Of a stretch of 64,000 bases of DNA, positions 1 through 64,000 are shown in pieces. The stretch's first letter is position 1. Every line of letters starts with the position of its first letter. The stretch covers positions 4,864,001 to 4,928,000 of the forward strand of contig CBDCXR010000004.1 of NCBI GenBank assembly GCA_965223845.1, read 5' to 3'. The DNA is from Planctomycetota bacterium. Lineage in GTDB: Bacteria > Planctomycetota > UBA8108 > SXIK01. The position numbers and the translations under genes are program-made. The notes beneath the pieces were generated by a model. That model did not search any database, was not told the DNA's origin, and saw only the letters and a program-made list of their open reading frames with translations.

Positions 1-125
1 GGGGTGAACCCCGAACGCGCCGCATCGCGCCGGTACTGCGGCCAGTCGGCACGAGCGCCGGTCGACGGATCCGTCTGAACGGCGAAGGCGATCGCGAGAG
101 AGAGAACGAGCGAGTTGCGAGGCAT
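1..125 (-). CDS. 5' end of a secreted PQQ-binding-like beta-propeller protein (runs off the window edge)
   Basis: Manual translation from the ATG at 125 gives MPRNSLVLSLAIAFAVQTDPSTGARADWPQYRRDAARSGFT: a signal peptide followed by the DWPQ(Y/W)R motif that starts planctomycete PQQ-like propellers. Not in the ORF track. Confidence 0.65.
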   Translation of the reverse strand, partial: MPRNSLVLSLAIAFAVQTDPSTGARADWPQYRRDAARSGFT

Positions 126-256
126 CGAATCTCCGTGGGGCTCGGGTGGGCGGCTTTCGCATCTACCTTACCAAATCCGTTCGGCCGCACCGCTCGCGAA
201 TCATTCGTGGTTACAATCAGAACCGCCGCCGCCACTCCCCGCGTCAAGGATCACCC

Positions 257-1132
257 TTGGAAATCTCGCCTCGACCCGGGCGTCTCGCCTGGATCACCGA
301 TCCCCACTTCAACTTTGTAGACGATACGCGGTTCGAGTCTTTCCTCCGTGAGATCAGCGCGACCGGCGCCGAGCGCGTGCTCCTCGGCGGCGACATCGCC
401 GAAGCACCGACCCTCGGCGGCTTCCTCGAAGCCCTCGTATCGCGACTCGATCGGCCGATCGATTTCGTCCTCGGCAACCACGATTTCTACCGGAGCAGCA
501 TCGCCGGGGTTCGACGGGCGGCGCGAGAGGTGTCGCGGCGCTCTCGGCATCTCGCGTGGCTGGGCAACTCGGGCGTCGTCCCGCTCACGGAATCGACCGC
601 ACTCGTCGGACACGACGGCTGGGGCGACGCCAGAAACGGCAACGCCGAGGAGTCGCCGATCACGCCGTTGATGACGGATCACTGGCTCATCGAGGATCTC
701 GCGGGGCTTCCCCGCGCCGATCTCCTCGAAACCCTGCGGCGACTCGGAAGCGAAGCGGCAACCATCCTCGAAGGCTCCGTTCGCACGGCGCTCGAGAGCC
801 ATCCGAACGTGCTCGTCCTCACGCACGTTCCGCCGTTCGCGCAGGCGGCGTGGCACGAGGGAAAGCAATCGACAGCGGATTGGCTCCCCCACTTTTCGTG
901 CCGGGCCGTCGGCGACGCATTGCGTGGAGTGATGTCCGAACGCACCGACCGTAGGATGATCGTCCTCTGCGGTCATACCCACTCGCGCGGCGAGGCGTGG
1001 ATCCTTCCGAATCTGCGCGTGCTCACCGGCGCCGCCGTCTACGGACAGCCCGCGATCGAACGGACCTTCGATGCGGACGCGCTTTTCGCCGAAGGAGATC
1101 CACGCGAACGAGTCGAAGAGAGGAGCGCGTGA
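257..1132 (+). CDS. Calcineurin-like metallophosphoesterase (CpdA/Icc-like)
   Basis: Motifs TDPH, GGDIAE, GNHD, THVPP and GHTH. Likely TTG start at 257 after AAGGA; the ORF track extends it to 146. Confidence 0.85.
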   Translation: MEISPRPGRLAWITDPHFNFVDDTRFESFLREISATGAERVLLGGDIAEAPTLGGFLEALVSRLDRPIDFVLGNHDFYRSSIAGVRRAAREVSRRSRHLAWLGNSGVVPLTESTALVGHDGWGDARNGNAEESPITPLMTDHWLIEDLAGLPRADLLETLRRLGSEAATILEGSVRTALESHPNVLVLTHVPPFAQAAWHEGKQSTADWLPHFSCRAVGDALRGVMSERTDRRMIVLCGHTHSRGEAWILPNLRVLTGAAVYGQPAIERTFDADALFAEGDPRERVEERSA

Positions 1133-2118
1133 CGGAGACGTTCATCAGCTGCGATTGGGGAACGTCGAATCTGCGTCTTCGCTGGTGTGAGCGCGCGAGT
1201 CTCGACGTGCGGGCCGAGCTCTCGTCGAGCGACGGCGCGGCCCGCATCGGTGGCGATCGAGACGCCGCGTTGCGAGCGCGCGAGTTTCCCGCGGTCCTCG
1301 AGCGTCGCGTCACCGAGCTCGAAGACGCCGCGGGCGCGTCGCTTTCGGGTGTTCCCGTCGTGGCGTCGGGAATGGTCACGTCGTCCATCGGCTGGCGCGA
1401 GCTCCCTTACGCGTCGCTTCCGGTTTCACTCGGGGAGGATCGATCACCGGCGTCGTCGATCGAGACGTCGACCGTCGCTACGGACAATCGCCCCGTCGTT
1501 CTCGTCTCGGGTGTCTGTGGGCCGCTCGACGTGATCCGGGGCGAGGAAACACAGATCGCCGGGCTCCTCGGCGCTCCCGCGCGCACCACGCTGCGCTCGG
1601 GATGCCTCGTCATCCTTCCCGGTACGCATTCGAAGCACGTTCGGGTGGCGAGAAACTCGATCGTCGAGTTCACGACCTACATGACGGGCGAGCTCTTCGA
1701 GATCGTCGCGCAGAAGAGCATTCTCCGCGGCTCGGTCGACACACACGCGTTGCGTTCCCGCGGGCTCGACTCGGACGATCTCCGCGATGCGTTTCGAATC
1801 GGCGCTCGATTCGTGCGCGATCGTTCGCTCTCGAGCGCGCTCTTCTCGACGCGCGCCCGCGACCTGCTCGAGTCTCGACCGAGATCGTGGTGTGCCGCGT
1901 ACCTGAGCGGGATCGCGATCGGGGACGAGCTTCGGGATTTGCGCGACCGGGGCGAAGCCACGCCGATTCTCATCGCGGCGGACGCCGGGGTCGCCGCGGC
2001 GTACCGGACCGCCGCGGAGACCATCGCGCTCCGGTGCGTCGAGTTCACGGGCGCGGGCGAGCTCGACACCGCGATCGTTCGCGCTCACGCGCAGTATCTG
2101 CGTTCGATCGACGTCTGA
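1129..2118 (+). CDS. dgoK: 2-dehydro-3-deoxygalactonokinase
   Basis: DWGTSNLR, SGMVTSSIGWRELPY, DVIRGEETQ, LPGTHSKHV and TYMTGELF motifs. The GTG start overlaps the upstream TGA (GTGA). Confidence 0.85.
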   Translation: MTETFISCDWGTSNLRLRWCERASLDVRAELSSSDGAARIGGDRDAALRAREFPAVLERRVTELEDAAGASLSGVPVVASGMVTSSIGWRELPYASLPVSLGEDRSPASSIETSTVATDNRPVVLVSGVCGPLDVIRGEETQIAGLLGAPARTTLRSGCLVILPGTHSKHVRVARNSIVEFTTYMTGELFEIVAQKSILRGSVDTHALRSRGLDSDDLRDAFRIGARFVRDRSLSSALFSTRARDLLESRPRSWCAAYLSGIAIGDELRDLRDRGEATPILIAADAGVAAAYRTAAETIALRCVEFTGAGELDTAIVRAHAQYLRSIDV

Positions 2119-2382
2119 AACTCGAGCCGTGAGGCGAACGCGGCGCCTCGAATCCAACTGGAATCGCTTCGCGCTTTTGGCGATCATGTCGCGCCGGTCC
2201 CGGATTCCTCGCCCGATCCGGTGAGCGAAGCGGCGAGCCGACGTCGGACGAAACACTGACGCCAGATCAGCGGCGCGCTGACTCGATGGAGTTCGCAACG
2301 CAGTGAGGATCGAGGTGGCGGCATCCGGTGCTCAGTTTTCGTCCTAGCGCCGCGTAGTAGAATCGGGTGGAAACTCCGGGCC

Positions 2383-4143
2383 ATGACCGAGCACGTCACC
2401 GAACATAAGCATGGCGGGCTGAAGGAGCTTCCCGCGACGGCGATCTGCGGGAACGATATCACCTCCTCGTGCCTCTACGTCTCCGCGCTCGCCATCGTCT
2501 ACGGCGGGAAGTGGGCGCCTCTCGCCCTTCTCTGCGTGGGCGGCGTCCTCTATCTCTTTCGCTCGATCTACGCCGAAGTCGTCGGCGCGCTCCCACTCAA
2601 CGGCGGCGCGTACAACGCGCTTCTCAACACGACGAGCAAGTTTCGCGCGTCGATCGCCGCGTGTCTCACGATACTCTCGTACATGGCGACGGCCGTCATT
2701 TCGGCGAGCGAAGCCATGCACTACGTAGAGACACTCGTGCACGGACTGAACGTCGCGTGGGCGACCGCCGGTCTGCTCGCGGTGTTCGCCGTGCTCACGA
2801 TCGTCGGGATCACGGAATCGGCGATCGTCGCGATCGTGATCTTCATCACGCACATCGCGACTCTCGTCCTCCTCATCTTCTGCGGCGTCATCTTTCTCTT
2901 CGGCAACGGGCTCAGCATCGCGGCCGAGAACTTCGCGGCTGCGCCGCCCGGGGGATTCGGTACTGCGCTCTTGTTCGGCTTCTCCGCCGCGATGCTCGGG
3001 ATTTCCGGCTTCGAGAGCTCGTCCAACTTCGTCGAAGAGCAGGCCGAAGGCGTCTTCCCAAAGACGCTCCGCAACATGTGGGTCGCCGTCACCTTCTTCA
3101 ACCCCGTGATGGCACTTCTCGCGCTCTCACTCATCTCGATCGACGATGTCCACGCGAACGAGCACGCGCTCCTCGCGCACCTCGGCGAAGTCTCCGCGGG
3201 GAAGTGGCTCTCGTACGTGATCTCCGTTGACGCGGCGCTCGTCCTCAGCGGAGCCGTGCTCACGAGCTTCGTCGGCGTCAATGGCCTCGTCGGACGCATG
3301 ACGCTCGATCGCTGCCTCCCTCAGCTCCTCCTCAAGAGGAACCGCCGCGGCACCACGCACCGCATCGTCATCGCGTTTTTCATTCTCTGCGTTTCGGTTC
3401 TCTTCGTCACGAGCGGCGACGATCAGATCAAAAAGCTCGCCGTCGTCTACACGCTATCCTTTCTCTCCGTGATGGCACTCTTCGGCTTCGGGAACATCCT
3501 TCTCAAGGTGAAGCGCGCGCGCCTTCCGCGTCCGGCTCGAGCGCCGTGGGCGTTCGTTCTCGTCGCGATCGCCGCCGTGATGGTCGCGATCTACGGCAAC
3601 GCGCGCATGAAAGAAGAATATCTCCGCGTCTTTCTCTTCTATCTCATTCCCGCTCTCCTCGTCGTCTCGATCATGCTTAGCCGCATCTCGATTCTGAAGG
3701 GAGTGCTCTTCATCGCACGCGGCATCCTGAAGCGCGCGGGGAAACGGGAGAGCGGGCTCGAAGCCGCGATCCAGGCGAAGATCGACGACATCAACAGCCA
3801 GCAGCTCGTCTTCTTCACCCGCGGCGACAACGTCGCGAACCTGAATCAGGCGATGCTCTACGTCTCGAACAACGAGCACACGAATCGAATCAAGATCGTG
3901 AGCGTCGTGAAGGACGAGGGCGAAGTTCCCGAACGGCTACGGCGGGACCTTCGATTCCTCGACGAGGCGTATCCGGAGATCGACATCGAGTTCGTCGTCG
4001 AGAAGGGGACGTTCGGGCCGGAACTCATCCAGGAGCTGTCGCGGCGATGGCAGATTCCGACGAACCTCATGTTCATCGGATCGCCCGGGACTCACTTCAT
4101 GTACGGGCTCGCCGAGCTCGGAGGCGTGCGTCTCATCATCTGA
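2383..4143 (+). CDS. APC-family amino acid permease with a C-terminal cytoplasmic domain
   Basis: About 12 hydrophobic segments; AICGNDITSS, LPLNGGAY and GFESSSNFVEE motifs. Confidence 0.85.
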   Translation: MTEHVTEHKHGGLKELPATAICGNDITSSCLYVSALAIVYGGKWAPLALLCVGGVLYLFRSIYAEVVGALPLNGGAYNALLNTTSKFRASIAACLTILSYMATAVISASEAMHYVETLVHGLNVAWATAGLLAVFAVLTIVGITESAIVAIVIFITHIATLVLLIFCGVIFLFGNGLSIAAENFAAAPPGGFGTALLFGFSAAMLGISGFESSSNFVEEQAEGVFPKTLRNMWVAVTFFNPVMALLALSLISIDDVHANEHALLAHLGEVSAGKWLSYVISVDAALVLSGAVLTSFVGVNGLVGRMTLDRCLPQLLLKRNRRGTTHRIVIAFFILCVSVLFVTSGDDQIKKLAVVYTLSFLSVMALFGFGNILLKVKRARLPRPARAPWAFVLVAIAAVMVAIYGNARMKEEYLRVFLFYLIPALLVVSIMLSRISILKGVLFIARGILKRAGKRESGLEAAIQAKIDDINSQQLVFFTRGDNVANLNQAMLYVSNNEHTNRIKIVSVVKDEGEVPERLRRDLRFLDEAYPEIDIEFVVEKGTFGPELIQELSRRWQIPTNLMFIGSPGTHFMYGLAELGGVRLII

Positions 4144-4290
4144 CGCTCGAAGGGCGTACCTCCAGGCCCTCCCGGCGTTCGATTCCGCTGGGCGAGTGTC
4201 GAGCGACTCGGCACAATGATGGGACGGTCGTCGGCTCGCCGTGTGATCTTTGCGAGGCGGCGAGGAAGATCTCCCGGCGCGTCGGATCCC

Positions 4291-6906
4291 ATGAAGCTAC
4301 ATACGATCGTCCTTGTTGCCACGGCGTTGGTCGGCTCGACCGCACTCGGAAGCGACCCCGATCGGGCCGCCGTCACGGTCGAGGTCGTCGAAGGCGTTCC
4401 GAACTCTCGCAAGTGGAGCGAGCTGTCGACGGGAAGGACGACCGACACGTTCGCCGTTCCGGCCTTCGCTCTTTCGGAAGTTCCCCGAAAGTACGCCCAG
4501 GGAGGAGGCGAGGCGTCCGACGGTCAGATCGTTTCGCGCTCGAGCCCGTTTCTCGTTCGCCTGCGCGCCGATGTCGCCTTTCGCGGCGGAACCTACTCCT
4601 TTCTTCTCCGGTCGTTCGGAGGAGCTCGCCTCGTCGTCGACGGTGAGACCGTTCTTTCGACTCGGTTCAAAGCCCGAAACGCCGATGGGCACGAGGAGGT
4701 TCCACCGCAGGCGACGAAGCTCTTTCCGCAGATGCGACTTGCGCGAACGGGACACGCCGAAGCCGTCACGGATTTCGAGCTCGCGGCCGGCAGCCACGAG
4801 GTCCTGCTCGAAGCCGTCGTCGGTGGGAAGGGCCTCCGGCCGGAGATCGGGGAGCTCGGCGTGGCGTTCGCCGCGCGCGAACCGGACGGAAGCGTTCGCG
4901 TCTACCACCTCCTCCAGCCCCGAACGATCGCCGCCGAAGCGACTGACGCGAGCGATCCGTTCGGAGCGCCGCTCACGGACGACGGGTGGCGCGAGTACGC
5001 ATTCGCGCACCGCGAGCGAGTTCTGGCGCTCAACCGCAAACGCCGGCGCGATGCCTCACGTTCGAGTGACGCCTACTGGCGACAGCGTCACGCCGAAGCG
5101 GCGTTCGTCGCCGTGCGCATGCCCGTTCGGCGCGAAGCGAGTATCGACACGTTCATCGAAGAGCGTCTACGGGAGGCGGGCGCCGAGCCGAGAACGGTCG
5201 TCAGCGATCACACCTTCCTCCGGCGCGTCAGCCTCGACACGCGCGGAGTCGTGCCGACACCGGCCGAGATCGAATGGTTCTTCGCCGAGCCCGAAGAATC
5301 GCGGCGAGCGGCGTGGATCGATCGCATGCTCGAGGATCCCGGCTGGGCGGACCACTGGGTCGCGTACTGGCAAGACGTCCTCGCTGAGAACCCCGGCATC
5401 CTGAAGCCGAAGCTCAACAACACGGGTCCCTTCCGCTGGTGGATCCACGAATCGTTTCTCGACGCAAAGCCGATCGATCGCTTCGTAACCGAGCTCGTCC
5501 ACATGAAGGGGAGCAAATACGAAGGCGGCGCCGCGGGATTCGAGCTCGCGACGGAGAACGATGTCCCGATGGCGGCGAAAGCCCACATCCTCGGGACGGC
5601 GTTCCTCGGCATCGACATGAAGTGCGCGCGTTGCCACGACGCACCGTATCACCCGTACGGGCAGCGCGATCTTTTCAGCATCGCGGCGATGCTCGAAGGG
5701 AAGCCGATCAAAGTCCCGCTGACGAGCAGCGTGCCGAGGACGAAGGAAGAGATCGACGATCTCATCGTCGAGGTGACGCTGGCACCGGGGACGTCCGTCG
5801 AACCGGCCTGGCCGTTCGAAGAGATCGCGCCCGAGTACGCGGGTGGCGAGACGAGCACGAATCTCGCGAGCTCGCGCGACCAGCTCGCAGCGCGCATCAC
5901 CTCGCCGCGGAATCGCCGCTTTGCGCGGGTCGTCGTCAATCGGCTGTGGAAGCGGTATCTCGGCTACGCTCTCGTCGAGCCGGTGAGCGATTGGGACGGC
6001 GCGAAGGCGTCGCATCCCGAGCTCCTCGACTTCCTCGAGCGCGAGCTGCTGCTCGGCGGCTACGACCTAAAGCACGTCGCACGTCTGATCTTGAGCTCGC
6101 GTGCTTACCAGCGCGAGTGTGACGGCGACGCGACGAAGGTCCCGGAGCCCGAAAAACGACTCTTCCGTGGACCGGCGAGGCGGCGGCTGAGCGCCGAGCA
6201 ACTCGTCGATTCGCTCTTCCGCGTCGCCGGGAAAGCGCTCGGCTCGGAGCCTCTCTGCCTCGACGTCGACGGGCGGCGGCCGATCACGACCTTCCTCAAC
6301 CTCGGTGTCCCGCGGCGCGCGTGGGAGTTTACGTCGCTCTCGAACGAGCGCGATCGACCGTCGCTGGCGATGCCGGTTGCGCAGAGCGTCATCGACGTCC
6401 TCCGTACGTTCGGCTGGCGCGAAACGAGGCAGGATCCGATCACCGTCCGCGACGAAGAGCCGACCGTGCTCCAGCCGCTAGTCGTCGCGAATGGTGTCGT
6501 CGGGAATCGCGCGACGACGCTCTCCGATGATCACGCACTCACGCAGGTCGCGATCGACGCGCGCGACGCCCGAGCGCTCGTTCGCAGCGTCTACCTTCGC
6601 GTCCTCAGTCGGTTGCCGACTCCGCCGGAAGAAGCACTGTTCTCCGATCTACTCCGTGAGGGCTTCGACGAGCGAGTTGTCGACTCCTCGGTTGTCGACA
6701 GTGGTGAGAAAGAGGCGAGCGACCAGCGAGCGGTTTCGTGGTCGAACCATCTCTCAGCCGAAGCCAATCGTCTGAAGATCGAGCTCGAGCGCCGCGTGCG
6801 CGCGGGCGATCGACCGACGTCGCGCCTTCGACCCGAATGGCGCGAACGCCTCGAAGACGTCGTCTGGACGCTCGTCAATTCGAGCGAGTTTCTCTTCGTC
6901 CCTTGA
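4291..6906 (+). CDS. Secreted DUF1549/DUF1553 (PSD1) protein with an N-terminal PA14-like region and one CxxCH
   Basis: Signal peptide MKLHTIVLVATAL; FLRRVSLDTRG, CARCHD, ARVVVNRLW, SHPELLD and C-terminal NSSEFLFVP. Confidence 0.85.
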   Translation: MKLHTIVLVATALVGSTALGSDPDRAAVTVEVVEGVPNSRKWSELSTGRTTDTFAVPAFALSEVPRKYAQGGGEASDGQIVSRSSPFLVRLRADVAFRGGTYSFLLRSFGGARLVVDGETVLSTRFKARNADGHEEVPPQATKLFPQMRLARTGHAEAVTDFELAAGSHEVLLEAVVGGKGLRPEIGELGVAFAAREPDGSVRVYHLLQPRTIAAEATDASDPFGAPLTDDGWREYAFAHRERVLALNRKRRRDASRSSDAYWRQRHAEAAFVAVRMPVRREASIDTFIEERLREAGAEPRTVVSDHTFLRRVSLDTRGVVPTPAEIEWFFAEPEESRRAAWIDRMLEDPGWADHWVAYWQDVLAENPGILKPKLNNTGPFRWWIHESFLDAKPIDRFVTELVHMKGSKYEGGAAGFELATENDVPMAAKAHILGTAFLGIDMKCARCHDAPYHPYGQRDLFSIAAMLEGKPIKVPLTSSVPRTKEEIDDLIVEVTLAPGTSVEPAWPFEEIAPEYAGGETSTNLASSRDQLAARITSPRNRRFARVVVNRLWKRYLGYALVEPVSDWDGAKASHPELLDFLERELLLGGYDLKHVARLILSSRAYQRECDGDATKVPEPEKRLFRGPARRRLSAEQLVDSLFRVAGKALGSEPLCLDVDGRRPITTFLNLGVPRRAWEFTSLSNERDRPSLAMPVAQSVIDVLRTFGWRETRQDPITVRDEEPTVLQPLVVANGVVGNRATTLSDDHALTQVAIDARDARALVRSVYLRVLSRLPTPPEEALFSDLLREGFDERVVDSSVVDSGEKEASDQRAVSWSNHLSAEANRLKIELERRVRAGDRPTSRLRPEWRERLEDVVWTLVNSSEFLFVP

Positions 6907-6924
6907 TCCGACACGACACGTGCG

Positions 6925-8226
6925 ATGAACGATACCACGAGACGAGAGTTTCTGGCGGGGACCGCCGCGGCGGCGCTCACCCCGCTCGCCACCGTTGGTG
7001 CGGGTCCGCTCCTCGACTCTTCCGAGCGTGCCGAGCCGCGAACGAAGCCGGCGAAGCACTGCATCTTTCTCTGGCTCGGCGGCGGCGCGTGTCAAATCGA
7101 CACCTGGGACCCGAAGCGCCGCGGTGATCCGAAGAAGAAGATCGCCGGCTCGGACTACGACGCCGTGCCAACGGCGATCCAGGGCGAGAAGGTCTGCGAG
7201 CACCTCGGGCGTTCGGCCGACGTCCTCGATCGCGCGGTTCTTTTTCGCACGGTTCACCACGACGTGATCGACGAGCACGCCGCGGCGGTGAATCGCATGC
7301 ACACGGGTCGCCCGACGAGCGGGACGGTCGTCTACCCGTCGATCGGAAGCGTGGTCGCGCACGAGCTAGGTGCCGCGGCGCGCGGCGTCCCGGCCTACAT
7401 CGTGATGGGCTATCCGAATCTCACGCGCGGACCCGGGTTTCTCGGCGCGAAGCACAGCTATCTCTACCTCACCGACACCGACTCGGGACCCGCGGCGCTT
7501 ACGCGTCCGCCCGCGGTCACGAAGAGTCGGCAGAAGAGGCGCGCCGAGCTGCTCGCCCGCCTCCGCGACCTACGCGGCCGCGAAGCGGCGGACGCGGCGG
7601 TTCGCGACTACGAAGAGGTCACCGCCGCCGCGTTCCGTCTCGCGGGGCCGGAGTTCATGGGCGCGTTCGAGCTCGAAAAGGAGCCGGCCGAGCTTCGTGA
7701 GTCATACGGCGCGGAGTTCGGTCAGCGCTGCCTCCTCGCGCGGCGCCTCGTCGAGCGCGGGGCGCGGTTCATCGAGGTGTCGCACAACCTCAACTTCATC
7801 AACGGAACCGGCTGGGACACGCACAACGAGGGACAAGCGAAGCAGCACCTTCTCATCGATGAGCTCGACAAAGCGTTCTCGACGCTCGTCCTCGACCTCG
7901 AGAAACACAAGCTGCTCGACGACACGCTCGTCGTGATCTCGACCGAGTTCGGACGCCCGGCCAAGTTCGACGGTCGAGGCGGGCGCGGCCATCAGTCGCG
8001 CGCGTTCAGCGTCGTTCTCGCCGGTGGCGGCCTTCGAACGGGGCAAGTCATCGGCGAAACGAACGAGCTCGGCGAGAAACCCGCCGCGCACCCGGTCTCG
8101 GTCCCGGATCTCTTCGCGACGATCTACCACGCGCTCGGGATCGATCCGCTGAAGGAGCTCTACGCAGGCGATCGACCCGTACCGATCACGGACCAGGGGC
8201 GGGCGGTGGCTCGAGTGTTCGGCTAG
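6925..8226 (+). CDS. DUF1501 family protein (Tat signal)
   Basis: TRREFL Tat motif; IFLWLGGGACQIDTWDPK, LARRLVERG, WDTH and EFGR. Confidence 0.9.
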   Translation: MNDTTRREFLAGTAAAALTPLATVGAGPLLDSSERAEPRTKPAKHCIFLWLGGGACQIDTWDPKRRGDPKKKIAGSDYDAVPTAIQGEKVCEHLGRSADVLDRAVLFRTVHHDVIDEHAAAVNRMHTGRPTSGTVVYPSIGSVVAHELGAAARGVPAYIVMGYPNLTRGPGFLGAKHSYLYLTDTDSGPAALTRPPAVTKSRQKRRAELLARLRDLRGREAADAAVRDYEEVTAAAFRLAGPEFMGAFELEKEPAELRESYGAEFGQRCLLARRLVERGARFIEVSHNLNFINGTGWDTHNEGQAKQHLLIDELDKAFSTLVLDLEKHKLLDDTLVVISTEFGRPAKFDGRGGRGHQSRAFSVVLAGGGLRTGQVIGETNELGEKPAAHPVSVPDLFATIYHALGIDPLKELYAGDRPVPITDQGRAVARVFG

Positions 8227-8250
8227 AGCATCGAGGGACGAGGTCTCGAC

Positions 8251-9528
8251 TCACGTCCGCCACGCCACCAGCACCGTCTCCATCTCCTCCGGCGTGAGCC
8301 CGCCGTGGTGCCCCCGAAATTGCTGCGGCCGCTCCGGCTTGCCGAGCCAGTACACCGATTCGTTCGCGTAGGGAAGAGCGATGAGATCCGGCATTCGGGC
8401 GTCGAAGCCCGCGCTCGCCTCCCCCGGTCCGAACATCCCGGCGTCTTCGAGTTCGGCGCGTGAGTAGACCTCCGCTCGGCCGTCGAGAACCGCGCGCAGC
8501 TCGCCCTGCACGTCGGGGAGAGAGGAGGCATCGCGTAAATAGATAAAATAGTCGCGCGACGATCCCGCCGGGGCGATCGGCCCGCCCGTGACGTCACGCG
8601 CGAACTCGCCCGCGACGCGCGGGCACTCGACGTCAAGATAGACGGTGCGCCCGGGATCCATCTCCACCTGGCCGTGATCGGCCGACAGGAGATAGAGCGT
8701 GTCGGGTCGGCCGCGGAGCGCGCTCAGGACGTGACGCTCGATCGAGCCGAAGAGCGTGCGGACGAAGCGATCGAGGCGCGTCGACGCCGGGCCGTGCTCG
8801 TGGCAGGCGAGGTCGAATCGGTCGATGTAGAAGAAACAGTACGCGGGATCGCTCTCTTCCTCGACGGTCTCGCGGAGACGCTCGAGGCCTTCGCGGAGAT
8901 TCCGGTACGGAATCGTGCGCGCGCCCCGGCAGACATGGCGCGAATACGCGCTCCGTGCGTAGAGCGCGCTTTGGAACACGTAGGACCGCACTCCCCGCTC
9001 CGCCAACCGATCATAGAGCTCTCCGCGCGGAAGGAGCGCGTCGATGTAACCCGCCATTTCGGGAAGTGAATCCCGCAGCTTGCTCGAGTACGCGCGATAA
9101 AGAAGCGGGAGGATGACTTCGCCGACGCGCGGATCGTAGTACTGCCACTCGCAGACACCCGACTGCTTGATCGGGAGCCCGGTGTGCGCGCAGGTAACGT
9201 GCACGGCTGTTGTCGACGGGAACATCGACGTCAGCTTCGAGACGACGCCGCACTCCGCGATCTCGGCGAGTAGATCGACGGACGACCGCCATCGCTCGAG
9301 GAAACGCCAGCCGAACGCATCGACAAGAAAGAACACCACCGTTCGCGCGCGCCGATCGCCGTCGCCGAACACCGACGGCGGGAGAGTCGAGAGCGGCGAT
9401 GATCCGGTGAGGATGTGTTCGATCGTGCCCGGAATCCGCGAGAAGCAAAACGACTCGTAGAGCGGCCGGAGAAAGCGCTCCGACCAGCGCGCGTCGTCGA
9501 CCGCGGCGAGGGACTCGGTGTTGAGCAC
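8251..9528 (-). CDS. Alkaline phosphatase superfamily nucleotide pyrophosphatase/phosphodiesterase
   Basis: LVDAFG, SMFPSTTA (catalytic Thr), DLACHEHG, SADHG and GHHGG. Probable GTG start at 9528; the start is uncertain. Confidence 0.85.
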   Translation of the reverse strand: MLNTESLAAVDDARWSERFLRPLYESFCFSRIPGTIEHILTGSSPLSTLPPSVFGDGDRRARTVVFFLVDAFGWRFLERWRSSVDLLAEIAECGVVSKLTSMFPSTTAVHVTCAHTGLPIKQSGVCEWQYYDPRVGEVILPLLYRAYSSKLRDSLPEMAGYIDALLPRGELYDRLAERGVRSYVFQSALYARSAYSRHVCRGARTIPYRNLREGLERLRETVEEESDPAYCFFYIDRFDLACHEHGPASTRLDRFVRTLFGSIERHVLSALRGRPDTLYLLSADHGQVEMDPGRTVYLDVECPRVAGEFARDVTGGPIAPAGSSRDYFIYLRDASSLPDVQGELRAVLDGRAEVYSRAELEDAGMFGPGEASAGFDARMPDLIALPYANESVYWLGKPERPQQFRGHHGGLTPEEMETVLVAWRT

Positions 9529-9786
9529 GAAGAGCGTGAATTCGATCGGAGTGGACGGAACCGTCGCCGCGCTCTGCGCGCCCGACTTGCACGAGGACGC
9601 CACTTTAGCATGACACGACGCGAAAGAGACCTCCGCGCGACCCTCTGCTAACTCGGGCGCCGTCCGAAAGTCGAAGAATCGCGGTCGAACTCGCCGAATC
9701 CGGTCTGGATACCCTCCACCTCGACGCACTGGAGATCTATACTGGTTGGTGTTCGACGTCTACATCGCCAGCGAGAAGTCTTTTCG

Positions 9787-12594
9787 ATGCCGTTTTGCCG
9801 ATCGTTTCTCTGTGTATCGATCTTCGCCGGCTCAGCGGTGACCGCGTTCGCCGATGGCGACGTCTCATCCGCCGAACGGGAGTTCGCCCGATCCGTTTGG
9901 CCGGTGCTTCAGGCGAAGTGCGCGGCGTGTCACTTCGCTCCCGAGCGAAAGGGCGAGCTCGATCTTTCGTCGCGCGCGGCTCTGCTCCGCGGCGGCGAGA
10001 GCGGGCGTCCCGCGATCGTTCCCGGGAACGCGAGCGCGAGCCCGCTCTACCAGGCCGTAACGTGGGTCTCGCCCGATCTTCGGATGCCGCCGAAGGAGAA
10101 CGACCGCCTTGCGATCGCAGACGTCGTCGCGGTTCGCGCGTGGATCGACGCGGGAGCGCCGTGGCCTTCGGAGGAGCGGCTCGCCGAGCTCCGGCGTGAG
10201 ATCGAACTCGAGGACAACAGCCGCGTGCGTTGGCGGACGAGCGGCGGACTCGCGAGCGAGTGGACGGATCGTCGTTACCGCGCCGAGGATCTCTGGGCGT
10301 ATCACCCGGTCGCGAAGCCGGAAGTTCCGGACGAACCCGGCGCGCACCATCCCGTCGACGCGTTCGTCGCACGCCGCCTCCGCGCGAGCGAAATCGAGCC
10401 CGCTCCGCGTGCGGATCGACGAGCTCTGATTCGGCGCGTCACCTGGAACCTACTCGGTCTCCCGCCGACGCCAGCCGAGGTCGAGGCGTTCGTTACCGAC
10501 TCGGCCCCCGACCGCGAGGCATTCGCCCGCGTCGTCGACCGACTGCTCGCGAGCCCGCACTACGGGGAGCAAGCGGCGCGCCGCTGGCTCGACGTCACCC
10601 GCTACGCCGACACCGCGGGATTCGCGAACGACTACGAGCGACCGAACGCCTGGCGGTATCGCGACTACGTCGTCCGCGCGTTCAACGAAGACAAGCCCTA
10701 CGACCGGTTCGTTCGCGAACAGATCGCGGGCGACGAGATCGATCCGTCAAATCCCGAGCTCCTCGTCGCGACGGGGTTTCTCCGCATGGGGCCGTGGGAG
10801 CAAACAGGAATGAGCGTCGCAAAGGTGACGCGCCAGCAGTTCCTCGACGATGTGACCGAGAGTGTCGGGCAGGTTTTCCTCTCGCAGACCCTTCAGTGCG
10901 CGCGCTGCCACGACCACAAGTTCGATCCGATCCCGACGCGGGACTACTACGGCATCCAGGCGGTCTTCGCGACGACCCAGTTCGCCGAGCGTCCGGCTCC
11001 GTTTCTCGCGAGCGAGAACCGCGCGCGCTTCGAGAGCGAACGCGGTTACCTGGAAAAGCGCATCGCGCGTTACGAGGAGCAGCAGCGCGAGATTCGCGCG
11101 AAGTCCGCGCGGGCCGAAAAAGAGTGGTACAAGGAACGCGGGCGGGAGTTCGCGCCGCGCGCGGAGCTTCGTCGCCGAGGCGTCCCCGAAGACGAGATTG
11201 CACCGCGCCACGTGGGCCTCGACACGAAGGACTTCGGTCTCGAACGCATTTCGCGCAAGAACCTCACGCGCCACCGCTGGGAGCTCGATCGATTTCGTCC
11301 GCTCGCGCTCGCCGTCTACAACGGTGGAACGCGGTCGTTCAACAACGTCTCCAGTCGACTCTCGATGCCCGACAAGCCTCTAGACGAGGGAACGATCGAG
11401 ACGACGAGCATTCTCGGCGGGGGCGATCTCTTCCGCCCCGGCGAGCCGGTCGAGCCGGGAATCCTCAGCGCGGCGAGCCACGCGGCGAATTCGCCGACGC
11501 CCGCGGCAGCCCCGTTCGCCATTCCGACTTCACCCGATGGGAGACGACTCGCGTGGGCGATGTGGCTGACCGATCCGTCGCATCCCCTCACCGCGAGATC
11601 GATCGTCAATCGAGTCTGGCAGTGGAGCTTCGGTCGCGGACTCGCACCGAACGCGAACAACTTCGGTGCGATGGGACAGAAGCCGAGCCATCCGGAGCTG
11701 CTCGATTGGCTCGCCGCGAAATTCGTCGAAGAGGGCTGGTCGATCAAGCGGCTCCAGCGCTTGATCCTCACATCAGACGCTTATTGTCGAAGCTCGATCG
11801 CGCCGCAAGAAACGACTCTGACGAGCGAAGCACGCAGCGCTGGCGAGAGCGCGTACGCGCTCTTCGCGTCGCGTCGCTTGAGTGCAGAAGAACTTTGCGA
11901 TGCGATGATCGCAGCGAGTGGCGAGCTCAACCGCGAGATCGGCGGAATCCCCGTGCGCCCGGACATCCACCTCGAGGTCGCCCTCCAGCCGCGGCAAATC
12001 ATGGGCACGTACGCGCCTGCGTACCAACCCTCGCCGACACCGGCCGAGCGTAATCGCCGGAGAGTCTACGCGATGCGCATCCGCGGTCTCCGCGATCCGC
12101 TACTCAGCGTGTTCAATCAACCGACGCCGCGGACTTCGTGCGAGCAGCGCGAAACGTCGACCGTGACGCCGCAGGTGTTCGCGCTCTTCAACAGTCGCTA
12201 CGTGCACTCGCGTGCGCTCGCGTTCGCAGCTCGGGTTCGTCGCGAGGCGAACGCCGACGAGGACGCGGTCCGTCGCTCCTTCGCGCTCGCTCTCGGCCGC
12301 GCCCCAAGCGAAGACGAACTCGGCGAATCTATGGCGCACTGGATTGCGATGACCGAGATCCACGAATCCGCTCCGGCGGGCCGAAAACCCGCGAGCGAAG
12401 GCGTTCCGACCGAGGTCGTCCGCGAAGCGGTCGAAGAGATGAACGGTGAGCCGTTCACCTACCGCGAGCGTCTCGAGGTCTACGACGACTACGTCCCCGA
12501 TCTTCAGCCAGGCGATGTCGACCCGAAGACCCGAGCGCTCGCCGAGCTGTGCCTCGTCCTTTTCAATTCGAGCGAATTCCTCTACGTGCCATGA
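9787..12594 (+). CDS. Planctomycete cytochrome c (PSCyt1) + DUF1549 + DUF1553 protein
   Basis: CAACH and CARCHDHK heme motifs; LIRRVTWNLLGLPPT, WRYRDYVV, HPELLDWLA and NSSEFLYVP. Confidence 0.9.
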   Translation: MPFCRSFLCVSIFAGSAVTAFADGDVSSAEREFARSVWPVLQAKCAACHFAPERKGELDLSSRAALLRGGESGRPAIVPGNASASPLYQAVTWVSPDLRMPPKENDRLAIADVVAVRAWIDAGAPWPSEERLAELRREIELEDNSRVRWRTSGGLASEWTDRRYRAEDLWAYHPVAKPEVPDEPGAHHPVDAFVARRLRASEIEPAPRADRRALIRRVTWNLLGLPPTPAEVEAFVTDSAPDREAFARVVDRLLASPHYGEQAARRWLDVTRYADTAGFANDYERPNAWRYRDYVVRAFNEDKPYDRFVREQIAGDEIDPSNPELLVATGFLRMGPWEQTGMSVAKVTRQQFLDDVTESVGQVFLSQTLQCARCHDHKFDPIPTRDYYGIQAVFATTQFAERPAPFLASENRARFESERGYLEKRIARYEEQQREIRAKSARAEKEWYKERGREFAPRAELRRRGVPEDEIAPRHVGLDTKDFGLERISRKNLTRHRWELDRFRPLALAVYNGGTRSFNNVSSRLSMPDKPLDEGTIETTSILGGGDLFRPGEPVEPGILSAASHAANSPTPAAAPFAIPTSPDGRRLAWAMWLTDPSHPLTARSIVNRVWQWSFGRGLAPNANNFGAMGQKPSHPELLDWLAAKFVEEGWSIKRLQRLILTSDAYCRSSIAPQETTLTSEARSAGESAYALFASRRLSAEELCDAMIAASGELNREIGGIPVRPDIHLEVALQPRQIMGTYAPAYQPSPTPAERNRRRVYAMRIRGLRDPLLSVFNQPTPRTSCEQRETSTVTPQVFALFNSRYVHSRALAFAARVRREANADEDAVRRSFALALGRAPSEDELGESMAHWIAMTEIHESAPAGRKPASEGVPTEVVREAVEEMNGEPFTYRERLEVYDDYVPDLQPGDVDPKTRALAELCLVLFNSSEFLYVP

Positions 12595-14063
12595 ACGACT
12601 CAACCCGACGAGCAGAGCGAGCGTGGAGCGCGAATCTTCGCCGCCGAGAGTTTCTCTACGGGACGGCCGCCGGATTCGGCAGCGTCGCACTGACGGCCCT
12701 GCTCGCCGCTGAGGAGGCTCAGAAGGAAACCGGCTCGTCCGCCGCCGGGAAGGCTCCCGAGGGATCGAGCGGAACAACGACGACGAATCCCGGACACGTG
12801 AACGCTCGGGCGAAGTCCTGCATCTTCCTCATGATGGAGGGCGGGCCGAGTCATATCGACACGTTCGACCCGAAGCCGACGCTCCGCGATCTCCACCTCC
12901 GCCGCTTCGTTCGGAAGGGCGAAGCGAAGTCGGCGATGGAGAGCGGAACGCGCTATTTCGTCGAGAGTCCGTTCCGCTTTCGAAAAGCGGGCGAGAGCGG
13001 CGCCGATTTCGCAGAGAATTGGGTGCACCTCGCGAACGTCGCCGACGACATCTGTTTCTATCGCGGATGCCAGGGTGAGTCGGTGAACCATCCGACGGCG
13101 CTCTACCACATGAACACCGGGAACCGCTTCGGCGGCGATCCCGCGATCGGCTCGTGGGTGACGTACGGGCTCGGCTCGGAGAACTCCGATCTTCCGGGGT
13201 TCATCGTTCTTCCCGAGCTCGCCTATCCGCAGGGCGGACCGGCGAACTGGTCGAACGGCTTCCTTCCCGCGGTTTACCAGGGAACGCCGCTGCGACCGGA
13301 AGGATCGCCGATCCTCGATCTCGCACCGCCGGCGGGAGTCACACGCGAGGTGCAGCGACGGAATCTCGATTTCCTCGCGAAGCTGAACGAACGCCATCTC
13401 GCGCGCACTCCCGACCGCGACGACCTCGCGGCGCGGATCGCGAACTACGAGCTGGCGTTCCGCATGCAGCTCCAGGTGCCGGGGATCCTCGACCTCGGCG
13501 CGGAGAGCGAAGCGACGCGAGAGCTCTACGGCGTCGGCGAAGCGTCGACGGACAAGTTCGCCCGGAAATGCCTTCTAGCGCGTCGCCTCATCGAACGGGG
13601 CGTGCGCTTCGTTCAGCTCTACGCGGGGACGTGGGACTCTCACGACTATATCGCGCGGAATCACGCCGCACTCATGCGAGCGGTCGATCGGCCGATCGCG
13701 GCGCTCCTCATCGACCTCAAGCAGCGCGGCCTCCTCGACGACACGCTGGTCGTCTGGTGCGGCGAGTTCGGGCGGAGTCCGGACAACGGCATCCGCGGCG
13801 GGACCGCGTACGGCCGCGACCACAACCCGAAGGCGATGCCGATGTGGTTTGCCGGCGGCGGCGTGAACGCCGGTCACACGATCGGCGCGACGGACGAGAC
13901 GGGCGCCGAAGCGATCGACGTCGTCCGCCCGATCCGCGACGTTCACGTCACGCTGCTCCAACTTCTCGGGCTCGACGACAACCGGCTCACCTACTTCCAC
14001 TCCGGGCGCTACAAGCAGCTCTCGCAGTTCGGCGGGGAGGTGATCGGGGAGCTGTTGGCGTAG
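12591..14063 (+). CDS. DUF1501 family protein (Tat signal)
   Basis: RRREFL; GGPSHIDTFDPK; WDSH; GEFGRSP; GRDHNP. The ATG overlaps the upstream stop (ATGA). Confidence 0.9.
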   Translation: MNDSTRRAERAWSANLRRREFLYGTAAGFGSVALTALLAAEEAQKETGSSAAGKAPEGSSGTTTTNPGHVNARAKSCIFLMMEGGPSHIDTFDPKPTLRDLHLRRFVRKGEAKSAMESGTRYFVESPFRFRKAGESGADFAENWVHLANVADDICFYRGCQGESVNHPTALYHMNTGNRFGGDPAIGSWVTYGLGSENSDLPGFIVLPELAYPQGGPANWSNGFLPAVYQGTPLRPEGSPILDLAPPAGVTREVQRRNLDFLAKLNERHLARTPDRDDLAARIANYELAFRMQLQVPGILDLGAESEATRELYGVGEASTDKFARKCLLARRLIERGVRFVQLYAGTWDSHDYIARNHAALMRAVDRPIAALLIDLKQRGLLDDTLVVWCGEFGRSPDNGIRGGTAYGRDHNPKAMPMWFAGGGVNAGHTIGATDETGAEAIDVVRPIRDVHVTLLQLLGLDDNRLTYFHSGRYKQLSQFGGEVIGELLA

Positions 14064-14091
14064 GCGGGACCTCGAGTCGTCCCGGAATCCG

Positions 14092-17000
14092 TCACCGCTC
14101 GAGCGTCCGCAAGAGCTCGATCCGATCGAACTGAGCGAGCCCCCCCATCGCCGTCGGTGCGATCCCCGTCAGCGTGAACGATCCGTTGTCCTTCCACAGG
14201 TCGACGGTGACGACCGTCCAGTCGTTCGGCGATTCTTCCGCGACGCGCTTCGCCTCCCACTTCGTCGTGTTCTTCCCGCTGTAGTAGCGACGCTGCGGAC
14301 TTTCCGCCGCCGGCCAGCGACCGCTCGCCGCGAGCTCGACCATGACGCCGTCACCCGTCGGATTCTTCCACGCGAGGCGAAGGTAGCGGTACTCGCCCGG
14401 CTCGGGTCTCTCCGCGATCGAGTAACTCCAGTTGCGAATCTGCGCGGAGTAGCGCTGGGGCGGCGTCACGGCGAGAGAACGCGTTCCCGATGGCGCTTCG
14501 CCCGCGACGATCTTCGCACGACCACCACCGTCTTTCAGAAGCGACGGAAACTCGTCCTCCTCGTCGAAGAGGACGACCGAGCCGGGAAGCTCGTCGCCGA
14601 AGGCCGAGCGGAGATGCGCGATGAGGTCGGCGATGTCCTTCGGACCGAGGAGATCGCGGAAGTTATCCGGCATGAGCGAGATCGGCGAAACGCTCATCGA
14701 TTCGATGTTCCGCCGGAGAAAGGACTCCTCGACCCCGTCCTTGAGACGAATCGTAACGCTCGTCGCCGACTCGGACGCGAGGACGCCGCTCGCGACCCGC
14801 CCGTCCTCCGTGGTCACCGTGTACGCGGCGTAACCGTCGGTGATCTGGCGACTCGGCGCGAGGATGTCCGCGAGTAGCGTTAGATCCGCCCGCTCTCGCT
14901 CCGAGGCGATGTCTGGTCCGACCGCGTGCCCTTCTTCGCCCACGCGGTGGCAGGGTAGGCAGTGCTTGCGAAAATGCGCCGCGCCGCGCTCGGCATCGCG
15001 TTCGCCTTCGAGCGCATTCACGTAGCGCGAATAGACATCGTCGGCGATTTCACCGGTCTTTTCGGTGCGTTCGAAAACACGGCGCGCTCGAGCGCGCAAC
15101 TTTTTGTCGGTGTGCTCGACGAGCTGCACGCGGCGAAACTCCCGCAGCGCAATCGGCGGCACCGCGTCGTTCTCGAGCGCGTCGAGCAGCGCAGGGAGAC
15201 GGTTCGCTCGCGCGAAAATCGCCTCGAGCGCCGCCTCGGCGACCTGCGGCGAGTACGACTCGAAGCGCCGAACAAGCACGGAACCGACGGCGTCGTCGTC
15301 TGCGGTCGAAAGCGCGGCGATCGCGGCGAGCTGAAGTGCGACGGGCACGCGCGGCTCGAGGAGCTTCTCGCACGCATCGCGCTTGGTCGCGAACGGCGCG
15401 TGAGCGAGGAGCCTCGCCGATGCGAGCCGTTCGTCGAGGCTGCGCTCGGAGTCGAGCGCCGTTCTCTCCGCGTGAGAGAAGGTCTCGCTCAGCTCCTTGG
15501 AGTCTCTCAAGTCGAGCGTGCCGACAACCTCGAACGCCGCCTCGCGAACATCGGGGGAAACCGACTTGAGTAGCGAACTGAGGGCACTCATCGCGCTCTT
15601 CTGCGTGAAGAGATCTCTCGCCCCACGCTTCAATCCCTCGGTAAGCCCGCGCAGCCCTTCGAGTTGAATAGATCTCTTCGCCGGGTCGCGGATGCGCTCG
15701 AATAGATTCAGAGCCGCTTCGACCTCTCCGCGCGTTCGACGGGCACCGATCGTCTGCGCGAGAAGCGAAACGACTCGCACGCACTCGCCCGGATCGTCGC
15801 GCTCGATCAGCCGCCGGAGAAGCGGAAGGGCGACGTGGGTCGACGAGCTGGCGATCGCAGCGGCCATCCAATTCTCGTTCCCGTGCTTCGCGGCGAGCTC
15901 GGCGAGCGCCCGGGACGCACGCGCGTCCCGCGATTCGCCGAGCGTGAGCGCGAGCTGGAGGCGGACACTCGGATCAGAATCGCGAACGAGCTCGAGCGCG
16001 CGAGCGAGAATCTCCGGATCGTCGCCGATTCGTTCGTTCGCGAGTCGGAGGGCGTACCGGCGGACGCCCCAGTGGGCATCGCGGAGCGCACTCACGACGT
16101 CGCTCGACTCGAGGGACCTGAGCCCGGCAAGCGTGGCGAGAGCTGCGAGCCGTGCCTGCGGCGTTTCGCCTCGACTCGCTCGTTCGGCGAGCGGTGCGCG
16201 TGCGCCGAGAGATCGCCGCTCGATGAGAAGTCGTCGTGCGGCTTCCCGCCACCAAACGTTTGAGTCACCGGTCAGCTGGACGAGCGCGTCGTCGCTCGCG
16301 GAACCGAGCTTCGGCGTCCTAGCTGGGGGAGCATCGCGGTGTCGAACGCGCCAGATCCTTCCCTTCGTGTTCCCCTCCGCAAGTCCGTACTGTTGCTGCA
16401 GGAACCGCGGGATCGCCGAGTAGTCTTCGATGATTTCGCGGTACATATCGACGACGTAGAGCCCGCCGTCCGGCCCGATCGCGAGGCTGTTCGGCCGAAA
16501 CCACTTCTCGCTCGAGGCGAGGAACTCGCGGTCTCGCTCATCGGGCGCGCGCCGCACTCGGTAGCCGGCTCCGTCGCGTTCGAGAATCGAGCGGTGGACG
16601 ATGTTGTTCTGCGGCTCACACGCGAAGTGATTGCCGAGATACTCGGAGGGAAAACCGTCGGCGCTGTAGATGAGCGGACTGCACGCCGACGTGAAAAGGC
16701 CGCTCGGCGTCGCTTCGTGACTGCCGTAGAAGCGAACCCAATTCGGATCCGCGCCCCGCTTTGCTCGCCAGGGATGCGGCGCGCTGATCGGGAAGATGCG
16801 CGAGTAGTTCGACGCGCCGGCGTCGCTTTTCGGTGACGGGACGTAGGGGTTGCGAAGAAGCGATCGATACGGAAGCGGCGCAGCGAAGTACGCGTGATTG
16901 CTTCCCGTGATGAGGAATCGGTCGCCAAAGTCGGTGAACCCGATGCCGAAGGTTCCGCTCCCGGCGGTTACCGGTTCGAGCGCACTTCCGTCGGGCCGGA

Positions 17001-17721
17001 TGCGGAAGTCGCTGCTCCCGAGCGAGACGGGCGTCCCAAGCTTGGGCCCTCGGATGGTGCCGCCGTGACCGCGCGCGATGTAAATCCAATTGTCGAGCCC
17101 CCAACGCGGAGAGTTGATTCCGCGTTCGAGCGGACCGAGACCAAAGCCGGAGAACATCGTCTCGCGCACCTCGGCGACATCGTCACCGTCGCGATCGGCG
17201 AGGAAGACGATGTCCGGCGCGCAAGTCACGATGAGTCCGCCGCGGGCCGGAAGAATCCCGTAGCAGGGCGGGAGTCGATCGGCCCAAACGTGCGCTCGGT
17301 CCATGCGGCCGTCGCCGTCGGTGTCCTCGAGTCGCTTCACCGTCCCATAGGTATCTTTCGCCGCGGCCTTCTTCGCTTCGGGCGGAGCCTGAATCCGCCG
17401 TACGGTGCGGTCGAGCTCTCCCGTCTTATTGAGCTCCTCGACATCGAGATGCCCCTCGAGGTTGTAACCGTGGAGCTCGCACACGAAGAGTCGACCGTTT
17501 TCGTCCCACGCAACGCCCGTCGGGTCCGCGATGAGGGGCTCGCTAGCGACGAGATCGATCTCGAAGCCGTCCTTGAGCCGGAAGAACTCTCGGCTCTTCT
17601 CGGGCGACGAAGGCTGAGGAGCGTCCGCTGCCCGTTCGATCTGTGCGGGGAGACGATGCCAGACTCCGGACACGATCGTCACGGCGATCGCGGCCAAGAC
17701 GAGAAAGATCCGCTCAGTCAT
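14092..17721 (-). CDS. PVC-type heme-binding CxxCH protein (membrane-bound-dehydrogenase-like propeller, HEAT-like repeats, cytochrome c domain, extra C-terminal domain)
   Basis: LVASEPLIADP, LEDTDGDGRMD, GPDGGLYVVDMYR, helical repeats, CLPCH...VGPDI and SLMPD. Start MTERIFL at 17721 is followed by a signal peptide. Confidence 0.88.
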   Translation of the reverse strand: MTERIFLVLAAIAVTIVSGVWHRLPAQIERAADAPQPSSPEKSREFFRLKDGFEIDLVASEPLIADPTGVAWDENGRLFVCELHGYNLEGHLDVEELNKTGELDRTVRRIQAPPEAKKAAAKDTYGTVKRLEDTDGDGRMDRAHVWADRLPPCYGILPARGGLIVTCAPDIVFLADRDGDDVAEVRETMFSGFGLGPLERGINSPRWGLDNWIYIARGHGGTIRGPKLGTPVSLGSSDFRIRPDGSALEPVTAGSGTFGIGFTDFGDRFLITGSNHAYFAAPLPYRSLLRNPYVPSPKSDAGASNYSRIFPISAPHPWRAKRGADPNWVRFYGSHEATPSGLFTSACSPLIYSADGFPSEYLGNHFACEPQNNIVHRSILERDGAGYRVRRAPDERDREFLASSEKWFRPNSLAIGPDGGLYVVDMYREIIEDYSAIPRFLQQQYGLAEGNTKGRIWRVRHRDAPPARTPKLGSASDDALVQLTGDSNVWWREAARRLLIERRSLGARAPLAERASRGETPQARLAALATLAGLRSLESSDVVSALRDAHWGVRRYALRLANERIGDDPEILARALELVRDSDPSVRLQLALTLGESRDARASRALAELAAKHGNENWMAAAIASSSTHVALPLLRRLIERDDPGECVRVVSLLAQTIGARRTRGEVEAALNLFERIRDPAKRSIQLEGLRGLTEGLKRGARDLFTQKSAMSALSSLLKSVSPDVREAAFEVVGTLDLRDSKELSETFSHAERTALDSERSLDERLASARLLAHAPFATKRDACEKLLEPRVPVALQLAAIAALSTADDDAVGSVLVRRFESYSPQVAEAALEAIFARANRLPALLDALENDAVPPIALREFRRVQLVEHTDKKLRARARRVFERTEKTGEIADDVYSRYVNALEGERDAERGAAHFRKHCLPCHRVGEEGHAVGPDIASERERADLTLLADILAPSRQITDGYAAYTVTTEDGRVASGVLASESATSVTIRLKDGVEESFLRRNIESMSVSPISLMPDNFRDLLGPKDIADLIAHLRSAFGDELPGSVVLFDEEDEFPSLLKDGGGRAKIVAGEAPSGTRSLAVTPPQRYSAQIRNWSYSIAERPEPGEYRYLRLAWKNPTGDGVMVELAASGRWPAAESPQRRYYSGKNTTKWEAKRVAEESPNDWTVVTVDLWKDNGSFTLTGIAPTAMGGLAQFDRIELLRTLER
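16766..17660. repeat. 895-bp direct repeat, copy 1 (within the intact heme-protein gene)
   Basis: Matches 19778-20672 (offset 3012). Differences seen at 16927/19939 and 17043/20055. Confidence 0.95.
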
Positions 17722-17979
17722 GGAGAAAACCGATCGAAGTTTGCGGCGAGCGAAATCGCCGTTTCTGGCCCCAACACGGATCGGGTCGCGACGCCGCCCT
17801 CGGCAATCCCTCTCCCAAAAATCTCCGATATGGGAAGCGAGAAACACCGCACACAATCGATCCAGAAAAACGGCATTTATCTGTAGGCAACCATGCGTAC
17901 ACTACCTCTAAGGGGAGGTCGCAAATTCCGGCGAGCGTCGAGAAACACGCTCTCAAGATCGATGAAGGAGGCTTTAATT

Positions 17980-18861
17980 ATGTCCTTACTTCACGGATTC
18001 TATGAAAAGCTATCGAAAACAACCACTGGTGGCGAGCGAGCAGAAAAGCTCATCTACAGCAAGAAGTTCTGCGAGCACTGGAACGCCAAAAAACAAGTAG
18101 CCGCAGCGGCTGCCCAACTGATGCAAAAGCTTGAACTCACAGCCTTGACAGTGCCGGAAGGAAGTAGCGCATCAGCAATTTATGAAGAATACGTAACCAA
18201 ACGAAATGATTTACGGCCTCTTACTATTTACACTAACAATTGCGACGTTCTGCTTCACCGGACACTCGGAGAGAGCGAATCGTACGTCGAGACCTTAGAT
18301 ATTCGTATGGCTCCGGGAAAGGTCCGCGCGCGCTCCGGAGCGATTCTTGGCCAACAAACAGATGATTGGTTCTCCAAGAACATTCACGGACTATGCTTGC
18401 TCCCAGTTTCTGCATTCCACTGGGATCAGGGCCCCTGCGCTAGAGACCCCAAAGCGCGAAATATCAAGAGGCGCATTCTTGAACTCGCAGAGAATCTCCT
18501 TCTCGTGCTCGACAGTCAGAAAATGCGGAAGAACATCCTTCCGTTTCTCACACACGTAGCAGATCGAAGCGAGTGGAAAAACTGGATCAACGGGCGGTAC
18601 AACCGAAACATGTGGGTCGTGACAACGCTTAGTCCTCGAATCCATGAGCACTGGGAGTCAAGTGACGACCCGCTATGCGCAATTCGTCAATTGACGCTCG
18701 ATGAAGACGAGAAGAAAGAGCTAGCCTGCCTTGAGGAGATATGGGCGATCCTGACAAATCGGTCTCTATTGGGCAAGAAGAACGGTAAGAACAGGGCAAA
18801 GTCCAAGCGCGCTCATGATCCCACGGATCGACTAATAATCGCAGGTCCGCATTCCGCTTAA
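17980..18861 (+). CDS. Stand-alone DeoR/GlpR C-terminal sensor-like domain protein, no N-terminal HTH
   Basis: AAGGAGG SD 8 nt before the ATG at 17980. The motif order KKQVAAAAAQL / EGSSASAI / LTIYTNN / GKVR..SGAILG / IKRRILELAENLLLVLDSQK follows the DeoRC pattern. Visibly more AT-rich than the flanks. Confidence 0.65.
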   Translation: MSLLHGFYEKLSKTTTGGERAEKLIYSKKFCEHWNAKKQVAAAAAQLMQKLELTALTVPEGSSASAIYEEYVTKRNDLRPLTIYTNNCDVLLHRTLGESESYVETLDIRMAPGKVRARSGAILGQQTDDWFSKNIHGLCLLPVSAFHWDQGPCARDPKARNIKRRILELAENLLLVLDSQKMRKNILPFLTHVADRSEWKNWINGRYNRNMWVVTTLSPRIHEHWESSDDPLCAIRQLTLDEDEKKELACLEEIWAILTNRSLLGKKNGKNRAKSKRAHDPTDRLIIAGPHSA

Positions 18862-19040
18862 TCAATTCGCTACGATCCCTCGATGCCAACAAGACGACAC
18901 GGAGAGAGCGTCCCTCGCGGAGTCGTCGGCAGACACCGAGCGTGGAAACTTGGGCGAAAGTGACCGAAGGAATCCAGCCCGAACGACGACTCTCATTGAC
19001 CTCGATCCTTGCGGCTATCCCGCATCGATTAGGCGATCTC

Positions 19041-19079
19041 TTTTCGCGGGCGCTCGAACACAACGAGCGCCCGCGAAAA
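19041..19079. terminator. Intrinsic terminator, T tract on the minus strand
   Basis: Perfect 16-bp inverted repeat TTTTCGCGGGCGCTCG / CGAGCGCCCGCGAAAA with a 7-nt loop, 5 nt past the stop at 19085, between convergent genes. Confidence 0.75.
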
Positions 19080-19084
19080 TGCGA

Positions 19085-19240
19085 TTAGTCCTCCTTCCGC
19101 AAGTGACGCGAGAGGAATCGATTGGTTCGACGTACAAATGCATCCCGAGCGGCTTGACGAGGCAGTCGCCGCCGTAGGGCGCGCCTCCTCGTCCGACCGC
19201 GACGCAGCAGAGCCCCCCGTCTTCGCGCATCACGACACAT
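19085..19240 (-). CDS. Small Arg-rich protein (51 aa), unknown function
   Basis: AGGAGG 9 nt before the ATG; MCRDARRRGALLRRGRTRRRALRRRLPRQAARDAFVRRTNRFLSRHLRKED; the terminator hairpin follows the stop directly. Confidence 0.5.
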   Translation of the reverse strand: MCRDARRRGALLRRGRTRRRALRRRLPRQAARDAFVRRTNRFLSRHLRKED

Positions 19241-19302
19241 AGGCGTAGCCCTCCTGAGCACCTCAAAACTCTTGGAAAGACACAGCCGAACAAGCCGACC
19301 GA

Positions 19303-19515
19303 TCAATCGTCTTCGAACATGTCCGCGTCTTCGAACGCAGAAGGGTCGTGCCCGAAGACTCGTCGGAGGCCTGCGACCTCTTCCTTGAGCTGGGACATTA
19401 CGTCGAGAAGATCCCGGACGCTGCCGGAACTCACCTCAGCTGGTCGCGCACCTCGAGCGATCTCGTCGAGCATCCACGCAGGTACGGCCGAACCGGATCG
19501 TTGGGGTCGCTTCAT
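19303..19515 (-). CDS. Small protein (70 aa) with an amphipathic helix and acidic tail, unknown function
   Basis: GGAGGAG 7 nt before the ATG at 19515; MKRPQRSGSAVPAWMLDEIARG...VRDLLDVMSQLKEEVAGLRRVFGHDPSAFEDADMFEDD. Confidence 0.6.
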   Translation of the reverse strand: MKRPQRSGSAVPAWMLDEIARGARPAEVSSGSVRDLLDVMSQLKEEVAGLRRVFGHDPSAFEDADMFEDD

Positions 19516-19725
19516 AGCTCTACTCCTCCGAACTCGACGCTCCGAGGAACGGGCCGCCGTGGCGGCCGAAAGGGTCGCACGCGTGCACGAGTTCCTCGGA
19601 CCATTCCGAGCAAACCCGGCTGCGCGCAACGGAGGAGGAAGATTAGCCGGTGTGTTGCGCGATAACCGGCGAGACTGTCGCGATAAGCGACGACGGCGAG
19701 CGCCAACCTTCCTCAGTGGGAAGAG

Positions 19726-19753
19726 AGTTTACGCAAACATCTCCGATTGTCAA
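19726..19753 (-). promoter_or_regulatory. Sigma70-type promoter for the small-ORF operon
   Basis: Minus strand TTGACA (19753-19748), 16-nt spacer, TAAACT (19731-19726). Confidence 0.6.
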
Positions 19754-20733
19754 GACTCTTTCGACTCACGAGCCGAACGCCAGGGATGCGGCGCGCTGAT
19801 CGGGAAGATGCGCGAGTAGTTCGACGCGCCGGCGTCGCTTTTCGGTGACGGGACGTAGGGGTTGCGAAGAAGCGATCGATACGGAAGCGGCGCAGCGAAG
19901 TACGCGTGATTGCTTCCCGTGATGAGGAATCGGTCGCCGAAGTCGGTGAACCCGATGCCGAAGGTTCCGCTCCCGGCGGTTACCGGTTCGAGCGCACTTC
20001 CGTCGGGCCGGATGCGGAAGTCGCTGCTCCCGAGCGAGACGGGCGTCCCAAGCTCGGGCCCTCGGATGGTGCCGCCGTGACCGCGCGCGATGTAAATCCA
20101 ATTGTCGAGCCCCCAACGCGGAGAGTTGATTCCGCGTTCGAGCGGACCGAGACCAAAGCCGGAGAACATCGTCTCGCGCACCTCGGCGACATCGTCACCG
20201 TCGCGATCGGCGAGGAAGACGATGTCCGGCGCGCAAGTCACGATGAGTCCGCCGCGGGCCGGAAGAATCCCGTAGCAGGGCGGGAGTCGATCGGCCCAAA
20301 CGTGCGCTCGGTCCATGCGGCCGTCGCCGTCGGTGTCCTCGAGTCGCTTCACCGTCCCATAGGTATCTTTCGCCGCGGCCTTCTTCGCTTCGGGCGGAGC
20401 CTGAATCCGCCGTACGGTGCGGTCGAGCTCTCCCGTCTTATTGAGCTCCTCGACATCGAGATGCCCCTCGAGGTTGTAACCGTGGAGCTCGCACACGAAG
20501 AGTCGACCGTTTTCGTCCCACGCAACGCCCGTCGGGTCCGCGATGAGGGGCTCGCTAGCGACGAGATCGATCTCGAAGCCGTCCTTGAGCCGGAAGAACT
20601 CTCGGCTCTTCTCGGGCGACGAAGGCTGAGGAGCGTCCGCTGCCCGTTCGATCTGTGCGGGGAGACGATGCCCCGGGCCGAACGCGATCGCAGCCGCGAT
20701 TGCGACCGAGGCGAAACAACGGCGAGTCGTCAT
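19750..20733 (-). pseudogene. Truncated 5' duplicate of the 14092-17721 gene with a different signal peptide (327 codons)
   Basis: MTTRRCFASVAIAAAIAFGPG, then sequence matching the intact gene up to ...APHPWR, then SARESKES-stop. Lacks the HEAT-like and heme domains. Confidence 0.85.
19778..20672. repeat. 895-bp direct repeat, copy 2
   Basis: Near-identical to 16766-17660. Confidence 0.95.
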
Positions 20734-21032
20734 GGAGAAAATCGATCCGTTCCAGGGCTGAATCGAGGACCCACGGCTCGGACGAACCCGTCCGCGAGTC
20801 GCGAACAGCGCCAGTGGCACCTGCGACCGGAGATTAAGGATCGACGCCGGGCGCGCGTAGACGAGTCGCCCGTCGCTTTCTCCGGCGCCGCAGAGTTCGT
20901 CCACCTCCTTGAAGGCGGTGACTGGGTCGCCTCTAGGCTTCGAGTGCGACCGAATGCATCGTAGCACGCGCCGGATCGACGAACACGCGAGACGAACGAG
21001 CCGCACGGGTTCGGAAGAGACCACTCGAATCG

Positions 21033-22106
21033 TCAACCAGCCGGTCGACGTCCTGCGACGAGCCTGATTCCGCACCCGACGACGATGATCACCAGAAGCG
21101 TGAGCGCCCCCGGGGTCAACGCGGGAACTCGGCGATCTGCCGCTTCCGCCGGCACGAGCGCGTCGTGGGCGTCCGTCGTACTGAAACCCTGGCTCGGAGC
21201 GCCGCCCGGAATGTGGATGCGGATGCCGACGACCGCCGCGCCGATTCCGTGGCGCGGGTTGGGCATCGGGGCGCGCTCCTCCCATTCGTCCTTCGCGGGG
21301 TCGTACACCTCGACTTCGGAGAAGATGCCGCGGGCGTTCTCCGGATTGCCCTCCCCGCCGAACACGAACATCTTTCCCGCGAACGCGGCTGCGGCGATGC
21401 CGGCTCGCTTTGTCGGAAGCGGAGCGAGCTCCGTCCACTCTCCCGTCGTGGGATTGAAACTCTCTAGCGCGCCGCCGGAGAGCGCACCCGCACGCCCTCC
21501 CGCGGCGTAGATGATTCCGCCGATCGCGACGGCCGCCAGGTGATTGCGAGCCGTCGGCATCTCGGTGAGCACCTCCCAGGCATCGACCGCAGGATCGTAC
21601 ACTTCGAGATCCGCGAAGCTCAGCGCTCCGCTCTGTCCTCCGGCGGCGTAGATCTTGCCGCCCGCAGTAGCAACCCCCATGGCGCCACGCGCGCGATTCA
21701 GCGAAGCGACCGGCTCCCACTCTCCGGACTCAGGCGAAAACGCGAACACCGTATCCACACCGCGGAAGGTGCTGTTCAGTCCCCCGATCGCGTACACCCG
21801 CCCCGCCGCCGACGCGGCCCCGACGTGATGGAGCCGAACGTCGTCGGGGAGCGGCGCGATCACTTCCCATTCGTTCGTTCGGACGCTGAAACGTTCGACC
21901 GCACCTACCGCAGCTCGGTTTTCCGCGATTCCGCCGATCACGTAGATTTCGCCATCGAGCTCGGCGACGCCGACTTCCTGGCGCGGCTCCGGGAGGGGCG
22001 GCAGATCGACCCAGTCGTCGGTCGTTCCCCGGCTCGGTACTCCGATCCAGCCGATCAAGAGTGCTGCGCAAAACCCGACACGAGCAGACGTAGGTTCATC
22101 GAGCAT
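21033..22106 (-). CDS. Secreted Kelch-repeat protein with an IPTL-CTERM-like C-terminal sorting segment
   Basis: Six Kelch repeats (IYVIGG, VYAIGG, IYAAGG twice, MFVFGG, IHIPGG). C-terminus VPALTPGALTLLVIIVVGCGIRLVAGRR. Confidence 0.85.
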   Translation of the reverse strand: MLDEPTSARVGFCAALLIGWIGVPSRGTTDDWVDLPPLPEPRQEVGVAELDGEIYVIGGIAENRAAVGAVERFSVRTNEWEVIAPLPDDVRLHHVGAASAAGRVYAIGGLNSTFRGVDTVFAFSPESGEWEPVASLNRARGAMGVATAGGKIYAAGGQSGALSFADLEVYDPAVDAWEVLTEMPTARNHLAAVAIGGIIYAAGGRAGALSGGALESFNPTTGEWTELAPLPTKRAGIAAAAFAGKMFVFGGEGNPENARGIFSEVEVYDPAKDEWEERAPMPNPRHGIGAAVVGIRIHIPGGAPSQGFSTTDAHDALVPAEAADRRVPALTPGALTLLVIIVVGCGIRLVAGRRPAG

Positions 22107-22716
22107 CGGAATCCCGCCTTCTCTAGTCGCAGATTGTCCTCGAGCGCTCGGGGAGACGAATCGAAGCGCGCGCGGGAAGCGGCCGCATCGTTCGACTCAC
22201 GTCGACTCTCCGGCCGCGGATTCGCCTGGCTCGACTTTCAACGCCTGAGTTTCGCGAGTCAAGTTTCGTTCGGACGGAGATCGCGAAGAATTCATCCGCA
22301 GCCCGGTACGTTCGGCCGCCATGAACGCAAACATCATTCGCGCGGCTTACTTCGATCGTTCGGAGAGCAGGTGCGAAGGAACTAGGACCATGAGCTGATC
22401 GATGCCGACGCGACGGCGTGGTGCGCTGAGATCAACCCCGTTCTCGAGTCGGTCGAGGCCGCGACCGATGGCGAGAGAGTTCGGACCGGGCGTCCGGGAC
22501 TCGAGAAGCGGGTCTCCCAGGTGTCGATCGGTACACAACCCGTTTCACCCGTCCGCGGCCTGCTCTTACCGCGTAAGATCGACGTCGCGCTGCGACTGCG
22601 AGCGCGCGTCACGTGGAGGAGTTCATGTGCCGCGACGGGAAAGGGTCGTCATCAGCGGTGACTTGAGCGTCACGAAATTCCTAACGCCAACGGGTTCAAA
22701 AGGGTTCGAGGTCGCA

Positions 22717-23331
22717 ATGGCAGCCACGCGGGTACAGGCCATATTCGCAAGCGAGGCGCCGGTTGGATTGGTATTTTGTCGCGGGCCGAGTGACTGGTGG
22801 CAGCTCTTTCTGTGGAAGACTCGTCGCGACGAATTCGAAGCGGGGGCATGGTTTCGTGGGGTGCTTCGACCTCAACTCTGTGACTTGTCCTCCGACGGCA
22901 AACTCTTCGTTTACGCAGCGACCAAATTCCGGCGAAGTAAGGGGGAGCCGCCACGAAGCTGGACGGCCGTAAGCCGACCGCCGTGGATCAGCCCTCTCGT
23001 CGCGTGGGAGAACTGCGGATCGTGGACGGGAGGAGGAAAGTTCACTTCGAATCGTCGACTGCTCGTCGACGCCGAAGGTCCCGTCCAGCGAGGTTCCGTC
23101 GGCTGCCTCGAGGTCGAGTACGGCGACGCCCCGATGCATCAGCCGCGAAATCCCGCCGCCGCGACCGAAGACGGTGCGGACTGGATCAGCCGGGATCCCA
23201 GTGACTCGATCGTGTTCTCTCGCGGCGGCGCTCTCTACCGCCGGAGCTCGATCGGGGTAAGACTCATCCGCGAGTTCCCGGAGAAGATCCCCGACCCCAG
23301 GCCCCCTCCAAGTCATGCGACTCACTGGTAG
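22717..23331 (+). CDS. Hypothetical protein
   Basis: Protein-like Trp-rich sequence from MAATRVQAIFAS (RGPSDWW, CDLSSDGKLFVY, WTAVSRPPW). Confidence 0.6.
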   Translation: MAATRVQAIFASEAPVGLVFCRGPSDWWQLFLWKTRRDEFEAGAWFRGVLRPQLCDLSSDGKLFVYAATKFRRSKGEPPRSWTAVSRPPWISPLVAWENCGSWTGGGKFTSNRRLLVDAEGPVQRGSVGCLEVEYGDAPMHQPRNPAAATEDGADWISRDPSDSIVFSRGGALYRRSSIGVRLIREFPEKIPDPRPPPSHATHW

Positions 23332-23673
23332 CACCGCCGAAACATCATCTTGTCCCCCATCGTTTGTCGGTGGGCTGAGACCGCAGAGAGAGACTCGTAC
23401 GAGATTCGATGGACGCGCGGTTCTCACCCGGATCGATCCGGCCTGAGGGACTCTACTCATTTTCTGAAGGCCCGGCTGAGACGCCCCTGTTTCCCCATGA
23501 GCACCCGAGCCTGACGCTCCAATTTCCGCGCGGCAACCGGTGCCAGCCGGCACAATGATGAGACCGAAGTCTCGCTCTCATACCCGAAGCCATCGGAGTC
23601 CAGGCCCCGCTTTTCTTCTGACCTGAGAGGAGTGAGTGCGTCTTCCGGTGGTTAGCTCGAACTCAGCCACCTG

Positions 23674-24198
23674 ATGTTTCTCTGCCCCACCTGCGGCACC
23701 GAGTTGCGGCGAACGACCTACGAATCCGTGCCGCTGTTCGCCTGCGAGCGCTGCCGCGGTCATCTCATCTGCGAAGCCCGCCTCGACTCGATCCGCGAGG
23801 AGCGACGGTACGACGAAGCCGAGCTTCGGCGGCAGGCCGTGCACGAGTCGTCCGCGGAGCGGCAGAATCCGCTCCAGTGTCCCGCGTGCTGCTCGCAAAT
23901 GGACCGCCAGCACGTCTTGGACGTGATCGAGATCGATGTCTGCCTCGCGTGCGATCGGGTGTGGCTCGACGCGGGCGAAATCGCCCTTCTCCAGCTCGCC
24001 CACGAAGCATCGACCGGCGCACAGAGCGAGCGAGAAGCTCGCGCTCGCTTCGCGCGGCTCGTCCCGGACCCGAACCGCCGCGCGCGGTTAGAGGAGAACG
24101 TGTCGCGTTCCGAACCATCGGGCGTTCTCGACGCCGTCGGGGAGGTCTCATCGACGGTCGTGTCGCTCGCCCTCGAATTCCTGTTCGCGCACTGGTAA
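23674..24198 (+). CDS. Double zinc-ribbon (zf-TFIIB-like) protein
   Basis: CPTC...CERC and CPAC...IDVCLACDRVWLDAGEI. Confidence 0.75.
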   Translation: MFLCPTCGTELRRTTYESVPLFACERCRGHLICEARLDSIREERRYDEAELRRQAVHESSAERQNPLQCPACCSQMDRQHVLDVIEIDVCLACDRVWLDAGEIALLQLAHEASTGAQSEREARARFARLVPDPNRRARLEENVSRSEPSGVLDAVGEVSSTVVSLALEFLFAHW

Positions 24199-24302
24199 AT
24201 CGAGGATCCTCCGCGACGGCCACTATCGATCGTCGCTCGCGCCACGGAATCGCGCGATTCGATCGTCCGACGCAAGCGTCGCGGAGGATCTTCACAGAGT
24301 CT

Positions 24303-25697
24303 CTACCCGAGCCTTCCGGGAGCACGATCCGCCTGAGCGGCTTCGCTCGCGCCGAGGATCGCACGATTGAGCGCCCCGCCACCGACGACGAGCTCTTCGA
24401 TCGCGAGCTCGACATCCCTCTCGATCAGCTCAGTGGACTCAGCGTCTCTCTCGAGCTGGTACTGGGCGGCACGGCGCATCAGCTCCTTAATCAACGCTCC
24501 ACTCACGTTCTCGACTCGCGTCGCGGTGTGGCGAACGAGCTCGTCCGAGACGGAGAGACCCGAGGCGTACATGCGAATCAGCCTTGCTCGGCCTTCTTCG
24601 TCCGGGTACGGAAACTCGATGGCCTGATCGATCCGCCCCGGCCTCGACGCGAGCGCTCGCTCGAGAACCTCGGGACGATTGGTGGTCAGGATGAAGAGGA
24701 CGTCGGAATCGGGCTTGAGTCCGTCCATTTCGTTGAGGAGCTGGTGGAGAACCGACACCGAATTTCTATCTCGTCTCCACGCACGATCCTCGCCGACGAG
24801 GTCGACGTCCTCGATGACGACGACGCTCGGCCGGAGCAGCCGAGCCAGCGTCATGTACTCGGGAAGACGTCCCATCTCGTCGGCCGCGACGAGGAACGTC
24901 GTGTAACCCTCGAGCACCGATGCGAGATAGCGAACCGTGTGCGTCTTCCCGGTGCCGGGAGGTCCGTAGAAGAGGAGACCCTTCTTCGTCGACAGACGTC
25001 GCTCGGCGAGTTGACGCCGCGTCGCAGCGAACCGAACGACGTTCCGCTCGAGCAGCTCGAGCGTCCGGCGAGGGAAGACCACTTCGTCGCGCGCGACGGG
25101 AGGCAGCCGATGGACCGAAACACCGGTCGAAGTGCCTCCGTACGGCGTTCTAGGCTCGAGCGAGAGAACTTTCCCGCGATAGGAATCCGATCTCGCGACG
25201 GCACGTCCGAGGCGCCGGAAGAACTCCCGGGTGATTCGCACCCCCGCTTCGCTATTCGGTGCGACAAGCTGGAATTTCACCGGTCCGCACTGATGATCGC
25301 GCTTGGAAAGAAGAAGCAGACCGAACGACACGCCGTCGTGCTCAAGGAGCCACAGCCCTCGCTCGAGGCAGCGAACCGGCTGGTCCTCCCCGATGTCGAT
25401 CTCTTCGTATTCGGGAGGGATCACGTACACCCGTTCGTCATCTGGGCCGAAAGCGAGAAGACTCGAGAACGTCACCTCGCGGTGGTCCCACTGGGAGCGA
25501 AACGCCGTGAAGTACGACACCTCGTACTCCGTCTCGACCACACGATCGATAAAACGCTGAAGATCCGCACGAATGCGTCGAGGATAGCTCCTCTCGGTGA
25601 TGGCGAGATCGTTCGGCGTATTCACACCGAAGTAGCCGAGGACGAAGGAAGACAGGGTGCTCCGAGCTTCTTGAGTGTTCTGAGATTCTGTAGTCAT
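24303..25697 (-). CDS. Classical-clade AAA+ ATPase with an uncharacterised N-terminal domain
   Basis: Walker A GPPGTGKT, Walker B VVVIEDVD, LLNEMDG and second region of homology TTNRPEVLERALASRPGRID. Confidence 0.9.
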   Translation of the reverse strand: MTTESQNTQEARSTLSSFVLGYFGVNTPNDLAITERSYPRRIRADLQRFIDRVVETEYEVSYFTAFRSQWDHREVTFSSLLAFGPDDERVYVIPPEYEEIDIGEDQPVRCLERGLWLLEHDGVSFGLLLLSKRDHQCGPVKFQLVAPNSEAGVRITREFFRRLGRAVARSDSYRGKVLSLEPRTPYGGTSTGVSVHRLPPVARDEVVFPRRTLELLERNVVRFAATRRQLAERRLSTKKGLLFYGPPGTGKTHTVRYLASVLEGYTTFLVAADEMGRLPEYMTLARLLRPSVVVIEDVDLVGEDRAWRRDRNSVSVLHQLLNEMDGLKPDSDVLFILTTNRPEVLERALASRPGRIDQAIEFPYPDEEGRARLIRMYASGLSVSDELVRHTATRVENVSGALIKELMRRAAQYQLERDAESTELIERDVELAIEELVVGGGALNRAILGASEAAQADRAPGRLG

Positions 25698-26151
25698 GAG
25701 TCGCGCGAGATCGGTGCTCGCGATCGAAAGACAGGAAAACTAGTCATGTCCGAACATGGGTCCGACGGTCGCCGTGGCGGAGGCCCTCGCGCCCGCGGGA
25801 ACGCTCGAGGTCCTCCGGCCGATCGATCGACGCTCGCCGACGTCGGGCGAGAGTTAGGTTCGCCGTCGAGACCCCCGGGGACAGCCCCGTCCACCTGCAC
25901 GTCGACGCAGAGATACTCGAGACGCTCTTTCTCGAGACCTTGTTCCTCAAGACGATCCGGCGGACCGAACCCCGTCCTGAGGAGGAGCGCTTCTTCGTTT
26001 GAATCAAGCGTCGGAGCCGATGAATCGACTCGAAATACGAGAAGCGATGTGCTTGCTGGTCGACGAGCGGATGATTTTCCGTCGCTCGCGGAGGGTCGTC
26101 AACCACTCGCTCAGATAAACTGACGCCGTTCGTCCTCGCCGGAGCTCCGCT

Positions 26152-27783
26152 GTGTCCGCCATCGACTGGCTCATCGTCGCCGCCGTCAACCTTCTCGTCA
26201 TCGGCTACGGGTGGTATCTCGCACGCGGCACGCGGACGAGCAGCGAGTGGTTTCTCGCACGGCGGGCGCTCCCGTGGTGGGCGGTCGGGATGTCGATGTT
26301 CGCCACGAACCTCGACAACGCCGACCTCGTCTCGATCGCTGGGCTCACCTACGACGAAGGCCTGCACGTCCTCACCGTGCACACCGTCGGGAGTGTCGTC
26401 GGCGGTGTGCTCGCAGCGTTCCTTCTCGTGCCGGCGATCCACCGGCTTCGCGTGTACACGAACGCGGAGTACCTCGAGGCCCGCTTCGGCGTGTCGGTGC
26501 GCGTCCTCAGCGCGCTCATTCAGATCCAGTACCGATCGAGCATGCTCGGGCTCATGACCTGGTCGGTGTACATCCTTCTCACGAGCCCGCTCGTGGGACT
26601 CGAGAGCAGCGCCGCTTGGAGCGTCCTCGTCGCCATGGTCATCCTTGCGGCGGTCTATACGGCGTGGGGTGGACTGAGGTCGGTTGTCGGCACCGACGCA
26701 CTTCAAGCCGTCGTCCTATTCGCGGCGGCGAGCGTCATCGTCGCCGCGGTGTGGAACGCCGCCGGCGGTTGGGGCGAAATGACCGCGAGTCTCGCCCTGA
26801 TCGATGCAGAGCATCTCCCCCGCGTCAGCGGGTATCGAGGCGACGAAGGGACGACGTCGCCGCTGCTCGTCGCTTTCGGGTGGATCGTGATCGGCGGCGG
26901 ATACTGGACCGTGAACCATACGCAGACGATGCGCCTCGCCGGTTGCCGATCGCTCTGGGACATGAAGATGGCCGCGCTCTTCGGAGTCGCCCTCAGCATG
27001 CCCGTCGTGATCGGCTGCGCGGCGCTCGGCCTCTTCGGTCGCGCGCTCTTTCCCGAGTTCGACAAGCCCGACGATATCTACCCGCACCTCGCGTCGCTGT
27101 ACCTGGGTCCCGGGCTCACCGGAATCGTCGTCGCCGGCATGATCGCGGCTGCCGTGAGCACGTTCGATTCGATGGGTTCGGCGCTCTCCGCCGTGTTTAC
27201 CCGCGATGTGTACGCGCGTCTCTTCGTGCGCGACCGGAGCGACACCCACTACGTGTTCGTGGGTCGCTGCGCCACGATCGGCATCCTCGCGCTCGGCTTC
27301 CTCTATCTGCCGTTCATCATGGCGAAGGAGAAGATGCTCGACGCATACCTGACTCTCATTCCCGTGTTCGTGACGCCACTCTTCGGTCTCTACCTGGCGG
27401 GCATGTTCACGAAGGCACACCGACGAAGCGGCCTCCCGGGGCTCGTCGCCGGTTCGGTCTACGGCGTCGTCGCCCTGTGGGACCGCGAAGTCGCCAATCT
27501 CGCATTTCTCCCGGATTGGTTCACCGAACGCTGGGCGGCGTTCGCGTGGTCTCTCTTCTTCACCGGGATCGCGATGGCGGCCGCCACGATCCTCGCGAAG
27601 AGCGCGCCCGAGGACGCTTCCGCGCCGTCTGCGAGTGAGTGGCTCGCCCGGAGCCGCCGCGACATGGCTCCGCCGCGCGAGCACCCGTTCCGCGACGCCG
27701 TCCCCCTCCTTCTGCAGCCGTGGATCTGGGCGACGATTCTCGTCCTCGTCGCGTCCTCCCTCGTCTTCGTCCTCCTCTGGTGA
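26152..27783 (+). CDS. Sodium:solute symporter (SSS) family transporter
   Basis: FLARRALPWWAVGMSMFATN, EYLEARFG, YTAWGGLRSVVGTDALQ and AAAVSTFDS; many TM helices. Confidence 0.9.
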   Translation: MSAIDWLIVAAVNLLVIGYGWYLARGTRTSSEWFLARRALPWWAVGMSMFATNLDNADLVSIAGLTYDEGLHVLTVHTVGSVVGGVLAAFLLVPAIHRLRVYTNAEYLEARFGVSVRVLSALIQIQYRSSMLGLMTWSVYILLTSPLVGLESSAAWSVLVAMVILAAVYTAWGGLRSVVGTDALQAVVLFAAASVIVAAVWNAAGGWGEMTASLALIDAEHLPRVSGYRGDEGTTSPLLVAFGWIVIGGGYWTVNHTQTMRLAGCRSLWDMKMAALFGVALSMPVVIGCAALGLFGRALFPEFDKPDDIYPHLASLYLGPGLTGIVVAGMIAAAVSTFDSMGSALSAVFTRDVYARLFVRDRSDTHYVFVGRCATIGILALGFLYLPFIMAKEKMLDAYLTLIPVFVTPLFGLYLAGMFTKAHRRSGLPGLVAGSVYGVVALWDREVANLAFLPDWFTERWAAFAWSLFFTGIAMAAATILAKSAPEDASAPSASEWLARSRRDMAPPREHPFRDAVPLLLQPWIWATILVLVASSLVFVLLW

Positions 27784-27844
27784 TCGGTGCGCGAGCCCGA
27801 GTTCGCATTCGAGTTGACTTCCCCCTCCACGAAAGGACCGCCCC

Positions 27845-28717
27845 ATGACCTCCCGCGCCGCGACGGAATACCGCTACGAGAAACTCACCTGGCCGGAGAT
27901 CGGTGATGCCGTCGAGCTCGGCAAGGTCTGCATCGTCCCCTGCGGCGCCGTCGAACAGCACGGACCGCACTTGCCGCTCGACGTCGACATCGTCTGTTCG
28001 ACGGAGGTCGCCCTCGGAGCTGCGCGACGCGTGCCGGAGCGAGCGCTAGTCCTCCCGAGCGTCCAGTACGGTTACACCGGTCACGTCATGGACTTCCCGG
28101 GGACGATCAACAACCACTTCGAGCACTTCATTCACCACGTGCTCGACATCACGAAATCACTCGCCTACCACGGTTTCAAAAAGATCGTGCTCCTCAACGG
28201 TCACGGATCGAACATGCCGAATCTCGATCTCGTGGCTCGCCGGACGAATCTCGAAACCGACGCGGAGTGCGTGCTCGCGGCGTGGTGGAATCTCCTCACC
28301 GTCGACCCCGAGTTCCTCCCGCGCTGGCGCGAGAGCAAGTTTCCGGGCGGCTGCGCGCACGCGTGTGAGCTCGAGACGTCGATGTATCTTCACCTCGATC
28401 CCGAAAATGTGCGGAAGGACAAGATCGAGAGCGGAACGATCTCGTTCAACGAAGAGGAGAGCCCGTTCAGCTACGTCGATCTCTTCGCCCAGGGACCGGC
28501 GACCGTGATCTCGTGGACGAGCAGCTACTCGGAGACCGGCGTCCTCGGCGACGCCGAGCTCGCGACGGCCGAGAAGGGAAAGGAAGCCTACGAGGAGGCC
28601 GTCGCGCAGCTCGCGCGGTTCGTCGAATGGTTTCACGGGCGTCCGAAGGACGAGCGACGCGACCGGCATCGCGGGGCCCCCACGATGCCGATCCCTTGGG
28701 GACAGCGTCCGGTGTAG
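27845..28717 (+). CDS. Creatininase/creatinine amidohydrolase family protein
   Basis: GAVEQHGPHLPLDVD, NGHGSN, HACELETS and GVLGDA; AAAGGA SD. Confidence 0.9.
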   Translation: MTSRAATEYRYEKLTWPEIGDAVELGKVCIVPCGAVEQHGPHLPLDVDIVCSTEVALGAARRVPERALVLPSVQYGYTGHVMDFPGTINNHFEHFIHHVLDITKSLAYHGFKKIVLLNGHGSNMPNLDLVARRTNLETDAECVLAAWWNLLTVDPEFLPRWRESKFPGGCAHACELETSMYLHLDPENVRKDKIESGTISFNEEESPFSYVDLFAQGPATVISWTSSYSETGVLGDAELATAEKGKEAYEEAVAQLARFVEWFHGRPKDERRDRHRGAPTMPIPWGQRPV

Positions 28718-28723
28718 CGGGCC

Positions 28724-29428
28724 TCAGCGCTCGATCGGGACCCGGCAGGCGAGGGGCGGCGTCTGCCCCGTGCGAAACCGCGGCGCTTCCGCCCGCCGTT
28801 TCTCGAGCACGTTCGCAGCGAGGAGATGATCGAGATACCAGCCGGCGAAGGTCTCGTTCGCCGCCTGAATCAAGGAGCCGTCCTTGGTCCGAGTGATCCT
28901 CCAGCGGCTACTCGGCTGAGGGTTCGCGTGGAGCGCGAGACTCCAGGCGGTGCGCGCTTCGCCTTCCTCCTCGGGGACGAACTCGGTCAAGTAGTCGAGA
29001 TACCAGTTTCGGTACCGGGTCGACTTCGCCTGAATGTACGAACCGCCCTCTGCCGACGGGACGATTCGCCAGTAGCAGTCTTCTCCCCTGGTCCGTCGCA
29101 GGTAGAGATTCCTCACGTACGGCGGCTGCTTCCCCGAAACGAAGCCCCACGACATCTGCTCGACCGGAATCGCGTCGAACGAGAGGATCGACTCATCGGC
29201 GGCGAGGTACCACCCGGCGAAGCGCCCGTTGCGCACTCGGATGAGCGAATTCTCCGGCGGACCGGTGATCCGCCACACCGATTCGGGACGCGACGCCTCG
29301 CGGAGGATCACGTTCTCGGAGAAGATGACCCGCGCGTGCTCGGTGTAATAGAGGAACCCCGCCCAGGCCGCGAGGCCGACCGCGGCGAGGCCGATCACCG
29401 AAAGCGACATCGCTCGTCGGAGTCTCAT
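28724..29428 (-). CDS. Membrane-anchored hypothetical protein with three internal WRI...WYL repeats (beta-trefoil-like)
   Basis: GGAGGTG SD before the ATG at 29428; N-terminal TM helix; three repeats. Confidence 0.65.
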   Translation of the reverse strand: MRLRRAMSLSVIGLAAVGLAAWAGFLYYTEHARVIFSENVILREASRPESVWRITGPPENSLIRVRNGRFAGWYLAADESILSFDAIPVEQMSWGFVSGKQPPYVRNLYLRRTRGEDCYWRIVPSAEGGSYIQAKSTRYRNWYLDYLTEFVPEEEGEARTAWSLALHANPQPSSRWRITRTKDGSLIQAANETFAGWYLDHLLAANVLEKRRAEAPRFRTGQTPPLACRVPIER

Positions 29429-29834
29429 AGACACCTCCATCTCGAACAGAAGCTGCGAGGATCGAACCCCACTAGCCGCCACGCCGAAACGCTGCGGGGA
29501 CGGCCCGAGGCTCGGCGAAAAGGGCTCATCGCCCTTGGCCACAGCCCCTAGACGTCCGCTCGCGACGGGTTCTTAGGCTAAATTCGGGGCTCGGACGCGG
29601 TGGGCTCGTCCAGGTTAAGGGTCGCGAATCGCATAGACCACTCCGGAACCGGAGAGCGCGTAGTCGCCTTCCCTCGACCGGAGTAGTTTGCGCACGACAC
29701 GACCATCCTTCGTGTCTAGGCAGTAGGCCGCTCTCGATCTCTTGGTGAAGAGTCGAGCACTGCACGGGTGCACGCTCGCGCCGCCGAGATCGCCCAGCGG
29801 AACGATAGCGGACTCGACCGCTCACGCGCGACCA

Positions 29835-29879
29835 TCGAGCCCGGCAATCCGCCATCGTAGTGCCGGTTACCGGGCTCGA
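29835..29879 (-). terminator. Hairpin just downstream of the DUF1579 gene
   Basis: TCGAGCCCGG / CCGGGCTCGA arms with an imperfect inner extension, 8 nt past the stop; no U tract. Confidence 0.3.
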
Positions 29880-29887
29880 CTCGACGC

Positions 29888-30598
29888 TTACTCGTTGCCG
29901 TCCTCGTCCTTCTTCTTGTTCTTTTTGTTCTTCTTGTTTTTCTTCTCGCCCGGCTTCTTCTCGCCCTTCCCAGCGGCCTTCTTGCCGCCGCCCTTCGCGC
30001 GCGTGTAGACGAACTCCATCACCTTCCGTTCGCTGCCGTCGGCAGAGACCTCGAACATCCGCATGGTGTGCGTTTTCCGCGACGTCAACTCGAGAGTCGC
30101 CTTCGTCTTCACGACGCCGTTCTTCATTTGATCGAAATGCTGACCGACGAACGTGATGACGTTTCCGCTGTCGTCGGACGTGCCCTCGCTTCGCGTAAGG
30201 TAGGTCGACATCGAATCCGCCCACGTGTAAACGTACTTCTTGAGACCCTTGTCGTATCCCTGCACGCCGATTCCGGTGAATTTCATCCCCATGATTTCGC
30301 TCGAGTACTGCTCGCGGAAGAATCTTCCGCCGAGGATTGGACGGATGACGGAAGTCGCCTGCGTCTTCATGGGGGGCGCACCGGGCGCCATATAGAACAT
30401 CCCTGCGACGTTCCACCGACCGACGCGCATTTTGAGCTTCGCGTGCTCGGGGCCGGGCTTCGTCTGCTCGAGATAGGCGGCGAACGCAGCCGCCCCGGGA
30501 TCCGCGTTCTCCTTCTCGTCTTGTGCATGGGCGAATGTACCCATCGCAACCGTCAGGCCGGCGAGACAGAGGGCTCGCATCGTGTAGAGCTTGAACAT
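29888..30598 (-). CDS. DUF1579 family protein with a signal peptide and Lys-rich tail
   Basis: PGPEHAKL...GRW, ILGGRF, GYD...KYVYTWADSMST and KVMEFVYTR; GGAGGA SD before the ATG at 30598. Confidence 0.8.
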   Translation of the reverse strand: MFKLYTMRALCLAGLTVAMGTFAHAQDEKENADPGAAAFAAYLEQTKPGPEHAKLKMRVGRWNVAGMFYMAPGAPPMKTQATSVIRPILGGRFFREQYSSEIMGMKFTGIGVQGYDKGLKKYVYTWADSMSTYLTRSEGTSDDSGNVITFVGQHFDQMKNGVVKTKATLELTSRKTHTMRMFEVSADGSERKVMEFVYTRAKGGGKKAAGKGEKKPGEKKNKKNKKNKKKDEDGNE

Positions 30599-30699
30599 GG
30601 GTTCCTCCAGTGGTTGTGAACTGACCAGATCGGACATTGTCCGTCGGTATCGGGGTAGACAACAATCAGATTGGACTGGATTGTCGATCGACTCGCCGC

Positions 30700-32211
30700 T
30701 CAGCGCGCCGGCCGCGGTGTTCGCGGAAGCGTCTGCGGCACGCGGCGCCTCGCCTTGACCGGGATCTGCTGGATGCCCTCGGGCGGAGTGCTGGCCTCGG
30801 CGATTCGTTCGCGAAGCAGTTGGGCGAGACTTCTCGCCGTCGCGGCATAGGCCGAATGATCGGCGAGGTTCTTCGTCTCCCCGGGATCGCGCGAGTGGTC
30901 GTAGAGCTCGACGCCATCGGCGCCCGCCTTCCCCCACTCGGTGTAGCGATACCGCGGTGTGCGCACACTGTAACCGGTAGCGTACTGACTGAACGCAGAG
31001 CCGCGGAGCCGAACCGATGGGTCGCGCAGCGCCGGCGAAAGGCTGAGGCCGGGGAGAATCTCCGGTGCGTCTAGCCCACAGAGCTCGGCGAGAGTTGGGT
31101 AGAGATCGACCATCTCGACCGGTGCATCCGAGCTGGCTCCGGCGGCCGGGACGCCGGGGCCCGCGATGATGAGCGGCACGCGCGTCGCGTTCTCGAACAG
31201 CGTCGTCTTTTGATAGTGACCGTGCTCTCCCATGTGATAGCCGTGATCGGAAGTGAAGACGACGATCGTCGTCTCGGCGAGACCCGTTCTCTCGAGCGCG
31301 TCGAGTATGCGTCCGAGCTGTGCGTCGGCAAACGTGATCGACGCGTAGTAGGCCTGAATCGCCTTTCGGGCGACGTCGGCGGCGAGATCGACTTGCTCGC
31401 GCTTCCGGGTCAAGGCGCGCTGTGCCGGCTCGGGGAGCGTCTCTCGGTAGCCCGCCGGCACCTTCGGGACGGCGATGGTTTCGAGCGGGTACATGTCGAA
31501 GTACTTTTTCGGTGCGACATACGGAGTGTGCGGCCGGTAGAGACCGACGGCGAGAAAGAACGGAATCTTCTCGCGGGCGTATTCTTCGAGCAGTCGAACG
31601 GCGTCGGACGCCGCAATGCCGTCGGTCTGCTCGGAGTCGGTCCCCTCCGCGGCGAGCCAGCTCAGAGTGCCGCCGAAGCTGCCGGGCCTCAGGCTGAAGA
31701 TCAGGTCCTCATCGTCCTTGTCTCGGCCGCGCGGATTGATCGTATAGTCCCACGAGAAAGGATCGTCGTGTCCGCTCGTCCCGATGTGACGCGGGACGCC
31801 GTAGTGATAGAGCTTTCCGATGCGCGTAGCAAAATAGCCCTGCCGCCGGAACATCTGCGGGAGCGTCTGAACGTTCGGAACACGTTCGCGGACGTAGACA
31901 CCGTTTCGGTGGACGAGTGTCTGGTCCGGATAGAGTCCGGTGAGAAACGACGCACGACTCGGTCCGCAGAGCGGATATTGGCAATGGGCGTTTGCGAAGC
32001 GAACTCCACGCGCGGCGAGTCGGTCGATATGAGGCGATCGCACGGTCGGATGGCCGTAGACGCCTAGGTCGCAATTGAGGTCGTCGCAGATGAGGAAAAG
32101 GACGTTTGGTTTCGACTGAGTCGGCTCTGCGTTCGATTCCGCTGCGCCGAGGAGCGTCGCCGCGACGATCGCAGTCGTGACTCGCCGGACCGCGGCTGAT
32201 GTCATCTCCAT
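30700..32211 (-). CDS. Sulfatase (iduronate-2-sulfatase/choline-sulfatase-like)
   Basis: NVLFLICDDL, CGPSRAS formylglycine motif, GKLYH, RPHTP and SDHG. Start uncertain (32205, 32211 or 32244). Confidence 0.92.
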   Translation of the reverse strand: MEMTSAAVRRVTTAIVAATLLGAAESNAEPTQSKPNVLFLICDDLNCDLGVYGHPTVRSPHIDRLAARGVRFANAHCQYPLCGPSRASFLTGLYPDQTLVHRNGVYVRERVPNVQTLPQMFRRQGYFATRIGKLYHYGVPRHIGTSGHDDPFSWDYTINPRGRDKDDEDLIFSLRPGSFGGTLSWLAAEGTDSEQTDGIAASDAVRLLEEYAREKIPFFLAVGLYRPHTPYVAPKKYFDMYPLETIAVPKVPAGYRETLPEPAQRALTRKREQVDLAADVARKAIQAYYASITFADAQLGRILDALERTGLAETTIVVFTSDHGYHMGEHGHYQKTTLFENATRVPLIIAGPGVPAAGASSDAPVEMVDLYPTLAELCGLDAPEILPGLSLSPALRDPSVRLRGSAFSQYATGYSVRTPRYRYTEWGKAGADGVELYDHSRDPGETKNLADHSAYAATARSLAQLLRERIAEASTPPEGIQQIPVKARRRVPQTLPRTPRPAR

Positions 32212-32493
32212 CGATCTCTCATGACTCTCATTTCGCCAGTTCATCGAAGACGGTTGCTGCCGGATACGGCGAGAGGCATCGTAGCGCGAGGCGAACAGTC
32301 GAAGAAGCCCGATGATCTTGCAAGTCGCGTAAATCGGGATTCCTAAATGAGAACTCGGGCGAACGCGACTCTAAACGCACACCGCGGTTCCGAGCTTGGC
32401 TGACCCCGCAAGGTCGGATATTTTGGCCGGACCAACTGCGAGCTTCCCCGAGTCACGGCCGTTCGTCCGCTGCCTTCCCAGGAGATCGTTTCC

Positions 32494-33765
32494 ATGCGCA
32501 TTTTCGCGACGCTCTCGATCGTGCTTTCTCTCTCGTCCAGCGCGCTTGCGGACAACTGGCCTCAGTGGCGCGGGCCGAACAACAACGGCGTCAGCTCGGA
32601 GGACGCCCCGAAGGAGTGGGGCAAGGAGAAGAACGTCGCTTGGCGCGTACCGCTTCCGGGCCCCGCGGGTGCGACTCCCGTCGTGTGGGGCAAGAACATC
32701 TTCCTCACTGCCGCGGACGACGCGGGCAGGCTTGTTCTTCTCTGCGTCGATACGGACGGCAACAAGCGCTGGACGAAGGTCGTTGGGTCGGGGGACAAGA
32801 CCGTTCGCGGCGACGAAGGGAACTACGCGTCGCCCTCCCCCGTAACGGACGGCGAGCACGTCTGGACGTTCATGGCGAACGGCCTCCTCGCTTGCTACGA
32901 CAACGACGGCAATCAGAAGTGGGCGGACGACCTGCAAAAGCGCTACGGCAAGTTCGAGATTCAGTTCGGCCTTTCGAGCACTCCCGTTCTCGACGGCGAT
33001 CGACTGTACTTTCAGCTCATCCACGGTAAGTGGAGCAAGACGCCGAGCCGCGGACTCGTCGTCGCGCTCGACAAGAAGACCGGCAAGGAAGTTTGGAAGC
33101 GCGAACGGAATACGGATGCCGTCGACGAGTGCAAGCACTCCTACGCCTCGCCGATCCTCTACCGCGACAAGGAGCGAGCGTTTCTCGTCACGCACGGGGC
33201 GGACTGGGCGATCGGTCACGATCTAAAGGACGGCTCGGAGATCTGGCGCTGCGGCGGACTCAATCCGAAGGACCGCTACAACAACACGCTTCGATTCGTG
33301 GCCTCTCCTGCGGCGGTCCCCGGGCTCATCGTCGTCCCGACCGCGAAGAACCGCGGCGTGGTTGCGATCGATCCCTCCGCGAAGGGGGACATCACCGAAT
33401 CGAAGAAGGCCCGGCCGTGGGCCATGACTCGAAACACGCCCGACGTCCCGTCGCCGCTGATCCACGACGGACTCGTTTACCTCTGTCGCGAGAACGGTGT
33501 CCTCATCTGCCTCGATGCCAAGACCGGCGAGGAATACTACCAGCAGCGGGCGGTGAGCGACCGCTACCGCGCGTCGCCAGTCTACGCGGGAGGAAAGATC
33601 TACCTCACCGCGCGGCGCGGAACGATCTCGGTCATCAAGGCCGGAAAGGAGTTCGAGATCCTCGCGGAGAACACGCTCGGCGAGGACATGTCGGCTTCGC
33701 CCGCGATCTCGAACGGGACACTCTATCTGCGGACGTTCGACGCGCTCTACGCGATCCGCGATTGA
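32494..33765 (+). CDS. Secreted PQQ-binding-like beta-propeller protein
   Basis: AGGAG SD; signal peptide; NWPQWRGP; repeated SPV/TPV...W blades. Confidence 0.9.
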   Translation: MRIFATLSIVLSLSSSALADNWPQWRGPNNNGVSSEDAPKEWGKEKNVAWRVPLPGPAGATPVVWGKNIFLTAADDAGRLVLLCVDTDGNKRWTKVVGSGDKTVRGDEGNYASPSPVTDGEHVWTFMANGLLACYDNDGNQKWADDLQKRYGKFEIQFGLSSTPVLDGDRLYFQLIHGKWSKTPSRGLVVALDKKTGKEVWKRERNTDAVDECKHSYASPILYRDKERAFLVTHGADWAIGHDLKDGSEIWRCGGLNPKDRYNNTLRFVASPAAVPGLIVVPTAKNRGVVAIDPSAKGDITESKKARPWAMTRNTPDVPSPLIHDGLVYLCRENGVLICLDAKTGEEYYQQRAVSDRYRASPVYAGGKIYLTARRGTISVIKAGKEFEILAENTLGEDMSASPAISNGTLYLRTFDALYAIRD

Positions 33766-33879
33766 GTCTCGACCGCTTTCGGACGTGCCGCGACGGCTCG
33801 AGCGTGCGTCTCAGAGTCGCGGCCGCGATTCATCGGCGCGCAGTGGACTGAGTCGGGACCTCGCGGCGAAGGAAGTCGA

Positions 33880-34242
33880 ATGGTACGAACCGCGCTCGAC
33901 GTGAATCGCGCGCCGATGGCGCGCCTCGCGGTCGCTTGTCTGATCGGAGGCCTCGTCGCGCCCGCACTCCTCGCGGCGTTCGGCCGCTACGAATCCGCCA
34001 TCGTCGTCGGAGTGTTCGCTCAGACGTTCGCGCTCTGGTTCGGGGTGGCGAGCAGAATGTATCGCGCCGGGCGATTCGCGGCGCTCGGGGGAGCGATTCT
34101 TCTCGTCGCGGGATTCACCGCGCTCTACCTCTACGTGCAGCACGTTCTCGAGTCGAATCCTCCGCCCGAACCGGCACCGGCAGAGTCGGAAGCCGAGCGC
34201 TCTCGGGCCGAACCGCGTGCCGCCCAGTCCTCGGAACAATGA
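33880..34242 (+). CDS. Small membrane protein, hypothetical
   Basis: Three hydrophobic segments and a Pro/Glu tail; co-oriented with its neighbours. Start uncertain. Confidence 0.55.
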   Translation: MVRTALDVNRAPMARLAVACLIGGLVAPALLAAFGRYESAIVVGVFAQTFALWFGVASRMYRAGRFAALGGAILLVAGFTALYLYVQHVLESNPPPEPAPAESEAERSRAEPRAAQSSEQ

Positions 34243-34249
34243 TTTGACG

Positions 34250-34573
34250 ATGAGTCGTTTCTCAGACCTCGAAGACGTTGAACGGGCGCGCAAAGAGTCC
34301 GGACAGGGTTACTACGAGTTTCTCCGCGCGTCGTCGCTGAGCGCCGGACTCTGGGTGCTCCCCGCGGGAAGCGTCGACGATCAGACCCCGCACCGCGAGG
34401 ACGAGGTGTACTACGTCCTCGCGGGCCGCGCGCGCATTCGCGTCGGCGAGGAGGATCGCGGCGTCCGGAAAGGATCGTGCATCTTCGTCGAGCGCGGAGT
34501 GGAGCATCACTTCCACTCGATCGAAGAGGACCTTCGGCTACTCGTCTTCTTCGCGCCCGCGTACTCGGGTTAG
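34250..34573 (+). CDS. Cupin domain protein
   Basis: QTPHREDEVYYVLAG and VEHHFHSI cupin motifs. Confidence 0.85.
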   Translation: MSRFSDLEDVERARKESGQGYYEFLRASSLSAGLWVLPAGSVDDQTPHREDEVYYVLAGRARIRVGEEDRGVRKGSCIFVERGVEHHFHSIEEDLRLLVFFAPAYSG

Positions 34574-34616
34574 CCCTGCCGACCGCGTTTCGAAGCGCCG
34601 AGATTCGACGCCGCCA

Positions 34617-36245
34617 TCAACAGCGCGGCAGCGTCTCGCACCCGAGATCGCCGGGGCTTCCGACCGGTTCCGGGTCGACCCCGCACGGTGTTTCGCCCGG
34701 CGGGCCCGGAGCCGCCGGCGGCGTTCCATCCGAGAAGAGATAGTCGAGGAGGAGAACCGCGTCGGCGAGATTCAGGCTCGCATCGTTGTTCGAGTCCGCG
34801 GCGTTTCGACACGGAAGCGTATCCTGTCCGCCGAAGAGGAACTCGAGCAAGAAGACCGCATCGACGAGGTTCAGCGCGCCGTCCGCGTTCGCGTCTCCGC
34901 GGTGGAAGATCGGACGCTCGAGCTCGCACTCGTCCGGGACTCCGTTCGCGTTCTCGTCGCGGCTCGCCTCTTTCGACGAGACGTTCAGAACGGGTTGGAG
35001 TCCCTCCTCCGTTTGAAAGACGAAGTCCGTGAGACCGTCCCCGTCGAGATCACCGAGCAGAAACGCCTCGTCCGCCGCCTCGAACGTCGTCGACTGCCGT
35101 TCGCGAAAGAACGCGTCTCCTTCATTCTCGTATAGAACCAGCGTCGCATTCTCCGCGGAAGGCATCGCGACGGCGAGATCGGCGTCTCCGTCGCCATCGA
35201 AATCGTGCGCAGCGACGTCCGGGCTGACTCCCTGGACGTCGAGTACCGACGTCACCGAGTACGCTCGCCGTCCGGTGTTTAGGGCGAGGAGGAGCGTTCC
35301 ACTCCGCGAGAGCACCAAGTCGACGTCGCCGTCGCCATCGAGATCGCTCGCGGAAACGCTCCCCGAAGGGACTTCGGGACCCGTATCGTCGAGAATCACT
35401 TCGGATTCGAAGTTGAACCCGTCGAGATTGAACGCAGCCCAGACGCAAGGGCCAGACGGAGAACCGGTGCAATAAAACACGAGGTCCAAAGCACCGTTGC
35501 CGTCCAAATCTCCAACGTCGACATCGGCTCCCCGTAGATTACGGACGACGGACGGCACAGCAGTCCAGAAACCGAACTCGCCGTTGCCACGATTGAAGAG
35601 AACGGCGACGTCCGTCGCCGTGACCAGCACTAAGTCCGCGACGCCGTCGCCGCTCAGATCCGCCGCGCGAAGCGTGCGCGGGGATCCGACTTCGACGCGG
35701 ACGGGTGAGAGCGCGGAAAACTCGCCCCCGTTCTGAAGAACGACGTGCAAGTCGGATCCGGCCGCGCCGCTCAGAGCAAACGCAAAGTCCAGATCGCCAT
35801 CGCCATCGAGGTCGGCTGCGACCGGCCCCGCGGGGACGAGACTCACGTCCGCGTCGAGCTCGACGAGAACGCGCGGCTCGCCGAGCTCACCTTCCGGCCC
35901 TGTGAGCGCGAGCTGGACGTCCGCGGGAATCACGTCGTCGCCGCTGCCCGAGCGCCGCGTGGCGAACAGGAAATCAGCCCGATCGTCGCCGTCGAAGTCA
36001 CCGACTGCCAAGTCCGTGAGATCGGGCAACAGCTGGTGTGAGCTCACTTCGGCAGCGAGGTCCCAGGCGATGTCACACTCGTCGGGCACTTGGTTGTTGT
36101 TGCAGTCCGCACTTGTCCCTTCGGCCAGATCAAGCGAGTCTTCTCGCCCGTTCCGGTTGCAGTCGGCCGCCCCGGCGCCACCGCTGGGCGACGCGACTAC
36201 CGACCCAACGAGAATCAGGGTGATCATCGAACGCCGCTTTACCAT
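34617..36245 (-). CDS. Secreted FG-GAP/VCBS-repeat protein with DCNxNGxxDxC motifs and a C-terminal dockerin-like domain
   Basis: Seven (A/G/S/H)D(L/F)xGxG repeats; DCNNNQVPDECD and DENANGVPDECE; FHRGDANADG...ADSNNDASLNLAD. GGAGG SD before the ATG at 36245. Confidence 0.85.
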   Translation of the reverse strand: MVKRRSMITLILVGSVVASPSGGAGAADCNRNGREDSLDLAEGTSADCNNNQVPDECDIAWDLAAEVSSHQLLPDLTDLAVGDFDGDDRADFLFATRRSGSGDDVIPADVQLALTGPEGELGEPRVLVELDADVSLVPAGPVAADLDGDGDLDFAFALSGAAGSDLHVVLQNGGEFSALSPVRVEVGSPRTLRAADLSGDGVADLVLVTATDVAVLFNRGNGEFGFWTAVPSVVRNLRGADVDVGDLDGNGALDLVFYCTGSPSGPCVWAAFNLDGFNFESEVILDDTGPEVPSGSVSASDLDGDGDVDLVLSRSGTLLLALNTGRRAYSVTSVLDVQGVSPDVAAHDFDGDGDADLAVAMPSAENATLVLYENEGDAFFRERQSTTFEAADEAFLLGDLDGDGLTDFVFQTEEGLQPVLNVSSKEASRDENANGVPDECELERPIFHRGDANADGALNLVDAVFLLEFLFGGQDTLPCRNAADSNNDASLNLADAVLLLDYLFSDGTPPAAPGPPGETPCGVDPEPVGSPGDLGCETLPRC

Positions 36246-36535
36246 GTTCGAACCTCCCATCGATCGCGCGAATCCGTGCCAACCGGATCGCTCCGTTTCG
36301 AATCCCATCCTCTCCCCCCACTGACGATGCAAATCCTTCTCCACTAGCCACTTGGGCGATTCGAGTTGCATCGCACCGGATCCCGAACTAGATCAACCAC
36401 TGAGAGTTGCCCAACCTCCGCGCGCGCCACCTGCCTCGATTGCGACCGCGCCTCCATGTAAGCCGCGTTTGACATCGTTCCGTCTGGGAAACAAAGTCGT
36501 TCCCGGCGACCCACTGCGGAGGAAGCCAATTCACC

Positions 36536-37639
36536 ATGCTCATCGTCGACTCTCACCTCGATCTCGCCTGGAACGCTGTTCAGTGGAACCGCGATCTCCG
36601 GCGGCCCGTCGCCGAAATCCGGGCGTCGGAACAGAGGATCACCGGTCCCGGACGCGGCGGTGGAACGGTGGCGTTCCCAGAGATGCAGCAGGGTCGCATC
36701 GTGCTCTCGTTCGCGACGCTCCTTGCACGCTCGACCGGCACGCCGCATCCGAATCTCGACTACCCGACGCAAGAGGAGGCGGCGGCGGCGGCACGCGCGC
36801 AGCTTCGTTTCTACGAAGAGCTCGAGCTCGAGACCGGGGACTCTCTCATCCGCGATCGCGCCCAACTCGACCGCCTGATCGACGAGTGGCAAGCTTGGGA
36901 GCGCAGCGTCCACGAGAGTCGTCCCTCAGCGTCCCGTCCACCTCCTTTCGGATTCGTCCTCAGCGCCGAAGGACTGGATCCCGTACGCGACCCGGGCGAA
37001 CTATCGGAGTGGCACGAACGCGGACTCCGTCTCGCGGGGCTCACACACTACGGTCCCGGAAGGTACGCGGGCGGAACGGGAACAGAGTCGGGCCTCACCG
37101 ATCTCGGACGCGAAGTCCTGAAGGAAATGAAGCGACTCGGCATCGCCCTCGATCTCACGCACTGCTCCGACGCCGCGTTCTGGGAAGCGCTCGAGCACTA
37201 CGATGGCCCCGTGCTCGCGAGCCATAACAACTGCCGTGCTCTCGTCCCGCGCCAGCGTCAGTTCAGTGACGACCAACTGCGCGCGATCATCGAGCGAGGC
37301 GGAGTGATCGGAGTCGCGTTCGACAACTGGATGCTCGACCCGGACTGGAAAATCGGCGACAGCGATCCGAACTCCGTCAAAATCGCCGACGTCATCGATC
37401 ACATCGATCACATCTGCGAGCTTGCCGGAAGCACGCGTCACGTCGGGATCGGCACGGATCTCGACGGCGGATTCGGCAAGGAGCAGTCGCCGAGCGATCT
37501 CGAATCGATCGCGGATCTGCAGAAGCTTCCCGGCCTCCTCGCGGATCGCGGCTACTCGACGAGCGACATCGAAGCGATTCTCCACCGCAACTGGATCGTG
37601 TACCTGCGCCTCCTTTGGGGAGGAGATGAAACATGCTGA
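36536..37639 (+). CDS. Membrane dipeptidase (peptidase M19)
   Basis: DSHLD, SAEG, LTHY, DLTH, ASHNN, RQFSD and GIGTDLDG. Confidence 0.9.
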   Translation: MLIVDSHLDLAWNAVQWNRDLRRPVAEIRASEQRITGPGRGGGTVAFPEMQQGRIVLSFATLLARSTGTPHPNLDYPTQEEAAAAARAQLRFYEELELETGDSLIRDRAQLDRLIDEWQAWERSVHESRPSASRPPPFGFVLSAEGLDPVRDPGELSEWHERGLRLAGLTHYGPGRYAGGTGTESGLTDLGREVLKEMKRLGIALDLTHCSDAAFWEALEHYDGPVLASHNNCRALVPRQRQFSDDQLRAIIERGGVIGVAFDNWMLDPDWKIGDSDPNSVKIADVIDHIDHICELAGSTRHVGIGTDLDGGFGKEQSPSDLESIADLQKLPGLLADRGYSTSDIEAILHRNWIVYLRLLWGGDETC

Positions 37640-39063
37640 CGACCCGAGCTCTCGTGACCGCGCTCCTCGCCCTCGCGTGGACGGCGGTCGGAGGAGCGAC
37701 CGAAAATCGAGTCCGTGCGGGCGCAGAGGTCGCCGCGAACGACGCGACCGGCGAAACGCCGCCGAGCTGGCGGGTCGGAATCGCGCGGCGCAAGATCACA
37801 CCGCGCGAGTCGATGTGGCTCTCCGGCTACGCGAGTCGCGATCGGCCATCGGAGGGAACGCTCACCGACCTGTGGGCGAAGTGCCTCGTCCTCGAGGATC
37901 CGGCGGGACGGCGCGCCGTGCTCGTCACACTCGACCTCATCGGCATCGATCGCGCGCTCTCGCTCGCGATCCGCAGCCGGATCGCTGCGCGCCACGCGCT
38001 CCGCCTCGGGCAGATCGCTCTCGCGACGTCGCACACGCACACGGGGCCGATCGTCGGCGAGAACCTCACGGCGATGTATTTCCTCGATGAGGAGGGAAAG
38101 AAACGGGTCGCGGACTACGCACGTAGTCTAGCGGAGCACATCGAAGCGGTCGTCGACGAGGCGATCAAGAGCATCGGGACGGCGCGAGTGAAGTGGACCG
38201 TCGGCACGGCGACATTCGCGGTCAACCGGCGCGAGAACCGGCCGGAGTCGCGCGTGCCGGAGTGGCGCGCGGCGGGGACGCTCAAGGGTCCCGTCGACCA
38301 CGACGTCCCGATCCTCGCCGTCGAGCGCGAGGGAAAGATCGCCGCGCTCGCCGTCGGCTACGCTTGCCACTGCACCACGCTCAGCTCGTACGAGTGGTCG
38401 GGTGATTACGCGGGATTCGCGCAACTGGAGCTCGAGACGATGTACCCCGGCTCGACCGCCCTCTTTTGGGCTGGATGCGGCGCCGACATCAATCCGCTCC
38501 CGCGCCGGTCGGTCGAGCTCGCGCGTCGCTACGGACGTGAGCTCGCGGAGGCGACGAAATCCGCGCTCGACGGCTCGGTGCGCAGCATCGCGGGCGATCT
38601 TCGGACACGCTATGCGGAGATCGACCTCGCGTTCGCCGAGATTCCTTCCGCCGAAGTGCTCCGCGCGCGGCTCGACGCCGAGAACCGCTACGAAGCCGCA
38701 CGGGCGCGCTACCTCCTTCGCGAGATCGAGCGGCGCGGGCGCATCGCCCCGTCCTATCCCTATCCGATTCAGACGTGGCGCCTCGGCGACGGGCCGAGCC
38801 TGGTCTTTCTCGGCGGCGAGGTCGTCGTCGACTACGCTCTTCGCCTCAAACGAGAGCTCGGTGGAAACCACCACTGGATCGCGGCGTACACGAACGATGT
38901 GATGGCGTACATCCCGTCGCGCCGCGTGCTCGCCGAGGGTGGTTACGAGGGAGGCGGCGCGATGGTCTACTACGGCCTGCCGTCGCCGTGGGACGAATCG
39001 GTCGAGGAGCGGATCGTCGCCGAAGTGCTCCGCCAGATGAACGCGACCGAGCGCGTTCGCTGA
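37633..39063 (+). CDS. Secreted neutral/alkaline ceramidase N-terminal-domain-like hydrolase
   Basis: ITP..SMWLSGYASR, SHTHTGP, VNRR, YACHCT, GCGADINP and GGYEG. Confidence 0.8.
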   Translation: MLTTRALVTALLALAWTAVGGATENRVRAGAEVAANDATGETPPSWRVGIARRKITPRESMWLSGYASRDRPSEGTLTDLWAKCLVLEDPAGRRAVLVTLDLIGIDRALSLAIRSRIAARHALRLGQIALATSHTHTGPIVGENLTAMYFLDEEGKKRVADYARSLAEHIEAVVDEAIKSIGTARVKWTVGTATFAVNRRENRPESRVPEWRAAGTLKGPVDHDVPILAVEREGKIAALAVGYACHCTTLSSYEWSGDYAGFAQLELETMYPGSTALFWAGCGADINPLPRRSVELARRYGRELAEATKSALDGSVRSIAGDLRTRYAEIDLAFAEIPSAEVLRARLDAENRYEAARARYLLREIERRGRIAPSYPYPIQTWRLGDGPSLVFLGGEVVVDYALRLKRELGGNHHWIAAYTNDVMAYIPSRRVLAEGGYEGGGAMVYYGLPSPWDESVEERIVAEVLRQMNATERVR

Positions 39064-39201
39064 CGCCGCGAGAGCCGGTGCACTCGAACGCGGGCGGCTG
39101 CGGCGTTCGGTCGCAGGCGCGCGGGGTTGTGACGCCGGCACTTACGATCGCGGCGAGGCGACGTTATCGGAATTCAGGGCGAGACGACACGCCCCGCGAA
39201 A

Positions 39202-39231
39202 TTGCGCCCGCCTCCGTTCTCGGAATATAAT
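39202..39231 (+). promoter_or_regulatory. Sigma70-type promoter upstream of the oad operon
   Basis: TTGCGC, 18-nt spacer, TATAAT. Confidence 0.5.
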
Positions 39232-39491
39232 GCGCGGCCCGTTTCGCTCGGGATCGACGCTCGGCGCCGCCTCCGCGCGCCGTCGGTCGACCCGGCGAGC
39301 CCTCGACCTCTGATCCCATCCCGGCCGCCTCGCTCCCGTGTTCGCGCACCTCCAGCGCGATCGCTTGCGGAAGCCGAACGCGCGCTGACACTCGAGAGCG
39401 CCACGCCCGGACCCACCGCGGGACCGGGACGCGGAAAACCGAAAGAACGCGCGCGACGCCGAGCGCGACAAGGAAGCGAACGAACACCGCT

Positions 39492-39791
39492 GTGCCCGAC
39501 CTCGAGCCTGCCCTTCAGAACATCGCCGACGCCGAGGGAATCCCGATCGCGCTGACGGGACTCTTCATCGTGTTCGTCGCTCTCGTTCTCATCAGCGCTT
39601 TCCTCACGGTGCTCCCGCGCATCCTCGAGAAAGTGGCGACCGTCTTTCCGGAGGCGAACGACGTTCGCACCGCGGCGCCCGCCACCGCAGCCGCCGCGCC
39701 GAAACCCAGCTCCGACTCGACCGAGCCCGAGCTCGTCGCCGCGCTCGCGGTGCTCCTTCATCAACGTGGAAACTCGCATCCGAAGAGCTGA
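39492..39791 (+). CDS. oadG: Na+-translocating decarboxylase gamma subunit (OadG family)
   Basis: One TM helix (GLFIVFVALVLI), Ala/Pro linker and ELVAALAVLLH; adjacent to oadB. Confidence 0.8.
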   Translation: MPDLEPALQNIADAEGIPIALTGLFIVFVALVLISAFLTVLPRILEKVATVFPEANDVRTAAPATAAAAPKPSSDSTEPELVAALAVLLHQRGNSHPKS

Positions 39792-39824
39792 GCCCGCGCA
39801 CGACAAGCGCGACGCGATCGAGAC

Positions 39825-40955
39825 ATGGACATCCTCTTCGAGTTCCTGAAGACGACCGGCTTCGCGTCGATGACGTGGGGAAACGCGATCATGATCACGA
39901 TCGGGATCGTGTTCATCGCGCTCGCCATCATCAAGGATTACGAGCCGCTCCTTCTTCTTCCGATCGGCTTCGGCGCCGTCGTCGGCAACATTCCGACGAT
40001 CGCCGGGATGAATTTGAGCGTCTACGACGAAGGTAGTGTTCTCGCTTACCTCTACTTCGGGGTGAGCCAAGGGATCTTTCCGCCGCTCATCTTCCTCGGC
40101 ATCGGCGCGATGACCGATTTCTCGACGATGCTCTCGAATCCGAAGCTCGTCCTGCTCGGCGCCGCGGCGCAGATCGGCGTCTTCGCGACGTTCCTCGGCG
40201 CGCTTTACCTCGGTTTCGATGCGAATCAGTCCGGCGCGATCGGCATCATCGGCGGCGCCGACGGGCCCACGGCGATCTTCCTTGCGGCAAAGCTAGCTCC
40301 ACAGCTTCTCGGTGCGATCGCGATTGCGGCCTATTCCTACATGGCTCTCGTCCCCGTGATTCAGCCGCCGATCATGAAGCTGCTCACGAGCCGCGAAGAG
40401 CGACTCATCCGCATGAAGGCGCCGCGGCACGTCTCGAAGCGAGAGCGGATCATCTTTCCGATCGTCGCGTTCCTCATCTGCGCGCTGATCGCACCGGGTT
40501 CCCTCGTTCTCATCGGGATGCTGTTCTTCGGAAACCTGCTCAAGGAGAGCTGCGTCACCGAGCGGCTCGCCAACACCGCCCGCCACGCGATGATCGACAT
40601 CGTCACGATCCTCCTCGGCTTCTGCGTCGGAGCGAGCACTCAGGCGCAGACGTTCCTCACCGAGCAGTCGCTCCTCATTTTCGGTCTCGGCGCTCTGTCC
40701 TTCGGCGTCGCGACCGCGGGCGGCGTTCTCTTCGCGAAGTTCATGAATCTCTTCCTCGACGAGAAGATCAATCCGCTCGTCGGAGCGGCCGGCGTCTCGG
40801 CGGTGCCGGATTCCGCCCGAGTCGTTCAGATGGTCGGGCAGAAGGAAGATCCGCAGAACTTTCTCCTCATGCACGCGATGGCTCCGAACGTCGCCGGCGT
40901 GATCGGCTCGGCGGTCGCGGCCGGAATCCTGTGGAGCGTGCTGGTCACGAATTGA
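39825..40955 (+). CDS. oadB: Na+-translocating decarboxylase beta subunit
   Basis: EPLLLLPIGFG, GAMTDF, IGIIGGADGPTAIF, AAYSYMAL, GVSAVP and HAMAPNVAG. Confidence 0.95.
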   Translation: MDILFEFLKTTGFASMTWGNAIMITIGIVFIALAIIKDYEPLLLLPIGFGAVVGNIPTIAGMNLSVYDEGSVLAYLYFGVSQGIFPPLIFLGIGAMTDFSTMLSNPKLVLLGAAAQIGVFATFLGALYLGFDANQSGAIGIIGGADGPTAIFLAAKLAPQLLGAIAIAAYSYMALVPVIQPPIMKLLTSREERLIRMKAPRHVSKRERIIFPIVAFLICALIAPGSLVLIGMLFFGNLLKESCVTERLANTARHAMIDIVTILLGFCVGASTQAQTFLTEQSLLIFGLGALSFGVATAGGVLFAKFMNLFLDEKINPLVGAAGVSAVPDSARVVQMVGQKEDPQNFLLMHAMAPNVAGVIGSAVAAGILWSVLVTN

Positions 40956-41007
40956 TGCGAACGGACGGCGCCGTCGAACGACGCCGGGCAGCGAAGAGGC
41001 ACCCAGA

Positions 41008-42810
41008 GTGGCGAAGAAAGTCGATTTCATGTGCACTGCGTTCCGGGACGGATTCCAGTCCGTCTACGGCGCGCGCGTCTTCACCGACGATTTTCTCCCG
41101 GCGGTCGAGGCGGCGCGCGATGCAGGCATCCAGTACTTCGAGGCCGGCGGGGGCGCGAGATTTCAGTCGCTCTACTTCTACTGCAACGAAGACGCGTTCA
41201 CGATGATGGACCGGTTCCGCGAAGCGGCCGGCCCCGACGCGAACCTCCAAACACTCGCGCGCGGTGTAAACGTCGTCGGGCTCGAGTCGCAGCCGAGCGA
41301 CATCGTCAAGATGCACGCCGACCTCTTTAAGAAGCACGGCATCACGACGATCCGCAACTTCGATGCGCTGAACGACGTCGACAATCTCATCTACAGCGGC
41401 CAGTGCATCGTTGACGCTGGCCTGAAGCACCAGGTCTGCGTAACGCTCATGGAGCTTCCGCCGGGATGCTCGGGCGCGCACGACGCCGATTTCTACATTG
41501 CGACGCTGAAGAAGATCCTCGACGCGGACATTCCGTTCGACGCCGTGTGCTTCAAGGACGCTTCGGGAACGGCGGTGCCGTCGAAAGTGCACGAAACGAT
41601 CCGCCGCGCTCGGAAGCTGCTCCCCGAAGGAACGTACATCCACTTCCACACGCACGAAACCGCGGGTGTCGCGGTCGTCGCGAACCAGGCCGCGCTCGAC
41701 GCCGGCGCCGACGCGATCGATCTCTCGCTCGCTCCGTGCTCGGGAGGGACTTGTCAGCCGGACATCCTCGTCATGTGGCACGCGCTCCGCGGCTCGGACT
41801 ACGATCTCGACATCGACGTCGAAAAGGTGCGCGAGGCCGAGGAAGTCTTCAAGGAATGCATGGCGGACTACTTCCTCCCGCCCGAGGCGACCGCGGTCGA
41901 GCCGCTGATTCCGTGGAGCCCGATGCCGGGCGGAGCCCTCACCGCAAACACGCAGATGCTCCGCGACAACGGGATCATGGAAAAGTATCCCGAAGTGATC
42001 CAGGCGATGAGCGATGTCGTCCGGCGCGGCGGTTTCGGTACTTCGGTGACGCCGGTCTCCCAGTTCTACTTTCAGCAGGCGTTCAACAACGTCATGTTCG
42101 GAGCGTGGGAGAAGATCGCCGCTCCGTACGGCAAGATGGTCCTCGGCTATTTCGGAAAGACTCCCGTCCCCCCGGACCCGGAGATCGTTCGGCTCGCGTC
42201 CGAGCAGCTCGGACTCGAGCCGACGACGCGCTCGCCGCTCGAGATGAACGACGAGGATCCGTCGAAGGGGGTCGCGGCCGCGCGGGAAGTTCTCGCCAAG
42301 GAGGGAATCGAGGCAACGGACGAGAACGTCTTCATCGCGGCGACCTGCAAGGAGAAAGGGATCGCGTTCCTCCAAGGAAAAGCGGAGACCGGTGTCCGGA
42401 AGAACGTGGCCCCGGCCGCGGCGCCCGTGGCGAGCTCGGCACCGGCCGGTCCGCGCGAATACACGCTCACGGTGAGCGGCAAGAAGTATGAGGTTGCGGT
42501 CGACGGCAACCGCGCTACGGTCGACGGGCGATCGTACGAGATCGGAATCGAGGAGCGCGCGAGTGCGGTCGCACCGGCGGCGCCGCCGGCCGCGAACGCA
42601 ACGAGCGTCACGGCGAAGATCCCCGGCACGGTGTACGCGATCCAGGCTGAAGCCGGAGCCGAAGTCGCCGAAGGCGACACGATCCTCGTTCTCGAGGCGA
42701 TGAAGATGGAGGTCAAGGTCGCCGCGCCTGCGAGCGGACGCGTGCAGGCGATTCAGGTCTCGGTCGGAGATCAAGTCAGCGCCGGCCAAGTCCTGGCGTC
42801 GCTAGCCTGA
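41008..42810 (+). CDS. oadA: Oxaloacetate decarboxylase alpha / PycB-like carboxyltransferase with a biotin-carrier domain
   Basis: FRDGFQS, FKDASG, HTHET, MPGG, VTPVSQ and biotinylation motif EAMKM. Confidence 0.88.
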   Translation: MAKKVDFMCTAFRDGFQSVYGARVFTDDFLPAVEAARDAGIQYFEAGGGARFQSLYFYCNEDAFTMMDRFREAAGPDANLQTLARGVNVVGLESQPSDIVKMHADLFKKHGITTIRNFDALNDVDNLIYSGQCIVDAGLKHQVCVTLMELPPGCSGAHDADFYIATLKKILDADIPFDAVCFKDASGTAVPSKVHETIRRARKLLPEGTYIHFHTHETAGVAVVANQAALDAGADAIDLSLAPCSGGTCQPDILVMWHALRGSDYDLDIDVEKVREAEEVFKECMADYFLPPEATAVEPLIPWSPMPGGALTANTQMLRDNGIMEKYPEVIQAMSDVVRRGGFGTSVTPVSQFYFQQAFNNVMFGAWEKIAAPYGKMVLGYFGKTPVPPDPEIVRLASEQLGLEPTTRSPLEMNDEDPSKGVAAAREVLAKEGIEATDENVFIAATCKEKGIAFLQGKAETGVRKNVAPAAAPVASSAPAGPREYTLTVSGKKYEVAVDGNRATVDGRSYEIGIEERASAVAPAAPPAANATSVTAKIPGTVYAIQAEAGAEVAEGDTILVLEAMKMEVKVAAPASGRVQAIQVSVGDQVSAGQVLASLA

Positions 42811-43076
42811 CCTCGAATCGCCGGCTCGAGACCGGATCTGGCTGAACGAGGGCGCGTGCCGGCCCGTGACGTTCTCGACCTCAGAGTCCCGGCAGCGATG
42901 TCGGGATCGGGTGGATCGCGGGCCTCGGGCGTGGCCGGACTCGAGGCGAGCGGGGCGGGGAGGTACCATCTGGCGAGAGCCCCGGGGCAAGTCGAACGGC
43001 GGCTTCGAGCAACGAACCAACTCAGCGCCTCCGCCGGGTCCCGTCCCGGCGACACGTCCCAGAAGGAGGACTCGAC

Positions 43077-43700
43077 GTGCCCAGATTCATCATCGCGATC
43101 ATCGTGAGCGCCCTCGCGCTCTTCGTCTGGGGATTCGTTTCGTGGACCGTCCTCGATTGGCACACGGCGACGACCGGCCGGATCGCAGCGCCCGCCCAGC
43201 TCGCCGCGACGACGGCGCTCAAGGTCGCCAACGTTCCCGCCGGCACGTACTTCATACCGCCACCGCCTGACGGGAACGGCGAAGAAACCGACGAGGAAAA
43301 GAAGGCCGCGGTGGAGGAGTGGGAGGCGAAGCACACGGAAGGCCCGATCGGCTTCCTCGTTTACCACCCGGAGGGTCGACCCCCGATGGCGACCTCGATG
43401 TTCCTCTACGGAATCGCGATCAATGTCATCGCCTGCACGATCGCGGCGTGTCTCCTCGCGGCGGCATCGATCGGAAACTTCTTCGGACGCTTTCTCTTCG
43501 TCGTCGCCCTCGGGGCGTTCGTCGGTGTGACTGCCGACGGCAGCTTCTGGAACTACATGTACTTTCACGACGACTGGACGAAGGTGATGATCGCCGACCG
43601 AGTCGCGTCGTGGGCGATCGCGGGCGTCATACTCGCCGGGCTCACCGGGCCGCGCTCGCGTCAGCGGGCTTCCGCAGCCGGCTCTACGGCGAGCGCCTGA
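43077..43700 (+). CDS. Hypothetical membrane protein (about 4 TM helices)
   Basis: AAGGAGGA SD before the GTG; hydrophobic segments with an extracytoplasmic loop. Confidence 0.7.
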   Translation: MPRFIIAIIVSALALFVWGFVSWTVLDWHTATTGRIAAPAQLAATTALKVANVPAGTYFIPPPPDGNGEETDEEKKAAVEEWEAKHTEGPIGFLVYHPEGRPPMATSMFLYGIAINVIACTIAACLLAAASIGNFFGRFLFVVALGAFVGVTADGSFWNYMYFHDDWTKVMIADRVASWAIAGVILAGLTGPRSRQRASAAGSTASA

Positions 43701-43948
43701 GGGCCGGACCACCGCTTCCGCGAATCCGGCGCGGCGCTGCTGCGCCTCCGGTTCCGCTCGGTCGTTCGCGACCGAATCTGGCGCCCATTCGACCGCCCCG
43801 CGGCTCACTTCTTCTCTCTCCCGACCTAAGACAACGCCCGGCGGCGACGTCTCGAAGGATGGAGTGAGCCAGCCGGGCGGTCATCGGGACCAACGGCCCC
43901 CGCCGACCGGCGCGAGACTCCGATGCGAATTCCCGCGGAGATTCTGCT

Positions 43949-46252
43949 ATGTCGACCCCCCGATCGAACCGCCCGCACGCGAAGGCGGCGTCCCCCATCG
44001 TCCTTCTCCTCGGACTTCTTCTCGTCGGACTCGGCGGGCTCGGCGCGCCCACCGCGGCGAGGGCGGACGGGTTCATTTACGTGCATGAGCCCGTCGTCGA
44101 GATCCACACGATTCCTCGCCCGCGCCACTGGCGCGTCCGACGGGTCCGGCCCCACTTCCCGCTCCAGATCACCCGACACAAAGTCGACATCGACATCGCC
44201 GAAACGGTCGCTCGGACTCGCGTCGAGGAGACGTTCCACAATCCCGGCGGCCGCCAGCTCGAGGGCACGTATCTCTTCCCGCTCCCCGAAGGCGGGGTGA
44301 TCTCGAACTTCTCGATGAAGATCGGCGGAAAGGAAGTCGCGGGCGAAGTGCTCGAACGCGACAAAGCCCGCAAGATCTACGAGGACATCGTCCGGCGCGC
44401 GAAGGACCCCGGTCTTCTCGAGTACGTGAAGCGCGGCCTCTTCAAAGCGCGCGTGTTTCCGATTCCGCCCCGCGGTGACGTCGAGGTCGCGATCGAGTAC
44501 ACGGAGTCGCTCAGCCGGACGCAGGGGCTCACCTCGTATCGCTACCCCCTCGACACCGGCAAGTACTCGAGTGCGCCGTACCGAAACGTCGTCGTCGACG
44601 TGAAGCTCACGACCTCGTCGGCGCTCCGCTCGATCCACTGCCCGTCGCACCGAGGCGTCGGCATCACGCGAAAGGGCGACAAGGAAGCTCGGATCACCTT
44701 CGAGGCGAAAGAGCTCGAAGCCGACAAGGACTTCGTGCTCTCGTGGAACGTAAGCACCGACGAAGTCGCGCCGTTCATTCTCACTCATCGCGGACACTCG
44801 GAGAGCGCGCACTTTTTCATCTCGCTGCGTCCGAGCCCGGCGGAACCGAAGGTCGTTCCGAAAGATGTCGTCTTCGTCGTCGACACGTCCGGAAGCATGG
44901 TCGGAGCGAAGCTCGAGCAGGTGCAGAAGGCGCTCAAGTACTGCATTCACAACCTGAACGACGGCGATCGATTCAATCTCGTCGACTTCTCGACCGAGGC
45001 CAGGCGCTTTCGCGAGAGCCTCGTCTCCGTCTCGGACGAGACGCGAAAGGCCGGAGACGCCTACGTTGCGCAGCTCAAGGCACGCGGTGGCACGAACATC
45101 GAGCAGGCCCTTCGGTTCGCGCTCGACGATCTCATCAGCGAAGACCGGCTCCAGCTCGTCGTGTTCCTCACCGACGGTGAGCCGACGATCGGCCCAGTGA
45201 AGCCGGAGGAGATCCTCCGCTCGGTGAAGGAATCGAACCGTCACCGGCGGCGAGTCTTCGTCTTCGGCGTCGGCGACGACCTCAACACGACCCTCATGGA
45301 CCGACTGGCGAAGGAGACGAGCGGCGTCACGCAGTACATCGCCGCCGCGGAGAACATCGAGGTTCCGCTCTCGAATTTCTACGACAAGATCGATTCGCCG
45401 GTCTTCACCGATCTCGAGCTGAATATCGTCGGCGAGGACATCGCGGACGTCTATCCGAAGGCCCTCCCCGATCTGTTCCACGGCGAGCAGCTCGAGATCT
45501 TCGGCCGCTACAAGACGCACGGAAAGAAGACCGTCGTCCTCAAGGGAAAGCTCCAAGGAGAGATGCGCGCGTTCGAGTACTCTCTCGATTTCTCGGGCGG
45601 CGATCACCCCTTCATCCCGACGCTATGGGCGCAGCGAAAGATCGGTTACCTCCTCGAGCAGATGCGTCTCTCGGGCGAGTCGAAAGAGGTGAAGGACGAA
45701 GTCGTCCGCTTGAGCAAGCACTACGGGATCCTCACCCCGTACACCTCGTACCTAGTGGTCGAAGAGGCGGAGCTCGCGTCCGCCGACGGCTCGGCGGTTC
45801 GCCTGAACGAATTCTTCGCGGCTCCGTACGGCGCGGTTCGCCGAAGCGGTCGTGGGCGGTCGCTCGAGCGCGCCCGCCTGGCCTTCCGAGACTACGCCGG
45901 CGCCGATGCGGTAAGGGCGAGCAAGAGCATCTCGCGCCTCAAGTCCGCCGTTTCCGGCGGGATTCAAGCGGAGTCACTCGCCGGCGAGCCGGATCAAGAT
46001 GCAGCGCAGCAGTCCGCGTTCATGCGTTCGGTCGGCTCGTGGAAGTTCTACCTCCAAGGTGATCGCTGGATCGATGCGACGCTCACCGACAGGGACGTCG
46101 GGAAGCTCGCAAAGGTTCGCCGCGTGAAGTACCTCTCGGATGAGTACTTCGCCCTGCTCAGTGAAGCGCCGGAGCTCGGCAAAGCGCTGTCGGTCGGACC
46201 GCAGGTGAGCTTTCTCTGGAAGGGCGAAATGATCTCGATCGACGCCGAGTGA
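43949..46252 (+). CDS. Secreted VIT + von Willebrand factor A domain protein
   Basis: VIT region (LEGTYLFPLP, DPGLLEY); MIDAS DTSGSM; GGTNI; FLTDGEPT; ILTPYTSYLV. Confidence 0.9.
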   Translation: MSTPRSNRPHAKAASPIVLLLGLLLVGLGGLGAPTAARADGFIYVHEPVVEIHTIPRPRHWRVRRVRPHFPLQITRHKVDIDIAETVARTRVEETFHNPGGRQLEGTYLFPLPEGGVISNFSMKIGGKEVAGEVLERDKARKIYEDIVRRAKDPGLLEYVKRGLFKARVFPIPPRGDVEVAIEYTESLSRTQGLTSYRYPLDTGKYSSAPYRNVVVDVKLTTSSALRSIHCPSHRGVGITRKGDKEARITFEAKELEADKDFVLSWNVSTDEVAPFILTHRGHSESAHFFISLRPSPAEPKVVPKDVVFVVDTSGSMVGAKLEQVQKALKYCIHNLNDGDRFNLVDFSTEARRFRESLVSVSDETRKAGDAYVAQLKARGGTNIEQALRFALDDLISEDRLQLVVFLTDGEPTIGPVKPEEILRSVKESNRHRRRVFVFGVGDDLNTTLMDRLAKETSGVTQYIAAAENIEVPLSNFYDKIDSPVFTDLELNIVGEDIADVYPKALPDLFHGEQLEIFGRYKTHGKKTVVLKGKLQGEMRAFEYSLDFSGGDHPFIPTLWAQRKIGYLLEQMRLSGESKEVKDEVVRLSKHYGILTPYTSYLVVEEAELASADGSAVRLNEFFAAPYGAVRRSGRGRSLERARLAFRDYAGADAVRASKSISRLKSAVSGGIQAESLAGEPDQDAAQQSAFMRSVGSWKFYLQGDRWIDATLTDRDVGKLAKVRRVKYLSDEYFALLSEAPELGKALSVGPQVSFLWKGEMISIDAE

Positions 46253-46493
46253 GACGCTCGCGCGCGATTCTCCCGAGAGCCCGCTCGTGAGGCGAGCCGG
46301 CTTCGCGGCCGCGGCTGGATCCTAGATCGAGCCGCGGCCGCTTTGTCGATCGACGACCGGGGTGTATCGGCGCCGCCGCGCGCACGGATGTCTGAATGGG
46401 GTGAGAAATCCGCTCCAGACTCTGGCACGATGGCTCTTTCCTCGCCGCGCTCTCGGGCGCGGAGGAAGAGCGTGGGTCGATCTGGAGTCATTC

Positions 46494-49211
46494 ATGGTCT
46501 GGCGATGCTTCGTCCGAGCCCGATTGCGCCTCCGCCCGACCGGCGCGGTGGTCGTCGGCTGCCTCGCCATCCAGTCGGCGACGATCGCTTCACTCTCGGC
46601 CCAGGAGCCGGCTTGCTATCGCGAGCCGGCGCTCACCGGACGTGTCGTCGATTCGCGCATCATCGAGATCTCGGGAATGGTCCCGGTCACGGATCGACCG
46701 GGGCACTACTGGATCCACAACGACTCCGACGGCCGCCCTCGCGTCTTCGCCGTGCATGAATCGGGATCGATCATCGCCGTCGCGAACGTCACCGGCGCGG
46801 ATGCGATCGACTGGGAGGAGATCGCGCGCGGACCTGGTCCGGAGACGGACGGCGCTCCGGCGGCAGCGTCCCATCTTTACGTCGCCGATACCGGGAACAA
46901 CGAACGCGCTCGCGACGAGCTCGCGATCTACCGGTTCCGCGAGCCGTCGTTCCCGTTGGGCGTGGCCGTCGAGAGCAGACTCGACACGGAATCCGCACAC
47001 CGCATGAGAGTTCGGTATCCGTCGGAGAGGTTCGACGCCGAAGCGCTCGTCGTCGATCCGGCGCGCGGAGACGTCTACCTCCTAACGAAGGAAGACGCTC
47101 GGTGCCAAGTCTTCCGCGTTGGCGATCCCGGGTCGACCTCGCTTCAGACGCTCGTCGCGGTCACGACGTTTCGCCCGCAAGGACTCGTCACCGCAGCAGA
47201 CGTTTCGGCGGACGGCCGTCGCCTTCTCGTCCGCACGTACGACCGCATACTCGAGTACGTCGCCGGGGAAGCGGCTCCTTTCGCGACGATCTTCGGCGCA
47301 GCCGCCCGCGTGCTTCCCGATTCGAGTCTCGAGGCGAAGAGTGAATCCATTTGTTTCGATCACGCGGAAACCGCGTATCTCACGACAAACGAGGGCAATC
47401 CCGCGCCGATCCGCATCGCGCGCGAGAAGATTTCGCAGCCGTGGTGTCCCGAGCCGACCGAGGAAAGCCTCGGCGGACTCTTCGTACGCGGAGACGTCGT
47501 CGCGACCGATTCTCTCGGCGAATCGGTGGTCGACATCGGCGATCTCGCCCGCCTCGCGGAATCGCTCAGCGGTGGACGGACACTCGACTGCGAAGCGGCT
47601 GGAGATGCGAACGACGACGACGTCCTCGACGAGCTCGACGTCGCCGCGCTCACTGCCGCCCTTGCGAACGACGAACGAATTCCTCTTCCCTTCCCCGATC
47701 TCGGCCTCGACCCGACCGGCGGCGATCTCCCCTGTGACGAACGCGAACGCGTGGTGCCGGTCGAGCTCGGATCCGAGTGGGACGTCGCCGACCCCCGCTC
47801 TCCCCCGCCGCACGATTGGAACGAGCCGAGCGGCACCGGCGGGGCCTGGCAGAGCCGCTCGACTCCCATCGGCTTCGGCGTCGCTGGCGTCGCAACGGAG
47901 GTCGAGAGAACCGCCGAGATCTCTCTCTACGCGCGCCGCGTCTTCGAGCTCGCCGACGCGGAAGCGTGGGACGAGGCGTTTCTCGATATCGCCTATGACG
48001 ATGGCTTCGTCGCGTATCTGAACGGCACCGAGGTCGCAAGGCGAGGGCTCGGGTCGCCGGGATTCGAGCCTTTTCCCTCCGAGCTCGCGCGCCGCCACAC
48101 TTCGACGATTCCGGAAGTCGTGCCGATTTGTACCGAGTCGCTCGTCTCGGGCACGAATCTTCTCGCGGTCGAAGTCCATCGCCGCGCGACTACGGACCGC
48201 ACGCTCTTCTTCGACGCACGCTTTCGCGCGGTGCGCCGAAAATCGCCAGCCCCACCGCCGACCGGGCTCACGCCCGAGTCGGAGGTCCGGCTCAGCACGG
48301 CGCGCCCACCGAATCGTGGGGACGAGTTCGCCCTCGAGATCGTCATCGACGCGGGGGCAGAGTTTCGCTCGCTCAGCTACAGAATCACCTTTCCCGTGGA
48401 CGACGTGGATGTTCTCCGCTCCGAACGCGGCCGGGACGCACCGAGCGGAATCGTCGATGCCGTGAGCGTCTCTCGAGACGGTCACCTCGCGTACGTTGCG
48501 GTCGCGACGCGCGATCCGTTTCCCGCGGCGACGGACCTCGAGGTCGCGCGGCTTCTCTTTCGCGCCCGAGAGGATGCGGCGCAAGGCATCACGATCGAGT
48601 TCGTTTCTCGGGGAGGTCGGTTGCCGCTCGACGAACGGCTCGGTCTCGCAGACGGTCGGACGATTCGGCTGCGCGGGTCGCCGTACGTGAGTGAAGTCAC
48701 GGACCTCGGCACACCGTCCGTCTCGTCGCTCGTCGGCAACCGCGGAGAATCGGGGACGAAGTTCTATCTCGTCGGAGGTCGCATCGAGGGCGGAGAGGTT
48801 CGGGTGCGCGTCTGCGGCAGGGAGGCGAACGTCGAGCGCCTCGATGCGGTAACGCTTCGCGTCTCGGCGCCGGCGTGCGAGCGCGCCGGTTACGCCCTCC
48901 TCGAGCTCTGCAACGCGCTTGGCTGCATCACCGTCGACGAGGGATTCTTCTACGAAAGCGCCGGGGTGCTTTGGCTGAGGGGAGATGCAAACGGGGACGG
49001 GAGCGTCGATATCGCCGATGCGCTTCGCATCCTCGGCGCGCTCTTCTCCGCCGAGGACGCGCGCGGAGCGCCGAAGTGCCCGACCGCGGTCGACGTCAAC
49101 GACGACGGCGCATTTGATATCGCGGATGCGATCTTCCTCCTCAATTTTCTCTTTTCGGGAAGCGTGGACCTACCCCCACCGTACCCGGAGCCGGCCGTTT
49201 GCCGGGAGTGA
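46494..49211 (+). CDS. Secreted multidomain protein: beta-propeller, dockerin-like, jelly-roll, cohesin-like, IPT/TIG-like, dockerin-like
   Basis: EISG, WIHNDS, DWEEIA, YVADTGNN and FDAEAL; FVRGD...; YDDGFVAYLNG; WLRGDANGDG...DVNDDGAFDIAD. Start uncertain. Confidence 0.75.
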   Translation: MVWRCFVRARLRLRPTGAVVVGCLAIQSATIASLSAQEPACYREPALTGRVVDSRIIEISGMVPVTDRPGHYWIHNDSDGRPRVFAVHESGSIIAVANVTGADAIDWEEIARGPGPETDGAPAAASHLYVADTGNNERARDELAIYRFREPSFPLGVAVESRLDTESAHRMRVRYPSERFDAEALVVDPARGDVYLLTKEDARCQVFRVGDPGSTSLQTLVAVTTFRPQGLVTAADVSADGRRLLVRTYDRILEYVAGEAAPFATIFGAAARVLPDSSLEAKSESICFDHAETAYLTTNEGNPAPIRIAREKISQPWCPEPTEESLGGLFVRGDVVATDSLGESVVDIGDLARLAESLSGGRTLDCEAAGDANDDDVLDELDVAALTAALANDERIPLPFPDLGLDPTGGDLPCDERERVVPVELGSEWDVADPRSPPPHDWNEPSGTGGAWQSRSTPIGFGVAGVATEVERTAEISLYARRVFELADAEAWDEAFLDIAYDDGFVAYLNGTEVARRGLGSPGFEPFPSELARRHTSTIPEVVPICTESLVSGTNLLAVEVHRRATTDRTLFFDARFRAVRRKSPAPPPTGLTPESEVRLSTARPPNRGDEFALEIVIDAGAEFRSLSYRITFPVDDVDVLRSERGRDAPSGIVDAVSVSRDGHLAYVAVATRDPFPAATDLEVARLLFRAREDAAQGITIEFVSRGGRLPLDERLGLADGRTIRLRGSPYVSEVTDLGTPSVSSLVGNRGESGTKFYLVGGRIEGGEVRVRVCGREANVERLDAVTLRVSAPACERAGYALLELCNALGCITVDEGFFYESAGVLWLRGDANGDGSVDIADALRILGALFSAEDARGAPKCPTAVDVNDDGAFDIADAIFLLNFLFSGSVDLPPPYPEPAVCRE

Positions 49212-49231
49212 GCACCTGCGAGGGCACATCC

Positions 49232-50218
49232 ATGCGCGCCCTGATTCTCGAAGCTGCGCGTAGACCGCTCCGAGAGATCGAGACTCCGCGCCCCGCGCCG
49301 GATTCCCATCAGCTCCTCATCCGCGTCGAAGCATGTGCGGTCTGCCGGACGGATCTCCACGTCTACGACGGCGAGCTCCCCGATCCCAAGCTTCCTCTCA
49401 TCCTCGGCCACGAAATCGTCGGAGTCGTCGTCGCGAACGGACGAAGCGCGTCCCGGTTCTCGCCCGGCGATCGGGTGGGCGTGCCGTGGCTCGGGTCGAC
49501 CTGTACTCAGTGCCGCTACTGCGCGAGCGAGCGCGAGAACCTTTGCGAAAACGCGGAGTTCACCGGCTACACGATCGATGGCGGCTACGCTGAGTACACC
49601 GTGGCCGACGAACGCTACTGCTTCCGGGTTCCATCCGAATACTCCCCGGCAGAAGCCGCACCGCTCTTCTGCGCGGGGTTGATCGGATACCGATCTCTCA
49701 AGAAGACCGGCGACGCACGTCGACTCGGGATCTACGGTTTCGGGTCGGCTGCGCGGATCGTCTCTCAGATCGCGATCCATCAAGGGCGCGAGGTGTACGC
49801 GTTCACCCGTCGCGGCGACGCGGATTCGCAGGCCGCTGCGACGAAGCTCGGGGCGGTGTGGGCGGGCGACTCGGAAGCGCCACCTCCCGATTCGCTCGAT
49901 GCCGCCATCCTCTTCGCTCCCGCCGGCGAGCTCGTGCCGCGCGCCCTCCGTGCGGTCGCTCCGGGAGGAACGGTCGTTTGCGGCGGAATCCACATGAGCG
50001 ACATCCCGTCCTTTCCCTATTCGATTCTGTGGGAAGAGCGGACGCTTTCTTCGGTCGCGAATCTGACCCGGAGGGACGGCGAAGAGTTTCTCGCCCTCGC
50101 GCCGAAGGTGCCGATCCGAATGGCCATCGAGCCGTTTCCGCTCGGCCGAGCCAATGAAGCCCTCGACCGACTCCGCCGCGGCCAACTCGACGGGACGGCC
50201 GTGCTCACGACCGAGTGA
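49232..50218 (+). CDS. Zinc-dependent alcohol dehydrogenase (AdhP-like)
   Basis: CRTDLH, GHEIVG, CTQCRYC...C, APLFCAG and YGFG. Confidence 0.92.
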   Translation: MRALILEAARRPLREIETPRPAPDSHQLLIRVEACAVCRTDLHVYDGELPDPKLPLILGHEIVGVVVANGRSASRFSPGDRVGVPWLGSTCTQCRYCASERENLCENAEFTGYTIDGGYAEYTVADERYCFRVPSEYSPAEAAPLFCAGLIGYRSLKKTGDARRLGIYGFGSAARIVSQIAIHQGREVYAFTRRGDADSQAAATKLGAVWAGDSEAPPPDSLDAAILFAPAGELVPRALRAVAPGGTVVCGGIHMSDIPSFPYSILWEERTLSSVANLTRRDGEEFLALAPKVPIRMAIEPFPLGRANEALDRLRRGQLDGTAVLTTE

Positions 50219-50278
50219 GTGACGAACAAACGCCCCCGCTCATCGGCGATCCGCCGTTCCTCCGGGATGCAATCCACT

Positions 50279-50307
50279 TTCCAGCCGATGCGGGGATTCC
50301 GTATAAT
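50279..50307 (+). promoter_or_regulatory. Possible sigma70 promoter for the PSD1-DUF1501 pair
   Basis: TATAAT at 50302-50307 with a weak -35 (TTCCAG) 17 nt upstream. Confidence 0.35.
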
Positions 50308-50381
50308 TGTAGGTTTCGTGGGCGCATCGTCGGATCGACGCCCAGTTTCGAGTCAGCGCGAGAATGACGGGAACTCTGCGG

Positions 50382-52922
50382 ATGATGTTGAGGAAGATCA
50401 GAGCCGCGGCCCTCGGGTGCGCACTCGCTCTCGGCACGGTGGGCTCCGGTCCGAACGGCGCCGCGGCCGCCGAGCCGAAAGAGGTCGAGCTCACCCGCGC
50501 GGAACGAGAGGCGTTCTTCGTCAAGGACGTCTGGCCGATCCTCGAAGACAGCTGCGTGAAGTGTCACGGCAGCCAGCGCGTGAAGAACGGTCTCCGACTC
50601 GACAGTCGCGCGGCGATCCTGCGCGGCGGCGAGCGCGGTCCGGCCGTCTCGGCCGACAACCCGAAAGCGAGTCTCCTCCTCCACGCGGTCAGCTACCGCG
50701 ACGAAAACTTGGAGATGCCGCCGATCGGAAAGCTCGCCGATGAGAAGATCGCGATCCTCTCGCGCTGGGTGCGCCTCGGGCTTCCTTGGAAGGAGGGTAT
50801 CGGCTCGACGGAGACGGCGGCCCCGGAGGCGCACGCCGCACCGCTGGTCACGCCCGAGGCGAAGAATTTTTGGTCGTTTCTCCCGATCACTCGCCCCGCG
50901 ACGCCCCAGGTCGCGAGCGCGGAGTGGCCACGAAACCCGATCGATCACTTTGTCCTCGCCGGGCTCGAGGCTCGCGGGATCGAGCCCGCGAAACCGGCCG
51001 AGAAGATCGCGCTCTTCCGTCGCGTCGCGTTCGATCTCACCGGTCTTCCGCCGACTCCCGAACAAACTCGCGAGTTCGTCGCGGATCAGCGGCCGACGGC
51101 GTACGAAGACGCGGTGGATCGACTGCTCGACTCCCCGCAGTTCGGCGAACGCTGGGCGCGGCACTGGCTCGATCTCGTCCGGTTCGGCGAGACCCACAGC
51201 TTCGAGCGCGACAATCGGAAGCCGAACGCCTGGCGATATCGCGACTACGTGATTCGCTCGCTGAACGACGACAAGCCGTACAACCAGTTCGTGCTCGAGC
51301 AACTCGCCGGGGATGAGCTCGACGAACCGACCGCTGATTCGATCACCGCGACGGCGTTCTACCGGCTCGGACCGTGGGATGACGAACCGACGGATCGTCT
51401 TCAGGCGCGCTACGATGAGTACGACGACGTCATCACGACGACCGGTCAGGCCTTTCTCGGGCTCACCGTGAACTGCGCGCGCTGTCACGACCACAAGCTC
51501 GACCCGATTCCGCAGGAAGACTACTACCGTCTGCTCGCGTTTTTCCACAACGTGACACCGACGGGCCGCGGACGCGTGGACTCGATCCAGGCGGACATCA
51601 CATCCGAAATGGACCGGGAAGCCATCGAGCGAGAAAAAGTCGCGCTCGCGGAACAGCGCGAGGACGTTCGCCGGCAGATCGAGGCCCTCGAGTCGGTCGT
51701 CGTCTCGAAGCTGCCGAAAGATCTTCGCGTGGCCGCGAAGGACGGGGATAGGCGGAAACGGCTCATCACCGAGAATCTGTCGAAGCAGCTCTGCAAGGAA
51801 GAGCTAGCGCGTTACCGGGAGCTCGAAGAAGTAGAGAAGAGACTCGCGCAGCGAAAGGTGACGAAGAGCGATACGAAGACGCTCGCCGTGCGCGAGGAGG
51901 GAACGTCGGCGCCGGAGACGTTCGTTCTCGTTCGCGGCAATGCGCACGTGCGCGGGAAGAAGGTGGAGCCGGGCTTTCCGAAGGTCCTCGGCGGTGACGG
52001 TCCGGCGGAGATTCCGGCGCCGCGCGAGGGATCGGCGACGAGCGGACGTCGTCGCGTCCTCGCCAAATGGATCGCTAGCGATAGGAATCCGCTCACCGCG
52101 CGCGTCATCGTCAATCGCCTGTGGCAGCACCTCTTCGACCGGGGCATCGTCGCGTCGCCGAACAACTTCGGACGACTCGGCGCGCCGCCGACGCATCCGA
52201 AGCTGCTCGATTGGCTCGCGAGCGAGCTCGTCGCGGAGGGCTGGAGCCTGAAGCACGTCATCCGCACCATCGTCACGTCGAGCACCTACCGAATGTCTTC
52301 GCGCGCGCACGCCGCGGGTCTCACAGCGGACATCGACAACGCGCACTTTTGGCGTCAGAACATGCGGCGGCTCGCCGCCGAAGAAATCCGCGACTCGATT
52401 CTCGCGATCAACGGGACGCTCAACCTCAAGATGGGCGGACCGGGCATCTACACGATCATCCCCCGCGAAGTTCTCCAGGGTCAGTCGCGCCCGGGTTCAG
52501 GCTGGGGAAAGTCATCGGACGAAGAGCGGTCGCGGCGGAGCGTCTACATTCACGTGAAGCGCTCGCTGATCACGCCGTTTCTCGTGACGTACGATTTCGC
52601 GGACACCGACAGCAGTTGTCCCGTGCGCTTCACGACGACGCAGCCGACGCAAGCACTCACGATGCTGAACAGCGAGTTCATGCAGCGCGAGACGAAGCGG
52701 TTTGCGGAACGCCTCCGACGCGAGGCGCCGAACCGCGTCGCGGACCAGGTTCGCCGTGCACTCGAGCTCACGCTGTCACGCGACGCCCGTCCGGAAGAGA
52801 TCGAGCGCGGCGTCGACCTGATTCGCGATCTCACCGAGAACGAGAAACTGACGCCCGAGCGCGCCCTCGAAATGTTCGCGCTCCTCGCTCTCAACCTGAA
52901 CGAGTTCCTTTACCTCGACTAA
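50382..52922 (+). CDS. PSCyt1 + DUF1549 + DUF1553 protein
   Basis: CVKCH and CARCHDHK; RRVAFDLTGLPPT, THPKLLDWLA and NLNEFLYLD. Start 50364, 50382 or 50385. Confidence 0.9.
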   Translation: MMLRKIRAAALGCALALGTVGSGPNGAAAAEPKEVELTRAEREAFFVKDVWPILEDSCVKCHGSQRVKNGLRLDSRAAILRGGERGPAVSADNPKASLLLHAVSYRDENLEMPPIGKLADEKIAILSRWVRLGLPWKEGIGSTETAAPEAHAAPLVTPEAKNFWSFLPITRPATPQVASAEWPRNPIDHFVLAGLEARGIEPAKPAEKIALFRRVAFDLTGLPPTPEQTREFVADQRPTAYEDAVDRLLDSPQFGERWARHWLDLVRFGETHSFERDNRKPNAWRYRDYVIRSLNDDKPYNQFVLEQLAGDELDEPTADSITATAFYRLGPWDDEPTDRLQARYDEYDDVITTTGQAFLGLTVNCARCHDHKLDPIPQEDYYRLLAFFHNVTPTGRGRVDSIQADITSEMDREAIEREKVALAEQREDVRRQIEALESVVVSKLPKDLRVAAKDGDRRKRLITENLSKQLCKEELARYRELEEVEKRLAQRKVTKSDTKTLAVREEGTSAPETFVLVRGNAHVRGKKVEPGFPKVLGGDGPAEIPAPREGSATSGRRRVLAKWIASDRNPLTARVIVNRLWQHLFDRGIVASPNNFGRLGAPPTHPKLLDWLASELVAEGWSLKHVIRTIVTSSTYRMSSRAHAAGLTADIDNAHFWRQNMRRLAAEEIRDSILAINGTLNLKMGGPGIYTIIPREVLQGQSRPGSGWGKSSDEERSRRSVYIHVKRSLITPFLVTYDFADTDSSCPVRFTTTQPTQALTMLNSEFMQRETKRFAERLRREAPNRVADQVRRALELTLSRDARPEEIERGVDLIRDLTENEKLTPERALEMFALLALNLNEFLYLD

Positions 52923-52946
52923 TACGCCAAGAGATTTCGTAGAGCC

Positions 52947-54440
52947 ATGACACCGTTCGGAACCGCATCAGCAAGCTCGGCCCCCGGCGGCGCGTTTTGC
53001 GGCCGCACGCGCCGCGAGTTCATCTGGCAGACCGGCGCGGGATTCACCTCCGTCGCGCTCACGGGAATGCTCGGCGTCGACGGTTTTCTTTCGCGACAGG
53101 CCTACGCCGCAGACGGGGTCACGCCGTATGCGAATCCGCTCGCGCCGAGAACGGCTCACACTCCCGGCAAGGCGAAAGCCGTCATTTTTCTTTTCATGTA
53201 CGGCGGACCGAGTCACGTCGACACCTTCGATCACAAGCCGATCCTCTATCGCCTCGATGGCAAGACCGTCGACGTAAAGACGAAGGGACGCGGCGGCTCG
53301 AAGAACAAGGGGCGCATCGTCGGCCCGAAGTGGAGCTTTCAGCGCTACGGGGAATCCGGCCAGTGGGTGTCGGAGCTGTTCCCGAACGTCGCTAGGTGCG
53401 TCGACGACATCGCGTTCATCAAATCGATGACCGCCGACTCGCCGCTTCATGGCTCGGCGATGCTCCAGATGAACAGCGGTCAGATCCTGAGCGGCAGTCC
53501 GTGCCTCGGTTCGTGGGTCACATACGGTCTCGGCAGCGAGAACGAAAACCTGCCCGGCTTTGTCGTCATGCTCGACCCGAAGGGCGGACCGATCAGCGGT
53601 GCGAAGAACTGGTCGAGCGGATACATGCCCGCGACCTTCCAGGGAACGCTCTTTCGCTCCGAGGGGTCGCCGATCCTCGACCTCCAGCCGCCCCAAGGAA
53701 TCACGCGTCAGACGCAGCGAAAGCTCATCGACCGCCTGAACGCCTACAACCGCGAGCACCTCGAGCCGCGGATCGACAACACGCGACTCTCGGCGCGGAT
53801 CGCCAGCTACGAGCTCGCCTACAACATGCAGATGGCTGCACCCGAGGCGACCGACCTCGCGAGCGAGAGCGAGGCGACGAAGCGGATGTACGGGCTCGAT
53901 CACAAGCGTACGGAGAGCTTCGGCCGCCGCTGTCTCCTCGCCCGACGTCTCGTCGAGCGCGGCGTGCGCTTCGTTCAGATCTACTCGGGCGGCGCTCACA
54001 ACGACGACAACTGGGACGCGCACGGCGACCTCGAGAAGAACCACAATTACCACGCGGGGAACACCGACCAGCCCATCGCCGGCCTGTTGAACGACCTCAA
54101 ACAGCGCGGCCTCCTCGAGGAGACGATCGTCATTTGGGGTGGCGAGTTTGGACGTCAGCCGACTGCAGAGTACGCGAAGGGGACGGGCCGCGACCACAAC
54201 GCCTACGGCTTTACGATGTGGATGGCCGGCGGTGGGATCAAGGGCGGCCAAAGCATCGGCGCGACGGATGAGCTCGGAAGTCGCGCGGTCGAGCGTCGCT
54301 TCCACGTGAAGCGGCTCCACGCAACCGTGCTCCATCAACTCGGCATCGATCCGAATCAGCTCACCTACTTCCACGGCGGGCTCGACAAGAAACTCGTCGG
54401 CGTCGAACACACCGAGCCGATCTGGGATTTGATCGCGTAG
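52947..54440 (+). CDS. DUF1501 family protein (Tat signal)
   Basis: TRREFI; GGPSHVDTFD; WDAH; GEFGRQP; GRDHN. Confidence 0.9.
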   Translation: MTPFGTASASSAPGGAFCGRTRREFIWQTGAGFTSVALTGMLGVDGFLSRQAYAADGVTPYANPLAPRTAHTPGKAKAVIFLFMYGGPSHVDTFDHKPILYRLDGKTVDVKTKGRGGSKNKGRIVGPKWSFQRYGESGQWVSELFPNVARCVDDIAFIKSMTADSPLHGSAMLQMNSGQILSGSPCLGSWVTYGLGSENENLPGFVVMLDPKGGPISGAKNWSSGYMPATFQGTLFRSEGSPILDLQPPQGITRQTQRKLIDRLNAYNREHLEPRIDNTRLSARIASYELAYNMQMAAPEATDLASESEATKRMYGLDHKRTESFGRRCLLARRLVERGVRFVQIYSGGAHNDDNWDAHGDLEKNHNYHAGNTDQPIAGLLNDLKQRGLLEETIVIWGGEFGRQPTAEYAKGTGRDHNAYGFTMWMAGGGIKGGQSIGATDELGSRAVERRFHVKRLHATVLHQLGIDPNQLTYFHGGLDKKLVGVEHTEPIWDLIA

Positions 54441-54539
54441 CCGAGGCTTCTCCGCGCGCTCGCTCGGCTTGTCTCGAACGGCGAACGACCGCGTGTGATG
54501 CGAAAACGCGTTCGAGACGCGCCCGAACATTCACGCCTC

Positions 54540-55442
54540 GTGAGCACACCGCGCATCCATACGATCGATCTGCTCTACCTCGACAACCCGGAGACCATCG
54601 CCGCGTACCTTGTCGAAGGTCCAGAATCTCCCGTTCTCATCGAGACCGGCCCCGAGTCGACGCTCCCCGCGCTCACCCGCGGGCTGAAGGAGATCGGGCT
54701 CGAGCCAAGGGACATTCCGAATGTCCTCGTCACGCACATTCACCTCGACCACGCCGGCGCACTCGGCTGGTGGGCGGAGCAGGGTGCCGACGTCTGGGTG
54801 CACCACCGCGGCGCACCGCACATGATCGATCCGTCGCTCCTCTGGGCGAGCGCCTCTCGGATCTACGGGAAGGATATGGAGCGGTTCTGGAAGGGGATCA
54901 CACCCGCTCCGCGCGAGCGCGTGCACGCGGTTTCGCCGGGAGAGACGATCGCGGTCGGCGGACTCGAGATCGTTCCGATCGACACCCCGGGACATGCGGG
55001 CCATCACTTCGCGTACCGAGTCGGTGACATCGCGTTCGTCGGCGACGTGACCGGGATCCGCGTTCCCGGGCTGCCCTTCGTCGATCTGCCGATGCCTCCG
55101 CCCGAGTTCAAGCTCGAGTTATGGCTCGAGAGTCTCGATCGCCTCGAAAGCGAAAACCTGGGTGCGATCTATCCGACGCACTTCGACCGCGTCGAGGACG
55201 TCGCGGGGCAGCTCGACGCCGCGCGCTCGGGCCTCCGAGCAGAGGTCGACTTTATCGCGAAGAAGGTCGACGAAGGACTCGAGCGCGACGCGATCGTCGC
55301 AGAGTTCGACACGTTCAATCGCGCGAGAGCGAGCGCATCGGGACTGAGCGACGAGGAGGTCGATCGTTTCAAAACGGCGAGTCCGGTGTACATGTCGGTC
55401 GACGGAGTCCTCCGCTACCTGAAGAAGAAGGCGGATCGATAG
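54540..55442 (+). CDS. Metallo-beta-lactamase-fold hydrolase
   Basis: THIHLDHAG, TPGHAGHH, FVGD and PTHF. GTG start inferred. Confidence 0.88.
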   Translation: MSTPRIHTIDLLYLDNPETIAAYLVEGPESPVLIETGPESTLPALTRGLKEIGLEPRDIPNVLVTHIHLDHAGALGWWAEQGADVWVHHRGAPHMIDPSLLWASASRIYGKDMERFWKGITPAPRERVHAVSPGETIAVGGLEIVPIDTPGHAGHHFAYRVGDIAFVGDVTGIRVPGLPFVDLPMPPPEFKLELWLESLDRLESENLGAIYPTHFDRVEDVAGQLDAARSGLRAEVDFIAKKVDEGLERDAIVAEFDTFNRARASASGLSDEEVDRFKTASPVYMSVDGVLRYLKKKADR

Positions 55443-55487
55443 CGGCTCTCCCCCACGAATCTCTCCCCTTTTCACCAAGCCGAGGCG

Positions 55488-57098
55488 ATGGGACACACAC
55501 GAGCACGACTTCCCCGCCTGCCCCGCGAACGCCTCACACTCATCCTTTTCCTCGTCGTTCCTCTCACCCGCACTGCACCCCTCCGCTCCCAAGTCGACCC
55601 AAACGAAACGACGGGACTCGTCCGAGGGCCGTACCTACAAGCTCTCCTCCAAGACTCGGTCGAGATCATTTGGGCTACCCGCGGGCTCGCCGATCGAGGC
55701 GGTGTCCGCTTCGCTCCCCCCGACGGAGAGATGACGACGATCTCGGAAGACGCCGAATTCACCTGTCGCCCGCTCGAAGAGGGAGAGACCTGTCGTCGCG
55801 TTCGCATCGGCGGACTCGCGAGCGCAACGGAGTATCGCTACGAGATTCTGAGCGGTGACGAAGCTCTCTCAGCGCGAGACGTCTACCATTTCCGCACCCC
55901 TCCCCCGCGGGGAGAAGGAATCGTGCGCCTCGCCGCGCTCGGAGACAGTGGAGTCGGAACGCCCGACCAGAAAGCCGTCGCCGACGTGATCGCCGCCTTC
56001 GGTATCGACGGCATCGTCCACACAGGCGACGTCGACTACGGCGGTCCGAAAGGCGATCGCGATGATACGACCTTCGGTCCGTACGCGGAGATCTTTCCGA
56101 ACGCGTGCTTCTTTCCCGCAAAGGGAAACCACGACACCGAGTACGACACATTCGAAGACCAGTTCTTCCTTCCGGGAGAGCCCGCGGCAGGAAGTGAAGA
56201 CAGTCACTTCTCGTTCGACTGGGGTAGCGCACACTTCACGATCGTCAATACGACAATCGACCTGCTCGAGGAAGACGGTTCAGCGACCGAACAACTACGT
56301 TGGCTCTGCGCCGACCTCGAGGCCGCTCGAGCCTCCGGAACGCGATGGCTCATTGTCGCGATGCACGAGCCGATGTTCTCGGTCGGACCGCAAGGGAGCG
56401 TCGTGGGCGCCGCATCGGCCGCACTCCCGGTCCGCACGCTCCTCGCACCGCTCTTCGACGCGCACGCGGTCGATCTCGTTCTCATGGGAGACGATCACAA
56501 CTACCAGCGCAGTCGACCGATCACGATGGCCGCGAAACGCGGCTGCGGCGAGTGGATCGACATGCCGTGCGACGAGGAAGATCCAACGGTTTGTTACGAG
56601 GTCCGCGAAGACGACGGCCCCTGGTACACCGATCCCGGCGGCCGCGTGTACATCGTCACCGGTGGCGGAGGCCGATGGACCTACCCCAAGCACTCCAAAG
56701 CCGACGAACGCATCAACGCCGTGTTCTACGACGTCCACCACGCCGTCGAGCTGACGATTTCGCCTGCGATGCTCCAGCTCCGCGCGGTCGATCGCGAGGG
56801 CGAAGAGATCGACCGCTTCTCGATCGCCGACGTTCGGGCGCGCCGCGGCGACATGGATTTCGATGGCAATCTCTCCATCGCCGACGCGATCGCTACGCTT
56901 CAGTTCCTCTTCGTTGGAACGGACGTCGAATGTCCCCAGGTCGGAGATACGAACGACGATCACGGCCTCTCGATCGTTGATCCGATCTACGTGCTCAATC
57001 ATCTCTTCGGTGACGGTCCGCCGCCAGCGCCACCCTATCCCGAGTGCGGGAGGATCACCGCCGCTTCGAGTGGATTCTGTCGGCGGAACGGCTGCTGA
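55488..57098 (+). CDS. Secreted purple-acid-phosphatase-like metallophosphoesterase with an FN3-like N-domain and C-terminal dockerin-like domain
   Basis: RGPYLQ, GDSG, TGDVDY, GNHD, MHEP, GDDHNY and TGGGG; RRGDMDFDG...GDTNDD. Confidence 0.88.
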   Translation: MGHTRARLPRLPRERLTLILFLVVPLTRTAPLRSQVDPNETTGLVRGPYLQALLQDSVEIIWATRGLADRGGVRFAPPDGEMTTISEDAEFTCRPLEEGETCRRVRIGGLASATEYRYEILSGDEALSARDVYHFRTPPPRGEGIVRLAALGDSGVGTPDQKAVADVIAAFGIDGIVHTGDVDYGGPKGDRDDTTFGPYAEIFPNACFFPAKGNHDTEYDTFEDQFFLPGEPAAGSEDSHFSFDWGSAHFTIVNTTIDLLEEDGSATEQLRWLCADLEAARASGTRWLIVAMHEPMFSVGPQGSVVGAASAALPVRTLLAPLFDAHAVDLVLMGDDHNYQRSRPITMAAKRGCGEWIDMPCDEEDPTVCYEVREDDGPWYTDPGGRVYIVTGGGGRWTYPKHSKADERINAVFYDVHHAVELTISPAMLQLRAVDREGEEIDRFSIADVRARRGDMDFDGNLSIADAIATLQFLFVGTDVECPQVGDTNDDHGLSIVDPIYVLNHLFGDGPPPAPPYPECGRITAASSGFCRRNGC

Positions 57099-57110
57099 GA
57101 AGAGAGGCAA

Positions 57111-57282
57111 ACCACGAAGGGCACGAAGGACACGAAGGGAAGATAGGGATGAACACGGAGATCAGGGGAGCGGAGCGGGAACGACCCCGCATCGTCTAAA
57201 CCGTCCTTATTCCCCTATCTCTGCCATCTCTTATCTCGTAATTCTTATCTCTTCCCTTCGTGTCCTTCGTGCCCTTCGTGGT
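57111..57282. repeat. 172-bp palindromic element with perfect 33-bp terminal inverted repeats built from 9-bp CACGAAGGR units (REP/MITE-like)
   Basis: 57111-57143 ACCACGAAGGGCACGAAGGACACGAAGGGAAGA is the exact reverse complement of 57250-57282. Confidence 0.9.
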
Positions 57283-57401
57283 GATATCCTCTTCGAGATT
57301 CGCAAACGGAAGACGACGCTCCACCTCCGCCGCTTGCCCCTCGGAATCGCCCCGTGAATCGAGTACGTTGGGACGCGTCCGAACCGACGACGAGGTGACG
57401 A

Positions 57402-58796
57402 ATGCTCACGATCTCGACCGGTGACCCGCGATTTGACTGCCGCGGCATCGCGCGCCGCGATGTCCTCCGCATCGGTGCGCTCGGACTCGGCGCGTGGACG
57501 CTCCCCGGGCTGCTTCGCGCGCGCGCCGAAGCCGCCGCGCTCGGAGGCTCTCTCGAGAACAGGTCGGAGGAGAAGTCCGTCGTCCTCCTCTTCCTCGCCG
57601 GCGGCGCGAGCCACATCGAGACCTTCGATCCGCACATCGACGCTCCACGCGGGACGCGGAGCACCACGGGAGAGGTCCCGACGACGATCCCCGGTGTGAC
57701 ATTCGGCGGCAACTTTCCGAAGCTCGCACGCCTCGCCGATCGAATGGCGATCGTCCGCTCGTTCCAGCACCGAACGACCGATCATGCCCGCGCGATCCGT
57801 GAGGTGATCACCGCGGGGAACGAGCTCGAGGCCGGCATGGGTGCTCTCTACGCGCGCCTTCGCGGCGCGACGAATCCCGAGACCGGTCTTCCGACGAGCG
57901 CGCTCGTTTCGACGGAGGAAGTCGATCGTCAGTACCGGAAGGAGCGCCAGCGGATCGCCGTCGGCGCGAGCCCGGGAAAGCTTTCGAAGGCGTACGCGCC
58001 GTTCGACCCGGCGGGCGGGAGTGAGTCGCTCGACAACATGCGGCTCCACGTTCCCGAGGAGCGTCTTCTCGGCCGGCGTCGACTCCTCCGCGCGCTCGAC
58101 GGCGTTCGGCGCGAGATCGACGCGAAGGGAGCACCCGGCGTCGTCGACAGGTACCGCGAGCAGGCGATCGATCTCATCCTCCGCGGTGCGAACGACGCGC
58201 TCGATCTCGAACGCGAAGATCCACGCGTCCTCGAGCGATATGACACGAGTGGACACCGCGTCGGCCACAAGACGTTTCGCGCGTGCACCCTCGGACGCCA
58301 GATGCTCATGGCGCGGCGACTCTGTGAGGCCGGCTGCGGATTCGTTACGGTGCAGAACTGCGGCTGGGACATGCACGCCGACGGGAACAATCCGGGCATC
58401 GTTAAGGGCATGAACATGCTCGGCACGCCACTCGACCACGCGGTGTCGGCATTCCTCGAAGACGTCGAGGAGCGTGGCCTCTCCGACAAGATCCTCCTCG
58501 TCATCACCGGCGACTTCGGTCGCACGCCGAAGGTGAACAAGCGCGGTGGACGCGATCACTGGTCGCGTCTTTCAACGCTCGCTCTCGCCGGAGGCGGCCT
58601 TCCCATGGGACAAGTGATCGGCGCGTCCAGCCCGAAGGCCGATGTTCCGTCGACCGAACCGGTCACGCTCCGGCATCTCCTCGGCACCGTGCTCGACGTG
58701 CTCTTCGATCTGGGTGAGCTGCGGCTCGTGCGCGGAATCCCGCCGGAGATCGCCCGGATGGTTGAGGGGGCGGATACGATTCCCGGGCTCGGGTGA
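57402..58796 (+). CDS. DUF1501 family protein (Tat signal), no adjacent PSD1 partner
   Basis: ARRDVL; GGASHIETFDP; WDMH; GDFGRTP; GGRDHW; GAGGTG SD. Confidence 0.9.
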   Translation: MLTISTGDPRFDCRGIARRDVLRIGALGLGAWTLPGLLRARAEAAALGGSLENRSEEKSVVLLFLAGGASHIETFDPHIDAPRGTRSTTGEVPTTIPGVTFGGNFPKLARLADRMAIVRSFQHRTTDHARAIREVITAGNELEAGMGALYARLRGATNPETGLPTSALVSTEEVDRQYRKERQRIAVGASPGKLSKAYAPFDPAGGSESLDNMRLHVPEERLLGRRRLLRALDGVRREIDAKGAPGVVDRYREQAIDLILRGANDALDLEREDPRVLERYDTSGHRVGHKTFRACTLGRQMLMARRLCEAGCGFVTVQNCGWDMHADGNNPGIVKGMNMLGTPLDHAVSAFLEDVEERGLSDKILLVITGDFGRTPKVNKRGGRDHWSRLSTLALAGGGLPMGQVIGASSPKADVPSTEPVTLRHLLGTVLDVLFDLGELRLVRGIPPEIARMVEGADTIPGLG

Positions 58797-58816
58797 GCTT
58801 CTCGCAAGGAATTTCA

Positions 58817-58834
58817 CACGAAGGACGCGAAGGA
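58817..58834 (+). repeat. Degenerate solo arm of the CACGAAGGR repeat
   Basis: CACGAAGGA-CGCGAAGGA, 20 nt after the stop at 58796. Confidence 0.5.
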
Positions 58835-58937
58835 AAACCGAGGAGAGGGGAGGGGCGGAGGTCGGAGTCGAGGGTTCGGCCGGGGCTGGCTGGCGTGCCC
58901 GGTTTCTCATCGAAGAGGTTGATCGCTGAGGTATTCC

Positions 58938-60431
58938 GTGCGTCACCCACTTGCACTGTGTATTGCTACGTGTGTCCTCATCGCTCCGGTTGCGGCTGAC
59001 GTCGCGCCCAAGCCCAACGTCGTCTACATCATGGCGGACGAGCTCGGGTACTACGAGCTCTCGCATATGGGCCACCCCCATATCCGCACGCCGCGGCTCG
59101 ATCGGTTCGCGGCCGAAGGCCTTCGGTTTACGCACGCTCTCGCGGGCTCGTCTCTCTGCGCGCCGACGCGCGCCGTGCTCATGACCGGGAAGCACTCCGG
59201 TCACACGTCCGTCCGCACCAACGGCGGCGGCACACCGCTTCGCGAAAGCGAAGAAACCGTGGCTTCCGTTCTTCGTCGCGCGGGGTACGCAACGGGTGGT
59301 TTCGGCAAATGGGGCTGCGGCGGGCGGGGATCGACCGGGGTTCCCGAGAAGCACGGCTTCGACGTGTTCATCGGTTACTACGATCAGGTGCACGCACACT
59401 CGTTTTATCCGGCGTACATCGTCAAGAACAGCGCGGAGCTCAGGCTCCCGGGGAACCGCGGGGGGCGGAGCGGGAAGACTTACTCTCACTACGTCATCGT
59501 CGACGAAGCGAAGAAGTTCATCCGCGCGAACAAGGATCGTCCTTTCTTCTGCTACATGCCGGTGACGCCGCCCCACGGAATGTTCGACATCCCGGACGAC
59601 GATCCCGCGTGGGCTCTCTACAAAGACAAGGCGTGGCCCGAAGAAGCGAAGCGTTACGCCGCGATGGTGACGATGCTCGACCGGCACGTCGGCGAAGTCC
59701 TCGATCTTCTTTCGGATCTCGAGCTCGAGCAGAAAACCATCGTCTTCTTTTGCGGCGACAACGGCGGGAACGACTACTTTCGCTCACCGGACCGTCTGCG
59801 CGGATTCCACGCGCCGAACGTCCATCCGAAAACGGGCGTCCAGTTCCGCGGGAAGAAGGGGAATCTCTACGAAGGCGGCCTGCGCATCCCGATGCTGGTC
59901 CGCTGGCCAGGGAGGATCGAGCCGGGGCGCGTGAGTGACTTCGTGTGGTACTTCCCCGACGTCCTCCCGACGCTCGCGGAGCTCGCGGGCGCAAAGGCGC
60001 CGAAAGACAGCGATGGGATCTCCATCGTCCCCGAGCTCCTCGGCGCGAAAGTCGCGGGACGGAAGCAGAAGGGACACGAGTACTTCTACTGGGAGCTCGG
60101 ACAGCAGGTCGCCGTGCGGAAAGGCAAGTGGAAAGCGATTCGACCGGGACGGAATCGCGGATGGGAGCTCTACGACTTGTCGCGCGATGTGTCAGAGGCG
60201 ACGAACGTCGCGGCGGCGAATGCCGCAGTGCTCGAGGAGCTGAAGAAGCACGCGAAAGAGGCTCACGAACCGGCGGTGGAGGGGGTGTTCGCCGATCGGG
60301 CGAAGCACGAGAAAGATCGACAGGCCAAGTGGGGGGAGACTCGGCCGCCGGGGAGGGCTCGGGGTCGACCGCGGAGGGAGAAGAAGGAACAAAAAGAGAA
60401 AGAGAAAGAGAAAGAGAAAGAGAAAGAGTGA
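58938..60431 (+). CDS. Arylsulfatase (sulfatase S1)
   Basis: NVVYIMADELG, CAPTRA formylglycine motif, GKW, PPH, GDNG and KGNLYEGG; (KE)6 tail. Confidence 0.92.
   Translation: MRHPLALCIATCVLIAPVAADVAPKPNVVYIMADELGYYELSHMGHPHIRTPRLDRFAAEGLRFTHALAGSSLCAPTRAVLMTGKHSGHTSVRTNGGGTPLRESEETVASVLRRAGYATGGFGKWGCGGRGSTGVPEKHGFDVFIGYYDQVHAHSFYPAYIVKNSAELRLPGNRGGRSGKTYSHYVIVDEAKKFIRANKDRPFFCYMPVTPPHGMFDIPDDDPAWALYKDKAWPEEAKRYAAMVTMLDRHVGEVLDLLSDLELEQKTIVFFCGDNGGNDYFRSPDRLRGFHAPNVHPKTGVQFRGKKGNLYEGGLRIPMLVRWPGRIEPGRVSDFVWYFPDVLPTLAELAGAKAPKDSDGISIVPELLGAKVAGRKQKGHEYFYWELGQQVAVRKGKWKAIRPGRNRGWELYDLSRDVSEATNVAAANAAVLEELKKHAKEAHEPAVEGVFADRAKHEKDRQAKWGETRPPGRARGRPRREKKEQKEKEKEKEKEKE
60393..60428 (+). repeat. 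(AAAGAG)6 microsatellite encoding (KE)6
   Basis: Six perfect hexamers ending at the stop codon. Confidence 0.9.
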
Positions 60432-60434
60432 TTT

Positions 60435-60462
60435 ACCACGAAGGGCACGAAGGACCCGAAGG
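60435..60462 (+). repeat. Solo arm of the CACGAAGGR repeat
   Basis: 60435-60455 is identical to 57111-57131; starts 3 nt after the sulfatase stop. Confidence 0.85.
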
Positions 60463-60553
60463 AAGAGAGAGAAGAGGGAGAGAGTTGCGGGTGAGGGTGG
60501 AAATCGGAATCGGGTGTATGGCGTAGTTGATGGTGGGTTCAGAGGTCGTGTGA

Positions 60554-61501
60554 ATGGTCAGGTTGTTTCTTGCTCACTCGTCGGTGGATAAGGAGTTCGT
60601 TCGTCGACTCGCCGGTGATCTCAAGCTGCTCGGGCACGACGCCTGGGTGGATGAGGACGAGATTCTCGTCGGGGATTCGATTCCGGCCAAGATCGCGGAG
60701 GCCATCGCGAGATCGGACTATCTCGTCCCCGTGTTCTCGAAGGACGCTCTGAAGTCGGGGTGGTTTCAGAACGAGTGGGAATCGAAGTACTGGGAGCAGG
60801 TGAATGAGCAACAGGTTCGCGTGCTGCCGGTCCGCGTGGATCGCTGCGAGTTGCCGCAGCTCCTTCGGGCGAAGAAGTACGCGGACTTCGAGCGGAGCTA
60901 CGGCGTCGGGATCGTTGAGCTGACGCGCGCGATCGATCGGATGGTCGAGCCGACGCCGCTCACCCGAGGCTCCGAGTTTCTCGACGCGCTCGTCGATACT
61001 TCGATCGAGTCCCTGTGCCGAGCGGTCAGTCTTCCCGGTTCGCCGTCACAGCCGAAGATTCGGGTCTTCGTGTTTCGGATCGAGGGTGAGGAGCTCGTCT
61101 GCCGCTACCACTGGGCCGCGGATCCGGTCTCAGAGAAGGTCGGACACACTCGATTCGCCATCAACGATGACACCGCAAAAGAAGTCGCGGTCGTACGCGC
61201 GGTCCTCGACCGGCGCACGTGTCGAACTCAGGTGAGACCGCTTTCCGATTCGGGAAGCATGGCGAGCACTGGTTCACCCGAGATCAGTGGTTCACCGTCG
61301 TTCGCGGGCGACGTCGACGAAACGCTCTCCTACGTGCTCGCGTCTCCCATCTTCGGTGGGGATGGAGCGGTATGGGGAACGGTCGACTTCGACACGGCGA
61401 CGGACACAGGAACGGCGCTGCTCTCGACGGAAGCCGCGGCTTCGGCGATCCTCCAGATCGCGAGGCACTTGGCGATAGTGCTTCCAGGCGGCGGCGAGTG
61501 A
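60554..61501 (+). CDS. TIR domain protein with a C-terminal GAF-like domain
   Basis: LFLAHSSVDK, AWVDEDEILVGDSI, SGWFQNEW and VLPVRVDRCELP..L...KYADF. The C-terminal part has RVFVFRI...YVLASPIFGGDGAVWGTVDFD. Confidence 0.8.
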   Translation: MVRLFLAHSSVDKEFVRRLAGDLKLLGHDAWVDEDEILVGDSIPAKIAEAIARSDYLVPVFSKDALKSGWFQNEWESKYWEQVNEQQVRVLPVRVDRCELPQLLRAKKYADFERSYGVGIVELTRAIDRMVEPTPLTRGSEFLDALVDTSIESLCRAVSLPGSPSQPKIRVFVFRIEGEELVCRYHWAADPVSEKVGHTRFAINDDTAKEVAVVRAVLDRRTCRTQVRPLSDSGSMASTGSPEISGSPSFAGDVDETLSYVLASPIFGGDGAVWGTVDFDTATDTGTALLSTEAAASAILQIARHLAIVLPGGGE

Positions 61502-61584
61502 GGATGGAAGCCGATCGAGGACGTCGCCGCCGTCCGTGTTAGAGTGAGTCCTCTCGAATGGCTCGCTCGAATCACGAATTCTCG

Positions 61585-64000
61585 ATGAAAAACTTCCGAC
61601 GAAACCCAACGCGCGCTCCGTCCCGGAGCGTATCGTTCGCGGTCATCGTGGCGTTCGGCATCGCGGCGACACTCGCGGTTCATTCGCAGGCCCATACGGC
61701 CGACGACGACCCCGAACCCGCGAACCCTCCTCCCCCCACTCCCCTCTCCCCCGAAGAAACCGTGCGCGGCATGCGCCTTCCCCCGGGCTTCCGCGCGAAC
61801 GTGTTTGCCGGCGAGCCCGATCTCGCGCAGCCGATTTCGTTCACATTCGATGAGCGCGGGCGGCTTTGGGCCGCGGAGTGTTACTCCTACCCGAAGTGGA
61901 AGGCGACGGGGAACGATCGTGTTCTCATCTTCGAGGACGTCGACGGCGACGGACGATTCGATCGGCGAAAGGTGTTTTGGGACGAAGGAAACTATCTGAC
62001 GAGCGTCGAAGTGGGATTCGGAGGCGTTTGGGTGGCGTCGGCCCCGCACGTTCTCTTCATTCCGGATCGCGACCGCGACGATGTTCCCGACGGCCCGCCC
62101 GAAGTGCACCTCGACGGTTGGTCGCACAAAGGGATCCACAACGTCGTCAACGGACTAACGTGGGGACCGGACGGCTGGCTGTACGGCGGAAACGGCATCC
62201 TCGCGCCGTCGAAGGTCGGCGTTCCGGGTACGCCCGAGTCCGAACGTCCTCCGCTCAACTGCGGCGTTTGGCGCTACCACCCGATCGAACGGCGGTACGA
62301 GATCGTCGCGTGGGGAACGACGAATCCTTGGGGCTTCGACTTCGATCTCTACGGGCAGCTCTTCATCACCAACTGCGTCATCCCGCACGTCTTCCACGTC
62401 GTTCCGGGCGCGCACTTCGAGCGCATGTTCGGGCGCGACTTCGACCCGCACCTCTACGGCCTCATGGAGAGCTGCGCCGACCACATCCACTGGGCGGGTG
62501 GAGCGTGGCAGAGCTCGCGCGGCGGAAAGGGCAAGCACGATGCTCCGGGCGGCGGTCACGCGCACTCGGGCGCGATGGTCTACCTCGGCGACAACTGGCC
62601 GGACGAGTATCGCGGCTCGCTCTTCACCGCGAACCTCCACGGGAATCGCGTCAACCACGATCGCCTCACGCGGCGCGGATCAGGATACGTCGCGACGCAC
62701 GAGCGCGATTTTCTCACGACGGGGAATCCGTGGTTCTGGGGCGTCGGCATGCGGTCGGCGCCCGACGGTAGCGTGTACCTGAGCGATTGGGTCGACGACG
62801 GCGAGTGCCACGGGCACGAAGCCCATCGCGCGACGGGCCGGATCTACCGAATCGCGTACGGTGAAACGAGCGCGGCTCACTTCGACCTCGCAAAGGCGAG
62901 CGACGACGAACTTCTTGCGCTCCAAGACCAAAAGAACGTGTGGTGGGGACGCACGGCTCGGCGGGTCCTCGCCGAGCGCGCCGAATCGAAGTCGCTCGAG
63001 GCAGCGACGCGGCCGAAGCTCGAGGGGCGGCTGCGCGACGAGAGCGCACGGGTCGAGCATCGTCTGCGCGCGCTCTGGGCGCTTCACACGACCGGCGGCG
63101 TCTCGGAAGGACTTCTTCGTTCGATCCTCGACTCGAAGGAAGAGTGGCTCCGTGCGTGGGCCGTTCGGCTGAGCGGCGAGCGGAACACGATCCCCGCGCC
63201 CAGCTATCGACGATTCGAAGAGCTCGCGCGGACGGACCCCTCACCGCTTGTTCGTCTCCACCTCGCGTCTCTTCTCCAGCGCGTTCCGCTCGACGAGCGC
63301 TGGAAGATCGCGATCGCCCTCGCGGGCCACGCAGAAGACGCGGACGATGCAAATCTGCCGCTCATGATCTGGTACGCAGCCGAGCCTCTCGTGGCTGAAG
63401 ATCCGACGCGCGCCGCGGGCGCTTTCATCGACGCGAAGATACCACTCGTTCTCCGTCACGTCGCGCGGCGCGTGACTCATCTCGCGGTCGAGGGAAATCG
63501 AGGCGCGCTCGAGGAGCTCACGAATCAGCTCACTCGCCCGCGAGCGGACGAAGCGGTGCGTGCGATCCTCACCGGCATCGGCGATGCACTCGATGGACGG
63601 CGACGGTTTCCGATGCCCTCGTCGTGGCCCGCCGCACGACGGCGACTGGCCACAACCGGAGACGCCGAGATCGAAGTTCGCACGGCGTCGCTAGCGCTCG
63701 TCTTCGGAGATCGGGACGCGCTCGACGCGCTTCGATCGCTCGTTCGGTCGCGGAGTGAAAGTCCCGCGCGACGCGCGACGGCTCTCATCGCCCTCGCTCG
63801 CCAGCGAGACGAAGAGACGCTGTCCCTCGCGCTCGGTCTTCTTTCCGCCGAGGAGGCTGGGAGTGCGCTTCGAGAAGCCGCGATTCGCGGGGTCGCTCAG
63901 TACCGAGACGAACGAGTCCCGGAGACGCTGCTCGGACGATTCTCGTCGTTCTCTCCCACCGAACGCCGCGAGGCCATCGCTGCGCTCACGAGTCGAGAAG
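61585..64000 (+). CDS. PVC-type membrane-bound-dehydrogenase / heme-binding protein family (runs off the window edge)
   Basis: Manual translation from the ATG at 61585: signal peptide, then PLSPEETVRGMRLPPGFRANVFAGEPDLAQPISFTFDERGRLW, EDVDGDGRFD, WGPDGWLYG, GGGHAHSG and HEAT-like helices. Absent from the ORF track, presumably because it has no stop inside the window. Confidence 0.85.
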   Translation, partial: MKNFRRNPTRAPSRSVSFAVIVAFGIAATLAVHSQAHTADDDPEPANPPPPTPLSPEETVRGMRLPPGFRANVFAGEPDLAQPISFTFDERGRLWAAECYSYPKWKATGNDRVLIFEDVDGDGRFDRRKVFWDEGNYLTSVEVGFGGVWVASAPHVLFIPDRDRDDVPDGPPEVHLDGWSHKGIHNVVNGLTWGPDGWLYGGNGILAPSKVGVPGTPESERPPLNCGVWRYHPIERRYEIVAWGTTNPWGFDFDLYGQLFITNCVIPHVFHVVPGAHFERMFGRDFDPHLYGLMESCADHIHWAGGAWQSSRGGKGKHDAPGGGHAHSGAMVYLGDNWPDEYRGSLFTANLHGNRVNHDRLTRRGSGYVATHERDFLTTGNPWFWGVGMRSAPDGSVYLSDWVDDGECHGHEAHRATGRIYRIAYGETSAAHFDLAKASDDELLALQDQKNVWWGRTARRVLAERAESKSLEAATRPKLEGRLRDESARVEHRLRALWALHTTGGVSEGLLRSILDSKEEWLRAWAVRLSGERNTIPAPSYRRFEELARTDPSPLVRLHLASLLQRVPLDERWKIAIALAGHAEDADDANLPLMIWYAAEPLVAEDPTRAAGAFIDAKIPLVLRHVARRVTHLAVEGNRGALEELTNQLTRPRADEAVRAILTGIGDALDGRRRFPMPSSWPAARRRLATTGDAEIEVRTASLALVFGDRDALDALRSLVRSRSESPARRATALIALARQRDEETLSLALGLLSAEEAGSALREAAIRGVAQYRDERVPETLLGRFSSFSPTERREAIAALTSRE

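Follow-up and report, generated by a model that had tools for sequence, protein, structure and literature searches.

Campbell-type integration by a single crossover is an insertion-duplication, as it is known from suicide-plasmid mutagenesis. The locus described here, part of a 64,000-nucleotide stretch of a Planctomycetota genome that we refer to as the window, shares several of its hallmarks: a direct duplication flanks an insert, the upstream copy is truncated at its 3' end, the downstream copy carries what would be the incoming 5' end, and recombination between the repeats would restore a single gene. It differs in the absence of any vector, replicon, marker, plasmid or phage gene, and in the presence of a diverged 5' end on an identical body, which goes beyond the consequences of integrating a simple circle. 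A literature search for Campbell-type integration with direct repeats and excision returned no match. A related logic is found in phage 21 and the element e14, whose integrase acts on a short core site in icd and which carry a replacement 3' end for the gene they interrupt. There, as would be the case at our locus, the target gene is kept intact by an incoming, diverged homologous end, and the native end that it displaces is left at the opposite border, whereas the present case involves no integrase, an 895-bp repeat and the replacement of a 5' end.

Homology-facilitated illegitimate recombination usually results in an insertion accompanied by a deletion, with an anchor that is not duplicated. 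Its combination of a homologous anchor and an illegitimate join (PMC3240628) resembles the borders found here at 17660/17661 and 19777/19778, respectively. Transformation-triggered merodiploidy by interchromatid integration was described by Johnston et al. 2013, in whose work a fragment of some 3 kb, partly repeated in the chromosome, pairs alternatively with two sister chromosomes to yield a tandem duplication; the duplications described there span 100-900 kb with borders at IS remnants, in contrast to 0.9 kb around foreign DNA in our case (PMC3784515). Finally, Tsuru and Kobayashi 2008 (PMC2568036) describe the lpl genes of Staphylococcus aureus as a cluster of tandem paralogues that recombine at a conserved central region. 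Adjacent homologues, a similar internal region serving as recombination site and variable 5' ends that move together with the upstream spacer are features with a likeness in our locus, which contains only two copies, one of them truncated.

The locus provides a clean, read-supported case in which part of a gene is duplicated and linked to foreign DNA, a combination by which an exported enzyme can receive another promoter and signal peptide with its mature protein left untouched. It looks like an ordinary, static recombination scar, and no new kind of mechanism is opened by it.

Architecture of the locus

The features of the locus are listed in Table 1. Since both genes are located on the minus strand, the truncated copy is the upstream one. 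The direct repeats, termed X_B and X_A, are offset by 3012 bp, a period composed of one repeat, the 5' end and the insert, and they are found exactly twice in the 7.93-Mb genome. As claimed in a preliminary description of the sequence, they differ at only two of 895 positions, with one substitution (16927/19939) being synonymous (Phe) and the other (17043/20055) exchanging Lys and Glu. Both are confined to the 278 bp closest to the truncated end (chance P ~0.1), and identity is unbroken up to the last base before the 19777/19778 junction, with a match of 22/100 on the other side. On the 5' side of the repeat, 35 of 60 positions match in an ungapped comparison of 17661-17720 with 20673-20732 (P = 3.7e-7 given the background match rate of 0.271 in the window), in agreement with the earlier count made by hand. 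The return of identity at the start codon, which had equally been noticed, corresponds to a patch where 17717-17735 and 20729-20747 agree at 18 of 19 positions and past which the match is at background (34/100). The motif of this start region occurs at two sites only in the 7.93-Mb genome, both at this locus. The two N-terminal peptides quoted earlier and the end of the upstream copy at ...APHPWR were also correctly read.

Table 1. Features of the locus, with positions numbered within the window.
Feature	Position	Strand	Properties
Intact gene, copy B, PVC-type heme-binding CxxCH protein	14092-17721	-	1209 aa; DUF7133 propeller-like domain, HEAT repeats, cytochrome c domain
X_B, repeat copy of intact gene	16766-17660	-	codons 22-319: signal-peptide end and first two thirds of propeller; 893/895
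Start codon and n-/h-regions of signal peptide B	17661-17721	-	MTERIFLVLAAIAVTIVSGVW; 35/60 nt vs copy A; 17-residue uncharged run
Conserved start-region patch, copy B	17717-17735	-	14 nt upstream of ATG plus 5 nt; 18/19 vs 20729-20747
Insert	17736-19777	.	2042 bp, unique in genome; GC 0.554, lowest 0.16% of same-length genome windows
Orphan gene, DeoR C-terminal sensor-like domain	17980-18861 (ORF open from 17893)	+	293 aa; Pfam DeoRC 2.5e-12; divergent from intact heme gene
Perfect 16-bp GC-rich hairpin between two convergent insert genes	19041-19079	.	folding -36.8 / -36.9 kcal/mol, z -6.5 / -4.9
Small orphan ORF	19303-19629	-	108 aa (TTG start) or 71 aa (ATG start near 19515); C-terminus acidic, GC3 0.63
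Promoter-like site TTGACA-16-TAAACT	19726-19753	-	10/12, consensus match only; just inside insert, faces small ORF
Truncated copy A	19750-20733	-	327 aa; signal peptide A and codons 22-319, then 8 unrelated codons and stop
X_A, repeat copy of truncated gene	19778-20672	-	893/895; 895-bp short-read contig, ~2x depth, 4/4 runs
Start codon and n-/h-regions of signal peptide A	20673-20733	-	MTTRRCFASVAIAAAIAFGPG; translation, hydropathy
Native-looking upstream region A and Kelch-repeat gene (21033-22106)	20734-22106	-	composition, family match

The intact gene, whose start at 17721 agrees with the N-termini of orthologues, matches Pfam families DUF7133 (2.6e-108; 363 bits over profile positions 1-385 of 385), HEAT_2 and Cytochrom_C. 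Its N-terminal domain is recognized by NCBIfam TIGR02604 (235.2 bits against a cut-off of 122.2) and its C-terminal heme domain by TIGR02603 (116.4 bits against 68.15, residues 909-1039), and a heme motif CLPCH is visible in the translation. The N-terminal domain is a six-bladed propeller like that of PQQ sugar dehydrogenases, as reflected in a structure model (pTM 0.83) with 2ism as best match in the PDB (E 7.9e-10, TM 0.46/0.64). In the truncated copy, which covers profile positions 1-249 of DUF7133 only, the last propeller blades, the HEAT repeats and the heme domain with its motif are absent. The cut follows the invariant residues P315, P317, W318 and R319 inside the propeller, and about 45 more invariant positions, extending to 458, are lost together with model strands 365-461. 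The resulting 327-aa upstream ORF is a fragment that would be labelled as a PVC-type heme-binding protein, which calls for caution in annotation.

The DNA between the copies is of distinct character. Its DeoRC-like gene has a GC content of 0.504 compared to 0.65 in the genome (lowest 0.02% of genome windows) and a GC3 of 0.55. The DeoRC match extends over residues 62-215 of the 322-aa ORF (47.5 bits) and no HTH family was detected in the gene, which thus lacks the combination of HTH and DeoRC found in DeoR regulators; NCBIfam equivalogs of such regulators score 26-32 bits against cut-offs of 260-351. Among 5.8 billion proteins, the search for relatives of this protein returned itself only. The best match in a protein atlas, to a DeoRC cluster (0.78), is below the level that counts, and a weak match to phrog_14147 in PHROGs (E 0.0014) merely mirrors the DeoRC domain. 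The small ORF matches no family and none of 37 candidates proved to be a relative. The hairpin at 19041-19079 is only terminator-like and was rejected as intrinsic terminator, with its U-run located 5' of the stem on both strands. Inverted repeats at the ends of this single-copy insert, a target-site duplication and a transposase family were not found, nor was an integrase or recombinase family in the insert or its flanks. The insert further contains no replicon, plasmid or phage gene and no PADLOC defence family, no RNA family was detected, the region 10000-30000 contains no tRNA, and a comparison with the 15-kb contig C1 of 48% GC gave no match. By its composition and orphan content, the insert looks like recently acquired foreign DNA.

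Origin of the arrangement

Of the seven residues that signal peptides A and B have in common, Met excluded, five are encoded by different codons (hand count), as compared to one synonymous change in the 298 codons of X. Judged from this codon choice, the two signal peptides are old homologues. A foreign source of signal peptide B, whose total GC is 0.59, was considered and dropped, since its GC3 of 17/20 (hand count) is compatible with the host value of 0.78 (P = 0.33) and at odds with the 0.55 of the neighbouring foreign gene (P = 0.005); its codon use is by this measure host-like. No source of either 5' end was found in a paralogue of the same genome.

We tentatively favour, with a confidence somewhat short of even, an origin from old neighbouring paralogues that were homogenised by gene conversion before the upstream copy was truncated by foreign DNA. 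In this scenario, two adjacent genes would each have possessed their own start region and signal peptide. Gene conversion would have held their bodies identical, with the tract ending in the signal peptide, where homology decays. A foreign block would then have replaced the sequence from codon 320 of the upstream copy up to a point 14 nt before the downstream start codon. As a result, signal peptide A and the native region upstream of it would now drive just a propeller fragment that is presumably unable to fold, and the working gene would use signal peptide B together with whatever promoter resides in the low-GC divergent spacer. The mosaic of identity expected from gene conversion is found at the locus, in form of the near-perfect repeat, its sharp border, the partial match of the adjoining 60 bp and the different codons underlying shared residues. 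This possibility, which the preliminary description had mentioned as an alternative, accounts for the mosaic at least as well as integration of a circle. The same genome contains another tandem two-gene paralogue pair of mosaic character (100% over 1087 bp, 94% over 1837 bp and 72% over 163 bp). The position of both substitutions near the truncated end fits a weaker conversion at a border of homology, but would also arise by chance with the mentioned probability of about 0.1.

Comparison with relatives speaks in part against this history. In the collections searched, we found no close relatives. A single species represents the genus in the genome set, where the best orthologue shows 49% identity over its full length, and a metagenome scan found at best, among 63 loci, 63% over the first 318 aa. 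The three genomes of the same family that were searched contain no orthologue, with best matches at 35-37% identity or weaker, and a second gene copy was found beside the orthologue at none of 14 metagenome loci with at least 7 kb of upstream sequence, thus leaving an old tandem paralogy without outside support. Neither a second full-length copy nor a 3' remnant of copy A has been located, the best match to its lost part within the insert being 39 aa long (E 0.23) and not collinear. The start-region patch is absent upstream of orthologues at 39 loci, which points to patchy exchange between close copies rather than to a family-wide element. In tblastn searches of the same 39 loci, the Kelch, DeoRC-like and small proteins gave no match of at least 80 aa. 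The described history also takes three events, whereas a single insertion-duplication would account in one for the recent look of both the duplication and the unameliorated foreign DNA.

We consider such a one-step insertion-duplication to be the second most likely origin, though clearly below even odds. A donor carrying the foreign block, upstream region B and signal peptide B would have entered the host gene by recombination, as a circle through an 'ends-in' single crossover of the Campbell type or by bridging two sister chromosomes. Homology would have been used at the start of X and an illegitimate join formed after codon 319, with duplication of the host X on both sides; the two substitutions would have arisen later or have come from a slightly different donor, and the product would be static. 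The topology is exactly as predicted, with direct repeats flanking the insert and a 3'-truncated upstream copy. Both the duplication, with a divergence of 0.2%, and the foreign DNA, with a GC content of 0.50, look recent, as expected for one event, and the identity that persists to the last base before the 19777/19778 junction is what a fresh duplication border would show. Upstream region B, with its GC content of 0.556 (1.5th percentile), is compositionally atypical, in contrast to the 299 bp of region A (0.645, 43rd percentile). Tandem duplications produced by interchromatid integration of an approximately 3-kb fragment are, moreover, documented in Streptococcus pneumoniae (PMC3784515).

The demands on the donor weigh against this proposal. 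Its signal peptide would have to be anciently diverged in its codons (5/7) and yet host-like in GC3 (17/20), and it would also have to supply the start patch that distant orthologues lack, which together would define it as a fairly close high-GC relative with a low-GC island of its own. Neither a donor relative nor a circle, plasmid or phage was found in the collections searched, and the insert carries no replicon, integrase or transposon ends. The single crossover of a circle had been inferred in the preliminary description from the order signal peptide A-X, insert, signal peptide B-X-rest. That layout and its topology stand, but no recombinase, replicon, plasmid or phage gene and no transposon ends are present in the insert. 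Such an origin would also leave unexplained how an X that is 99.8% identical comes to be joined to anciently diverged signal peptides.

Short-read contigs and the coexistence of both copies

The described arrangement would be void if it resulted from a wrong path in the assembly, with a chromosome in which Kelch gene, signal peptide A and X are simply followed by the remainder of the gene, and with insert, signal peptide B and X residing in another strain or on a 3012-bp circle of their own. We have investigated this in short-read contigs from four runs (2 samples of 1 study) built with 31-letter words. In all four runs, the contigs break exactly at the borders of the repeat and all four junctions are bridged. 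The pieces comprise a contig of 5.9 kb ending at 16795, the 895-bp repeat, a contig of 2177 bp (17631-19807) crossing both insert junctions, including the one between truncated X and insert, and a contig starting at 20643. The depths of rest, insert, upstream region A and repeat are 3.4, 4.6, 7.08 and 8.92 in X1, 12.3, 9.67, 9.72 and 18.1 in X2, 21.5, 25.6, 23 and 47.1 in X3, and 4.3, 4.94, 6.6 and 9.35 in X4. The repeat is thus covered about twice as deeply as each of its three flanks in all runs. The letters of the collapsed repeat contig correspond to copy A in X1 and X3, to copy B in X2 and to a mixture in X4, illustrating that both variants are present in the reads. With bridged junctions and a doubled repeat depth, the two copies seem to belong to a single genome.

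This result is at odds with the two-haplotype assembly that the preliminary description had envisaged, since a mixture of two strains predicts a depth of the rest equal to that of X, where about half was observed in all four runs, and since the junction between truncated X and insert is bridged in each. No piece spans the whole stretch. Contigs built from 31-letter words cannot phase an 895-bp repeat, and a graph with two entries and two exits fits both resolutions; they do not separate the integrated form from an unduplicated chromosome in a cell that also contains one free copy of a 3012-bp circle. A circle of this kind, devoid of a replicon, would have to be maintained in both samples at a number roughly matching that of the chromosome (insert/flank depth ~0.9-1.15). 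The assembly, in addition, consists of 4 contigs, of which the one with the window measures 7.87 Mb; this contiguity suggests, without proving it, the use of long reads, for which 0.9 kb would be easy to span. Taken together, we regard an error of assembly as highly improbable. The repeat would break or misjoin assemblies of short reads in general.

Possible deletion between the repeats and export of the product

Recombination by RecA at the 895-bp repeats would join the full gene to signal peptide A, and a 3012-bp circle would be lost. With a RecA gene present and direct repeats of this length, excision would be expected at some low rate. The preliminary description had seen in such excision a possible recombinase-free switch. 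As a programmed switch, excision and re-integration would toggle promoter and signal peptide between A, possibly Tat-like with its RR pair, and B, and would alter regulation or the route of export. The product of the deletion would be in frame, and for the export route the proposal could refer to the presence of TatC and to signal peptide A, which contains the motif T-R-R-x-F and whose core is less hydrophobic than that of B (KD maximum of 2.43 compared to 3.08). Against it, the circle, once excised, lacks any function for replication or integration, and deletion of a non-replicating circle is a one-way process and not a programmed switch. In all four runs the insert is covered about as deeply as both of its flanks and a sizeable subpopulation with excision is not apparent, and three reported 'joints' for excised or circular forms have sides of just 21-24 letters and were taken as stray matches. 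We have found just one such structure in the genome. A switch thus finds no support and appears to us very unlikely. Equally improbable is the view of the 3012-bp unit as a minimal recombinase-free integrating module, in which a 5' gene part with its own promoter and signal peptide would serve as bait and RecA provide entry and exit, although, if true, the regulation of a periplasmic heme dehydrogenase and its export signal would be rewired, in populations that hold both states.

The attachment of c-type heme requires Sec export of the unfolded protein, which argues against an alternative export route for this enzyme. The RR pair, to which the preliminary description had pointed in signal peptide A, is not recognized as a Tat signal: neither N-terminus matched the Tat-signal profiles (TIGR01409 and Pfam Tat-signal families) at E values up to 10. 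The protein chosen as control, a DUF1501 protein encoded nearby, is recognized by PF10399 (E 0.003) and by TIGR01409 (E 0.024, below its cut-off). A gene for a DUF1501 protein is found at 5 of the 39 orthologous loci in tblastn matches of at least 80 aa. The signal peptides of orthologues commonly contain RR or KR in their n-region.

Layout of the repeat and the two gene copies

The two copies of the 895-bp direct repeat at this locus are offset by 3012 bp and are identical at 893 positions, with one synonymous difference (16927/19939) and one Lys/Glu difference (17043/20055). The adjoining 60 bp align without gaps at 35/60 matches (P = 3.7e-7 at a background match rate of 0.271), 18 of 19 bp agree around the start codon, and the outer flanks of the repeat pair are at background identity (34/100 on one side, 22/100 on the other), values that bear out the repeat figures of the preliminary description. 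The repeat is present twice in the genome and the start-region motif occurs only twice in the 7.93 Mb searched, both times at this locus, where the Kelch gene and both gene copies share the minus strand.

Features of the locus and its surroundings (window coordinates)
Feature	Coordinates	Strand	Remark
Kelch gene	21033-22106	minus	first in reading order, followed by upstream region A
Copy A: signal peptide A and repeat	19750-20733	minus	ends after codon 319
Repeat in copy A	19778-20672
Insert	19777-17736		between copy A and start region B
Intact copy: start region and signal peptide B, repeat, rest of gene	17721-14092	minus
Repeat in intact copy	16766-17660
DeoRC-like gene, 293 aa	in insert		DeoR C-terminal sensor-like domain only, no HTH
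Small acidic ORF	in insert		no relatives found in search
Perfect 16-bp hairpin	between DeoRC-like gene and small ORF
Promoter-like site	just inside insert junction		candidate, resembles consensus
Short-read piece, ~5.9 kb	end at 16795		4/4 runs
Short-read piece, 895 bp	the repeat		4/4 runs
Short-read piece, 2177 bp	17631-19807		4/4 runs; spans signal peptide B/repeat and truncated repeat/insert borders
Short-read piece	start at 20643		4/4 runs
DUF1501 gene	12549-14063	plus	convergent with heme gene
Two ORFs of no family	within 22400-25700
Protein with two TFIIB-type zinc ribbons	23674-24198
AAA ATPase, 464 aa	24303-25697	minus

In the product of the intact gene (1209 aa), DUF7133/TIGR02604 occurs together with HEAT repeats and a cytochrome c domain carrying CxxCH (TIGR02603), a combination that identifies it as a PVC-type heme-binding protein. 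A structure model of residues 1-470, built from an alignment with 21 orthologues of 56-63% identity (mean pLDDT 76.6, pTM 0.83), has 2ism as its top structural match (E 7.9e-10, TM 0.46/0.64); the next matches are soluble glucose dehydrogenase and HHIP. The modelled N-terminal domain is similar to the six-bladed propellers seen in PQQ-dependent sugar dehydrogenases. Copy A is cut directly after the invariant residues P315, P317, W318 and R319. Missing from it are the heme domain and every HEAT repeat, the strands at 365-461 and some 45 other invariant positions, from which we infer that it is a non-functional fragment.

In both signal peptides the core, uncharged over 16 or 17 residues, precedes the common HRLPAQ, after which the mature start aligns with orthologues, and both look like ordinary signal peptides. 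By hand counts over 20 codons, they have seven residues in common (Met excluded), five of which are encoded by different codons, and the repeat carries, also by hand count, one synonymous change in 298 codons; judged from their sequences, the two 5' ends are homologous yet anciently diverged. The RR pair of signal peptide A, to which the preliminary description had drawn attention, does not behave as a Tat signal in profile searches, where no match was obtained at E up to 10 but the neighbouring DUF1501 protein, used as control, does match. The n-regions of orthologues often contain RR or KR, and c-type heme attachment requires Sec export. Since TatC is encoded in the genome, a weak case for Tat export of signal peptide A persists. 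The DUF1501 protein itself starts with a twin-arginine-type RRREFL and weakly matches TIGR01409 and PF10399; of 39 related loci, 5 have a DUF1501 gene near the heme-protein orthologue.

Origin of the duplication and its insert

The insert comprises 2042 bp, is single-copy in the genome and has a GC content of 0.554, within the lowest 0.16% of equal-length genome windows. Its DeoRC-like gene is at 0.50 (lowest 0.02%), with a GC3 of 0.55 versus 0.76-0.81 in neighbouring genes. Searches among 5.8 billion proteins recovered only the protein itself, those of plasmids and phages recovered no match, and its identity as DeoR regulator was rejected, the sensor-like domain being without HTH. Neither a site-specific element, as recombinase and tRNA are absent, nor a transposon, as transposase, terminal inverted repeats and target duplication are absent, describes the locus, and searches of the insert for a replicon or for traces of the lost portion of copy A, and of the locus for known RNA families, were equally negative. 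A 15,005-bp contig of the same genome (GC 0.481 versus 0.653 in the chromosome), which may be a plasmid, phage or mis-binned piece, has no sequence in common with the insert.

The genome set contains one species of this genus. Three genomes of the same family were searched; they yielded no member of the orthologue group of the heme protein, only distant paralogues (at best 35-37% identity or weaker). Orthologues closest to the protein within the set, full-length at 45-52% identity, belong to another family of the same order, a patchy distribution that might reflect transfer or loss. A metagenome scan yielded 63 loci, the best with 63% identity across the initial 318 aa. Among tblastn matches of at least 80 aa, none of 39 orthologous loci showed the Kelch gene, the DeoRC-like gene or the small ORF as a neighbour, and a second gene copy was found in none of the 14 with at least 7 kb upstream.

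Every proposed history has to accommodate both a body that is 99.8% identical and 5' ends that diverged anciently. The one we favour, at slightly less than even chances, assumes paralogues whose bodies would have been homogenized by gene conversion before truncation of the upstream copy. It is favoured by the host-like codon use of signal peptide B (GC3 17/20 by hand count; P = 0.005 if the GC3 of the adjoining foreign gene applied) and by the start patch, which occurs in 0 of 39 orthologous loci and thus, not being family-wide, suggests patchy exchange between copies within one genome. A like mosaic is found in another tandem pair of this genome, outside the window (G000:C4:7276500-7283500), where successive segments of 1087, 1837 and 163 bp of a duplicated two-gene unit are 100%, 94% and 72% identical, likely by gene conversion between tandem paralogues. 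The proximity of both repeat substitutions to the homology border (chance P ~0.1) points weakly in the same direction.

A one-step insertion-duplication by a circle, by 'ends-in' recombination or by sister-chromosome bridging, for which PMC3784515 offers a precedent, is somewhat less probable. It would be more economical than the paralogue history and would account for the recent appearance of the duplication as well as of the foreign DNA, which is unameliorated, and for the odd composition of region B (1.5th percentile versus 43rd for region A). It requires a fairly close high-GC donor, none of which has been seen so far. Campbell-type insertion-duplications and element-borne replacement gene ends are among the closest known kinds of structure. 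The locus behaves like the former or like tandem paralogue clusters recombining at a conserved core (described in PMC2568036), and also close are transformation-triggered interchromatid duplication (PMC3784515) and homology-facilitated illegitimate recombination (PMC3240628). The locus adds one more example to a familiar type of structural scar, and its significance is modest.

Read depth and the proposed switch

Four public short-read runs (X1-X4; two samples, one study), in which 98% of the words sampled from the stretch are present, may include the source data of the assembly and therefore test the path of the assembler rather than independent biology. In all four, the contigs end precisely 30 letters inward of the borders of the repeat.

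Contig mean depth in the four runs
Run	Rest of intact gene	Insert	Upstream region A	Repeat
X1	3.4	4.6	7.08	8.92
X2	12.3	9.67	9.72	18.1
X3	21.5	25.6	23	47.1
X4	4.3	4.94	6.6	9.35

A mixture of two strains with one 5' end each, previously considered as an assembly artefact, would place the rest of the gene at the depth of the repeat, but it was measured at about half in all four runs, which argues against this alternative. Since the letters of the collapsed repeat contig are those of copy A in X1 and X3, of copy B in X2 and mixed in X4, both variants exist in the reads.

With RecA encoded in the genome and 0.9-kb direct repeats recombining at low rate, cells in which signal peptide A is fused, in frame, to the full gene are expected to arise. 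This change would be a one-way loss because the by-product circle is non-replicating. A regulated device toggling the 5' ends, the recombinase-free switch initially proposed, is thus very improbable, also as the depth of the insert matches that of its flanks in 4/4 runs, the structure is the only one of its kind genome-wide and the locus bears no mark of such a device. An unduplicated chromosome accompanied by a free 3012-bp circle in roughly one copy per cell, although compatible with the short-read contigs, is similarly hard to credit because the unit is without replicon and the window sits within a 7.87-Mb contig of an assembly of four.

Beyond the Kelch gene, a stretch of slightly lower GC (22400-25700; 0.58-0.64) may be a small island. 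Direct-repeat runs of at least 300 bp number only 10 in the 7.87-Mb contig C4; among these are tandem arrays at C4:5033501, 4051813, 5507451 and 1831835, spaced at 136, 282, 720 and 1248 bp, respectively.
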